A DNA stretch of 54,885 nucleotides from Octopus bimaculoides. Its lineage: Eukaryota. A model generated the notes under the pieces. It was not told the origin of the DNA. It did no database searches and saw only the letters and a list, made by a program, of their open reading frames with translations. The stretch is taken from the NCBI RefSeq assembly GCF_001194135.2, contig NC_068991.1, positions 40,782,461 to 40,837,345 of the forward strand, read 5' to 3'. Positions 1 through 54,885 of this stretch are shown piece after piece (the stretch's first letter is position 1; every line of letters starts with the position of its first letter). The translations under genes were made by a program, and so were the position numbers.

Positions 1-232
1 GGCACATAAAAGACACCATTTCGAGCGTGGCCGTTTTCGTGCGGGTGACACGTAAAAGCACCCACTACACTCTCTGAGTGGTTGGCGTTAGGAAGGGCAT
101 CCAGCTGTAGAAACTCTGCCAAATCAGACTGGAGCCTGGTGTTGCCATCCGGTTTCACCAGTCCTCAGTCAAATCGTCCAACCCATGCTAGCATGGAAAG
201 CGGACGTTAAACGATGATGATGATGATGATGA
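1..232 (+). mobile_element. RTE/SINE (GAT)n-tailed repeat. Related copies at ~1480-1680, 4650-4857, 11700-11925, 23986-24025, 33985-34165
   Basis: Shared GGTTGGCGTTAGGAAGGGCATCCAGC...GGACGTTAAACGATGATG sequence. Confidence 0.85.
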
Positions 233-571
233 TATATACATGTATGTTTATGTATTTGGTATTTATTCATCAAGCCAGTGGGATAAAAGGCAAAGTCAGC
301 CTTAGTAGGATTTGAACTCAAACAAAAACCACAAGTTCAGCACATTTCCATTTCTACTACCTATCATCTTAATGATAAAAAGGATTTTTCACATTAGGAC
401 AAGACAACAATCAATCTTACTGTTATTGTAAGATTGTTACTGTACTGGCTTCAGCTATTTTATTACCTCCATACCTACATGCATGTATGTATGAATACAG
501 CAACAAATTGAATAAAATCCATAAAAAATTTGTTTTCAACAAAAAATTGTGACAAGATATTCTGAACTTAC

Positions 572-684
572 CAGAAAGAGTGATTAAAATTCCCAAGAGC
601 TGAAGAAAATGTAATGATTCATTAAAGAACAGATAAGCACCAAAAAGAATCAGACAGAATTTCAGGTGGCCCACCATATTATAG
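572..684 (-). CDS. SLC35E3: SLC35E3 coding exon 5 (113 nt; YNMVGHLKFCLILFGAYLFFNESLHFLQLLGILITLSG); 3' boundary tentative
   Basis: Acceptor cttcag|C TAT AAT ATG completes the phase-2 Thr codon. Contains the YNM.GH.KFC signature. Probable donor G|gtaagt at 572/571. Confidence 0.88.
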
Positions 685-2133
685 CTGAAGGTCAGTTAAG
701 AAAAGAAAAAGAAAAATTTGCAAAAATAGAACAATGTACAAAGTTTAAAATTTTTACTGGCTTTTAGAAATGTAGAAGGGAAAAACTATTGCCATCATTA
801 ATGAAATTGCTTTAAATAGTATTAAAAGAATGTCACACAATTTTTTTCAATATGTCAGAGGAATGGAGGTCATGACTTTTGTAAGCCAAGTGAGACAGAT
901 GGGATTAATGTAGCTGACTACTAACCCAAGCATCTCAGGGGAAAATGTGAATGGGAGTCTGTAAGAGGCATCTGAGGACCAGATGGAAATGTTAAACCAA
1001 ATGGTATGTTGGTAGATAACACATCTGAAATTGTTTGCAAGGTGAATCCTTTGAGATTGTGAAGTTAGTTATAGAAGGATAACAAGTTGAGATGCACCTA
1101 AAAATCACAATGTACTTTGTCCTATATTCATCTGCACTTGCCTCTTACCCTATTCTCACTTTTTCGGTAACTGTGAAGTAATAATAATAATAATTAGTGA
1201 TGATGATGGTAATGATAATTTCTTCCACTGCCACATTGCAATGAATTTTGAAGGAAGTTTTAGTCAATTAAATCAATATTGGATGGTTGAGAGGTAAAAT
1301 CGATCCCAACATGATTTGAACTCACAATGTAAATAGCAGAAACTAAATACTGAGAGATATTACATCTGATGTTTTACCGATCAATTTTGACATCACTTAC
1401 TCTTATTGCTATTTATCCAGAAGAACAATAAACAAAATAAATCTCAGAGGTATTTAAACTTAGAATGGTGGTGTAAAGCACTCATGCAGGGTCACATAAA
1501 GGCGCCTGCGTGGTGCCACATAAAAGTGCCTGAGTGGTGCCATGTAAAAGCACCCGTGGCACCACATAAAAGTGCTTGTGCAGTGCCATATAAAAGTACC
1601 CAGCATATACAGTAAAATGGTTGGCATTAGGAAGGGCATCCAACCATAGAAACCATGCCAAATTAGACTGGAGGCATTACTGAGTGAACCAACACCAGTC
1701 GGTTCATGCCTGATGTTTCTTTTATTGAACCACCAAGAAGAACGAAAGGCAAAGTCAATCTCCCACTGGATATGAACTCAGAATATATTTGGTACTCACT
1801 CAGCTATTGGAAGTGATGCTGTTGACTAAATCAATCACATTATATGTTTAATTTTTTTCTCCCCTCAAACATCAAAGGATGAAATGCTAAGTTGGCATTT
1901 GCAGAATTTGAATTAATTTCTTATAAATCACAGAAGCACTTTATTACATGTAAAAACCATAACATTCACAACAAAGACTGGCAGTTTTCTCTGTTGCTGT
2001 GTGAGCCATATGAAGAACTGCAACAAGTAGCAAAGAGCTGCACAGAAACATACTCAGCTAAGCAATACCAGCACAAAAAAAAAAAGAAGTAAAATAATTT
2101 GTATGAAAATGTCATGATCAAGTAAACAAGTCA

Positions 2134-2376
<243 letters not shown>

Positions 2377-3232
2377 CTACTGAGATTATGGTAATCTATA
2401 AAGAAGCATAGAATTAATCACCAAGGGGTGCACACATGATAATAATTGTATAACATTTTAAAGAAATTATAAAGCTCTAACAATTATTTTTTCTTATATA
2501 TCACAATATTACAAAAACAATTAATGGTGTCTTAGCCAGTATGGTAAAAGCCATTTACATAAGCAATGAACCCTTCGTCATTGAAATCTTTAATCTTTGT
2601 CGGATTATAACTGCATCTCAGTTTCTACAAAAACTATTCATTTTGCTGCTATTTATTCTTTTGTAGAATGAGGAAACAGCTTCAGGCTTTGCTAATGGAA
2701 GGCTCTAGTTATAAAAGATAGTAGACACAGTACTCAATCCTTATCATTTCACCTCATTTTTCCATGCTTGCATGGTACCTTACGCCTTTGTGAAATTCAA
2801 CATTTGTTCCTCTTCCAAGTTCTTTCTACTTGGTTTACTTAGCAATTCTGCAGCCATCCCTCATGTGCATGTCTATATCAGTGCAGTTATCTCCCTTGCA
2901 CACAACAGCCAATTCTTCTCGTAGAACATAACTTATTTTTTCCCAGCCTTTGTATAAAACATCATACAATCTGCTATTCACTTCTAGAGAGGATTCTTTT
3001 GCTGCCAACAGAGAATAACAGCTCCCTCAACTTTTTTCACTATGCCATTATCCTACTTACTACAATTTCCCAACACTCATCTCCTACCTATTAGGTTATT
3101 GAGGTAGCAGATGCTATCAACCACTTCTAGCAAGTCTTCTAAGCATCTGAAAGAAAATCTACCTCAATGACTTCTGTCTGAACCTGCAAATATGGAAAAA
3201 GTGGACGTTAAAATGATGATGACAATGAAATA

Positions 3233-3275
<43 letters not shown>

Positions 3276-3561
3276 CCAAAATCATCAATGATATGGCTCT
3301 GTCTCGCTTGCTGTAGGAAGCTTGTCTAACTTGTCAGTCATTAAAAAAGTGCTTCCTGTTGCTAAGAGTTGATCTGACTCTTATTTCTAGCAATGTTGGT
3401 GCTGACTAGCACTCTCAATCACCTTAGTGACATCTCTACTTGTGCCTATATATATATATATATCATCATATTAAATCCATTTTCTTTCATATTTGCATGA
3501 GCTGGGCTGGGCTCAAATTCGTTATAAAATAAAGCTTAAGAAATAAAATGCAAATACATAC

Positions 3562-3714
3562 TGCTGCATGCAGATTCCAAGGTGGTAATAAATAACTGAA
3601 AACTGGTTCAAAGAATGGAATTATGAAAAGGAGCATCAATGTTGAAATTGGTGCCTGGTAATATAACAACTGCATAGAGTTCACTTGTAATTCATGTTGT
3701 TTTTCTCCAACCCA
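3562..3714 (-). CDS. SLC35E3: SLC35E3 coding exon 3 (153 nt; WVGEKQHELQVNSMQLLYYQAPISTLMLLFIIPFFEPVFSYLLPPWNLHAA)
   Basis: Acceptor ccacag|TGG and donor GCA|gtatgt. Contains the KQHELQVNSMQLLYYQAP signature. Confidence 0.95.
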
Positions 3715-4056
3715 CTGTGGAAAGAATATGAATACAGATTAAATATTATTGTTGTTATAGAAACATTTAACAAAATAAATGCACACACACAAAAACACAC
3801 AGGTGTGCGTGTGTGAAAACACACCCAGCTATGGGGAAATATTACCTTGCTTGGAAATGGGTGAGGATTAGCAACAGGAAGGGCATCTGACAGTAGAAAA
3901 TCTACCTCAACAAAGTCCATCTCCCAACCACAACCACATGGTTCCGGGTTCAGTCCCACTGCGTGGCACCATGGGCAAGTGTCTTCTACAATAACCCTGG
4001 GCTGACCAAAACCCTGTGAGTGAATTTATTAGGCAGAAACTGAAAGAAGTTCATTA

Positions 4057-4157
<101 letters not shown>

Positions 4158-4860
4158 ACACACGTATATCATCATCATCATTTAACATCTATTGTGTGTG
4201 ATTGTGTCTCCTTGTGACATCGCGTGATAGTTATAAAATGATTGTTAATGCCATACAAGTAGTGTCGTCCATTTCCAATCTTCTGGTTATGGGGAAATAT
4301 TTTATTGCTTGGATACAAGTGAAGGTTGGCAACAAGACATTAAGAGGATCATGATGATGATATATAAACAGGCACAGGAATGGCTGTGTGGTTAAGAAGC
4401 TTACCTCACAACCACTAGCTTCAGACATTTCATAAAGAATAATGTTTGCCACTAAAAACAAGGAAAGAGCACTAAAATTAAACCAGATCTTGTCTCGCAG
4501 GAAAATCAAAAATATAAGATAGTTTTGATAAGTTTGCTTCTTAAGCACATAGTTTCAGGTTTGATCCCACAGTATGCCAACTTGGCTAAATGTTGGTATT
4601 CTAGCTCAGGGTCGATCAATGCTCTATGAGGAAATTTAGGTGACAGAAACTGCAGGAAGCCGGTGGCATGTAAAAGCACCATTCGAACGTGGTTGATTCC
4701 TGTGCTGGTGGCACGTAAAAAGCACCCACTACACTCTTGGAGTGGTTGGCGTTAGGAAGAGCATCCAGCTGTAGAAACCTTGCCAGATCAAATTGGAGCC
4801 TTAGTCAAACCGTTCAACCCATGCCAGCATGGAAAGCGGACGTTAAACGATGATGATATG

Positions 4861-4893
<33 letters not shown>

Positions 4894-6031
4894 TCCTCGT
4901 TGACCTTATGACTGGTCTCTACGCTTTCATAGACCTATTGGGAAAATAAGCACGAAGAGCAACCAGCCATAAAATTCTCCCTCAAATAAACCCATGTCCG
5001 TTCAATACAAGACCAGTAAGGCTGAGGGAGAATTAGTTGATACAGAGTTACCTCCCTTGTCCCCCCCCACTATACCTTTTTCCCTTTTTAAGACTCGTAG
5101 AGGAAACATTTCTCTTCTAAAGTGCATCTTCTTTTACTTGTTCCAGTCATTAGACTGTGGCCGTGCTGGGGCACAGCGTTGGTGAATTTTTAGTCAAATG
5201 AATCGACTCCAGTATCTCGGTAAATAGAAGTTATTCAATTCTCAATATTACATATATATGATTGGTTTTCCCCCAGGTTGGTGAACGCAACGTTTCGTAA
5301 GCTAACTCAAATGCAAATGATGAGTATGATGTTTTCAACACACAGTAGATCTTTGAATGTTCTGATATTGATTTTCTTTTCAAATTTCCTCTATAGAATG
5401 CCCTGTATCAGAGAGCTGAGATTATAAAATATCAAGCAAATAAGTAAATGGCATGGGCAAAGCTACATATAGACTCGCATCCTTTCCAGAAACCACTCAT
5501 TCTCTTGGCTGCTTAACACTTCAGAAACTGTAATGAAGGACCAACACCCAAACTTTATGCTTTGTGGAAGAATTAACTCAACATATATCTGATATTCTAA
5601 AAACAGCTGAGCTTAACACTAAGATATAAAATAAACTTCATTATTTTCTAATGTACTTTAGTCACAAGCTTATCATTAATAATAATGAATGTTGTCCTTT
5701 CATTATTTATTGGTTGCCTGTTTATTTTGAGAAAATTCTCTGCCAAAGGCAATGATTTTCCAAACATTTTTATCATTATTTTCACTCAAACAGAAAATTG
5801 TGTAAACATCCTTCAATATTTAATCCAATTTTGTATGCTTTTAGAACGGTCAACAGAAAATGTGAAAGAAATGCATAATGTCTTGTTTCACATATAATTG
5901 CCACCGTGTGAAATTGGTGTAGTGATTCACCAACTTTATTTTCATTTCACATTTTTTCTGCATACACAATACGGTAACTTTACATTTGTACTCTCAACTT
6001 ATGAAGCATGATTCATGTTTTAATACTGTTA

Positions 6032-6205
<174 letters not shown>

Positions 6206-6294
6206 TCAAGGGGAAAATAATAGTGTAAAGTAAATGTAATATAATCAGTTGAACCAGAAAATTTTAGTTAACACACAAACATATATAATAATAA

Positions 6295-6690
6295 GTCCAG
6301 ATTTAATGATTATAGATAAGGTAAAGCAAAGCTGCTTACTTATTAACCCATCATGCGCATTTGATTCCAGGATTGTAAAGAAAGAGGAAGAAAAACAAAG
6401 AAAATACAATTCCTTAAAATTTGAAATAGGAAGAATTTGGAGCATGCAGACAGTAAAGGTTGCACCTGTAATAATTGGTGCATTGGGAACAGGAAGCAAT
6501 TGAAATAGAATGCTCAGTGGCGCTCCTACAGAAAGTTTGTTTCTTAGGGACAGCAAGGATTATCAGGAGGGTTCTTAGACTGCTGAAAACCTGTGGATAC
6601 CTAAAGTTACAGGTAGTATCCCACATAAGTCCTACCAAGAATAAGACCAAAGTGAGCCAAACCAAAATAATAATAATGAAGATGATGATG
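6295..6690 (+). mobile_element. 3' end of an RLE-type (R4/Dong/NeSL-like) non-LTR retrotransposon, in SLC35E3 intron 1
   Basis: PDLMIIDK...KEEEKQRKYNSL...VAPVIIGALG and LLQKVCFLGTARIIRRVL; (AAT)/(GAT) tail. A second short tail copy lies at ~6715-6800. Confidence 0.8.
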
Positions 6691-8336
6691 ATAATAACAA
6701 TATAAAGGAAACCGGAATAGTGTGCCCAGTAGAACTATTACAAAAGGTTTGCCTCCTTGGCATGACCAGAATAATCAGAAAAGTATTAAATAGTTGAAAA
6801 GAACAGAGAGCATGGTACCATAGGCTACAGGCAGCAAGCCCACTATACATGCAAGACTCCAAGAGCTACAACAAAACCTAAGGTAAAACAAATGATGATG
6901 ATGATGATAATGGTCTCAAATTTTGGTACAAGGCCAGCAATTTTGGGGAAAGGTTCTCAACTGGTACTTGGGATCAATATAATAATTATTATATAATAAT
7001 AATAATTATTAATGATATAATATGTCGACTTGGAACTTATTGCAAAGCTTCATGATAAACAACATTTTTTGTTTTCCCATTCAGGGGTCAGTACAATTGT
7101 TTTTTCTGTCTAACCTCTTTATTTCTGTTGATTGTTTTCAACCATCATCAGTACTACCAACATCGCCACCACGACTGCCATACACACACCATTCAGACTT
7201 CTGACACCACTACCATCAACACCTTTGACTTCATCACCTTCCTCTCCACCACCATCACCACTGTCTTTCACAACCCTTACTATCACCATCATGCTTGACC
7301 GCCTCAGCTACCACTACCACCACTATCATCACCATTGCCTCCGCCTCTATCACAACAGCTCATAGTATTACTATCACTCCATTACTATCTGAACTGTCAA
7401 TCTACTACCGTCCCCTCCCCAGAAAAAGGAGTAGAAGCATCATCATTGAATAGTAAGAGAGGGGGTGAAAGTGTGACACACTGACACACAGAAATTCGTT
7501 TTGGTATTTATTATTATTATATATATATATATATATATAGTGCATATATTTGAAAGTACAGCTCCATGAAAACTGTGTTGAGGCATCTTTAATCACTGGC
7601 TCACACAGAGGTGACAGTGTGCTCATTCCTAGAATCTAACTGAATCCTAGTAATACCAACACACTCATCACATTACAGAGGATTCAATTTGACAAAATCA
7701 GAATATTCCTGAAGCAACTAGCGCTTACACAAGGTCATCTCTAAGTACCTCAATAATGTCAGTGTTCACACACTTAGCAGAGATAACAATCAAGACATGG
7801 AACAAGGAGTAACTTGAACAAAAAAATGTCATTTACTTTGAGGTTCTTTATATATTTGTTGCTTTATATATGAATATATATATGCATACGCCCCAAAACA
7901 ACAAATATTTGAAGAACTTGTGTGTGTACATATATTCTTTTACTTGTTTCAATCATTTAACTGCGGCCATGCTAAAGCATCGCCTTGAAAGGTTTTAGTC
8001 GAACAAATCAACCCCAGGACTTATTTCTTAAGTCTATTACTTATTCTACCTGTCTCTTTTGCCGAACAGCTAAGTTACGGTGATGTAAACACACCAACAC
8101 AGGTTGTCAAGCAGTGATGTGGGGGACAAACACAGACACAAAGACATACACACACACACATATATATATATATACACACATACGACGGGCTTCTTTCAGT
8201 TTCAGTCCACCAAATCCATTCACAAGGCTTTGGTTGACTCAAGACTATAATAGAAGACACTAGTCCAAGTTGCCATGTAGTGGAACTAAACTTGGAACCA
8301 TGTGGTTTATTTTGTATGATGATCCTTTCGACCTAT

Positions 8337-8760
8337 CATCACCATCATCATCATCGTTTAACGTCCGCTTTCCATGCTAGCATGGGTTGGACGATTTGAC
8401 TGAGGACTGGTGAAACCGGATGGCAACACCAGGCTCCAATCTAATTTGGCAGAGTTTCTACAGCTGGATGCCCTTCCTAATGCCAACCACTCAGAGAGTG
8501 TAGTGGGTGCTTTTACGTGTCACCCGCACGAAAACGACCACGCTCGAAATGGTGTCTTTTATGCGCCACCCGCACAAGAGCCAGTCCAGGGGCACTGGCA
8601 ACGATCTCACTTGGCTTGCCGGGTCTTCTCACGCACAGCACATTTCCAAAGGTCTCGGTCAGTAGTCATCGCCTCGGTGAGGCCCAATGTTCGAAGGTCT
8701 TGCCTCACCACCTCAGCCCAGGTCTTCCTGGGCCTACCTCTTCCACGGGTTCCCTCAACT
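8337..8760 (-). mobile_element. RTE 3' end with (GAT)n tail
   Basis: VEGTRGRGRPRKTWAEVVRQDL, then the GGCATCCAGCTGTAGAAACTCTGCC...GGACGTTAAACGATGATG tail. Confidence 0.85.
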
Positions 8761-8959
8761 GCATACAAAATAAAGACTAATACCAAATCCATCTTCTGTT
8801 TACTTAATCATTATTATCTCAACTAACACTACGGAATTCCTGAAGTAGATCCAACTGAAATATACCTCAATTGCGGATGACACCAGGTAGCCCAAACCAT
8901 ACCAGTGCTTTACTCAACACATCAACACACTAATCGACATATACCCATTAGTCCAAAAT

Positions 8960-9262
8960 ATTACATATATATTATACCATGGACTCTCCTGTCGTGAGAC
9001 GATGTATGAGGGTTCGGCAATTTCTTGTTGAACAACCACACAAATGATTTGTTTATAGTGATCAAATGTTTGTGTTCAAATAAGCTCACTCCCTCCATCA
9101 TATCGACATTACCTGTACAGGTGCACCATGTGCCACACGTCAGATGAGGAAATGATCGCAGAGCAACTTTGCTCAAGAACACAACGCAACGCCCGGTCTG
9201 GAAAGCGAAACCACAATCTCGCAATCCTGAGTGCAACATCCTAACCACTAAGCCATGCGCCT
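8960..9262 (-). mobile_element. tRNA-derived SINE
   Basis: Head GGCGCATGGCTTAGTGGTTAGG (A-box-like) followed by a non-tRNA body. Confidence 0.7.
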
Positions 9263-9280
9263 TCATATATTTATATAGCT

Positions 9281-9426
9281 CAGAGGTTCCCAATATTTTC
9301 ATTACCAAGGACCTCTTTTATTTAAATGAATTTTCCCACGGGCCCTAGGAAATTGAAAGGTTTGTCAGCTTAACATGTTCACGGACCCCACTACTAGCTT
9401 TGCGGACCACAGGTTGGGAACCACTG
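9281..9426. mobile_element. hAT (Charlie-like) MITE, 146 bp
   Basis: TIRs CAGAGGTTCCCAA/TTGGGAACCACTG; perfect 8-bp TSD ATATAGCT. Confidence 0.9.
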
Positions 9427-10219
9427 ATATAGCTGGACGCATCACACGAATCCGAAGAAACTTTTTTAAACAAAATAGACGGGATGGAGGGCGTATTCGG
9501 CACGTATAGAGTGAGTGCTGTCCTAGAATAATGTAATCGTCTGGAATGCAAACTAGCTGCATTGTCCTTGGGACAGTTAGGTGGTTGACCCTATATACGG
9601 CGCGAGCACTACCAAAAAGGGTATAGAAGACCAAGGTAATAATTGCGATGGGACGGGAGAAATCCAATAGGTAACCAATATAGAGAAAGGATGTAACAAA
9701 GAAGTGACACTATGGATAAAAGATGAGAAAATTATCTTCAAATTAGGAGAAACGGCGAAAAAGAAAAATAACATTAATGTAGAAGGGAGAGCAGTTTGTG
9801 TTCAAAGTTGGTAGACATATAAAAACACCTTCAATCTAGATTCATCAAATACACAGATTAAAAGTTTTTAGATTTTACTACATTTTGGTTTTATTCGACT
9901 TCTAATAGTGTTGATGTGTATGATATATCTGTATAATATAGCTGACAAAAAGATAATTCAGGAAAATATATATTACTCGAGCTCACTTATAATTATATTG
10001 AAAATCATAGAAATAATTTCATTACTAGAATTCGAATAATTCCTTTAATATCTTTATAGTTTCAATTGCCTGTTTTAAAATATTAATTATATCAGTGATA
10101 GATTGTATCATCTTACAAGTTATGATGGATGGCATCCATGCACTTAAATGCTTGTAAATCAAAATATACGAGGCCGCATTGAATTTTAGCAAAAGTATCT
10201 ATAAATTGTTTTAGCTCTA

Positions 10220-10747
<528 letters not shown>

Positions 10748-12349
10748 CTAATGTCACTTAAGTTTTCTCTCTTTCGTTCCCACGGTACCCTAGATCACTT
10801 TGCCAGCAGGTACCCGGCGTAATAGTCACTCGGTTGTTGACAAGCAGTTGATTCAAATACTAATGCTTATTCCTGTTCGAATATTAAACAATTGGTATAT
10901 TGTTTCACTTCATTTAGTTTATATATATTTTGGTTTTTAAAGTATAACAACAGTTATATTCAACTTTTCCTAGAAACGTGCACACTGGTACTAATTAAAC
11001 ATTTAGAATAATAAATATTTTTCTTTTCTTTTTTTTACCGAAATATTGTGTAAACGCAGTCTCTCAACTAAAGGGAAAACAAATTACGATCCAAAAGTGC
11101 GAAATACACTGTTAGTCGATGTAATATATATATTTTTAATTATTTTCTAATCAGTTTTGGTAGAGTTTTTCTACCTAATACTCTTTACTAGTACATTGAA
11201 ATCACTCTTGAAGAAGATGGTACAATTATAGTTATGCACTACAAATCTCACCATCATTGCCCTTAGTATGACTTGTCAAAAAAAAAAATTTGGAAAGTGG
11301 TGTAATGCAAGGGCTCTTCAACTTTTCTTTCCAGCACGCCCCTTCATCACGTCTGACAGTGTTGACGCATCACATGGGAAGAACGTAGTGTAAAACAATT
11401 ACATACAATAGAAAAGGCAGTAGACACGTATTATTTGTTATTAATTTAACAAGTTCAAATCTTGCTATGGTCAGCTGGGAGCTGAAAATTTGTTGAAGCT
11501 GCATGTCGTTTCCCATATAAAACCAATCAACGATATTTAGTTTTAATGAATCATGACAAGGGACTGAGACTTCTAGCGGTTTGCTGTGCTTGAGAAGACA
11601 TGTCAAGCTAAGAAAAATTGTGGTTGTCCATGCATACAGGCAAGTTCCCTACATCCCTCTACAACTGAGCAATTCTAATCCTGCAGACTTATAGGTACTG
11701 ATGCCATGTAAAAAGCATCCATGCTGGTGCCATGTAGAAGCACCCATGCCAATGCTGCATAAATGCATCCAATATACTCTGTTAAGTGGTTGGCGTTAGG
11801 AAGGATATCCAGCCATAGAAACCATACTAAAACAGCCTGGGCAGCTCTTCAGCTGACCAGCTCCTGTGAAACTGTCCATCCCATGCCAGCATGGAAAATG
11901 GACATTAAATGATGATGATGATGAATTATATTTATTTCCATAATGACACTACAAAGGTAGCTAGTGTGTGAGAATGTGTGTTTGGCAAGAGGAGAAAATG
12001 TAAATCTTCATGCTGGGCAAGGTGGTCTTTTAACATGAGCTCAAAGTAGCATGACTACCTGTTGACCAATAATACCTCTGTCAGTGCTTGCTCCCCTCTG
12101 GTTTGTACTTCATGTGCATGTCAATTTATAACAATTATTCAGCATGAAAGTGCATGGAATTTTCCATTACTCTTAATGTTCCCACAAATGCACCAGGACA
12201 ACAACTGGCTAAAATGTAAGTTAACATCACCTGATATGTTGTAGTCTTTGTCTGTTACAGGGCTGACATTGTTTCAAATGCTCAGTACTGCAACACATCT
12301 GTTCATGGGCGATAAAATAAAGTGCCAGTCAAGTACTGGATTCAATAAA

Positions 12350-12568
12350 CAGTAATCCCTCAAATATCGCGGATGTTATGTTCCAAAACGCCCTGCAATT
12401 GGTGAAAATCTGCAAAGTAGAAACAGTACTGTATGTTTCTTTTTTATTATTTTTATAATTTGTACATACTTATTTTATTATAAATGCAAAACAACACCAT
12501 GGAAGAATCGACGTAAGCTTAAATAATAAACCACAATAGGTAAACCGTGGTATGGCAAGGGATTACTG
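12350..12568. mobile_element. Tigger/pogo-type MITE, 219 bp
   Basis: TIRs CAGTAATCCCT/AGGGATTACTG followed by TA on the right. Confidence 0.8.
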
Positions 12569-13537
12569 TAATTAACTGTTCCCTTCCCACTTCAGAAGTT
12601 GTGACTTAGTGCTCTGTAAGAAAGAAGTCAATTTCATTCAATTTAATGTTACATTTTTAATGAGATAAGTGAACTTGGTTCTTTTTAACAAATAACTCAA
12701 TTCTAAGTACAGTTTCAGAGGGACATTCCTGTATAAAATTCTCATTTGAGAATCATGCACAAGATCTATGTTGAGTTTTAATCTTTGTTAACAAACTTGC
12801 TGAAAACTTAGTTCTCCATTAAATTCCAGTGTTTTCAAAAACCTTACATACCCCTGCATATGTATGTATGTATGCATGCATGCTTGTATGTATGTATCTA
12901 TATATGTATGTATGTCATTATTCAGTTTTATTTCATGATTTCTTGCCAATAAAGAAGCGGTTTCTAACCTAGATCGAAGGCTTCTTCACTATGTATGTAT
13001 GCATATATGTATGTATGTCTCTTCTATCTTTTAATTATTATAAATCTTCCTCTGAGGAGGGAGCCGGTTTCCAACAAAGATACAAGGCTTCATCTCTGGG
13101 ATGTAGTTAACACAGACAAATTCCTATTTGGAACTTGAGAAACGTCTTGCATATTTTTACTATTCCACTCACCGATTGCACTTGTAATGTACAAATTAGC
13201 CAATCAATTTCTCTTTCTGAAAATCCCAGTTTATCCAGATGTATATGCATGTGCAGGTGTATTTATGTATAGGCACACACAACTGATGTCTTTCAGTTTT
13301 CATCTACCAAATTCACTTGCAAAGCATTAGTTGGTCATGGGCTATAGTAGAAGACATTTGCCCAAGGAGCCATGCAGCAGGACTAAACTCAAAATCATGT
13401 GGTTGAGAAGCAAATTTCTTATCCACACTTCCAAATGGGGATTAATACACCTTATAAACAAGCCCATAAAGAACTTCAATGTGGTCACTAGACCTGCAAG
13501 AAATAACAACCAAATCTTCAAATTATACCTTATCATT

Positions 13538-14937
13538 TGTTGTGATAAGAGTACAACACCCTCTGACAAGAATACATATAAATAGTTTGAGTTAGTTGAT
13601 TGTTGATTTGTAAAAGATTGTTGGTTTATTATGTGTTTGTTACTACTGCCATTACTATTTGCATTGTTATAACTCTGTTATAGTGTATTCTTTATCTATC
13701 ATTGACAATATCAACTGTACTACGATATTGGAGGCTTATATCAATCATGGTTGGAGACAGAGAACCCATGGTCTAGGTTACATATCAACTATGCTAGACC
13801 AGTGAACAGTGCTTACTATTTAATCATGGTAGACAGCTGTACAAAGTGGCCAGAGGTATGCAGGTGCAATAAACCAACCGCTAAGACAACTATAAAGTTC
13901 CTATATGAATTGTTTGCATGATACGATGTTCCAGACACATTAGTTTCTGATAATGGAATGCAATTCTCAGGGTATGAATTGAAGAATTTCTGTAAAATGC
14001 ATGCAATAAAGCGTATTTTCACTCCTCCCTACCACCCGAGGTCAAATGGGCTGGTAGAAAGATTTGTGGACACATTCAAAAGAGCACTAAGAAAAGTTAG
14101 GAATGAATTAAGTAATGATGAAGCACTAACAAAATTCTTAAGGGTATATAGAGTAACCCCCAATCCAAGTACAAATTCAGGAAAGTCACCCACAGAATTG
14201 ATGCTTGTGAGAAGAGTAAAATCGATTTTTGATAAGTTATTGCCAGAGGAAAAAAGATGTAAAGGAAATACGAAAGATGCTACAAAATATTTCGAAGTAG
14301 GAGATAAAGTGCATTTTAAAACCTGCAGTAATGCTCAAGAAGGTTGGGAGGATGGCCCTGTAACCAAAGAAATAGGAAGTATGATGTATCTAATTAAAGG
14401 ACCATGCTGGGAACATAAGAGACATAAATCAGCTAAAGAAGAGACAAACCAAAGAACGGAGAGAAATTCCTATAAAAGTATTTTTTTATTTATTTGATGT
14501 CCCAGCACTGAAAGTAATGGAGTCCTGTAGAGCCAACATGAGAAAATGGAAGCAGACCAAACACCTTGAGATAAGGCTCAAGTGAAAAAGATACTAAATA
14601 ATAATAATAATAAAATTTCATTATTCCTATGGAACTTGAAATCTCAAAAGGGGAGATGCTGTGGAGGAGTACAACACCCTTTGACGAGAATAGACGAGAC
14701 CACTACATATAAATAGTAGCAGTCTGACATAGTCAGCAGTTTGTAGTTTGGTCTTCGAAGTCTAGGAACAGTTTACAGTTTGAGTTAGTGTGTTGGAAAT
14801 ATTGATTGTTGGTTCATTAAATGTTTGTTACTGCCACTGTTTCTATTTGTATTGTTATAACACTTTTACAGTGTATTCTTTATCTATCATTTACAATCTC
14901 AACTGTACTACGATATTGAAGGCTTAAGGATATAACA
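13538..14937 (+). mobile_element. Internally deleted Ty3/Gypsy element: 5' LTR 13538-~13743, integrase fragment, PPT, 3' LTR 14657-14937
   Basis: Direct repeats start TGTTGTG/TGCTGTG and the element ends ...TAACA. 5-bp TSD TCATT at 13533-13537 and 14938-14942; PPT AAAAGGGGAGA before 14657. Integrase motifs LVSDNGMQF and PPYHPRSNGLVERFVDTFK. Confidence 0.92.
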
Positions 14938-16244
14938 TCATTGTAAAATGCAGTCCTCAATATGCAATGCCTAAGAGAAGATTAGGACAGCTCTGGCCAG
15001 AAAAGCTTTGACCATAGTTCTCCTCTAGTGTTGAAAAACAACAAAAACAACCAGTCATAAAAGTCTTGCATAGACACAGATTCTAGTCTCTTCTGGTTAT
15101 GTATATCTTGGTTGTAATGTGTTAGGAGGCTGATAGATTGCTTAGAGAAGTTTCTAGCATTGAATTGAATGTAGCTTTCATCAGGCTATCATGTCCAACA
15201 TGCAAATCTCCAAACTAAACTGCATGCATACTAGCTCCTCTGTTTCTTGGGTCAAAAGTTTCCTGTTAGATTACTCTATCAGAACATGTACTGGTGAAGC
15301 TGATCCTCTCTGTCAAATTTAGTGAACCAAAATTAAGTAATATCTCCAAACTTTTCCTTTTCTACTACAACAATCTACTTACCATCACCTTCAGTTCAAA
15401 TAACTTCATCTTTCATTCTTACCTAATATTTGCATATCATAAGTGTTGTTCACATGCAACTTAAGACACCTCATGAAAAGCCCACAATGCTTCCATGAAC
15501 AAAAACTATGCAAACATTCGCCAATGGAACAGCCAATCCATCTTGTTACTTTCAACAACATAAAGTACACAATAAAGAAACTTGCTTGAATCTTACCACA
15601 TCTACTCAGTGACATTATGGACAATCAAAGTTATTACAACTATAAGGCTTCACAATCACCAGTGGTCTATTCTGGTGGTTCCACATCCACAACATAGCAA
15701 AAATTACATCCTAAAGACTGGCCTTCCTCTTTAGGGTCAGAAAATACATCAACTTCCAACAGTTTTTAACTTTCTTCTAAATTTAAATGAGACCCACAAT
15801 AGAAAACTGTTCTCATATCTAGGATTATACTGCTATACATTTGGACATCCTACACCACATTGTTAAAAAGGCTGCTAGGCAGATTTGTAAAGAGTTGCTT
15901 GACAATGCATGCCAACCTCCAGCCCAAATGTGGTATTGCATCACTCTGCCTTTTCTACTGACACTACACTGACCTCAGCATTGCAGAGTTGGATGGTATT
16001 GTGTCACTTACACCAGGTGCACACATTGTTCATATTCTAACTCCTCACAGCTCCAATCCTGTACACTAACCACTATACTGAATCCTTCTTTATAGCTAGT
16101 GTCGTGTCTGTTGAAAGTGAAAAAATATCTTCTGATAGGAAGAAAGAAATCATTAAACTCATTGATGATCAAGAAAAGAAAAAGAGAAATCTTGTGTTGA
16201 AATCGAAAGTTCTGGAGCTTCTTCTGTGGAATATATGGAATATA

Positions 16245-16425
16245 TGAGGACTGTATTTTACAATGATGTCATATCCTTAAGCCTCCAATATCGTAGTACA
16301 GTTGAGATTGTCGATGATAGATAAAGAATACACTGTAAAAGTGTTATAACAACACAAATAGAAACAGTGACAGTAACAAACGCTTAACGAACCAACCATC
16401 AATATTTCCAACACACTAACTCAAA
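16245..16425 (-). repeat. Inverted copy of 14779-14959 (3' LTR end plus 22 nt of flank)
   Basis: The reverse complement aligns by eye across 181 nt, including the LTR/TSD junction. Confidence 0.85.
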
Positions 16426-17999
16426 AATGTATCTAAACTAACATTACAGGAATCCAGTTTAGCTTCTGTCCCTTTGAAAACTGCTGCTGCTGCTGATGAT
16501 GATGATGATAGTGGTGATGACAAGAAGGAGGAGGATGTGAGCATTAGTTCATTGAAATCCAGAAACACACTTGTTTGAAGCCTGTAGCACAACCTATGGA
16601 AGAAAGCTCATTAAAATCTAATGAAGAACCTTTGAAGATGGAAAGAATCTCAAACTTGATGTCAACAGAGAATGTTCTGACAAAGGTTGGTTCCATTTAA
16701 AACAAATTCTTGACAAAGCAGAACACAGTGCAGGTAGTAATTAAAGAAAACAGTCGTTCTGAGAAACTTATCGTTAAATCAACTGAAAGTACATCTGAGA
16801 TGTTATCAGAGTTGCAGATCAAACTTTCACTAGAAGTTGACCCTAAATCTGCATCTGAGTCTCTGCCCAATCCTCATTACCCAAGAATAAATTACCAGAA
16901 GCTTCAGCAAGGTCTTCATCAAAGTCACCAAACAAAACTTCATTAGAAACCCTTCCAAGACCTTGTCAGAGGCCCCCAACCAAGTCTTCATTGTAGGTCC
17001 CTGCCAAATACTTGTCAAGGGAGCCAGCCAAGTCCTTCTCTGAAGATCCGACCAAATCCACTTCAGAGATCTCTATCAAACCCTTATCAGAGACCCCAAC
17101 CAAGTCCTGATCTGAGACTCCAACCAGTGGCCACCAGAAGCTACATCTAAAACATTGATGGAAGCGCAAGCCAAAGAAGCAAGATACTTCATCCCACATT
17201 GTTCTGTGATCACTTCAATTCTTGACATGTACAATGTACACCTGTTCAGTCTGTCGATTTGATGTGGGGAGTGAGTTAATGTACAGTACATATAGTTCAT
17301 CAATATAAACAAATTTCCACAGGTTGTTCAGCAGCAGAACCATCTTTCTCAGACAAGAGACTACCATCATATGTATACACACACACAAACATGGACAAAT
17401 GTGTACAGCTTCACTCTAACACATATATACATATATATATAGGCATGTATGTGTGTTTGTGTGCTTATATGAGTGTGTGGCTATTGTTTATTGTTTTTCT
17501 TTCTCTTGGCACATATTAAGTGATAAGAGTAATTATTAAGCAACATTTTGTTTTACTGTGAACACGTGTTGCCATCATCATAGCCTGCCACCACTACTGT
17601 TGTAATGACATGCACAACCTGTGTATCACCTTTATTACTTAATAACTATGTCTTGTGATATGCGGTCTATGTGATATGGAAAGATGGCTCATCTGGAAAG
17701 GCAGTTTAGACCCCACCACATGTCTAAATTCAAAGACTGAACTTTTCGGATCATGTCCACATGTAGCCAAATATTTGCTACGTTTTTGGTCCCCCTGAGT
17801 TTTACTGATAGGACTTGCTTTCTATTTTGTGTCTATCTATAAGCTTTTTATCTCTCTATAGTTATTACTTACATTTCTTATATATTTTTAAATATTTTTA
17901 TTGATAGGATTGTACTGATAGGTTTCTATATTGTGCCTATGTATAAGCTTTTCACCTTTTTTACTTGGATTTTATATTTTTATATTTTTTAATATTTTT

Positions 18000-18517
18000 N
18001 NNNNNNNNNNNNNNNNNNNNNNNNNNNNNNNNNNNNNNNNNNNNNNNNNNNNNNNNNNNNNNNNNNNNNNNNNNNNNNNNNNNNNNNNNNNNNNNNNNNN
18101 NNNNNNNNNNNNNNNNNNNNNNNNNNNNNNNNNNNNNNNNNNNNNNNNNNNNNNNNNNNNNNNNNNNNNNNNNNNNNNNNNNNNNNNNNNNNNNNNNNNN
18201 NNNNNNNNNNNNNNNNNNNNNNNNNNNNNNNNNNNNNNNNNNNNNNNNNNNNNNNNNNNNNNNNNNNNNNNNNNNNNNNNNNNNNNNNNNNNNNNNNNNN
18301 NNNNNNNNNNNNNNNNNNNNNNNNNNNNNNNNNNNNNNNNNNNNNNNNNNNNNNNNNNNNNNNNNNNNNNNNNNNNNNNNNNNNNNNNNNNNNNNNNNNN
18401 NNNNNNNNNNNNNNNNNNNNNNNNNNNNNNNNNNNNNNNNNNNNNNNNNNNNNNNNNNNNNNNNNNNNNNNNNNNNNNNNNNNNNNNNNNNNNNNNNNNN
18501 NNNNNNNNNNNNNNNNN
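18000..18517. other. Assembly gap (N run). Other gaps at 23886-23985, 32968-32977, 36104-36767, 50772-50967
   Basis: Seen directly. Confidence 1.
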
Positions 18518-18781
18518 ACAAATTTTTCTCTAAACGCTGGTTTTTTGTTCTAGGTGTGCCATAAATATCGCCATCCGTTTAGAGAAAAATTTGTAGTTTA
18601 GAATCAGTAGTTCTTTGACTGCTATTTCTAAATTTTCAGTATGTTGGAGAAGCAACTCAATGCTAATCCCTGTATATTTATGATGATAAATGGTTTTACC
18701 GCTAAAGGTTTTTTCATACTGAACTACTTGGCAAAATTGTTAATTCTATTATTAATTGACGATTCCCTGCCCTTATTCTTG

Positions 18782-18818
<37 letters not shown>

Positions 18819-19239
18819 GTGTATGTGTGTCTATGTATGTATGTATATGTGTCAGCGTATTTGTTTGCATATGTGTTCCATGAAAGTTGTGAGCTGTGAA
18901 CAGTGTTGTTGGCACTGCTGTCAACAAATCATCAACTCACTTCACACAAAGACATCTAAATTATGGGATCCTTTTCTTGAAACCTGGAATGCTTCAGTGA
19001 CAGGAAGGGTATCCAGCTGTAAAACAATGTCTCAATAATATATACATCGATACATGCTAGTAGAAAAAACATACGTAAAAATGAATAACAAAAGCATATA
19101 TGAAGGTAAGTCAATAATTGCACACATTCTTGTTTCTGTAATTTATTAAAACAAAAGCACGGCATTGAACAGTTACATAACTTTTTGTCATTGTCTACTT
19201 GCTTTTTGATGCACTTCTTCAAGCAACCAACACCCATCT

Positions 19240-20170
19240 CACACAGACTTTGCAGATGTGAAGCTTATCAAGGATGATTTTGTATGCAGAACCATGACTA
19301 ATTTGCATAAAACATGCCACCTCATCAATGGAAAAGGTTTTCAGCTGCTCATGCAGCTTTTTATGCACTGCTTTCTGAGCTTTTTCATAAAGGAAGTTTG
19401 AGCAGTCAAAAGAGGTGATAGTCAGAAGGGGTGAGATCTGGACAGTATGCAGTGTTTCAGTACCTCGAAACCCAATTTTTCAATGGTTTCAATGGTGTGG
19501 CATGCATAGTTGTGCAACAATAACACTTACTTTGACAATAGACCTTGGTGTTTGGTGCAAATTACTTGTTTTAGTTTGTTGGCCAACCCTTCACTAGTGG
19601 CTGTAGACCCCCTTTTCCAGATAATGTTCCAGTATAGGCCCTTGTGTATCCCAAAAAACTTATCACTTTTCCTGTTATCTCGAATTTCTTTTTCACTGGC
19701 GATTGCAAGTGTTTTTACTCCATGATCTGCCTTTTGGATTTTAGCTTGAAATGATGAACCCAGGTCTCATTTCCTGTGACTATTTTCTCCTAAAACAGTT
19801 TTGCCTTCATCACTGTAGTGGTCAACTAAGCATTGATAGATCTCCACACAGTTGTACTTATGCATTTCAGTAAGTTCTCTCTTGGTACTCATCTTGCACA
19901 TACATTGCAGAGGTGAAATCTGTCAAGGATGATTTTGTATGCAGAACCATGAATAATTTGCAGAGAATATACCATCTCATCAATGGTCACTCACTGGTTT
20001 GCCAGAACCATCCCTTGAAAGTGTTGAATTTTCATGTCAGTGGTGGAGGCTGGTGGGCATCCTGCTCCCTCAGCCATTTTTAGACAGTGCAGAACAAAAA
20101 AGAACAATGGAGTTTCCTGATGGAAAATTTCATGGTTTGTTGATTACTCAATAGAAAAGACATACCCAGT
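19240..20170 (-). mobile_element. Degenerate mariner-like transposase remnant
   Basis: The minus strand gives VTGNETWVH- and GSAYKIILDRFHLC-like segments, with an 80-bp internal duplication (19252-19331 vs 19907-19986). Confidence 0.7.
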
Positions 20171-20924
20171 ATCTTTCCCCCATCAAGAGCATGAGATATT
20201 TAGCATGTAAAGCAGTAATAGATTGTGCTAATACAGAAGAGGATAGCTTAGTTTGCATAATAGTACTTCAGATAGATTTTCATTAATTAAACAATATAGA
20301 TGATGCACAACACAGCATGAATTAGAAAAACTGAAATAAAACCTTAAATATTAGAATGCTTAGCTGTGAAGGTATAAGACTGTAAACACATTCATTCTAT
20401 TCTTTTGATGTGAAAAAAGAAGTTTGCGTGATAGACCATTTTCATGGTTTTTCTTCATTACTCCTTATAGAAGACACACCTGGTTTCCTTCTCCAATGTT
20501 GTTTCCCATAAAAGCATCATTCAGTTGTTTTTGTTACACACTGTCTTATTTAGGATCATATATATGTATTCCTTGATGTGAATATCTGTGCATATTAAGA
20601 AAATATATACAACTTTGACAACATAGTTATAAGTTGCCAATAACAGATCATGTATAAACTTTTGTCATGTTAATAAGCATGGGGATTTACTCAAGTGACA
20701 TCAAAAAGACAGTTCTTCCAGCCATCACAGGACGTTTTATATCTAATACAAAATAACTCAACAATTTAAGAGAAAAAGTTGGACATAAAGTTGGAATAAG
20801 TTTGTATCACTTTTCAAGTGGCATTTAAACAAGGTGATTTTGTTTCTCATGTGATAGAAGCATATGACATATATATATTTTCTGAAAGGTAACGTTTCAA
20901 CAAGTCACTATATGATTACTGTGG

Positions 20925-21180
20925 GAATAGTTTATTACTGGAAAGTGGCTGAATGGATTTTCACCAAATTTGGCAGAAATACTCATTGGTTGAGAGGCTT
21001 GAACTCATAAAATTTTGGCGGACTGGTGAATCAAAATGCGTTTTTTTCTGTTACATATTGTATAAATACGTAGGGGAAATAACTCTTGATGTAATTTTGT
21101 TGAAATATGAATTCTTCTGAGAATATATTTATTAAATTAAATTTTATTTTAACCCTGTGTGCGCGCAGGATATGCATAGT
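20925..21180 (+). mobile_element. Possible Helentron/DINE-like non-autonomous element
   Basis: GGATTTTCACCAAATTTGG internal motif and a GC-rich GTGCGCGCAG...TAGT end; resemblance only. Confidence 0.3.
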
Positions 21181-21229
21181 CTCTATGATACTTTTTTTTT
21201 CATTTCTACTGTTTTTACATTAAAAATAA

Positions 21230-22160
21230 AAATGGAAGAATACGAGATGCAGTTTCATCATTTGATACTCTTTTCTTCCAGAAAGGAGGAAAATGCTATG
21301 TACAATTTATGGAGATAGTACCATAGCTGAGAGGACTGTTTGTAAGGGTTAGGGTTAGGGTTAACATCATGAAGTTAAGGAGTGAAAATTTTGAACTGGA
21401 AGACCATGAACATCCTGGCATTGATGACAACCAAATTGTAAATGCGTCATAACGCATTTACAACTATTTGGGTACCCAAATTGCTGATATTTGGGTGCCT
21501 CATAATCTAATGGACTGCATTTCCATCTTAGATTCTCTGCTCAAACTCAACAAAAATTAAACATTTTTGAATAGAACAATCGCATGTGATGAAAAATGGA
21601 TTATTTACAACAATGTACAGCAAACAAAGTTCATCAGAAAACAAAATGAACCACCTTTAATCACTCCAGAAGCTGGTAGTATCTGAAGAAGTTGATGCTT
21701 AGTATCAGGAGGCATTGGAAGGGTATTGTGTATTACATGCTCATGCAAATTCAGCTGTTTAATTCAGACAATTATTGTTTCCAATCAGACCAATTAAAGG
21801 ATGCAATTGATGAAAAGCATCCAGAATTGGTCAATCAGAAGGGTGTCGTCTTCATTCAGGACACCACTAGATTTCATGAATCCTTGCAGAACCAGCAGAA
21901 ATTGGTACAGCTTGGTTGGGATGCCCTACCACATCCACTGTATTCACTTGATCTTGCAACTTCAGATTACTATTTATTTCAAACCCTACAAAATTCTCTT
22001 AATGGGAAAGACTTCGATTCTTTGGAAGTTTGTAAAAACCACTTAGAACAGTCCATGATTCAGAAAGATGCCAAGTTTTGAGAGAATGGGATCATAAGGC
22101 TGCCTTAAATATGGCAAAAGGTAATGGAACAAAACGTGACATATGTGGTTGAATAAATGT
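21230..22160 (+). mobile_element. Degenerate mariner (DD34D) transposase
   Basis: IACDEKWIIY, FIQD...HPLYSLDLATSDYYLF; 34 residues counted between the second and third Asp. Confidence 0.88.
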
Positions 22161-22617
22161 ACATATATCTAAATAATGTTTTTGAATTTTACTTAAAAAA
22201 CTTCAGACTCTTGTTCCAAATAAGATTAGATCAAAAAAACTCTGATCACCAAATTGTATTTTTATAGAAGTACAAAATCAGGTCTCATCGTAAAAATGAG
22301 GACAAGTATAGAAATTTAAAACAGCCAAGTATTTGAAATGCATTACAAATGTAAAGGAAATTTAACTAGGAACTAAAATGGGATTGCAGTACTTACACTA
22401 GAGCAACACCATTATTCAAGTGAAATAATGCCACATCAAAAACAGAAATGCAGTAAGATAATCAGGTTTTATCCATGAGAAAACATATGAAAGAAAAACT
22501 TCAACAAAATCGACATTGTTTAACACTTTTAATGATTCATGGTTGATGAAAATAGAGATAACACAATATTCATGTTACTGCATTTTCAGTTGGTAAACTG
22601 AAGGAATAAACATATTT

Positions 22618-22715
22618 TCAAATTGCTGAACATGATTTAGGGTTGGGAACCTCACATTTACATTTGTCCTCCTCTGGAACATCTTTCATCACACTTTCAA
22701 TGTGCTTCCCACAAC
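22618..22715 (-). CDS. 48-aa Cys/His-rich microprotein, coding exon 2 (G-CGKHIESVMKDVPEEDKCKCEVPNPKSCSAI*)
   Basis: Pyrimidine-rich acceptor ttttacatttcag|GT TGT GGG AAG CAC; TGA at 22618-22620; ATTAAA about 85 nt downstream (22528-22533). Joined CDS is 49+98=147 nt = 48 aa + stop. Confidence 0.85.
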
Positions 22716-23709
22716 CTGAAATGTAAAATATATAGAACTTCAACCACCAATTTCTTTTGTTAAAGTACAAGAGATTGATTTTAGGACAAGAGGCATGTAG
22801 CTGAATCAAATAAACTATGTTAATAACAATATTAATAACACTTATTTTATCAACACTTGGGCTAAGAAATGAAAAGGGTTGAAAGATAGGGTACCTCTAC
22901 CTCCTCTTCCTCTCTCTCATCTTCTTGGCCACCCCGTACACAATTCTTAGACACCATACACATATGCACCTTACTTTATGCTATAGTCAATCCTGACCCC
23001 CCCCCCCCCACTCTATCTACCTCACTTTCTATTTCTTTTCTTTTTTTGTTTACTTTCACCAATTAATAGCCACCTCCGCTACCATTCTGTTATTGAACGT
23101 TGATATGTTCGCATCTTTTTCTTGGGATGTCTACTATATCAGGACTTTAACCCACATGGATATACACAGGGTTTCACCTAAAGACTTACACTCATAGATC
23201 TATGCAGCATTGTACCTAAGGACTCATTCTCTGGTGTCTATAACTTCAGAAAGTTGAACTATGAACTTTTATGCTTCTTTGTTCTTCTCGCTTTCCATCT
23301 CATTCTTTTACACCCTTCCTCTATGTTGTCGTCTTATTGATATATACCATTTTCATCCCCCCCTATTTCTCTGTGATGACAGAATATCCCATATCTGGGG
23401 GATATCCCAGAAACAGCTGTATGATTTTGAATTTGTTGTTATAATAATATTGTATATGACTTGAGATGTTTGCCTTGCCTTAATGTTTGACATCCTGTTT
23501 AACAATTATACATCTGTTGCATCGGAAATCTGCAATGGCTCAATAATTACTATCTTGGCTATAACCTTGGAGCCTCAGTAATCCATTAAAGCACTTACCT
23601 AGCATATCTAATCACTGGGAGTTTGGATCACCAGTGAACTAAACCCCCATACATTGTACACATATGTGTGTGTATAAATATATATGTGTGTGTGTGTGTG
23701 TGTATACAT

Positions 23710-23746
<37 letters not shown>

Positions 23747-24039
23747 CATACATGTATTTACATATATATATATATATATATATATACATACATATATTTA
23801 TATATACATATATATATATACATATATATACATACATATACATGTGTATATATACATACATGTATTTATATATACATATATATATNNNNNNNNNNNNNNN
23901 NNNNNNNNNNNNNNNNNNNNNNNNNNNNNNNNNNNNNNNNNNNNNNNNNNNNNNNNNNNNNNNNNNNNNNNNNNNNNNNNNNNNNGCGGACGTTAAACGA
24001 TGATGATGATGATGATGATGATGATATATATTGAAGATT

Positions 24040-24590
24040 GCCTCCCAAGAATTAAAGAAATTCTCATGAAACTGGAACACCACATGAGCATATTTCTTAT
24101 GGGTGATTTCAACTTGCCCAACGTCAAATAGCCTGAAGGTCTCATACTCTCAGGAATGACTCATTGCAAGCAAGCATAGGGAGTCCCTGCTCAACCTCAC
24201 CAATGCCCTATTCATGGAGCAAGCTGTACTCAGATCAACTAGGGTGAAAAACATTCTGGATCTCTGCTTCACAAACAATATGGACATTATTCATGATGTG
24301 AAAGTGACACCGACATTAGTCTCGGATCACAACATAATAGAGCTGTCTATGTTTGGACCGAAAGTAACCAGAGACATACAGCCTAAAGGAAGCACCCAAA
24401 ATCTCTCCAATCTGAATTCCACAAAGCAGACTGGAAATCGATCCAGAAAGAGATCCTCAGGGAGGATTGGCCAAAATGTCTCTCCACACCAGATATTGAC
24501 ATGAAATTAGAATGTTTCATGTCTATTGTGCAAGCGATATGCCAGAAATATGTTCCAGAGCACAAGGCCAAAACAGATAGGAACACGATT
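24040..24590 (+). mobile_element. APE-endonuclease fragment of a CR1/L2/jockey-type LINE
   Basis: MGDFNLP and TRVKNILDLCFTNN...VSDHNIIEL endonuclease motifs. Confidence 0.75.
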
Positions 24591-24649
24591 CCAAGAGAGT
24601 ATTGTAAAGCGTCTCTATGTAGCCCTTTATGAGTAATAAAAAAACAAGT

Positions 24650-27195
24650 ATGATGGCAGCCTTTCTGTTTTTCCACAGTTTGGCCTGGTCTTGGCTTCCT
24701 TAAGTGGATAATGGAATTGTATGAAAACATTGACTCTATCATTCAGGTGAACGGTTTTCTATTGAGACCGTTCTGTATCAAACACTCGGTTCGCCAAGGG
24801 TATCCACTCTCACTGCTTTTATATGTGATGGCTCTTGAGCCATTACTGCGAAGATTGAGTGGCACCCCGAGAGAGTCAGGATGTGGAGAGTTGGTTTCAG
24901 CTTATGCGGATGACATCACCATCAGCGTGACCAAAATGCAACACTTACAGGAGGTAGGCAAGGCCATTGAGGTTTACGAGACGGTGGCAGGAGCAAAGAT
25001 TAACTGGGAAAAATCAGTTGGCTTGCAACTAGGCACCTGGAGGGACAAGTCGATATCTTCAGACAGCATCGTAGGACGTTGGATAGAGGGCCCAGTTAAG
25101 TTGCTAGGGTTCTGGTTTGGTCCAGACCTCCATGTAGAGAAGAACTGGGCTGAGGTTTTGAGCAGGGTGGCTCACATATTCAGAACCTGGTCTTGGTGGT
25201 GACTGTCCTTGAAAGGGAGGGCGGAGGTGGCCAATGTGTTCATCGTATTGGTCATTACCTACCGCCTAACCGTTGTTCTTTGCAGGATTCATGGTGATCA
25301 AGTTGGAAAGACAGCTCTTTCACTTTTTGTGGAAGGGCTTGAAGCCAGTTGTAAAACGTTCTATTTGCTGTCAAAGACTGTTAAAGGGAGGACTAGGGAT
25401 GCCTTGGCTGTGATGCGCAAACACACACTGAGGTTGTAACATCTCTGGATTCTTCTGGATGGTGAACAGGTGTGGTCTCCACTGGCGAAACAGACGTTTC
25501 CCTCATTCGCTAGTTTCAGTCGACAGGAAGCCTGGTGCTTTTGTAGATCTCGGTTGAGTGAATGGCATATGGAATATTGCAAGGCCCTCCTGCTATTCCA
25601 TCGCTCAGATAATGCCAGCGGTGGCAGGTCTACAGCATTTTTCTATAGAGGGTTGGTAGAGGCTGGATGTGATGATACCTGTGGTGGAGACCCTGGGGGA
25701 GACTCTGGGTCTCAGGTATATTCAACTTGACAACCTGTTTTCTCATACATTTGGGTTGAGGACATTAGATAACTTACAAAAGTCCTTGACCTGGCAATGT
25801 TACAGATGTGTCTTACCCGTTTGGGATAAGCTCCCAAGACATGGTCAATGTGACACGCCAACCTGCCCAAGATGTGAGCAGGATAGAGAAACTGTCCTGC
25901 ATGCTTTTGTTCAGTGTCCAGGGGTGTTGGAGATGTGGACTTATGCGGAACATCTGTTGTCTGGTACAGGAAGAATACAGCTATCGACTGAGTCAATTAT
26001 AAAAATTGATCCGCCTAATTTTCTGTCAAATGAAGGTAAGAATTGTTTTCTCATCATAGTAACAATAGCGAAAAAGTGGTATGGAAGACGAGGATGAAGG
26101 AAGGGCGTTCCTTCGATTTAACTTGACAAAACCAAAACAAACATTTGACTGTTTCCGTGACAACTCGACAATTCACTTCGGATATCTTCATGACAATTGC
26201 TGAAATGGAAAGAAGAGAAGAAAGCTAATGGGTTGTGTGTGCATGTTTGTTCTTGTCTGAGTGTGTGTGTGTGCTTGTTCTTGTCTCTGTGTGTGCGTGC
26301 TTGTTCTTGTCTGTGTGTAGACAAGAACAAGCATGCACACACACAGACAAGAACGAGCATGCACACACACAGACAAGAACAAGCATGCACACACACAAAC
26401 AAGAACAAGCACACAAACACTCAGACAAGAACAAACATGCACACACAACCCATTAGCGTTTTTCTCTTCCTCCCATTTTAGCAGCTGTCATGGAGGTTAT
26501 GAAGATATCCGAAGTGAATTGTCGAGTTGTCACGGAAACAGTCGAATGTTTGTTTTGGTTTTGTCAAGTTATATCGAAGGAATGCCGAAAGGAGTAATAA
26601 CAGGCAGCTTCATCTCTAGCCTTGCCTTACAAAGATATTTTACTTTTCACTTGAAAAATAAAAAAGAGCTAGAGAAGAGGTGTCTGTTGGAGAAAATGTT
26701 TAACGAAAGATGGAAATATGTAGCATGAGTGTTGCGAGTGGTTGTAACCATGTGAATATACCATAAAGTGTCTTAACCCTTTTGTTACTGTATTTATTTT
26801 GAGAGGCTCTGTGTTTCTTTCAATTACTTTAAATATAACAAAGGATTTAGTAAAATAACTTAGTTATCATTCAGCTAGTGTTAGGAACGTAAATTGTGAC
26901 TAAGATTTGGTGGAAGATTTTAATTCAAAACTTATGAAACCAAGACATTTGTACTCAGAGCTTGAGCCGGTTTCGGCCAGGTTGGTAATGAAAGGGTTAA
27001 AGGTATCAGTGGTGAATTGGGGCTCATGGGGTCGGAGCTGAAGCCAAACACCACTTCATCTCTGTTGTCATCATTTGTTGCATGTATTATATGTAATTTT
27101 TAACTGCATTTTTATATAAAATTTATTTCATTGTATCTGACCCCTCAGATTGTACCGTCCCCATCTATGTTGGCCCCTAGTGGATAATAAAGAAT
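24650..27195 (+). mobile_element. Tx1/L1-clade non-LTR retrotransposon copy A (RT and Cys-rich C-terminus, degenerate)
   Basis: VRQGYPLSLLLYVMALEPL, SAYADDITI, AKINWEKS and CPRCEQDRETVLHAFVQC. 3' UTR ends ATGTTGGCCCCTAGTGGATAATAAA. Confidence 0.9.
26104..26586. mobile_element. 483-bp foldback MITE inserted in Tx1 copy A
   Basis: The element is almost entirely palindromic (GGCGTTCCTTCGA...TCGAAGGAATGCC) with mirrored ~26-bp internal repeats. Degenerate 8-bp flanks GAAGGAAG/GAAAGGAG. Confidence 0.85.
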
Positions 27196-27200
27196 CAAGT

Positions 27201-30200
27201 ATGATGGCAGCCATTTTTCTAGTTTAGTCATTTTTGACCACAGTGTGACGGAGGAGGATTGTGTTTTTGAGACTCGCTGTTGTTATTACAATTATTATTA
27301 TTGTTGAAGTGACTTACGTGTGTTCGTTATTCACTACTGTTATTGTTTTTGCTGTTTTTCTCCCCGTTGTGAGTGAGAAAAGGCTTAGCTTTTCCTATCA
27401 TGGAAAGCTATGCAAGGATTGCTGCAGCAAAGGCAGCTGCACTGTTGGAAGCAAGGCAGATGGAGGTTGACATGGAGGAGGTTTTGAGAGGTGAACAACT
27501 TAAGCAGAGGGTGGGAGACACTATCTATCCACAGGAGACAGTGAAGGATGGGAGCGACGAGACGGTGGTGTACCGCACACAAGCGGTTGCCATCAGCAGG
27601 ATGGAAAGGTTGTCGGAGGACGATGTTGAAGAGTATCTGGGAGATGTAACAAGGAAGGCTACTTTTATTGGCAGAGGAGGAGGTGCAGCGCAGTGGAGGT
27701 GAGGTTTGCCACCAAAGATGGGGCGGTCTCACATTCCACCACCATTCTGGGTTCAAGCAGGGTAGTGCTGTTGCCCACGTATGGGGGAGGGCACAGCGTT
27801 CGAGTCAGAGTGGCAAGAGTGCTGCCTGAAATCAAGACAGAGTGGTTGGTGGCAGCTGTTCTGGCTGCCACTGAGGACAGTCTAGAACTGGGACTGATGG
27901 GAGAGACAAATACGTTAAACTGGTGGGGATTTGGTGTAGAGATATGGCTTTTTTCCACATTTGGGGACATAGGGCAAGTCCCCTACCAGATTGAGATTGC
28001 AGAGGAAGGTGTGCTGAAGGTTGTTGTAGAGGGACGACAACCCAATTGTTGTATATGTGGAGTGAGGGGTCATGTGAAGATGCAGTGCCCCAGGTTTGAG
28101 CATGCTCAGAGCGAGAAGGTAGGGGAAGGGGAGCAGGAAAAGGAGATGGGAGAGCTGAAACAGGGAAGGAGAGAGCTGAAACAGGGAAGGAGAGAGCTGA
28201 AACAGGGAAGGAGAGAGCTGAAACGGGGAAGGACAGCGGCGATGTTAAGTGTGGCAGTGATGCAAAGGAGAAGGAAGGGATTGAGGTAAGAGGTAGAGAA
28301 AGGGAATGATGGGTTTGTCAGCCCCAAAGGAGGAAGGAAGGCTAGGACAGGAGAGTATTCACAGGGACCAGCAATAGAAGCCAAGAGGAGGCCACAAAGG
28401 GGTGAGGAACAACCTAAACCTGAAAGTATGCAAGCAGTGGGAAGAGAAGCAACAGGGGAAGAGGAATGTAATTGTAAGGGATTCCTGATGGTCTGCGAAA
28501 GGAGTGTGGAGGTGGAGAGAAGAATGGCGGAGTGGAAGGGACTGGTGAGGATGAGGCTGTCCAGAGAGGAGTTTGACGGAGATGATAGAGGAGCTCTGGT
28601 GTGGGACAGGGGATTTTGATGGATTTGTGGATGCATTCGGTGGATTGGTAAGTGTGATGGACAGGATATGGTTGCATGAAACTCCGCCGTCTGTAGTGGA
28701 ATATGAACAGTAGAGGGAAAAAAAAGAGGAAAGACTGTCAAAAAATCATGTATAAATGTAATCATTCAACTCAAGGGGTCAAGTGGGCACTGTGCTTCAT
28801 TTTTATCGTTCTTTCCTAATTTCATTCGTTTCTTTTATTTTTTCTTCTTTACTCAATTTCCTTTTTGCAATTTTTAATTGGGAAAAATTAGTCGGCTAGC
28901 AACTCAGCACCTAGAGAGGCAAGTCGATGCCTTCAGACAGCATCGTAGGACGTTGGATGGAGGGCCAAATTAAGTTGCTAGGGTTCTGGTTTGGTTTGGA
29001 CCTCCAGGTAGAGAAGAACTGGGCTGAGGTTTCGAGCAGGGTAGCTCACATAGTCAGGACCTGATCTTGGCGGTGACTGTCCCTGAAAGGGAAGGCAGAG
29101 GTGGCCAATGTGTTCATCGCATCCATCACTGCCTACCGCCTAACCGTCATTCCTTGCCCAGATTTGAGGTTGATCAGGTTGGAAAGACAGCTCTTTTGCT
29201 TTATGTGGAAGGGCTCGAAGCCAGTTGTAAAACGTTCTATTTGCTGTCAAAGACCGTTAAAGGGACGACTAGGGATGCTCTGGCCATTGAGGAGCAAACA
29301 TGCACTGAGGTTGAGGCATCTCTGGATTCTTCTGGATGGTGAACGGGAAACCTAGTGCTTTTGTAGATCTTGGTTGAGTGAGTGACATATGGAATGTCGC
29401 AAGGTCCTCTTGTTATTCCGTTGCTCGGGTAATTAAATTTTAGTCTATTAGATATAGCATAGGTTTAGTGGCTAGAGAGTGTAAGCGGGAAGAAGATATA
29501 GTTAAGGCCCTATAGGAAGTCATGAGGACTGGCAGTGCATCCCAGGTGAAGATGAAGAGACTGGAACTTAACCAGCACCTCGAAACCAAGCACATTCGCG
29601 CAGTGGGCTGCGAGGGAATCAAGGCTGCTGGATGGGCCCCCGAGAGGTGGAAACCCAATGTGGATATTGATTCCATAGTTTGATCTTTGGTCAACCAACA
29701 AGGTGAATTGATAAACGAACCTGAGGAGATTTGTAAGACCTTTCAGGAGTACTTTGCCCAGCTTAGCTTTTCCAGGGTGGGGGTCGATGGACTGGATAGT
29801 AGGTTGGACCTTACAGACTTCTTTGCTGGGCTGCCACATCTCTCGGTGTAGGATATGGAGTGCTGTGAAGGGTTGATCACACCTGAGGAAGTGATAGAGA
29901 CTATGAAGGATATAGGTAAGGTACCGGGTTTTGATGGTCTGCCTTATGAATTGTATAAGATTCATGTTTGGGCAAGTTGGAGAGACAGATCTTCCACTTC
30001 TTGTGGAAGGCCTCGACTCCACTTGTGAGACTTTCTATCTGCTGTCAAAAACCGTTAAAGGGTGGACTAGGGATGCCTTGGCTGTTGATGTGCAAACATG
30101 CGCTGAGGTTGAGACATCTTTGGCTCCTCTGGATGGTGAATGGGTGTGGTCTCTGCTGGCGAAACGGATGTTTCCCAGGTTCACTAGTTTTGTCGGATGG

Positions 30201-31110
30201 GAAAACTGGTTCCATCGAAGATCGAAGTTGGGTACATGGTACACAGAGTGTTGTAAGGCTCTCCTGCTTTTCTGTCACTCAGGCAATGCCAGTGGTTTTG
30301 GTACAACCGCATACTTTTATAGCAGGTTGGTAGAGTCTGGTTGTGATGATGCCCTAGGGAAGACCCTGGGTCTGGATAATAATCAACTGGACAGTTTGTT
30401 CCAATGGACGTTCGGGCCGAAGACATTGGATAACTTTGGAGCCTTACCCGTTCGGGATAAGCTTACTAGACATGGTCATCCCAGCCCATCAGCCTGTCCA
30501 ACATGCGAGCAGGATAGGGAAACCATCCTGCACTCTATTGTTCAGTGTCCAGAAGTGTCAAAAGTGTGGGCTTATGCAGAACACCTGTTATCTGACACAA
30601 GAAGAGTACAGCTGTCGTCTGAATCAATTATAAAAATTGACCCACCTGATTTTCTAACAAAAGAAGGTAAGAATTGTTTTCTCATGGTAGTAGCAATCGC
30701 GAGAGAGGTGATATGGAAGTCGAGAATGAAAGGAATGGCAACAGGCAATTTCATCTCTGTTCTGGGGCCAGTGAGTTTTTTCACTTTTCACCTGAAAAGG
30801 AAATGCCTGTCAGAGAAATGTTCAAAAATAGATGAAAGTGTGTGGCATGAGTGCTGAGCATGAAAGATACCTCGTGAACATGCCATAGACCTTATCACAA
30901 GTATCGGTGGTGGGACAGGGCTTGTGGAGTTGGAGCATAATCCCATTTCATCACCTCATTTGTTTTGTCTTTTGTTCGTCTATCATTCATTTTACATATT
31001 TTTATATATTTAATTTTTAAATGCATCTCAATGTTTTTTCATCCATTTCCTCTGACCCCGAAGATTAGATTGTATTGTCCCCGCTATGTTGGCCCCTTGT
31101 GGGCAATAAA
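27201..31110 (+). mobile_element. Tx1/L1-clade copy B (ORF1 with CCHC knuckle; rearranged ORF2)
   Basis: ORF1 27373-28289 is frameshifted and contains CCICGVRGHVKMQC. ORF2 pieces include GKVPGFDGLPYELY and CPTCEQDRETILHSIVQC. 3' end matches copy A. Confidence 0.9.
28149..28233 (+). repeat. Four 21-bp tandem units (GAGAGCTGAAACAGGGAAGGA) encoding ELKQGRR in Tx1 ORF1
   Basis: Seen directly. Confidence 0.9.
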
Positions 31111-31445
31111 ATGATGGCAGCCACCAAGGAATACATCATCTTGATGATGGGGACATTACATATATGGAAGTTTTAATTTTTAACCCTGACCGGTAATGTA
31201 CCCCTGAAACGGCCGTAGATGGAACACCCTCCTATTTTTCGGAACCTTTTTATTTACTGTTCTTAACCTTGACATCTTGTGTCACTTTTATCTCATATTT
31301 TAGATGTATTAGAAATTTTAGACAATTTAGGCGGTCTGCCATTTTCATTCCTATATTTATCAACCTCTCATTTGCTTTGTGCCCCCTATATTTATCATGT
31401 ATGACTTTTTACATGTAATCCTTATTGATATGTAATTTTACATGT

Positions 31446-32070
31446 AAAGTTGCAGAAAGTGTATGGAGAGGAGTGCATGAGTTGCAAACAAGTGTATGAA
31501 TGGTTCAGATGTTTCCAAGATGGCCGGAAAATATCGATATTGACAGACATTCTGGGAGACTCGCAACCAGCAGAAGTGAGAAAAACATTGCAGATGTGCA
31601 TGCAGCTGTGAGGGGAAATCGTTGAATCACCATTCGTGAGTTATCAGAGGATGTGCAGATTAGTTACGGTTCAGTTCAGACCATTATCACTGAAGATTTG
31701 GGTATGAACTGTGTATCTGCCAAGTTTGTGCCAAAACTGTTTTCAGATGACCAAAAAGACACTTGGAGTTTAGTTGGACAAGATCTCCTTGATTGTTTTG
31801 AGACCAATGAAAACTGTTTGAAAACTTTGCATAGGCCTCTGAACAGGTTTTGCCAAACTCTTGCCAAAATTTGATGCAGGTTCTCTGGTCAACTTTCTCT
31901 GTCATGGTCAATGTAATGATCATATGTTACACACATTCCTTCCAAGCACTGCTGTAAACGGTGGAAGTGAGCTAGAACGTTAAAACTTAGTGCGCATGCA
32001 CAGCAGAGTTCAATGTCAATTTGTGCCAAGCGGCTTTACACTGCATGCTTTAGCTTCATTACTATGCCAA
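31446..32070. mobile_element. Mariner 5' fragment with internal inversion
   Basis: Minus strand MTEKVDQRTCIKFWQEFGKTCSEAYAK continues as plus-strand LQKVYGEECMSCKQVYEWFR...VSAKFVPKL. Confidence 0.8.
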
Positions 32071-32139
32071 CAGTGTGGATACCTATAGATCAGACCACAT
32101 ATATACACACAGACACACACAGGGTGCGGTGAATAAACT

Positions 32140-32950
32140 ATCATCTAAATTACGCAAAAATGAAAATAACACTGATTTTAACAGATATATTTACCAAAAT
32201 ATATTAAAATATCTTGAAATACTAAAGAGAAATTTATTCAAACTCGCCACAAAATTCAACCATGGCCTCCAGACGACTTCGGAATCTCCTGCAACTTGGA
32301 CAATCTTGTTTAAGTTGGTAAATGTTGCCATAATCCTTGCCTTCAGTTCATCTTTGGTGTTACAAGAAGTTTTTTTGGTCTCTCGCTCAATTGCGCCCCA
32401 CACATAATAATCAAGGGGGTTGCAGTCTGGGGAGTTAGGTGGCCAGATGTTAGGGGTGATGTGGTCGTAGAAATTGTCTGACAGCCATGACTGGGTTCTC
32501 TTGCTTTTGTGGCATGATGCAGAGTCCTGTTGTCAGACACAGGGTCTTCCAGCAGCCACCCTCTTGACTTGGGACAGCACTACCTCCTCCAGGCACTTGA
32601 TGTAGGACTTCATGTTGAGTCTGAGGCTGTGTGGGTAGCATATTGTTGCCATCACCAGTGATCACTGCAAACACCAAGATGTTGGCTGAATGTTTGGGTT
32701 TTATTACTCTCAGCATTGACACTGAAACACTCTGAAATGTTTGTACTGGAGCTTCCGGCACGAATGCCAAGCAGTACAGCATGTCATTTCCAAACTTCTA
32801 GCAGAGTGAATTGCGTAATAGTGCTGTTTTCCGCACAGACAGTGCCCAACTGACCCTACCATACTGTGTAGTTGACAAAAATCAAAAACAATGTGCATGC
32901 ATGAAATTAAAAATATAAAACGGCAACAATTTGCACATCACAGCCCATAT
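32140..32950 (-). mobile_element. maT/ITm DD37D transposon remnant
   Basis: QQDSASCH...WPPNSPDCNPLDYYVWG with 37 residues counted between the Asp residues; imperfect TIRs near 32140 and 32945. Confidence 0.85.
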
Positions 32951-33249
32951 ATATATATATATATATANNNNNNNNNNTGTATTTCTTCTATCTTAATGAA
33001 TAAAAATTCTTCTGATAGAATAAATGGGTTAATAGAAACCAATGTAGCAAAGAACATAAAATAACTGTGGTTTAGTTCCTGTTTTTAAGGCAGGAACTCC
33101 TTGAAATTTTGGGTATTTGAGTATATTTAAGAATTTATATATATATAATGCAGAGGATCTGAGAAGACAGGAAAGAAATGAAGCAAGCATGCTCCATTGG
33201 ATGTGCAATGTAAATGAGCATGAACAACAAAGTACAAATGCATTGAGAA

Positions 33250-33410
33250 AAAAATCTAAGCACAAGAGGAATCAGATGTAGTTGCCAACCACTTAATGTG
33301 GCTGGAGCTTCCAGAAGAGGGAGACCCAGAAAAACATGGTATAAAGTGGTGAAGGCTGATCTTAGGACCTTGAACCTTACAGAAGTGATGACAAAGAATC
33401 TCAAGAAAAC
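33250..33410 (+). mobile_element. RTE C-terminal fragment
   Basis: RRGRPRKTWYKVVKADLRTLNL. Confidence 0.7.
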
Positions 33411-36400
33411 CTCAGTGGAACTGAGTTCTGATGGAGGTGTGTGTGTGTGTATTTGCACAGGTGGGCCCTTCACCCAATTTCCTTCCTCCTCAGGACACCT
33501 TTACCACCCATCATCTCATTAACTGCAGCTTTTCTTTGGTATCACTTATTTTCTTACTACTCAGAACCATTTCATTTGTTAGCCACTCTTCATCCATTAA
33601 TACTGTTCTCTTCACTTACACTCTCATTTACCACTACTCCCACAGAATCAACAATTATCTCTCCTTCCCCACCTCCATATATTTCTCAGCTTCTTCATGC
33701 ACTATGCCTGCCTCTCTCTTCCCCACATACTCCTATAACCTATCCATCACCCTTCTCTCGTCCTTCCCCTGTCTACTGTTTCATCATTACTATTCTGCTG
33801 CTAAGCACTGTCAGTCATCTCCTCTCCCACCTCATTGTTTTCTGGCTCTGCTCAATCACTTCTATCCTCTCATCTAAAATATGAGTAGTCATATAGCTCA
33901 TCTACAGCAAGAAACCTGTTCTGCTCTGGACCCTTTTCTCTTGCCTTTACCACTTATCTCCTCATATGAAATAGCCCCCAGCCTTACTAGTGCTGGTGAC
34001 ATGAAAAAAAAGCACTCAGCACACTCTATATAGTGGTTGGCATTAGCAAAGGCACTCAGCTGTTGAAAGCATGCTAAAGTAGACACTAGAGCACAATACA
34101 GTCTTTAGGTCCATTGGATCCAACCCACACCAACATAGACGTTAAATGATGATGATCATCATCATATATTGTAATCTAAGAGATGTTACATTGATGACCT
34201 TTCCATGTAGATTAAGCATATCAATCAGTACAAAGCAGTCACACTTATATATTTATGCCTCACATACAAAACTTTAAAATTGAAATATAATTAAAATAAT
34301 TTTAGCATTAAAAAAAAGAAAAACATAAGCATCAATTTTGTTTTTCATAGACGAAAAGTATCTATTTTAATTGAACAAATTGGGGAGAATTTTAAAACAC
34401 ATTTTTCTGTGAAGGATAAATATTTGATATTTCAATGTCTGCTTCAATTATGTTGACCTTTCAGTGTTTTTCTACATTTTAATATTTGAGTAACATTAAA
34501 CATTAAGGCAGCGAACTGGTAGAATCATTAGCACATCAGTCAAAATGTTTAACAGCATTTTGTCCATCTTTACATTCTGAATTCAAATTCTGCCAGGGTC
34601 GACTCTGCCGTTTGTCCTTTCAGAGTCAATAAAATAAGTACCAGTTGAGCACTGAGGTCAATGTAATCAACTTAGCCCCACCTCTGAAATGGCTGGTCAT
34701 GTGCCAAAACTTGAAACGAATATTTAAGTAGCGTTTTGAGCATTTAATTGTCAGTTGATGACTTTACCACATTCCATTTAAATATGATTATGCAAGACAT
34801 AAAATGTTATGAACAAAATGTTTAAGCAGGTAAATTCACTTTTATTGAAAGCTTTCTGAAGTTTAATGACAAATGTATCAAAGAATTTTCATAAATGCTG
34901 AAATGTATTCAAACTTGTTTCAGCCTAAATTCCAATTTTTTATTAGTAAATCAGGTCAGATGTAATGTTCAGGGCCTTTGCAAGCCTTCACAGACTGGTG
35001 AGATTGATGAACAGTTAAATCTATGTTACTGTTGTACTGGATTCCTGTTATTCTGAGGTTATTAGCAATAATGTAATCTAAGAGCTATACATTTTAAATA
35101 CTTGTTGATCTAGTACAAACTGGTAGAAATTTAAGCTATTGTAGCTGTCATGGAAACAATAGCATTATCAAAGATAGGGTTTTCATTAGGAACAGTATGG
35201 CCAAACGATTAAGATGTTCACTGTTATTTTCTACAACCTCGGATCAACCATCACCCCATGACTGAAATTGGGTAGATGAAAACTGCATAGAAGCCTGTCA
35301 GTAGATTATACCTGTAATTCAAATGGTACAGCTTCATCGCACACACTATATTATGCTGATTCTACCAGAGAATTAAATTAAGGGTAAATGTGTCAAATAC
35401 TCAGACACTTACACTTTAATTTAGGAACAGGTTACTCGTTTGATCAAACACCTGAATCATTATCAACAAATGGCAGAGACCAACTAATGCACATATAATA
35501 TATATATATATATATACATATATACTAGCATACCTGTGTCATCAAATATGCAGAGTTTTATTAATGATAAAAAATGAGAAAAACCATTAATAAATGTCAG
35601 CAATCTAGTAAATATATGTACATACAAAGAATTGAAGCACTTGAACAATCAGATACGATTGTAACGTCTCGGTTGAAAATATTCGCCCACATAATGTGTG
35701 AATACACACACACACACACACACACCTGTACATTTACATATATATGTACATATAAATACACACACACAGGCCACCACAAAGTATATTAACCTACATTTAT
35801 ATATACATATAAATGCATAGACATATCTCTCTCTCTCTCGTAGAGACACACACACTCATATATACAAATATGCATACATATTTATACTCATATTCATATA
35901 CACCTACAGATGTGCATGGATATACATGTGTGTATGCATGTGTGAGTATATGAATGTGTATGTATGCATGTATGTTTGTTTACATTTTTTCGAAATCAGT
36001 AAAATATGTTATCCTTTACACTTGGAAAAGGAAATAAGGCCTTGGGTAAAAGATGGAAAATGGACTAAAGAAAAAAGAGAAAAATGAAAGTACATAACTA
36101 TATNNNNNNNNNNNNNNNNNNNNNNNNNNNNNNNNNNNNNNNNNNNNNNNNNNNNNNNNNNNNNNNNNNNNNNNNNNNNNNNNNNNNNNNNNNNNNNNNN
36201 NNNNNNNNNNNNNNNNNNNNNNNNNNNNNNNNNNNNNNNNNNNNNNNNNNNNNNNNNNNNNNNNNNNNNNNNNNNNNNNNNNNNNNNNNNNNNNNNNNNN
36301 NNNNNNNNNNNNNNNNNNNNNNNNNNNNNNNNNNNNNNNNNNNNNNNNNNNNNNNNNNNNNNNNNNNNNNNNNNNNNNNNNNNNNNNNNNNNNNNNNNNN

Positions 36401-37699
36401 NNNNNNNNNNNNNNNNNNNNNNNNNNNNNNNNNNNNNNNNNNNNNNNNNNNNNNNNNNNNNNNNNNNNNNNNNNNNNNNNNNNNNNNNNNNNNNNNNNNN
36501 NNNNNNNNNNNNNNNNNNNNNNNNNNNNNNNNNNNNNNNNNNNNNNNNNNNNNNNNNNNNNNNNNNNNNNNNNNNNNNNNNNNNNNNNNNNNNNNNNNNN
36601 NNNNNNNNNNNNNNNNNNNNNNNNNNNNNNNNNNNNNNNNNNNNNNNNNNNNNNNNNNNNNNNNNNNNNNNNNNNNNNNNNNNNNNNNNNNNNNNNNNNN
36701 NNNNNNNNNNNNNNNNNNNNNNNNNNNNNNNNNNNNNNNNNNNNNNNNNNNNNNNNNNNNNNNNNNNATATATATAGCGGTAGTAGCGTCAATTAGACCC
36801 AGAGGTTTCAGGTAATGCTGAATAAGTGCTATGGATAGACTATAGTTGGGCTCCAGGTTCAGTTATTATGCGAATAAGGGGTCCAACGTAGGTCATAGAT
36901 CAGCATGTGTAGTAAATCCATATATATATATATATATATATATTATATAGGTATGTTGGTGCAAACAGGGAAAATAGAACTCAAAATATGAGTATATGTA
37001 TATATTTATTAATATTTAGCAGAAGTAACAGGGTGACTCAAATTTTTGTGCATTATCAACTTCTGCTAAATATTGATAAATATATATTATCATTTACATA
37101 ACATTTATATATGTTATGTGAATGATAATATTTTGAAAACAAAAGTGTTTAATATTTAATTTCATATATATATTTGTGTGTGTGTGAAACTAATAAAGTA
37201 CATACAATTTACGATAAAAATTTTCAGTTTTTTAATAAATCATTAAAATATCATTGTCATTAGAGCAAAATCTTTGAATGTTGTTCGTCTGCTTTAGCAT
37301 CTGTGATTGTCAACCACTCCCAATCTGTTAGTTGTTTTACCCTTCTTTCCGTAGCATGACCAATGGGATATACATTGCGTCTTATTATATGTATGTGTGT
37401 GTGCACATGTATGTGTATATATATATGTGTGTATGTGTGTGTGTGTGTGTGTGTGTAAGTATGTATATGCGTGTGTATGTACATGTGTATATATATGTAT
37501 GTATGTCATTATTCAGTTTATTTCAAGATTTCTTGCCAATAAAGAAAGAGCTGGTTTCTAACCTAGAACCAAGGCTCCTTCATTGGAATTTCAACATCAA
37601 CAACAGGGTATTTTTGTTTGTATGTATGTCTTCTTCTGCATATACTTGCATATCTAGACAACCTCATATATACTTATAAGATAAATTTCTGGAAAGTTT

Positions 37700-37850
37700 T
37701 ACAGATTTTTAGAGTTCCAGTGGTGGCTTGAATCTCTAGACTTCAAATCAGCTTTCTTCTTTCTGGTTTTGAGAAGCCTAATTTCTCAAGATTGGTATTT
37801 AGGCAGTTGTTACATACCCTAGTGCCCCAATAATTACAGGTATAAATACA
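37700..37850 (-). mobile_element. Short RLE-type LINE C-terminal fragment
   Basis: Minus strand reads FIPVIIGALGYVTT..LRKLGF. Confidence 0.6.
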
Positions 37851-39738
37851 TGTGTGTGTGTGTGTGTATGTAAGAATGCATGCATGCATTTTCTTGTTCA
37901 GTAAAAATTTCTTTCAAAATATTTAAACGTGCTGCATGTTCTGCTTATTATGTATTGAGTATGCCAATCACGATGTGAGGCCTATTAGTGATAAACAATG
38001 AAAACTTGCATGATTCTAAATTTAAGGCAATTTCTTTTTAAAAAACAAATACTACTCCTTTTCATTAGTCACATTGTCAATCTCACAAGATGTAACAAAA
38101 TGCAAACTTATACTTTATTTACTGGAAAGAGTTCAGTTATCCAAAAGAAACATTGCATTAAGAATCATAACAACAGAAATATCGATGATGAAGTTTTAAA
38201 TAATAATCCATTTCTTAAACAGCTAAAAAAATTGATTTCTAAGGAAAAGGATGTGAGATTATATGCTGTGCTTTTCTCAAGACAAACTGTTGACAAACAA
38301 AGTCAAATCAGTTAACAACTGTAAATAAAAATCAAGCGATTTAATTGGTAAAATAGATTGATAGTGCTTTCTCCATATAAAACCTATGTGTGGGCCTCAA
38401 TGTGGTTGCTCAACCTGATAAAATAGCAACCAAATCTCCTCCATATTATACCCTGTTCTCTTAAATGAAGGACACATTATATAATGTAATCATCTTAGAT
38501 GCACTATGCTTGATATATGCACGGAGAGTCATGGCTGATGCCTTTCATCAGAATTATTCTGCTTGATCAAAGCAAATAACAAAACAATAAAAATGGTGTC
38601 AAGAATTTGTTAATACTAAATATTTTGATACACCAAAGATTTGACACAACTATTAAAAAGACTCAATTTCTCTAAAAAAAAAAAACAATCATCACCTACC
38701 CTATGTGAAACTAATAAAACATATTTAGAAAAATGAATGTTATTTAGGTTGAGTATTTGCAAAATTAAACACTGTAGTACAGCTGAAAGGGTGTAACCTA
38801 TTAATATTACAAAAATAAATTCAATAAAGTTAATATAAAAGCAATTTTCTTTTTTTAACTCTGAAAATGGAATATTACTCTCTGACTAAAGAACAACCAT
38901 GATTGTTTGGTTTTAGGTTGGCCAGTATTGAACAGATCTATGATTCTAACTATTAACTATCCTACCTTTTCACAAACAATGCATATTGGTGGATGGTAGA
39001 ATTCTGATGATGACAGGGATACAGTTGTTTGATGAGCTAAGTGGGTGAGCATTCCACAGACATGGATATCTTTAAAGTAATTCTCAGGCAGAATAAGTGT
39101 GACACAGGCTTCTACAGTTTCCAACTACTTATATTTATTCACAGATTATAAGCTGACCTGAGGTTAGAAAATGACATTTGCTCAAAATACCATATAGTGG
39201 AATCAAACCTGAGAACTTGTGGTTGTAAAGCAAACCTTTCACATATACTACTCCTACAAACAGTGTATATAGAGCTCTACATCATCCAAATGCATCCTTT
39301 CTTTAAGACAGAGGTTATGATTTGAAAAAGGTTTTGATGTTTTTTCTAGCAAGATGAGCAACCACAAAAAGGCTCTTTCAGCTATTGTGGCTACATTACA
39401 CATGAATGGATCACAAAACAAGAATTTGTTTTTTTACTTACAGCATATTTTGTGTTATTTCTGAAGCAACGGGAAATAATATTTATTTGTTTAATGTATT
39501 AGAAAATTATTACAGATCGACCTTGTTCCCCTTCGAATGATATATTTAACCGATCTACAACAACTTTCTTTAACAAGAAACTAATAAATTAATTATTTCT
39601 TATGTTTTCTGGAGGTAGAATGTTACTTTCATTTGTTCAAGTATCCATGTCTTAATCCATTTCCTGTACAAGACTCAACAAGTGATTAATTAAAATAAAT
39701 TTGTAATTTGCACAAGTATGAGGTTTTAAATGTCATCA

Positions 39739-41232
39739 TTATGGTATCCAGGTGATAACTTCTGTGATCTTTGACTGTCTATGATTTTGAACAGCTATAG
39801 ATTCGCATAAGTCTTCAACAGCATAAAAACTGTCAAAATTTTCACAATTGTTCTCTTCTAAGAATCTTCTTACTGTTGACAGAGCAAGTCCAACATCTGT
39901 TGTAGAGACAGGTAGCATCACATCTTTATCATCCTCATCATTGCTGTCGTTACTATCTGTTGATTTTGCATCATCACTCATGAATGAGGCAACCAGTTCT
40001 TCATATGTTGGGATACTGTAACACTCCAGATCATCATCTTGAGTAACATACTCTTCAAACTGCTCTTTTGTCAACATAGTAGGCGGGACTACCACATCTT
40101 CTTCAGCAGGTGGAGTGTCAACACATGTAAAACCAGCTTTCTGGAAACAACTGACTATTGTAGAAGTCTTCAGATTGTTCCATGATTTTGCAATTAAATG
40201 AATAGCATCCAATAATGTGATTTTCTTGGCATTTGCTTTAATCTCTGGATGACCATCAATGTCAAGAATAAGATTTCTGACCAAGGCACTTCTATATAGT
40301 GATTTCAGAGCTTTTATAATGCCTTGGTTGCATGGTTGTTTTACTTTTATAATTTTTGATGGAAAAAACATCAGTTTGACTTGTTTAAGATTTGTAATTG
40401 CTGGGTGGGCAGTACAACTGTCAACAAGTAATACAATTTTTCTTTTCTTTCGAGTCAGCTCGATGTCAAATTCTCTCAGCCATGTAGTAAATATCTCTAA
40501 GGTCATCAAAGCATTTTTACTGTGTTTGTAGGTTACTGGGAGTGTTTTCCCATTGAGGCTTCTGGGGTCTTTATTTTTGCCAATCACTAATAATTTTCTT
40601 TTGTCATTTCCTGACATATTGGATGCCCCCATAATTGTAACTCTATCTTTGTAATTTTTGGTTCTGCTCTTTGTCTCTGACTTGAGGGTAAGCGTAAAGT
40701 CTGGAAGGGCTCTGTACAACAATCCAGTTTCACCTGCAATGTAGATGTCATCAGGATTGTAAGTCTGTAGAATCTCAGGTAATACTGTACGTGTCCAGTT
40801 ATCAACTGCATCTTTCTTCTCACAATTAAGCTTTTTGAATCTGATGTTATGTCTTACTTTCCATCGAGATAACCATCCACTTGTAGGATTGAACTCTGCT
40901 CTGTTTAGATGCTCTGCTAAATCTTTGGCCTTTTCCGACAGAATAGGTCCTGATAAAGGAATGCCTCTGGACTTGGCATTGTTGAACCATTGAGATAATG
41001 CCCCCTCTACATCAGCATCTTTTCCAGATCGTTGCCTTTTTCTCTTTGGATTGGCATTAGATCGATAGTTTGCTATAATTTCTTCTTTCTTTGAGGTCAG
41101 TCTGGATATCTGGGATTGTGAACATCCCAGTTTCTTTGCCACTTCTGTCTGGGACATCTTCTGCCCCAGCAGAATAACTGCTTCATACTGGTCAGCAATT
41201 GACAGATCGTTTCTTTTCCTCTTGGTTGTCAT
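39739..41232 (-). CDS. Tigger/pogo transposase-derived protein (TIGD/CENP-B-like: HTH-psq, HTH CENP-B, DDE_1), 497 aa, probably domesticated
   Basis: Uninterrupted ORF with Tigger motifs (LSIADQYEAV, GIPLSGPILSEKA, GWLSRWKVRH, IYIAGETGL, RKIVLLVDSCTAH, QPCNQGII, ITLLDAIHLIAKSW, TIVSCFQKAGF). No TIRs seen; AATAAA at 39482-39487. Confidence 0.88.
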   Translation of the reverse strand: MTTKRKRNDLSIADQYEAVILLGQKMSQTEVAKKLGCSQSQISRLTSKKEEIIANYRSNANPKRKRQRSGKDADVEGALSQWFNNAKSRGIPLSGPILSEKAKDLAEHLNRAEFNPTSGWLSRWKVRHNIRFKKLNCEKKDAVDNWTRTVLPEILQTYNPDDIYIAGETGLLYRALPDFTLTLKSETKSRTKNYKDRVTIMGASNMSGNDKRKLLVIGKNKDPRSLNGKTLPVTYKHSKNALMTLEIFTTWLREFDIELTRKKRKIVLLVDSCTAHPAITNLKQVKLMFFPSKIIKVKQPCNQGIIKALKSLYRSALVRNLILDIDGHPEIKANAKKITLLDAIHLIAKSWNNLKTSTIVSCFQKAGFTCVDTPPAEEDVVVPPTMLTKEQFEEYVTQDDDLECYSIPTYEELVASFMSDDAKSTDSNDSNDEDDKDVMLPVSTTDVGLALSTVRRFLEENNCENFDSFYAVEDLCESIAVQNHRQSKITEVITWIP

Positions 41233-42253
41233 TTTTTCCCCCTGTCTTCTCTAAACCACTCACTTGAATAAATATAATTTGAATATCGATTTATAAGACC
41301 CAGAAGGCGACAGTTTACTCCAAGCTTGGTATGGTCAAGTCCATTACTTCTTGAAGCAAATGTACATCTAATTTATCTTCCACCCGATAGAAGCTATTTC
41401 GTTATCAATACATATCATCTGTTGGCTTGAAGATCATTTGAATTATCAACTGAGGTTTTGCTATGTCCCATTCATATTTTCCAGTTACCCAGACTTAACG
41501 AGATCCATAGGCCCATCCATAAGCCCCAACATCGACTTTCATATACTTTGAAATAAAGATAACTTGAGTTACGCGGATTAAGAAAATTCAGTTGCCTCAA
41601 TCGCAGGTTCACGAAATAGATAATGAAAACAACAAAAAACGTCCATTCACCGCTTTGATTCAAAACTACTGCTTTACAAATTTTATCAACAACAAAGATT
41701 TTTTGAAGAATTTGATTACGCAGCGAAACCAAAGACAAAATATATAAGGAATCTGAACTTCAACAGTCTTTAAATGTTTTGATATTGCAAGATTAACTTC
41801 GATATACTTCTTTCTGTTTACATCGGTTGGTTGTAAACATGATGGTTTGACTATTGTCAGTTTAATTCATCATGAAACAAGCTTCCACAGTCATTTTATT
41901 CATAGAAAATCAAATAAATAGTTATTTTTATGCTACATTTTGTTTTGTGTTACTTAAAAATCCGAATAAATCTTATGCAATTAATCGGAATTAATTCCGA
42001 TAAAATGGCCCTACGTTTCTTTTAACGACTCGAATTTCAAACACAAAAATGTACTTGCAATTTTGATTAATCGTGCTTCGATGAGGTTCAGAGTAATACA
42101 AAAATAATTAATGGTTAAGCTAGATAAACTAATTTTTTTTTTCTTAATGTCTGCATTACAAATAAAAAAAAAAATACAACATCCTATATGGAGAAATTAC
42201 ATTCTGACAGAAAGTTTTGTATTTGGAAATAAATTATAGAAACTTTCTCTCAC

Positions 42254-42302
42254 CAATCCACGTTGTCTTTCCACAGGTATCACAAGTCGCTTTCTTACAC
42301 AT
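42254..42302 (-). CDS. 48-aa Cys/His-rich microprotein, coding exon 1 (MCKKATCDTCGKTTWI-G)
   Basis: Read manually on the minus strand: ATG TGT AAG AAA GCG ACT TGT GAT ACC TGT GGA AAG ACA ACG TGG ATT G|gtgaga. The phase-1 donor matches the phase-1 acceptor at 22715. Confidence 0.85.
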
Positions 42303-43149
42303 TATGAAAATTTTCGTGTTTTGTTTCTTCCAAGATCCAGAATATTATATTTATAAGTGTCAAAAGTCTCAACTTCTCCCTTAGCAACTCAAAAGCCTCC
42401 GAATTCTGTAGGAACGGACTTGAAACCGCAGTGGGCATATTTTTCTACGTTAAAAGAAATAGTTTCACCTATCGGCCTCCTTATAAAGGAATGTTTCGTA
42501 ATTATGTTAAGAAAATTAATTGCTTTTCGTTAATTTCTACACAAATTATAAATATTGTTTCATTTACTTTTGTAAATTTTCGAAGTAATTAAACACTATA
42601 AGAAAAAAAATTGTAATACATTAAAAATAGTTTCAGTTATCGTTCTCCTTGCAACTGAATGCTTCATAATTATATTATGGAATCTTTTTTTCATAAATTT
42701 CTGGATAAATTATAAATATTAATTCGTTTATTTATGTAAATTAAACACCTTAGGCAAAAAAATAAACTAAATTAATCTGTTTGCAAGCAGTATAACGAAC
42801 TGTGTAAAAGGATTATGGCGTAGTAATACGTAATCTCAGCCAGAAGGATAGGGTGGAGACCATTGTCTTAAACAATATGACTATAATATATAAGAATGTT
42901 TATTAAAGAGCTTCAACTAAAATAATAACAGTGAATAACAATTTCTCATAATAGCACAACTTCAGAGTGTGGTATGAATAAAGGTTATAGATCTTGTAAA
43001 TACAGCATTTCATTTCTAGACAACTACTTTTTCCTGTATTTCTTTTGTTTTTTTTTCACGACAGAACGAACTTGTTATTTCTTTTCTCGTTAAATATTTA
43101 TACGGCATTCGTAAATACACTATAACGTCTGTCCGTTTGGGTTGTGGAT

Positions 43150-43320
43150 TGGCAGAATCGTTAGAGCATAGGTGAAAATGTGTTGCGATATTTCTGTCGA
43201 CTCTTTACTCTTGGAATTCGTTTCCCGCTGAGATCACCTTTGACTTTAATCTGTAGCAAGATGTGAACTTGCGTTGCCATACATCCTTTCGGGGTCGATA
43301 AAATGAAAGAACAGTCAATA
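43150..43320 (+). mobile_element. tRNA-derived SINE family. Related copies at ~34505-34720, 43970-44090 and, on the minus strand, ~270-400, 1240-1400, 1730-1830
   Basis: TGGCAGAATCGTTAGAGC head, GAGTTCAAAT/GGAATTCG B-box region, and CCTTTCGGGGTCGATAAAAT tail motif. Confidence 0.7.
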
Positions 43321-44230
43321 ACTAACCCTCTCCCTTCATAACTGCGAGTTTTGTGTCTAAATTCGAAACCCTTATGTATAAGTGCAATGAGAAGGAACAG
43401 GAAAACGGGAAGGGTAGGTATGTTGAGGGTGCCACCTCTAACAATAATAAGAAAAAAATAAGTAGAGCATATTTTCCTCATATTATCTTCAATTGAGGTG
43501 TCTGAGTTCAAATTTATAATTTCACTACTTCGAGTTCAAATCCTAACATGTTGATTTTGACACTTTCATCTTTCAGGGTCAATAATGTAAGCATCGATTT
43601 AGTTGGCTATATAAGATTGGTCTTGAGTTTAATCGAAAGAAATCAATATTAAAAGAAGCAGACTATTAGCTATGTTTATTCCCTTCGTAATGAGAAAGCA
43701 TTTACCAATAAGCAAATAGAATAATATGAGTAACGATATTATAATCAATCCTGAATCAATAGTCACACTAACTCATATGCAGTTTCTATAATTTGCTTTG
43801 TTTGATTAAGCAAAGTTGTTTGCATAATAGCTGTACCCAGTCAATTATTAGTGGTTAGTTATGTCATAAATATCCAAGTAGTATTATAGCAATCTTTCAA
43901 ACTGATACAATCAGATAATATAAATAAAGTTCTAGAGTTGATGGTGTCATTTTGTCTCAAATCTAGGGAGGTGAATCAGCAGAATTGTCAAGGTGTGCAA
44001 TATTTCTGGCTTTTTGCATTCTGATTTCAAATTTCACCAAGATTGAATATGCCTTTCATCCTTCCAGGATCAATAAAATGAAATATATACTGCATACCTA
44101 AATAAATATTCCAGTTGTAAACACTTTGTCTTTTCAAGGTAAGGATCACAGTATTCATTGTGACATTTTCTAAGATAATATGATGTGAAATTTAGCTACT
44201 ATTTCTAAGAGATCAAATGATTGCATAGAG

Positions 44231-44480
44231 CAGTGGTTCTCATCCAGGGTCCCTATGGCCTCTGGGGGTCCACATAAGATTTTGTTGTTAAAATTTAGGT
44301 GCAATTAATTGTTTATATGTCTACAGTACACAAAACATTTAAAATTTTTTATTTAATTCCTATATAATTATAAAAATACAGTATGATGTATTTTTATACA
44401 CATTGAATGGCTATGGAGGTCAAGTAGAGTAAAATAGGAATCAAAGGGGTCAAGAGGTAAAAAATGATTGAGAACCACTT
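44231..44480. mobile_element. hAT (Charlie-like) MITE, 250 bp
   Basis: TIRs CAGTGGTTCTCA/TGAGAACCACTT; perfect 8-bp TSD GCATAGAG. Confidence 0.9.
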
Positions 44481-44627
44481 GCATAGAGATTCAATCATGG
44501 CTTGTTCTATGGTGAATCATAGCTGGATGAGTTAAGAAGGGGCTGGCCTAGAGATTGAGAGAGATTAATGTTTTTTTAAAGTCCATGACTAGGATGGTTA
44601 TGTAATGCTAGCCAAGGTATTTAACTC

Positions 44628-44928
44628 TGTAGCAGAGCTACATATAATATAGTAGAATGTGAGTCAACCTGCACAGCAGATGAATATATTGATGAGGCAT
44701 CTAGCCTCGCTTTGATACATGGGAGATTGCACATGGAGCTGCAGAGAAGACATGTCTTTGACCAAAGCCTGGCAGGAACTGAGGCCATTTCTACAGGGTA
44801 GCTCAGAGCAAGGCTAGTGTCTCAGAACAAGGCTACTGTATCAAAGCGAGGCTAGATGCCTCATCAATATATTCGTCTGTTGTGCAGGTCGACTCACATA
44901 TTACTATGTAATATGTAGTTCTGCCACA
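44628..44928. repeat. 301-bp foldback with 92-bp inverted arms (44628-44719 / 44837-44928) at the 3' LTR position of the Gypsy element
   Basis: 9 mismatches in 92 nt counted; termini TGT...ACA. Confidence 0.88.
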
Positions 44929-47900
44929 CAGCCTCCTGCTAGACTTGAAATAGTTGAAAAAAAGTAGAGATGGCGTATGTAAATATGCAGTGCAAAAAGC
45001 AGTAAGAACATGGAATACAAACAGAAGGATGCAATAAACAAAAAACTGAAATGAAAAGGCAAAGCATGGTAAGGGTAAACAGAATATGAATACAAAGAAA
45101 TAAGCAAAATGTTCAAGTTGAATAGGTAAAGTTCAAAGGAATACTATAAAGAACAAAACTGCATCATTGGTGATACGTGTTGAAAAGCTTTTGGTAAGTT
45201 CACAGATAGTTCGATATAGTTCAGATGTATATAGCTTTAGACAGCTCGATGGGCCAATGTACACGGTGACCACTACAAGTCATAGTAATGTATGTAGATG
45301 GAGGAGGGGTTGGTGTGTGTGATGGTGTTGGTGGTGGTTGCAGTGGAGTAGTATTTGTTTTATGTTGTTCTTTGAATGTGGGAAGTGTATGAGGTGGCAT
45401 TGTATCACTGTCTGTGTATGCCTGCTTAAGCCGGTTTATTGAGACAGTTTACTTTTTACCATTAATGTCTATGGTATATAGTTTGTTTGTGTGCAACAGG
45501 ACACGATAGGGTCCCATGTATGGAGCTGTGAGAGGGTTTTTCACAGCGTCATTTCATAGAAACACATGGGTCCAAGAATCAATGTCTTTCGGAACTGATG
45601 ATTTAGTGGTTTGGTCTCGTGTTGACACTGGTGGCAGTTCTTGCATGTATTTGTGTATGTACATAGTGGGGTCTTGTGTGGACAGATCTACTGGAGCCAA
45701 CATCTGGCCTGGCAATGAAAGAGGTGTGCCATAAACAAGTTCTGCTGGGGAATAACCGAGATCCTCCTTTATCAAGGCTCAACAGCCAAGAAGATATTCT
45801 GTTGGAAGATATTCACTCCAATGCTGCTGATCTGGGTAGGCATGCAAAGCAGGTTTCATTTAACGGTGGAACCGTTGGATTGTAGATGGTAACTGGTGGT
45901 TCGAATCCAACATGCACCTATGATCTTCATGAGCTCATGGAAGAGTTGCAATTCAAACTGTTTTCCAGTCGGTAGTGATGGTGGTGGGGACTCCATATCG
46001 TGATATCTATCCTGTGAGAAAAACTTTGGCAACAGATTCTGCAGTGATATCTACTAAAGGGATAGCTTCCAGTTAACATGTGAAATGACCAATGCAGGTG
46101 AGCAGGTAGGTATATTCCTGGCTGACTGGCCAAGGTCTGACAAGGTCAATGTGTACATGGTGGAAATGCACATCTGGTGTGTTGAATATGCCAAGGGGTG
46201 CTCGGATGTGCCTATGCACCTTTGACTTCTGACAGAAAAGGCAGGAGAGTGATCAAGCAGTGATGTCTTGTCTCATATTTGGCCAAAAGAATCTAGCCGA
46301 AATGAGTTTCACTGTGGCGGTGACGCCAGGTTATGCAGTGTACTGAAGACTGTCTGTCTGTGGATCTCCGGAACAAAAGGACAAGGAGAATTTGTGGAAG
46401 TATCGCACAAAATCTGTGCATCAGCTGTGGGTAGTACTTGAAGTTGCATGTGGCAAAGGCATCTGCTGCAGTGTTATCTATACCAGAGATGTCAGTGGTA
46501 AAAGGGAAAATGAAATCCAAGTGGCTGGTTTTCTGCGGAGAGTACTTGTCAGGCTTCGAACGCAGGGCAAAGGTGAGTTGCTGTCCCTTGAGTGCGTGCC
46601 AGAAATGCCTGACTGCTAAATACATAGCTAACAGCTCCCAGCCGAAAGTGCTGTAGTGAGTTTCAGCTGATTTAAGCTGCCGAGAGAAAAAGGCAAGAGG
46701 CTGGAGTTGTTGCTGGTGAAATTGTTGTAACACCATGTCTATGGCAGTGTTGGGTGCATCCACTACAAGGGATAGCTGAGCATCTCCGAGAAGGTGGGCA
46801 AGAAGCGATGCCCAAGTGAGTTGCTAATTTTCTGTGTTGAATGAGTCAAGTTGGGTAGAGTCCAACACTATTGGCTCATTCCTCTTTTTCCTCTTCCAAA
46901 GGAGCATGTTTAGCAGATATAAGATTTCAGCTGAATGAGGAACAAAGCATCGGTAGAAGTTGAATAGTCCCAAGAAATGTCAGAGCTGACGTAATGAGGT
47001 AGGTGGAGGTAACTTCTGCAATGCCTTCACCTTGTCAGGCAGTGACAATATACCTTCGGGACTGATGATGTGATCCACACTTGGTAAGTCTTGAACTGCT
47101 CAAACAGCTGACGTACATAATGAAGATATTCCTCGGGTGAGGCACTAGCTATCAAGATGTGTCGATGTATGCATGTATGAAGTCTAAGTCTCGGACGACT
47201 TCATCTACGAACCTTTGAAAATGTGCTGACTGAATTCCATAAATCAAATGGCATAGTTAGGAATTCAAAGGCGCCAAAATGAATGGTTACGGCAGTCTTT
47301 GGAATATCCTCTGGATTCACAGGAATCTGATGGTATGCCTTAACCAAGTTCAATTTGGTGAATACTCTGCAATTGCGGAGAAATGACACAAAATCCTAGA
47401 TGTACGGTTTTGGGTACCTGTCTGGCACTGTGATGGAGTTTAATCTCTTGTAGTCATCAGTAGGCCACCAGTCCCCGGAATGCTTTGGAAACATGTGCAA
47501 GAGTGATGTCCTGGGGCTATTAGAGGGGAAGATGATGCCCAACTGGAGCATGTGGTTATATTCTGCCTTGGCTGCCTTTAGCTCCTCCAAGGAGAGGTGG
47601 CGAGGGTGAGAAAAAAACCAAAGCACCTTTAGTTTCAATGAAATGGGTAGTGGTGTGAGTTGGAGCAGCAGTAAAAAAATTTAGGTTTGTCAGCTCCAGA
47701 TATGAGTTTAAGAGTGCAAGGTATGCGTCGTCCGTGGTAGCAATGAAGAAGACTGGACTAACCGCAGGGGTTAGTGGCCTTTTACCTAGGATAGAAAGTT
47801 CTATGGTCACGTCCCATAAGCGCCGAGTGCACATGTCCACAAGCAGGTGGAAGTGATGCAAAAAGTCTGCACCTGATATTGGGTAAGGGAAGTCACGTCG

Positions 47901-49383
47901 CAGATCTAAATCCAACAAGCGAGATATCTGGCCAAAAGCTGGAATTGATGAATGGTTCACCACCTGTAGTGTCACTGGTGATAACAGCGATTTATTCGCG
48001 AGTAGTTTTAACAGCCAGATACTGCAGGCAGCGGGCATGGGATATCCAGTCTGTTATGAAAAATGCACATTTGGTTGCTTGGCTGCTGCAGAGAATGTGC
48101 TGTGCTCAATCCTCTGGTTGGTCATTTTCCTGTTGAGAAAAAGTACAGAGTTGGGTACATTTATGTGCTGAAGCTCCAAACTTGGCATGGTACCAGCATA
48201 TGGATGAATGAGAAGAAGACAAGCAAGGGCAAGGTGAGAAGGAGCAATCGAAGGAACACCGTCTGGGTGAACATGACCTGGAAGTGCGAAGGAGCTGCAC
48301 TTCTCTCGTTAATTCAGCTATCACCTTTAGGATAGCAGCCAAGGCAAGGTCCTTATCAGTGGAAACTGATGCTACTGGTAGGTGTGCAGAGGTATTCAGT
48401 GGTACTGGGGTCGGCTTGGTGGTGTTGCCGGTATACTCTATGATTCTGTTGACGGTGGAGGCTATTTGCTCAACGGGAGTCATCTCTACTAAAGAGATGT
48501 TAGAGGGCAACCGGGGAAAAAATAGTTGTTTCAATAAAACACCATCAGCAGGTGCATTTTGGGCCAAGTCCTTTATACAGCGCAGAAGTTGCAAGGGTTT
48601 ACGGTCGTCCAAGTGCTCATCATTGATGAGGGTTTGAAATTTTCTTTCTTCCAGCAAGGACGTGTGTCGAAGAATCTCCTGCTTAATCCTCCTATACATG
48701 GCATCATGTGGGGGTTCGGTTATCAGGTCCCTCACGGTGGCTGTCAGGGACTGTGACATTGTATCAAGTAATATATGGAGCTTTTGGGCTTCAGAGGCCA
48801 TATTGTTTGTGGCAAATGTTGATTCGATCTGTGTCAACCACACTTTCACATCGCATGTGAAACAAGGTAAGGAACTGCTGTTCATGGTGAGACATGTAGC
48901 AGAAAGATGTCAGTTACTGGGGAAAAGTTTGTAAAATGGCATGTGACCATGCTGTAAGATATAACAGATAGCTTAGGCAGCTGTGTTGTATCCACGTGGG
49001 GTATTCAAAGTTAGTGTACATGTGTAGCTTGAGAAATGGCGTCAAAATGTGTGAAGAAAGACAAAATGGCGATGAGCTGCATGGTGTATCAGTTCATGTG
49101 TGCAAGAGAGAAAAGGAACATTTGGTTATTTCCCCACCACCAAATTTTTTTGTTTTTAGTCCGACTCAGCTACAAGAACAAAAGTGAATTATTTTTTTGA
49201 GTGTCGACATCCTAGCAACAGATTGTTCATATATAAAAATGTGTTGGTGTAAGTGCAGTGTGTTTGTAAATGACTTTGGTGTGTGTTTCCTTAGTAACAC
49301 ACATTTTTCTTTGAACAAGGTGTCCGACAAACCACTATATACACATATATATGTATATATTTTTTTTTATATCAGGGTCACCA
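44929..49383 (-). mobile_element. Degenerate near-full-length Ty3/Gypsy internal region (PBS, gag, protease, RT, RNase H, integrase)
   Basis: PBS-like TGGTGACCCTG at 49383-49373. Gag 48885-48106; RT FTKLNLVKAYHQIPVNPEDIPKTAV; RNase H PLAFFSRQLKSAETHYSTFGWELLAMYLAVRHF; integrase HVHIDLV and LGYSPAELVYG. PPT-like AGCAGGAGGC near 44930-44940. Many stops and frameshifts. Confidence 0.92.
48106..48885 (-). pseudogene. Gypsy gag-like ORF remnant (259 aa)
   Basis: VWLTQIESTF and EERKFQTLINDEHLDDRKPLQLLR motifs, and a C-terminal CWYHAKFGASAHKC, typical of this Gypsy gag class. Confidence 0.8.
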
Positions 49384-49403
49384 TTTTATAGTAGCTGTCA
49401 TTA

Positions 49404-49866
49404 GCTGTTCAAGTGCATGTTATTAAATGGAAAAACAGTTAGTATGAATCCCCATAAGACATGTTTGTGGATAAATATATTGTTTATTCTGTGTTCACCT
49501 TTTGTGGTGGAAGCATGTAGTATAATACAAAAACGTGTGTTTACATACAAAGAAAGGTATATACACCTTGACACAAGATATATGGTTAGTAATTGAAGAT
49601 ATTTTATCACACACACATTCTCAAAATGACTGTTCTTATTACACACATGCATACATACTGTAATACAAATATTATATGTTACTTCTTTCAGTGCTAAAGC
49701 AAAAGTCAAAACTTTCTTTGTATGTAAACATGCATGTTTTGATATCATACTACACGCTTCCACCATAAATGGTGAACACAGAATAAACAATATATTTATA
49801 CACAAAAATGTCTTATGGTGATTCATACTAATTGTTTTTCCATTTAATAACATGCACTTGAACAGC
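49404..49866. repeat. 463-bp foldback with ~155-bp inverted arms (49404-~49557 / ~49709-49866)
   Basis: GCTGTTCAAGTGCATGTTATTAAATGGAAAAAC... is mirrored at the right end. Confidence 0.88.
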
Positions 49867-50433
49867 CACTAAAACTCTTAACAAGCAACTCAAACCTAGG
49901 TATAAATAGCTGCCATGCAGAGGTACAACTAACTGCCATAATCAATATGTGTGCAGGAGGGTCTTTAGATTTTTGTGAAGCATTTCATCAGGTTGTAATA
50001 AGCTAAAAAAACCTACCAACGAACATAGAGAAGGCAACTGAAAACTGTTTCTCGATATTCTCCAAAGAATCGTCACATCAAGATAATTACACATTATGAA
50101 CAAGTTCCTCATACCACATATATCTAGTTTAATATAATGGAATTGAATCTATTTTTATTTGATCTCATTTAGTACCTAGCTGTTGTACAAAACATTGAGA
50201 AATGGACTTTGACCTACTTTAGGTTCTAGAACTCTCAGTTTCAACCTTAAGCCTACTGTCAAGATATGGTCAAACACTATGTAATTTATATAGCCATATC
50301 AAGTTTCTAAATCTCCACCTCACATTCTTTTTTCTATCTAAAACCATTGAAATCTAGCAAAATATGTTAGCCATGTATAAATAAACTCAGATATATGGGT
50401 ACAGGACGTCACCAATGGTGCAAATAAAATGAA

Positions 50434-50650
50434 ATATGTAAACAATGAGAGAAAAATGGAAAACAAGACAAATAAACACAGAGAAAGGACACTTCATCAG
50501 TTGTCGGCTGTCTATCTACTCTTCATTTTAACCATTCGACGATGAATGCTCGAAATGAGGAGTAGATAGACAGCCGACAACTGATGAAAGATCCTTTCTC
50601 TGTGTTTACTTGTCCTGTTTTCCATTTTTTTTTGTTGTTGTTTACATATC
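50434..50650. repeat. Long palindrome (~95-bp arms, 24-nt loop) of a Penelope-type terminal repeat-like sequence
   Basis: Core stem 50493-50528 / 50553-50588 has 1 mismatch in 36 and extends outward to ATATGTAAACAA; contains CTGATGAA. Confidence 0.75.
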
Positions 50651-50716
50651 TACCTCGCTTGTTTATGTATTTCATGTTATTTGCACTGTTGGTGATGTCC
50701 TGTACCTATATATGCA

Positions 50717-50771
<55 letters not shown>

Positions 50772-51059
50772 NNNNNNNNNNNNNNNNNNNNNNNNNNNNN
50801 NNNNNNNNNNNNNNNNNNNNNNNNNNNNNNNNNNNNNNNNNNNNNNNNNNNNNNNNNNNNNNNNNNNNNNNNNNNNNNNNNNNNNNNNNNNNNNNNNNNN
50901 NNNNNNNNNNNNNNNNNNNNNNNNNNNNNNNNNNNNNNNNNNNNNNNNNNNNNNNNNNNNNNNNNNNATACAAAGAAAACAAGGACAGGTCATTCGGAGT
51001 TTTCTTTCCTCAGTTGAGATCCAGATTATCTTTGCAATTTCGGCTGGTTATTCTCGATA

Positions 51060-52230
51060 TTGCTCCAATCTGGACAGTTAGGAAAGCTAACTAGGAAGAT
51101 AATTTTTGTATGTGGCAGATGCTCAGGAGCAATAAACACTGAAAATGTGCAGAGAACAACTTCTGCCACATTCCAGGGAGAAAAACTAGAAGTAGTTGAT
51201 AGTTTCCGTTACCTAGGTGACCAAGTCAGTGGCAGGGGAGGGTGTGCTGAAGGTGTAGCTGCTAGAATAAGAATAGCCTGGGCAAATTTCAGAGAGCTCT
51301 TACCTCTGCTGGTGACAAAGGGCCTCTCACTTAGAGTAAAAGCAGACTGTATAATGTATGTGTATGACCAGCCATGCTACATGGCAGTGAAACATGGACA
51401 GTGACTGCTGAGGACATACGTAAGCTCGCAAGGAATGAAGCCAGTATGCTCCGATGGATGTGTAATGTCAATGCGCATGCTCGACGAGTGTAAGTACCTT
51501 GAGAGAAAAGTTGGACCTAAGCAGCATCAGTTGTGGTGTGCAAGAGAGACGATTGTGCTGGTATGGTCATTTGGCGAGAATGGATGAGGATAGCTGTGTG
51601 AAAAAGTGCCACAGCCTAGCAACTGAGGGTACCTGTGGAAGAGGTAGACCCAGGAAAACCTGGAATGAGGTGGAGAAGCACAACCTTTGAACATTAGACC
51701 TCACCGAGGCAATGACTAGTGACCGAGACCTTTGGAAATATGCTGTGCATGAGAAGACCCGGCAAGACAAGTGAGACCATAATCTGTGGCCTTTACCAGG
51801 GGTGTAGCCAGCCCACTTATGCGTACCTTTCCTCCTTTGGACACAAAACCCTGTTTGCGAAGACCTGTTGAGGCAAGTGAAATCGAAATCAAAATCAAAA
51901 TCGAACCAAATTCGACGACTGGCACCCATGCAAACCTTCCTTCATTGGACACTAAACTCAGCTTGCGAAGACTTGTTGGGGCAAGTGAGATTGAAACTGA
52001 ACCAAATTCGATGACTGGTACGTGTGCGAGTGGAGCGCTAACAGCACCATCCGAGTGGGATCACTGCCAGAGCAGCGGTCCCACTTCCGTGCCAGTGGCA
52101 TGTAAAAAGCACCATTTGAGTGTGATTGTTTCCAGCTTTGCCTTACTGGCACTTGTGCCGGTGGCATGTGAACAAAACATTGGACTGGCTCCTGTGCAGA
52201 TGGCACATAAAAAACACCATTTGAGCATGG
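51060..52230 (+). mobile_element. RTE-clade LINE 3' part (RT C-terminus and 3' UTR)
   Basis: LEVVDSFRYLGDQVS...ARIRIAWANFRELLPLL and RGRPRKTW.EV motifs. Confidence 0.88.
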
Positions 52231-54380
52231 CCGTTAGATCTGGGATGGTATGGTGCAAGAGTTACATGTTTTACAGCAAACATTTTACAAAACTTTTTAA
52301 ACTCAAAAGATAGAAATTGTGCTCCATTATCAGACACTATAGTGTCTTGAATGCCAAATCTCACAGACATCTCATGTAGAAAGTTTGTCATAGTTGAGGA
52401 GGTTGGCTTCTTACACTTACAAATTTCTGGCCATTTAGAGGAACTTTCTACTACCACTAAGTAGCATGAGCCGTTAGAGGGACCAGCAAAATCAATGTGT
52501 AGTCCCGACTACAAAACAGGTACTTCTGGCCAAGGTTCACTTTTTATTGTTGGTAATTTCACTGTTAGAGCACATCCTCTGCAGCCTTTCACTAAATTTT
52601 CAATTTCTCAATCCATTTTTGGCCAGTACACGTAGCTATGCATTAAAGCTTTCATCCTTGAAATACCAGGATATCTAACATGGAATTCTCTCAACATTTT
52701 CTTTTGCAGTGTTTCAGGTATTGTTACTCACTGTGCATACATCAGCACACTATCACAAATTGAATATAGGTTCATGTTTTGGTTTCATTTTGCATCAATC
52801 CTGTTTCTATTTACTTTTCCTTTTCACAGTATTCTTTTCATTTCTGTTATGAATTTGTCCTTTCCTGCATTTCATTTTATGTCTTTAGGGTCACCGGTAA
52901 TTTGCGTACCACATTCTACATTACAATTTTTTATTTCTCCTTCTGATCTTAAAGCTGTAATTACCATAGCTCGCAATGCTTTGGTATCAGTCTGGACAAA
53001 CCATCCGCATGCTCTAGTTTCTTTGGTGGTACATGTTCCATTTTGAAATCATAATTCAATAATGTAGTGCCCGTATATTGACAGTAGACAGAAACTTCTT
53101 CCATGAATAAATCTAAGGAATTTTTTACACCAAATATAATTGCTAACGCTTCCTTTTCTATTTGGCTATAGTTCCTCTCTGCTGGTAATACATGACATAT
53201 GGCTATAGCCTTTTTACTCCCATCGTCATATCTGTGCAGAAGCACTGCTTCTACAATGCAATCACTTGCATCTGTAGCCAATATAATATCCAGCTTCAAA
53301 TCAAAATGCGTTAACGATAAATCAAAATGTTTTTTAATTCATCAAATGCTTTCTGACATTTATCAACCCAGCACCATTTTGCATTTTTCTTTAACAAATC
53401 ATTTAGTGGAGCCCTTACACTGTGTATATTGAGAATATAAATTTGATAGTAATTTACTAAACCCCAAAATGCTTGTAGTAGAGTCACATTATTCGGTGTG
53501 GGCATATTTTTTATCACAGTTGCTCTGGAGGGATCTGGTTTCCATCTGTTTTTATCTATTATCTGGCCCAAGTATTTAATTTTTTTCAGAAAGAATTTGC
53601 ATTTTCCTTCACTTAGCTTAAAGCTGTATTCTCTTATCTTTTCAAATACCTTTTTACGTGTTCTATATGTTGTTTGTGTGATTCACTAAATAGGCGATAG
53701 CAAAATCACAGTCCGCCAGCATTGTATCTGCAGAAAGTGAGGTTGGCACTGGATGGGTGCCACACAATTCCTTACATAGTCGTGGAAGGAAAATAGCGGC
53801 ATAAGAATAGCCGAACAAATAACAATATTTATTCTCCGTCTGTACAAACGTTACATCTCGGGACAATCAGCAGCCAGGTTACCTTGGTGTGGAAGCAGCA
53901 GAGTCGGTTTAATCACAATTGTGAAGGCATTCTTCACAGTTTAGCCAATATCGTGTGACGCCTTCAGATCTCTAGCTACACAGAGCTAGTCAAGATTGCG
54001 TGCATCTAGGTTGGCAGCAGGGACGAAGAGAGTGCCTGGCGGTCAAGCCTAGCGGCTGCTGATTAAGGTCTATGCGCATAAGGGACTTCCAGCAGGCCTT
54101 CCAGAAGTCTCTAATCCCTGTGCATGTGTGGATGAAAATCCCAAAATGGCGACTGGAACCAGGCGTCACTACATATCTATTACTTGTTGAAATATGGAAG
54201 GGGCCAATTTTACACTGAAGGGAAGCCACTTAAATTTAGATAAGCCATGGTGTGTATTAATGGTTAATAAATGTGAGCATTCTTCTCCTTGGATTTGTAA
54301 GTATGCCTTCGAGACGTCTAATTTTGAGAGAGTGGGGGGGGGGAAGAGAGAGGGAGGGAAAGACAGAAATATCATTTATT
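52230..54380 (-). mobile_element. Degenerate Ty3/Gypsy pol fragment (RT, RNase H, integrase), interrupted by a solo LTR
   Basis: LSKLDVSKAYLQ...LAPSIFQQ; LGQIID...PDPSR; ATDASD...AERNYSQIEKEALAIIFGV; IVSDNGAQF...APYHPRSNG. Confidence 0.9.
53729..54173 (-). mobile_element. Solo LTR (445 bp) inserted in the RT of the Gypsy remnant
   Basis: Minus strand reads TGTAGTG...CTGCA with an internal AATAAA. 4-bp TSD TATC at 53725-53728 and 54174-54177. Removing it restores FQQVIDTMLADCDFAIAYL. Confidence 0.85.
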
Positions 54381-54613
54381 GCAGTGTTGAATAAAGTGAG
54401 AAACCCGAAGAGTGGTTATATCAACCAATGCTGGGATTAAATCATTTCCTCACAGGAAAATGAAGAAGTGAAAGAACATTGTGTGGTTGTTTAAAACAAA
54501 AAGTTTATTACCTGTGAGTGGCAATCATCATCAATTAGTTTGTATCGATTATAGCGCCAGGGTTCATATAATATAACTGTCATACAATGTATCTGTTTGA
54601 AAAATACAAAGAC

Positions 54614-54638
54614 AATAATAATAATAATAATAATAATG

Positions 54639-54678
<40 letters not shown>
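54614..54678 (+). repeat. (AAT)n microsatellite. Other microsatellites: (TA)n at 3240-3270, 4070-4135, 23690-23885, 50728-50771; (CA/TG)n at 35700-35725, 37430-37455; CAC/CAT-rich tract at 7140-7390
   Basis: Seen directly. Confidence 0.95.
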
Positions 54679-54885
54679 GAGGAAATAATTATAAACCAGC
54701 CCAAGGCTGATGAAAATACAGTAATGATTGAAAGAGTTAAGGTAACTGATAGGCAAAGTGAAATACTCTCTGAACCAACCATAAACACTAATGCAGGTGA
54801 AAATCAAATAGATGAAGGAAGTCATACAGAAATCAACGCAACAGAACTACATGATCTAAAAAATCAAATCATGATTGAATGGCTG
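54679..54885 (+). mobile_element. Possible 5'-truncated RLE-type LINE starting directly after an (AAT)n tract
   Basis: A 69-codon stop-free frame without ATG start (EEIIINQPKADENT...LKNQIMIEWL) begins at the end of the (AAT)n tract and runs off the window. Confidence 0.35.

Follow-up and report, generated by a model that had tools for sequence, protein, structure and literature searches.

An unannotated two-exon gene of Octopus bimaculoides predicted to encode a Cys/His-rich microprotein with a candidate CaaX end

Two short reading frames in the genome of Octopus bimaculoides, separated by about 19.5 kb of transposon-loaded DNA, raise the question whether they constitute a single gene and which kind of protein such a gene would encode. 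Both are contained in the window, which refers to the whole analysed stretch of 54,885 nucleotides (assembly GCF_001194135.2, contig NC_068991.1, forward-strand positions 40,782,461 to 40,837,345). An earlier note on this DNA had proposed that they are exons joined in phase between a GTGAGA donor and a TTTCAG acceptor, and both exons and splice sites were found where it had placed them, with the translation of the joined sequence being confirmed (Table 1). Exon 1 comprises 16 1/3 codons from the ATG (MCKKATCDTCGKTTWI-G) and carries the candidate ligands Cys2, Cys7 and Cys10. Its start codon is preceded by an A at position -3 and is the first ATG downstream of a TATA-like box, and if left unspliced and read on into the intron, the frame runs into a stop after 22 codons. 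Exon 2 carries Cys18, His21, Cys35 and Cys37. Joined in frame, both parts form an open reading frame of 48 codons plus stop, which amounts to a gene of 147 nt with the product MCKKATCDTCGKTTWIGCGKHIESVMKDVPEEDKCKCEVPNPKSCSAI.

Table 1. Positions of the gene and of the elements in its intron, numbered along the window.
Feature	Position	Strand	Remarks
TATA-like box TATAAATA	42348..42355	minus	begins 53 nt 5' of the ATG; weak evidence in AT-rich DNA
Exon 1, coding part	42302-42254	minus	ATGTGTAAGAAAGCGACTTGTGATACCTGTGGAAAGACAACGTGGATTG, followed by the GTGAGA donor
Splice donor GTGAGA (ATTG/GTGAGA)	42248..42253	minus	phase 1 in the codon of Gly17 (G/GT)
Intron, about 19.5 kb (length estimated)	22716..42253	minus	contains three assembly gaps and transposable elements
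Pogo/Tc5-type transposase ORF	39739..41232	minus	intact, 497 aa; DDE_1 (1e-40), HTH_Tnp_Tc5, CENP-B_N
Assembly gaps	23886-23985, 32968-32977, 36104-36767		all within the intron, each abutting a (TA)n microsatellite
LINE-type reverse-transcriptase fragments	24711..30857	plus	in the intron; RVT_1 24711-25202; zf-RVT 25669-26097, 29931-30857
Pyrimidine-rich tract (15/20) and acceptor TTTCAG	22716..22735	minus	read from the sequence
Exon 2, coding part	22715-22618	minus	starts GTTGTGGG; GT, 31 codons (GCGKHIESVMKDVPEEDKCKCEVPNPKSCSAI) and TGA (22620-22618)
Codons of the C-terminal CSAI	22621..22632	minus	candidate CaaX box with Cys45; translation of the joined exons
ATTAAA, possible polyadenylation signal	22528..22533	minus	85 nt 3' of the stop; weak evidence

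The identity of the product is reflected in its relationship to other proteins. In a phmmer search of the 48-residue protein against 1.84 billion cluster representatives (cut-off E<=1e-3), 785 representatives were matched with a best E-value of 2e-11 in alignments that span residues 1-38 of the query and thus extend across the splice junction. All of them are tiny proteins displaying the pattern MC-x4-C-x2-C...[WY]-x-GCG-x-H...C-x-C, and a subsequent search with a family profile extended their number to 4965 clusters. The earlier note had pointed to an unnamed family in fungi, protists, actinobacteria and some invertebrates whose members would share the motif TWxGCGxH. This family does exist and was found in the fungi Stereum (S. 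hirsutum XP_007300266.1), Mycena, Schizophyllum (S. commune XP_050197475.1), Fusarium (F. oxysporum KAK2679415.1) and Tricharina, and outside of fungi in Actinomycetota, the rotifer Adineta ricciae (A0A814CDG6) and on AT-rich, protist-like contigs. The top match of the Octopus protein is fungal with 73% identity, and in the core the identity amounts to 62-64% for fungal, 60% for rotifer and 52% for actinobacterial proteins. The predicted protein is thus a member of an unnamed Cys6-His microprotein family, whose representatives contain roughly 40-110 residues and whose domain, in Octopus residues 1-38 of 48, is located at the extreme N-terminus. Searches of the family against Pfam, NCBIfam and the PDB returned no match, and its members carry only names such as 'hypothetical' or 'uncharacterized'.

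A family profile, built as an HMM from 140 hits and run against 3490 six-frame segments of the window, matched two of them, exon 2 (E=2.4e-12, positions 16-38) and exon 1 (E=1.3e-6, positions 1-17), with the next-best segment following at E=0.64 and no further family-like segment being found in six frames of the readable part of the intron. Both halves reside on the same strand in the right order and meet at one codon, and the spliced product scores 74.9 bits. A family member from an unrelated AT-rich eukaryote (P0111 in L099) contains a 60-nt intron in the same Gly codon and in phase 1. This intron position and the homology running across the junction back the proposed gene structure and support the reading of the two exons as parts of a genuine, unannotated gene, as predicted from genomic sequence.

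The C-terminus of the protein was described in the earlier note as CaaX-like. CSAI precedes the stop directly, with the Cys located exactly four residues from the end, followed by Ser and Ala at positions a1 and a2 instead of the canonical Ile, Val or Leu, and by a terminal Ile of the GGTase-I type. A Cys at position -4 is found in 7 of 127 independent eukaryotic representatives compared to 1.4 expected (P=6e-4), with counts of 0-2 at neighbouring positions, and the description thus holds for a feature that recurs above chance in eukaryotic members and not family-wide. A cluster of 17 listed members (48-67 aa) retains ends such as CQII, CIII, CKII, CKIL and CIIV, where Ile is the commonest residue at X, the end CVVG is kept in two Schizophyllum species, and CVLL, CIIS, CTIL and CQIL are found in other members. 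It is possible, albeit doubtful, that CSAI is a coincidence in a real, metal-binding protein that would be soluble and not prenylated, as could be expected from the atypical Ser-Ala pair, from a tail sequence that is not conserved throughout the family and from the fact that most members, many fungal ones included, have no Cys at -4 and thus no CaaX end. Coincidence is at odds with the described enrichment at exactly this position in independent eukaryotic lineages, with the persistence of the Cys during sequence drift inside two clusters, and with the members that are closest in architecture (46-50 aa with a short tail), which end on CQII, CIII, CKII, CVLL or CQIL and thus share with CSAI an Ile or Leu at X. 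It is also at odds with the features of bacterial members, where the same core is followed by a linker and an amphipathic C-terminal tail resembling that of MinD, whose membrane-targeting sequence in E. coli is KGFLKRLFGG (PMC5471200). The corresponding motif [FLWIM][FLIM]x[RK][LIF][FLI] is located at the end of 73 of 117 bacterial members compared to 0.05 expected in shuffled tails, although it is not folded as a helix in isolation in an AlphaFold prediction. The presence of a different membrane-targeting-like motif in bacteria suggests that membrane association is a theme of the family. We thus consider the Octopus protein to be probably membrane-tethered through its candidate CaaX box, where residues 39-48 would form a disordered tail whose putative box of the geranylgeranyl type would connect the domain to the membrane.

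A second question concerns the intron. Since gaps are located inside it, its length of 19.5 kb is only an estimate, but as no gap touches an exon, the frame is unaffected by their undefined length. The gaps place both exons on different contigs of the scaffold. Their linkage consequently rests on scaffolding and is further supported by the correct order and orientation of the halves of a single-copy gene. The intact pogo/Tc5-type transposase is a passenger on the sense strand outside the gene product, and animal LINE and pogo elements are present on the contigs of both exons. The gene next on the same strand is SLC35E3, an animal gene with its best named match in Mytilus; no family exon was found within 10 kb upstream of SLC35E3 on one contig of a related species, which speaks against the gene. 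The two exons could belong to a dead or non-expressed relic or to a wrong scaffold join and never be spliced together, which we regard as decidedly unlikely. The three gaps between the contigs, the long transposon-loaded intron with its intact transposase frame on the sense strand and the protein collections, where no annotated orthologue was found (including a search for cephalopod and mollusc sequences in 15 billion proteins), would all be compatible with this view. In contrast, no damage is seen in the start and stop codons, in either splice site or at any of the nine family residues that are invariant or nearly so, and the halves are correct in order, strand and phase. The gaps border on (TA)n repeats, where short-read assemblies typically break locally. 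Moreover, annotation routinely misses tiny split genes, and many RefSeq plasmids lack an annotation even for the unsplit family genes of bacteria.

The chemical properties of the core are defined by few residues. Cys2, Cys7, Cys10, Gly17, Cys18, Gly19 and His21 are invariant in the family alignment, Cys35 and Cys37 are conserved in at least 90% of the sequences, and all of these residues, together with Met1, are found in the Octopus protein. The six Cys and His21 that had been proposed as ligands in the earlier note thus occupy invariant or near-invariant columns. In 25 of 296 members, the terminal C-x-C is replaced by C-x-G-H (Cys37 to His38), a swap that reflects the behaviour of metal ligands. 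It is therefore most likely that the conserved residues bind metal, with one or two Zn(II) as best guess and Cu(I) or Fe as possible alternatives, and the number of seven instead of four ligands points to an additional site or to a centre with two metal ions. AlphaFold2 predicts the same hairpin-plus-helix core for the Octopus protein and one bacterial member (core pLDDT about 84), with moderate confidence for the entire Octopus protein (pLDDT 76) and the topology E3-6, E13-16, H22-26, where the CxxC motif resides in the hairpin loop. Residues 1-38 would accordingly form a beta-hairpin with a C7-x2-C10 knuckle, a GCG-x-H turn that opens a short helix and the subsequent C35-x-C37. A Foldseek search against the PDB gave no significant match (all E>=5, best E=5, TM<=0.31), its weak hits being mostly Zn-binding modules, and the family profile found no match among PDB sequences.

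An indication of a functional context comes from bacteria, where we surveyed 80 species-representative actinobacterial loci. A gene of the CsoR family is found at a distance of up to 4 kb in 51 of these loci and is no further than 300 bp away in 33, and a fusion of CoA-disulfide reductase (CoADR) and rhodanese is located within 4 kb in 21. The Cu-ligand His is missing in 52 of 54 neighbouring CsoR-family regulators, which are thus of the x-C-x-C type described as candidate persulfide sensors of actinomycetes (PMC8643695). The family genes are preceded by the predicted operator TACCCCnnGGGGTA: in 45 of 79 loci, a TACC-N6-GGTA palindrome is found on the 5' side of the start codon at a distance of 34-113 nt, compared to 0.03 expected per 200 bp. 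The genes grouped with the homologues encode rhodanese, DsrE, TauE, thioredoxin and the CoA-disulfide reductase-rhodanese, as illustrated in the independent RefSeq annotation of Curtobacterium pC1a, where regulator, family ORF, rhodanese, DsrE and TauE follow in order and are succeeded further along by trxA, which is encoded in the opposite direction, and by an MBL hydrolase. Judged by gene context, the actinobacterial homologues apparently belong to CstR-type regulons, which are controlled by two-Cys, persulfide-sensing members of the CsoR family. These features apply to the actinobacterial homologues and not to the Octopus gene. To our knowledge, eukaryotes contain neither CstR nor its regulon.

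In a protein with seven Cys in 48 residues, the conserved ligands could also be part of a disulfide-knotted secreted peptide or of a metal sponge akin to metallothioneins rather than of a folded metal site. Mycobacterial regulons of the CsoR family (RicR/CsoR) do include the copper metallothionein MymT. Nevertheless, we find this view very improbable, as a signal peptide is absent and the conserved domain begins at Met1-Cys2, as bacterial members look cytoplasmic, as the ligand pattern is fixed, with its invariant His, Gly-Cys-Gly and aromatic residue and the exchange of Cys for His at the last position, and as the neighbouring bacterial regulators carry no Cu-ligand His. Metallothionein membership was rejected in view of the fixed motif with its aromatic and Gly residues, the defined predicted fold and the missing match to a Pfam metallothionein. 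Finally, a chance reading frame or an assembly contaminated with DNA of fungi or bacteria is scarcely credible and already contradicted by the data: although the nearest matches are fungal and spliced frames of 48 codons easily arise by chance, both exons individually match the family profile with no other match in the window, the intron between them holds LINE and pogo elements, the gene that comes next in the same orientation is an animal gene, and in fungal members this intron is missing or an intron is located elsewhere.

Collectively, we consider it probable that the locus harbours an unannotated two-exon gene for a member of the microprotein family that combines a metal-binding core with a CaaX tether and an extrapolated role in sulfur or thiol biology. 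The family would in this case most likely act at membranes as a metal-thiolate module that contributes to the homeostasis of sulfide and reactive sulfur or of the thiol-redox state, for instance as a switch that reacts with persulfides, as an acceptor of sulfur or as a buffer for metals, although the sulfur role of the Octopus protein is an extrapolation from bacterial gene context. A bolder view, which we hold as unlikely, treats the core as an ancient membrane-tethered metal-thiolate module that is common to organisms from bacteria to animals and serves to sense, carry or buffer sulfane sulfur or sulfide-displaced metals, where bacteria would employ an amphipathic-helix anchor and control by CstR, and eukaryotes a prenyl anchor. 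If true, the Octopus gene would be a so-far unannotated part of animal H2S and persulfide handling, and if its product is prenylated and metal-bound, it would constitute a new small player in membrane-associated thiol and sulfide biology. Our study illustrates how a gene of 147 nt that is split by such a long intron escapes ORF tracks and standard gene finders, and how a conserved microprotein family can remain outside Pfam and NCBIfam despite thousands of members. The gene context in actinobacterial, CstR-type persulfide-responsive gene sets provides a first functional handle on this family, which turns its 'unknown function' into a question for experiments in laboratory strains, and the predicted membrane-targeting element at the C-terminus differs between its bacterial and eukaryotic members.

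The described features resemble several known systems. Like MymT, the family is small, Cys/His-rich and, in actinobacteria, apparently placed under a CsoR-family repressor, but it shows no detectable sequence similarity to this protein, its neighbouring regulators are of the non-copper x-C-x-C type and its domain has a fixed, predicted fold instead of forming a Cys-cluster sponge. With zinc-ribbon, zinc-knuckle and rubredoxin-like sites it shares, in the AlphaFold models, a CxxC knuckle on a beta-hairpin and additional candidate ligands where a helix begins, although there is no significant structural or sequence match to solved members, treble-clef domains included. A functional parallel is found in CstR-regulated cst-type operons for the detoxification of sulfide and persulfide, which combine rhodanese, TusA/DsrE, persulfide dioxygenase, CoA persulfide reductase and TauE (PMC8643695; PMC7533328). 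Genes of these operons lie close to the bacterial homologues and seem to share their regulation, with an x-C-x-C CsoR-family repressor next door and a CsoR-type palindrome upstream, whereas the Octopus protein is linked to them only by the homology of its core. The family is not mentioned in the cited articles, and it is related to rhodanese, TusA or DsrE neither in sequence nor in fold, with seven conserved Cys and His in place of one catalytic Cys.

At the C-terminus, the tails of bacterial members reproduce the MinD motif nearly letter by letter and at the same position, and the Octopus protein and several eukaryotic members end on C-a-a-X as do the tails of Ras, Rho and G-gamma, although both analogies are confined to the tail, with no homology between the domains, and CSAI carries an Ala at a2. 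Within its own family, the Octopus protein shares the small size and the N-terminal 38-residue core MC-x4-C-x2-C-x-K-x-T-W-x-GCG-x-H-[IV]-x13-C-x-C, with 60-73% identity to eukaryotic members. It differs in the long intron and in its short CaaX-type tail, where bacterial members carry an FLxRLFG tail, ascomycetes a YPPK tail and most agaricomycetes no tail, and it is the first member found here in a mollusc, with the only other named animal member originating from a bdelloid rotifer.

The gene identified in the window is a new, split and CaaX-ended form of an existing, uncharacterised family of microproteins, and its main interest lies in exposing a blind spot of annotation and in providing an entry point into the function of this family. 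Its first exon, on the minus strand (42302-42254), has the sequence ATG TGT AAG AAA GCG ACT TGT GAT ACC TGT GGA AAG ACA ACG TGG ATT G, with a GTGAGA donor after it. The second exon (22715-22618 of the same strand), which starts with GT TGT GGG AAG CAC and ends with TGT TCA GCA ATT TGA, is preceded by a tract ending in TTTCAG where 15 of 20 bases are pyrimidines. Together, both exons comprise 147 nucleotides, equivalent to 48 codons and a stop, and encode MCKKATCDTCGKTTWIGCGKHIESVMKDVPEEDKCKCEVPNPKSCSAI, with a phase 1 intron located within the codon of Gly17, whereas an unspliced exon 1 would reach a stop after 22 codons. The in-phase junction between this donor and acceptor, which had been proposed in the earlier note, is thus reproduced in the sequence. 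The initiator ATG carries an A at position -3, a TATA-like TATAAATA begins 53 nucleotides upstream with no ATG in between, and an ATTAAA is found 85 nucleotides past the stop codon, although in DNA of 35% G+C the TATA-like and ATTAAA motifs constitute weak evidence.

The relationship of both exons is reflected in a scan of the entire window, translated in six frames into 3490 segments, with a family HMM built from 140 homologues. Exon 2 was detected at E=2.4e-12 (profile positions 16-38) and exon 1 at E=1.3e-6 (profile positions 1-17), with no third scoring segment in the window, the next best showing an E-value of 0.64. Both segments are located on the same strand in the correct order and meet within one codon, where donor and acceptor are both consensus-like, and the spliced protein scores 74.9 bits against the same profile. 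The homologues themselves were found with phmmer using the 48-residue product as query against 1.84 billion cluster representatives, where 785 proteins matched at E<=1e-3, nearly all of them 40-110 residues long and starting with the pattern MC-x4-C-x2-C-x-K-x-[TS]-[WYF]-x-GCG-x-H-[VI]-x13-C-x-C. The alignments span query residues 1 to about 38 and continue without gaps through residue 16/17, where the exons are joined. The position of the intron recurs in P0111, a family member encoded on a short AT-rich eukaryotic contig (L099), whose gene call reads through a 60-nucleotide intron (GTTATAT...ATTTAG). This intron falls into the same glycine codon, also in phase 1 (TGG GCA G|gt...ag|GA TGT GGT), and its removal gives a protein of 49 residues with the C-terminus CVLL. 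The common intron position offers independent support for the gene model. Ascomycete members carry an intron elsewhere, after Cys10, and introns are absent from a member in a rotifer and from two further, AT-rich and protist-like members. At the level of sequence, the two-exon model and the assignment of its product to the family are both well supported.

The window contains five runs of N, three of which (23886-23985, 32968-32977 and 36104-36767) are located between the exons, and none of which touches either of them, so that their unknown lengths alter the length of the intron only and not the reading frame. Each gap borders a (TA)n or (TA/CA)n microsatellite, and (TA)n-type repeats are the usual cause of breaks in short-read assemblies. 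Since the two exons reside on separate contigs of the scaffold, their physical linkage depends on scaffolding.

The genomic setting of the gene is summarized in the table. Besides the pogo/Tc5-type element, which may have been recently active and whose open reading frame gave no record in a database look-up, the intron contains fragments of LINE reverse transcriptases. Together with the nearby mariner fragment and the SLC35E3-type gene, whose first exon has its best named match in Mytilus edulis (57%), these elements place the exons in bona fide animal DNA and rule out their origin from a contaminant. The same SLC35E3 exon is matched with 86% nucleotide identity by short genomic contigs from Logan (SRR11869384/5; L002 and L003), and on L001, a 20-kb piece from a more distant species, no family exon was found within 10 kb upstream of SLC35E3. 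Two open reading frames at 8410-8826 (plus strand) and 51567-51929 (minus strand) have about 50 residues in common (..CRVFS.TA.FQRSRS.VIASVR.NV..) and appear to be inverted copies of an interspersed repeat of unidentified type.

Features surrounding the microprotein exons in the window
Feature	Position	Strand	Remarks
SLC35E3-type nucleotide-sugar transporter, first coding exon	~10340-10729	-	11.9 kb downstream of microprotein stop, same strand
Integrase fragment	13958-14497	+	–
Mariner fragment	21692-22081	+	about 0.5 kb past microprotein stop
pogo/Tc5-type transposase ORF, intact, 497 aa	39739-41232	-	sense, inside microprotein intron; DDE_1, HTH_Tnp_Tc5, CENP-B_N
LTR-retrotransposon pieces	46293-48885	-	gag-like DUF7041, RT RNase H; upstream of microprotein gene

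The family has so far escaped curation. A word-indexed homologue search with the 48-residue query found nothing since no candidate had three 5-mers in common with it, and its relatives were thus only accessible to an exhaustive HMMER search. No model in Pfam-A or NCBIfam matched the query or 20 relatives beyond sub-threshold noise, no match was found in the PDB by sequence or by profile search, a Foldseek search with the AlphaFold model gave a best E-value of 5, and a full-text literature search for motif strings and sample accessions returned nothing relevant. In their source databases, all members are named either 'hypothetical' or 'uncharacterized'. They include proteins from agaricomycetes (Stereum, Mycena, Paxillus, Schizophyllum, Phellopilus and Mucidula), ascomycetes (Fusarium and Tricharina), the bdelloid rotifer Adineta ricciae and many Actinomycetota, and a profile search found 4965 clusters at 90% identity. 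In a collection of bacterial genomes, at least 600 stretches matched, with 590 of the 600 matches listed encoding a relative. The core of the window protein is 62-64% identical to fungal, 60% to rotifer and 52% to actinobacterial cores, and the fungal, protist-like, actinobacterial and rotifer members found confirm the resemblance to an unnamed small-protein family that the earlier note had pointed out.

Several members are found in unusual surroundings. P0005, a protein that is 64% identical to the window protein, is encoded on phage-like contigs (L103, 5001-5162; also L104 and L105) with more than 20 co-oriented small open reading frames, a 5'-3' exonuclease and a NUDIX gene, and no close relative of it was found in IMG/VR. 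A very AT-rich contig of 2 kb (L018) encodes a member of 49 residues (1621-1770) with the C-terminus CKII and ends in (GGGGATT)n (2005-2044). This repeat looks telomeric, in which case the contig would be a gene-sized chromosome, possibly from a ciliate. In Adineta ricciae (L101 and L102, 161-1842), the intronless family gene divergently adjoins a gene for a DHHC palmitoyltransferase, a single case that may be coincidental.

The putative role of the protein in metal binding is reflected in the conservation of its core. Cys2, Cys7, Cys10, Gly17, Cys18, Gly19 and His21 are invariant in two alignments comprising 84 and 115 sequences, where Cys35 and Cys37 are conserved to at least 90%. In 25 of 296 members, C-x-G-H takes the place of the final C-x-C. 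Exchanges of cysteine for histidine of this kind are characteristic of metal ligands rather than disulfides and, together with the conserved columns, this one agrees with the previous proposal of the cysteines and His21 as likely ligands. AlphaFold2 predicts the window protein with a pLDDT of 76 overall and of about 84 for residues 1-30, and with a core that is common to the bacterial member P0300, where strands 3-6 and 13-16 surround the C7-x2-C10 loop and a helix starts at residue 22 immediately after C18-G-x-H21. In this predicted arrangement, Cys7, Cys10, Cys18 and His21 look like a zinc knuckle combined with a site at the N-terminus of a helix, and we infer that Cys2, Cys35 and Cys37 would act as ligands of a second or shared site. 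Residues 43-48, including the CaaX box CSAI, are predicted with a pLDDT below 50.

In a set of 127 representatives made independent by clustering at 50%, all with tails of at least four residues, a cysteine is found at position -4 in seven (CVTG, CQIN, CTVN, CIIS, CVLL, CVNQ and CTIL) compared to 1.4 expected from a cysteine frequency of 1.1% in the tails (binomial P=6e-4), and each of the other positions from -1 to -8 carries a cysteine in 0-2 of them. In a cluster with 17 listed members, nearly all of 48-50 residues, most have intact C-a-a-X ends (CQII, CIII, CQLI, CRII, CKII, CKIL, CIIV or CEII), with one longer member extending beyond the box, and CVVG is kept in two Schizophyllum species, so that within clusters the box outlasts drift of the sequence. 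A metagenomic member of 46 residues ends in CQIL, and the window protein, with its 48 residues, short tail and terminal isoleucine, fits this subgroup. The candidate prenylation box proposed in the earlier note gains from the enrichment of cysteine at -4, although such boxes are not a family-wide feature and the Ser-Ala pair at the a1 and a2 positions of CSAI is not canonical. In bacteria, a low-complexity linker precedes an end of the form [FLWIM][FLIM]x[RK][LIF][FLI] in 73 of 117 tails, compared to 0.05 in shuffled tails. Such ends, as in GFLSRLFGR or GFFSKLFG, are almost identical to the membrane-targeting sequence of E. coli MinD, KGFLKRLFGG (PMC5471200). AlphaFold did not fold the tail of a bacterial member as a helix in isolation, which leaves the MinD-like reading as one of sequence resemblance. 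With two unrelated C-terminal membrane-targeting devices apparently placed on the same core, membrane association is a reasonable theme of the family, which in turn strengthens the CaaX reading of the window protein. Comparison within the family thus supports, short of proof, a protein that would bind metal and be tethered to the membrane.

A link to sulfur is suggested by the gene context in bacteria. In Pfam-annotated contexts of five actinobacterial members, a regulator of the CsoR/RcnR family (PF02583) directly adjoins the family gene in three and a fusion of CoA-disulfide reductase (CoADR) and rhodanese in two, in one case with an overlap of four nucleotides, and a fourth member has rhodanese and thioredoxin genes nearby. 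In a wider survey of 80 species-representative actinobacterial genomes (L019-L098), a CsoR-family gene is located no more than 4 kb away in 51 and no more than 300 bp away in 33, a full-length CoADR-rhodanese within 4 kb in 21, and rhodanese and thioredoxin genes each in about 20. The independent RefSeq annotation of plasmids is in agreement. In Curtobacterium pC1a, the family open reading frame has a 'metal-sensitive transcriptional regulator' on one side and rhodanese, DsrE and TauE genes on the other, followed at a greater distance by trxA and a gene for an MBL-fold hydrolase, and in Rhodococcus erythropolis pREL1 it is surrounded by thioredoxin-domain, DUF302, DUF2892, TauE and rhodanese genes. 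In tblastn searches, it was encountered without an annotated CDS in RefSeq and PLSDB plasmids of Rhodococcus, Clavibacter, Curtobacterium and Arthrobacter, the gene table of PLSDB being incomplete (L114 and L115, 4001-4162; plasmid matches H1-H12), and the family may thus be under-annotated in bacteria as well.

The identity of the neighbouring regulators defines this link further. Their Cys-Cys spacing of 29 is the same as in CsoR and CstR, and in 52 of 54 the position of the copper-ligating histidine is occupied by Ala, Gly, Ser, Thr or Asn, for which reason control by a copper-sensing CsoR was rejected. These regulators carry instead the x-C-x-C signature of candidate persulfide sensors, which include an actinomycete cluster of 3175 members (PMC8643695), and sensing of sulfane sulfur has been demonstrated for a Streptomyces coelicolor regulator from this candidate-sensor family (PMC7533328). 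The actinobacterial members thus seem to belong to a response of the CstR type that is directed at sulfide and reactive sulfur species. For the animal protein, a role related to sulfur would be an extrapolation from the common core, and it constitutes a new and testable hypothesis. The proposed regulation is mirrored in a TACC-N6-GGTA palindrome, mostly TACCCCnnGGGGTA, located 34-113 nucleotides upstream of the start codon of the family gene in 45 of 79 loci, with a background rate of 0.03 per 200 bp. Its presence in ten loci that contain no CsoR-family gene within 4 kb implies that these may be regulated in trans by a distant CstR-type repressor, and the palindrome itself resembles the site reported for ScCsoR, ATACC-N6-GGTAT.

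Follow-up and report, generated by a model that had tools for sequence, protein, structure and literature searches.

The longest open reading frame of the 54,885-nt Octopus bimaculoides stretch analysed here (the 55-kb window) lies at 39739-41232 on the minus strand and comprises 497 codons plus a stop, starting with ATG; the runner-up encodes 308 aa. Its likeness to Tigger/CENP-B-like transposases raised the question of whether it is a transposon copy or a transposase gene that has been taken over as a host gene of octopuses. The preliminary description of the window had proposed the latter, pointing to a frame free of stops and frameshifts, two intact N-terminal helix-turn-helix (HTH) domains, a degraded catalytic triad and the decay of all other transposases nearby. 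The intronless, uninterrupted frame was borne out (LOC106870636 / XP_014772267.1, RefSeq name TIGD4(-like)), and the remaining TE-derived ORFs scanned in the window were indeed short fragments (zf-RVT, RT_RNaseH, rve_3 and DUF7041). A conserved block at 54367-54664 was considered as a host exon and rejected as a reverse-transcriptase fragment, while scanning the window for Rfam families and tRNAs gave no hits.

The domain architecture of the 497-aa protein was analysed using Pfam, which identified CENP-B_N at residues 4-53 (41074-41223, minus strand; 23.1 bits with a cutoff of 21.2; AF2 pLDDT about 84-87), HTH_Tnp_Tc5 at residues 73-134 (40831-41016, minus strand; E=4.4e-15) and DDE_1 at residues 195-363 (E=1.2e-40). 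Both HTH domains are thus present as first described, and the HTH region matched the DNA-binding domain of CENP-B (1HLV) both in sequence (E=3.3e-11) and in predicted fold (Foldseek E=3.2e-5). The former catalytic core, an RNase H-like domain at residues about 160-365 (40138-40755, minus strand), is predicted to be well folded, with pLDDT values of 90-94 in its core strands, and its Foldseek matches were the catalytic domains of Mos1, SETMAR and Sleeping Beauty. Architecture and fold are therefore those of a pogo/Tc1-mariner transposase (IS630-Tc1-mariner group). The C-terminal region (residues 366-497; 39742-40137, minus strand) consists of an acidic disordered stretch and, after it, a conserved pair of helices at 444-460 and 467-483 (AF2, pLDDT 78-91), and ends in the tail QSKITEVITWIP, the counterpart of which in relatives is QSKITEFINWIP. 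Within this tail, QSKITEVI (residues 486-493; 39754-39777, minus strand) was read in a 24-sequence alignment as a degenerate PIP-box-like motif by the PIP-box consensus; its position 7 is Val in all octopus copies, whereas the 18 relatives having the motif carry an aromatic there, F or Y. The Pfam CENP-B dimerisation domain (CENP-B_dimeris) was not detected in the octopus protein at E<=0.01.

The catalytic columns were read from the same alignment of 24 sequences. At the first catalytic Asp the consensus YNADETG is replaced by YIAGETG (Gly167, GGT at 40732-40734), at the second LLVDNC reads LLVDSC with the Asp retained (Asp271, GAC at 40420-40422), and at the third IQPCDQG has become KQPCNQG (Asn302, AAC at 40327-40329), all on the minus strand and at exactly the codons given in the preliminary description; D271 and N302 are spaced by 30 residues. 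All four octopod sequences share this G-D-N triad, none having an intact D-D-D. Relatives conserve 82 columns in the pre-DDE and DDE region; octopus differs at 16 of them, and the replacements gather at the catalytic pocket (N165I, D167G, W242L, N272S, L290F, P292S, N293K, T295I, S296K and D302N), altering the N of NADETG, the W of NAWMT and the motif PPNTTS, which becomes PSKIIK. The replaced motif positions are strongly conserved in relatives (N165 and W242 in 21/21, the rest in 17-20/21). The two HTH domains, with the linker joining them, differ at just 2/28 such columns.

The nearest relatives of the protein are mollusc Tigger-like elements with 54% identity or lower. These transposons (the Gigantopelta aegis 'TIGD4-like' copy P0002, the metagenome copy P0004 and pectinid copies) are 48-54% identical to the octopus protein over its full length, have the same domain order and share with it a C-terminal ...QxKITEFINWIP tail; unlike the octopus gene, with its G-D-N, most of them keep D-D-D, P0004 reading AVETG at the first Asp. 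Terminal inverted repeats (TIRs) with TA flanks were recovered in two of the three relatives checked, P0002 and P0004, as inverted-repeat matches of 33 nt and 46 nt that are 88% and 83% complementary, and were not found in the third, a Pecten copy. The transposon ends begin CAGTCnAwTCCRCTTAAT... and are TA-flanked. In contrast, neither TIRs nor a TA duplication were found flanking the octopus ORF, only weak AT-rich inverted matches, although the same kind of search had recovered TIRs and TA flanks in the two relatives just named; the absence noted at first sight thus holds with a positive control. The TIR motif of these nearest transposons was likewise absent or at chance level around the octopus gene and in the 55-kb window, and local alignment of all four TIR arms with each of the flanks gave scores under the 95th percentile of shuffled sequences. 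The sole window match to the relatives' TIR core, TCCGATTAATTGCAT at 41975-41989 (minus strand), 0.75 kb upstream of the ATG, was rejected as a TIR remnant, having 2 mismatches where 1.17 chance matches are expected.

Phylogenetic analysis placed the octopus sequences in a clade of their own (100% bootstrap) within the mollusc group (83-96%) and never (0%) with shark TIGD3-like proteins, which at 38-41% identity were the only vertebrate relatives recovered and represented the vertebrates in a tree built without bona fide tetrapod TIGD4. Orthology to vertebrate TIGD4, as the RefSeq name might suggest, was rejected on this topology; vertebrate TIGD4 itself arose in lobe-finned fish or tetrapods (PMC7386202). 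Since the octopus clade nests among mollusc elements, some of them still TIR-flanked, and not among vertebrate TIGDs, its domestication was an independent one. The comparison with TIGD-type proteins, suggested at the outset as a check, agrees with domestication.

Orthologues of 497 aa were found in O. vulgaris and O. sinensis, where about 20 kb is collinear with O. bimaculoides; the loci compared span 21 kb, exon 2 of the host gene described below falling outside. A 496-aa copy is carried by a contig of a more divergent octopod (L003, 3.2 kb, SRR11869394), whose flanks are also collinear and which lacks a poly(A) tail. No exact match to the window protein turned up on the contigs, and these orthologues were used for comparison. 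The syntenic orthologues anticipated in the preliminary description thus exist, and they were recovered solely from Octopus-like octopods, with a maximum dS of about 0.18; for both reasons the domestication may be fairly young. Copy number was assessed in the window, the 21-kb orthologous loci and annotated proteomes. The window contains one copy, and the 90% cluster of the protein collection has a single contig for each species, whereas some 90% clusters of the mollusc relatives hold 84-311 member sequences; the other O. bimaculoides CENPB-like proteins compared, taken from a published list, are at most 33% identical to the octopus gene. These data support a single-copy gene in O. bimaculoides within the window, the protein collection and the published CENPB-like proteins, and to that extent the expected single copy was found, the genome-wide side of the expectation being covered in part.

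If the gene serves the host, its reading frame should bear the mark of selection, and a dN/dS below 1 had been predicted. The NG86 estimate for the whole CDS was 0.16-0.19, although omega may be nearer 0.25-0.3, still well below 1, because NG86 ignores transition bias, and the measurement draws on few substitutions. Constraint was strongest in the HTH region (residues 1-140, dN/dS 0.07), with 0.20-0.29 in the DDE core (P<=2e-3) and 0.14-0.20 in the C-terminus, and it was individually significant in each domain. Measured against expectations derived from the flank mutation spectrum, 17 of 42 substitutions were nonsynonymous where 30.4 were expected (P=1.5e-5), and in the comparison with the distant octopod 38 of 87 where 63.8 were expected (P=5.6e-9); the probability of no stop arising was 0.11, and 0.014 for the distant octopod. 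Indels told the same story, with 25 events in 3.7 kb of flank against none in the CDS, and in a second comparison 28 in 1.8 kb of flank against one, in-frame, in the CDS. Identity with O. vulgaris was 97.2% in the CDS and 95.2% in the flanks, and with the distant octopod 94.2% and 88.5-90.2%, respectively. The ORF is thus under purifying selection, most strongly on the bipartite HTH and more weakly, yet significantly, on the core and the C-terminal helices. Vertebrate TIGD3, TIGD4 and TIGD6 have dN/dS values of 0.14-0.21 (PMC7386202), a range that includes the octopus value.

The gene sits in a 19.5-kb intron of a conserved gene for a 48-aa Cys-rich protein on the same strand, a nesting that is new here. 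Exon 1 of the host CDS, MCKKATCDTCGKTTWI + G, lies at 42254-42302 (minus strand) with a GTGAGA donor at 42253, in an 83-nt stretch that is identical (83/83) in O. vulgaris and O. sinensis, and exon 2, GCGKHIESVMKDVPEEDKCKCEVPNPKSCSAI followed by a stop, at 22618-22715 (minus strand) behind the acceptor ttttacatttcag. Word-index and Pfam searches with the spliced 48-aa product gave no match; an exhaustive HMMER search returned 785 homologues, with alignments spanning the exon junction. As for expression of the transposase-derived gene, there is a RefSeq mRNA model with UTRs and a probable, conserved 3'UTR at 39482-39738 (minus strand) with the poly(A) signals ATTAAA (39495-39490) and AATAAA (39487-39482). 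Within it the block 39505-39704 is unusually conserved, at 98.5% identity with O. vulgaris and 96% with the distant octopod, the flanks overall being at 88-95%. The 5' region within the mRNA model (41233-42543, minus strand; model start 42543) is genome-collinear over the readable mRNA stretch; the modelled 5'UTR of 1.3 kb shows no conserved acceptor close to the start codon and contains 25 upstream ATGs, an unusual feature if the mRNA is translated efficiently. An N-terminal extension or fusion of the protein was considered and rejected, as an in-frame stop lies 7 codons 5' of the ATG, the candidate acceptors near the ATG are weak and lack conservation in L003, and a splice joining host exon 1 would not keep the frame.

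In our assessment the ORF is very probably an octopus gene derived by molecular domestication from a pogo/Tigger-type transposase, as first suggested, the orthologues, the shared dead triad, the selection and the relatives all supporting this reading. Other explanations were weighed against the same evidence. A young or recently inactivated transposon copy, too recent to have acquired stops and without a host function, would be intronless, of transposase architecture and at home in a TE-rich intron, as the octopus gene is, and NCBI applies 'TIGD4-like' to true copies too, such as the TIR-flanked Gigantopelta element. Such a copy would not, however, be expected to have collinear orthologues in three named species and one distant octopod at dS up to 0.18, to show the nonsynonymous deficit and the low stop-free chance given above, or to escape frameshifts amid frequent flank indels; the TIRs are absent, and each contig set holds a single copy. 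This explanation is largely refuted and we regard it as highly improbable. Even less can be said for the idea that the conservation is due to constraint on the host intron or transcript, as regulatory DNA or RNA, and not on the protein. The ORF does lie in a same-strand intron of a conserved small gene, and identity in the nearest 2 kb or so of flank, about 95%, reaches the upper end of the 88-95% found locally, but constraint of this kind would not preferentially spare synonymous sites or bar out-of-frame indels only inside the ORF. The codon-position pattern contradicts it, leaving it hardly any probability.

Two further possibilities accept a selected protein and differ on what it does. It might still act as a nuclease or recombinase with a non-canonical G-D-N site, whether as an excisase that has been domesticated or as a transposase acting in trans on non-autonomous Tigger-like MITEs, given that the core is under purifying selection, its predicted fold is good, D271 is kept and some domesticated pogo genes retain partial triads, for example the DD30N of TIGD6 (PMC7386202). 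Set against this, two of the three metal-binding carboxylates are gone, one now a Gly without a side chain, the neighbouring NADETG, NAWMT and PPNTTS motifs are replaced as well, and TIR-like sites were not found in the 55-kb window, which makes retained catalysis very unlikely. Alternatively, the selected role could be independent of sequence-specific DNA binding, for instance as a protein-interaction scaffold formed by the dead core and the C-terminal helices; the individual constraint on core and C-terminus and the confidently predicted helical pair are compatible with this, but it is the HTH region that shows the lowest omega, the fewest changes at conserved columns and the match to the CENP-B DNA-binding domain, and we consider a role of this kind unlikely.

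Returning to the domesticated transposase, its likely role would be that of a non-catalytic protein, either a sequence-specific DNA binder or a chromatin protein, which we infer because the strongest constraint falls on the HTH region; of the host DNA-binding function first suggested, constraint on the binding domains is what was observed, and binding itself is the probable part. We propose that a Tigger-like element, of a lineage still TIR-flanked in other molluscs, inserted in the intron of the small host gene in an ancestor shared by O. bimaculoides, O. vulgaris/sinensis and one or more octopods that are less closely related, and then lost its TIRs, two of the three catalytic Asp (D to G167 and D to N302) and several active-site motifs next to them. 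With these Asp and motifs lost, the protein would no longer cut or join DNA. Transcription may start from the host gene promoter, read through into the intron and end at the gene's own poly(A) signal. The product would be a nuclear protein recognising a Tigger-TIR-like or derived motif through its CENP-B-type double HTH, with the inert core and the C-terminal helices possibly providing a scaffold on which it multimerises or binds partners, and might act on chromatin or transcription in the manner of CENP-B, TIGD and JRK proteins. As living transposon relatives are identifiable, the ancestral binding site can be guessed from the TIR motif CAGTCnAwTCCRCTTAAT.... A bolder and rather improbable extension would make the gene an octopod-specific regulator expressed as a read-through, intronically polyadenylated alternative transcript of the 48-aa gene under a shared promoter, and binding the TIR/MITE remnants of its own family throughout the genome, where these would form a ready-made cis-regulatory network or the protein would silence TEs as the fission-yeast CENP-B homologues do.

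The idea of a TE-derived 'CENPB' factor is already published for this gene. Mukherjee & Moroz 2023 catalogued XP_014772267.1 / LOC106870636 as 'CENPB' Ob_70636, a TE-derived CENPB-type factor (PMC10027918); in the accessible part of that catalogue the entry comes without synteny, selection, triad or TIR analysis, and such genes are described as having no homologues in the closest species, whereas orthologues are found here in other octopuses (PMC10027918). Lophotrochozoan cases have so far been catalogued by sequence similarity only. Elsewhere there is ample documentation, from vertebrates, flies, moths and fission yeast, that pogo/Tigger transposases have repeatedly been co-opted as host DNA-binding proteins, and the recurrent origin of CENP-B/TIGD-type genes from pogo transposases, on which the preliminary description drew, is established in the literature (PMC7386202, PMC4231638). 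The octopus gene leaves this general picture unchanged and is a reasonable candidate in which to study lineage-specific regulatory innovation among octopus genomes.

Vertebrate TIGD3, TIGD4, TIGD6 and CENP-B share with the octopus gene the CENP-B_N, HTH_Tnp_Tc5 and DDE_1 order, the intronless structure, a length of about 500 aa and a degraded triad, which is DD30N in TIGD6 and unrecognisable in TIGD3, TIGD4 and CENP-B (PMC7386202). The vertebrate TIGD genes are nevertheless not orthologous to it, for all their similar dN/dS, and CENP-B proper has the dimerisation domain that Pfam did not detect in octopus. Drosophila CAG, fission-yeast Abp1/Cbh1/Cbh2 and the lepidopteran CENP-B-like proteins are likewise lineage-specific pogo co-options that retain the DNA-binding domain; they differ in source element and host phylum. 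The pogo C-terminus binds PCNA (PMC4231638), and while CAG retains this binding, the conserved aromatic residue is gone from the PIP-like motif of the octopus protein. These domestications were judged by the Feschotte-Pritham criteria (PMC4231638), as was the octopus gene, which shows an intact ORF under purifying selection and syntenic orthologues to the depth of octopods. Bringing together synteny, purifying selection, a dead catalytic triad and the loss of TIRs at one locus, and so most of the standard criteria, it adds a clean cephalopod case to this series.

An ORF scan bore out the 497-codon ATG-to-stop ORF on the minus strand at 39739-41232 noted in the preliminary description, by far the longest in the window (runner-up 308 aa; window GC 36%) and, given an in-frame stop seven codons 5' of its ATG, no segment of a longer reading frame. 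Its product is Octopus bimaculoides XP_014772267.1 (LOC106870636), a sequence listed in Supplementary Table 1 of PMC10027918. The two N-terminal HTH domains already reported were recovered with Pfam as CENP-B_N (residues 4-53) and HTH_Tnp_Tc5 (residues 73-134, E=4.4e-15), the N-terminus also matching the CENP-B DNA-binding domain 1HLV (E=3.3e-11), and are followed by DDE_1 (residues 195-363, E=1.2e-40). An AlphaFold2 model computed from an alignment of 24 sequences had a mean pLDDT of 74.6 (core strands 90-94), and its structural matches were Mos1 transposase (E=5.8e-6), the CENP-B DNA-binding domain, SETMAR and the Sleeping Beauty catalytic domain.

Triad columns read from the 24-sequence alignment agreed exactly with the residues, and for D1 and D3 the codon positions, described earlier: on the minus strand, D1 is replaced (40734-40732; NADETG to IAGETG, G167), D2 is retained (40422-40420; LLVDNC to LLVDSC, D271) and D3 is replaced (40329-40327; QPCDQG to QPCNQG, N302), this G-D-N being common to all four octopod proteins. 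Among columns at least 80% conserved in 21 non-octopus sequences, 16 of 82 in the pre-DDE and DDE region are replaced in all octopus copies, and 2 of 28 differ in all of them in the HTH region (both HTH domains and linker). The replacements are concentrated at the active site (N165I, D167G, W242L, N272S, L290F, P292S, N293K, T295I, S296K and D302N), so that the catalytic pocket has been dismantled in a protein that retains its fold and its DNA-binding module. As had been claimed, no TIRs were found in the flanks of the ORF, and the TIR motif of its nearest transposon relatives occurs in the window no more than by chance. A near-palindrome, TCGGAATTAATTCCGATTAATTGCAT, at 41978-42007 (minus strand), 0.75 kb 5' of the ATG, is kept in a 3.2-kb Logan contig (run SRR11869394) of a more distant octopod; it was rejected as a TIR remnant, its likeness to the relatives' TIR core TCCRCTTAATTGGAT being no better than chance.

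At 90% identity the protein clusters with O. vulgaris CAI9730179.1, O. sinensis XP_029642547.1 and a 496-aa protein of this Logan octopod, each of the four members being found on one contig only; the best match outside the cluster, in a search of 5.8 billion proteins, had 54% identity. The syntenic orthologues proposed as a check are present: in O. vulgaris and O. sinensis ~20 kb of the locus is collinear with the window (94% identity in a 5.2-kb block surrounding the gene), and in the Logan contig, whose copy has a single in-frame codon deletion, collinearity takes in the gene along with its two flanks at 88% identity. The DDE region gave a very weak tblastn match to a decayed element at 14107-14571 (minus strand; 22% identity, E=0.011), which was rejected as a second copy; this DDE remnant is either unrelated or very distant.

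Nei-Gojobori dN/dS for the window copy was 0.17 against O. vulgaris (dS 0.084), 0.16 against O. sinensis (dS 0.084) and 0.19 against the Logan octopod (dS 0.17), with values of 0.07 for the HTH region (residues 1-140), 0.20-0.29 for the DDE core and 0.14-0.20 for the C-terminus. Since this method is blind to transition bias, CDS substitutions were simulated under the spectrum of the aligned flanks (transitions:transversions ~2:1). The dN/dS below 1 that had been anticipated was accompanied by a significant deficit of nonsynonymous changes, 17 of 42 against O. vulgaris (30.4 expected, binomial P=1.5e-5) and 38 of 87 against the Logan octopod (63.8 expected, P=5.6e-9); the probability of gaining no stop was 0.11 and 0.014, respectively, and HTH, DDE and C-terminus were each significant on their own (P 2e-2 to 9e-5). 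Indel events numbered 25 in 3.7 kb of flank and none in the CDS against O. vulgaris, and 28 in 1.8 kb of flank and one, in frame, in the CDS against the Logan octopod, and identity was higher in the CDS than in the flanks in both comparisons (97.2% versus 95.2%, and 94.2% versus 88.5-90.2%).

The nearest relatives (43-54% identity) are 'TIGD4-like' proteins of Gigantopelta, Argopecten and Pecten together with unnamed metagenome and Logan proteins, most with D-D-D intact, and some of the related clusters at 90% identity have 84-311 members. Two of three relatives examined are demonstrable transposons: the TIRs of the Gigantopelta aegis locus L004 are spanned by an inverted-repeat match of 33 nt with 88% complementarity (ends TA/CAGTCAAATCCACTTAATTGGATGT...), and L006, encoding metagenome protein P0004, has a 46-nt match, 83% complementary, spanning its TIRs, with TA flanks and the TIR motif repeated sub-terminally. 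No TIRs were found at the Pecten locus. Several sub-terminal copies of the TIR core (TCCGSTTAATCTGATA), direct or inverted, lie at 4669-4739 of L006 and 1628-1760 of L004; they probably serve the transposase as binding sites and are of use as motifs that the octopus protein might target. Another G. aegis protein, P0014 ('TIGD6-like', 372 aa), belongs to the same transposon family, internally deleted and without the DDE core. Where it aligns with the octopus protein (37% of the query) identity is 67%, and both its N-terminal HTH region and its C-terminal tail are octopus-like. Mollusc RefSeq 'TIGD-like' names cover a mixture of host genes and transposon copies.

XP_029642547.1 bears the RefSeq name 'tigger transposable element-derived protein 4', under which the octopus gene would be a TIGD4 orthologue. 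In a neighbour-joining tree (300 bootstraps) the octopus clade (100%) lies within a mollusc-type group (83-96%) with the Gigantopelta element as its sister (76%), and joined shark TIGD3-like proteins in 0% of replicates; its stem branch (0.42) exceeds the terminal branches of transposon copies (0.25-0.31). Vertebrate TIGD4 originated in lobe-finned fish or tetrapods (PMC7386202), which together with the tree placement makes the octopus gene an independent domestication and not an orthologue of TIGD4.

The RefSeq mRNA of LOC106870636 starts at 42543, 1.3 kb 5' of the Tigger-derived ATG. About 240 nt 3' of this start lies a further exon (CDS 42302-42254, minus strand), with an ATG at 42302, then 16 codons and a strong donor, TGGATTG/GTGAGA. 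We scanned downstream for a phase-1 acceptor continuing with GCGxH, the motif that we presumed to follow it, and the sole match was at 22715 (second-exon CDS 22715-22618, minus strand), with an excellent acceptor, ttttacatttcag/GT TGT GGG AAG CAC. The spliced 48-aa Cys-rich product, MCKKATCDTCGKTTWIGCGKHIESVMKDVPEEDKCKCEVPNPKSCSAI (opening MCKKATCDTCGKTTWIGCGKH...), has 785 homologues at E<=1e-3 (HMMER, 1.84 billion representatives), the best being mostly 40-110-aa proteins whose alignments cross the exon junction; no Pfam family was found for it, and the gene is apparently unannotated in the octopus gene sets examined. An 83-nt stretch with its first exon is identical (83/83) in O. vulgaris and O. 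sinensis. Judged from these homologues the small Cys-rich protein gene is deeply conserved, and since they span the junction, the Tigger-derived gene is nested, in the same orientation, in its 19.5-kb intron, along with assembly gaps and retroelement debris.

The modelled RefSeq 5'UTR (41233-42543, minus strand, 1311 nt) runs unspliced through the strong donor and has 25 upstream ATGs, among them the host-gene start, which if unspliced would behave as a 22-codon uORF. The 200 nt past the Tigger stop are 98.5% identical to O. vulgaris and 96% to the Logan octopod, and the non-coding block 39305-39704 (minus strand), at 98.5% then 95.5% and 96% then 92.5%, respectively, is conserved as much as the CDS or more and is probably a constrained 3'UTR; it holds ATTAAA/AATAAA at 39495/39487, the best-conserved 200 nt stopping just upstream. 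Expression from the host promoter, by donor read-through and intronic polyadenylation, is plausible, but for the 25 upstream ATGs of the modelled 5'UTR; an internal promoter or other 5' structure is equally possible. In the O. vulgaris annotation a same-strand upstream gene (198-aa product) ends at the equivalent of ~42876, and an AATAAA lies at ~42903-42898 (minus strand), ~330 bp 5' of the mRNA start.

Elsewhere in the window, fragmentary retroelement ORFs (zf-RVT, RT_RNaseH, gag-like DUF7041, rve_3 and an RT motif) occur at 29931-30857 and 13958-14497 (plus strand) and at 46293-46763, 48106-48885 and 54169-54375 (minus strand), with fragments where GC content is higher (24-31 kb and 45-49 kb); O. 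vulgaris shares several of them at 84-90% identity, so the insertions are old. A 170-aa ORF at 10217-10729 (minus strand) has sub-threshold TPT/EamA transporter similarity (21.5 bits, cutoff 30) and could belong, as an exon, to a gene for a nucleotide-sugar or solute transporter. Low-GC bins of the composition profile are due to assembly gaps, present as N runs (18000-18517, 23886-23985, 32968-32977, 36104-36767 and 50772-50967).

A PIP-box-like motif (Q-x-x-[ILM]-x-x-[FY]-...) can be recognised in the C-terminal tail; its position 7 is F or Y in 18 of 18 motif-bearing relatives and Val in all octopus copies (QSKITEVITWIP), the Ile also being altered in the Logan copy. The pogo transposase C-terminus binds PCNA (Warbrick 1998, as cited in PMC4231638), and the octopus tail has probably lost a PCNA interaction tied to transposition. 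Basic KRKR stretches (residues 4-7 and 63-68), together with a constraint that is strongest on the double HTH, lead us to infer a nuclear protein of CENP-B/TIGD type that is catalytically inert and binds DNA in a sequence-specific manner, and in which the dead RNase H-like core and C-terminal helical pair could act as scaffold or multimerisation surfaces.

The domesticated-transposase reading first put forward is backed by octopod synteny, purifying selection, the shared G-D-N and the absent TIRs. That pogo transposases have been domesticated repeatedly is well established (PMC4231638, PMC7386202), and the octopus gene is a well-supported case of this; new are its octopod synteny and orthology, quantified purifying selection, shared G-D-N triad, living TIR-bearing source lineage, degenerate PIP-like tail and nesting in a conserved small gene. 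Its dN/dS falls within the 0.14-0.21 of vertebrate TIGD3, TIGD4 and TIGD6 (PMC7386202).
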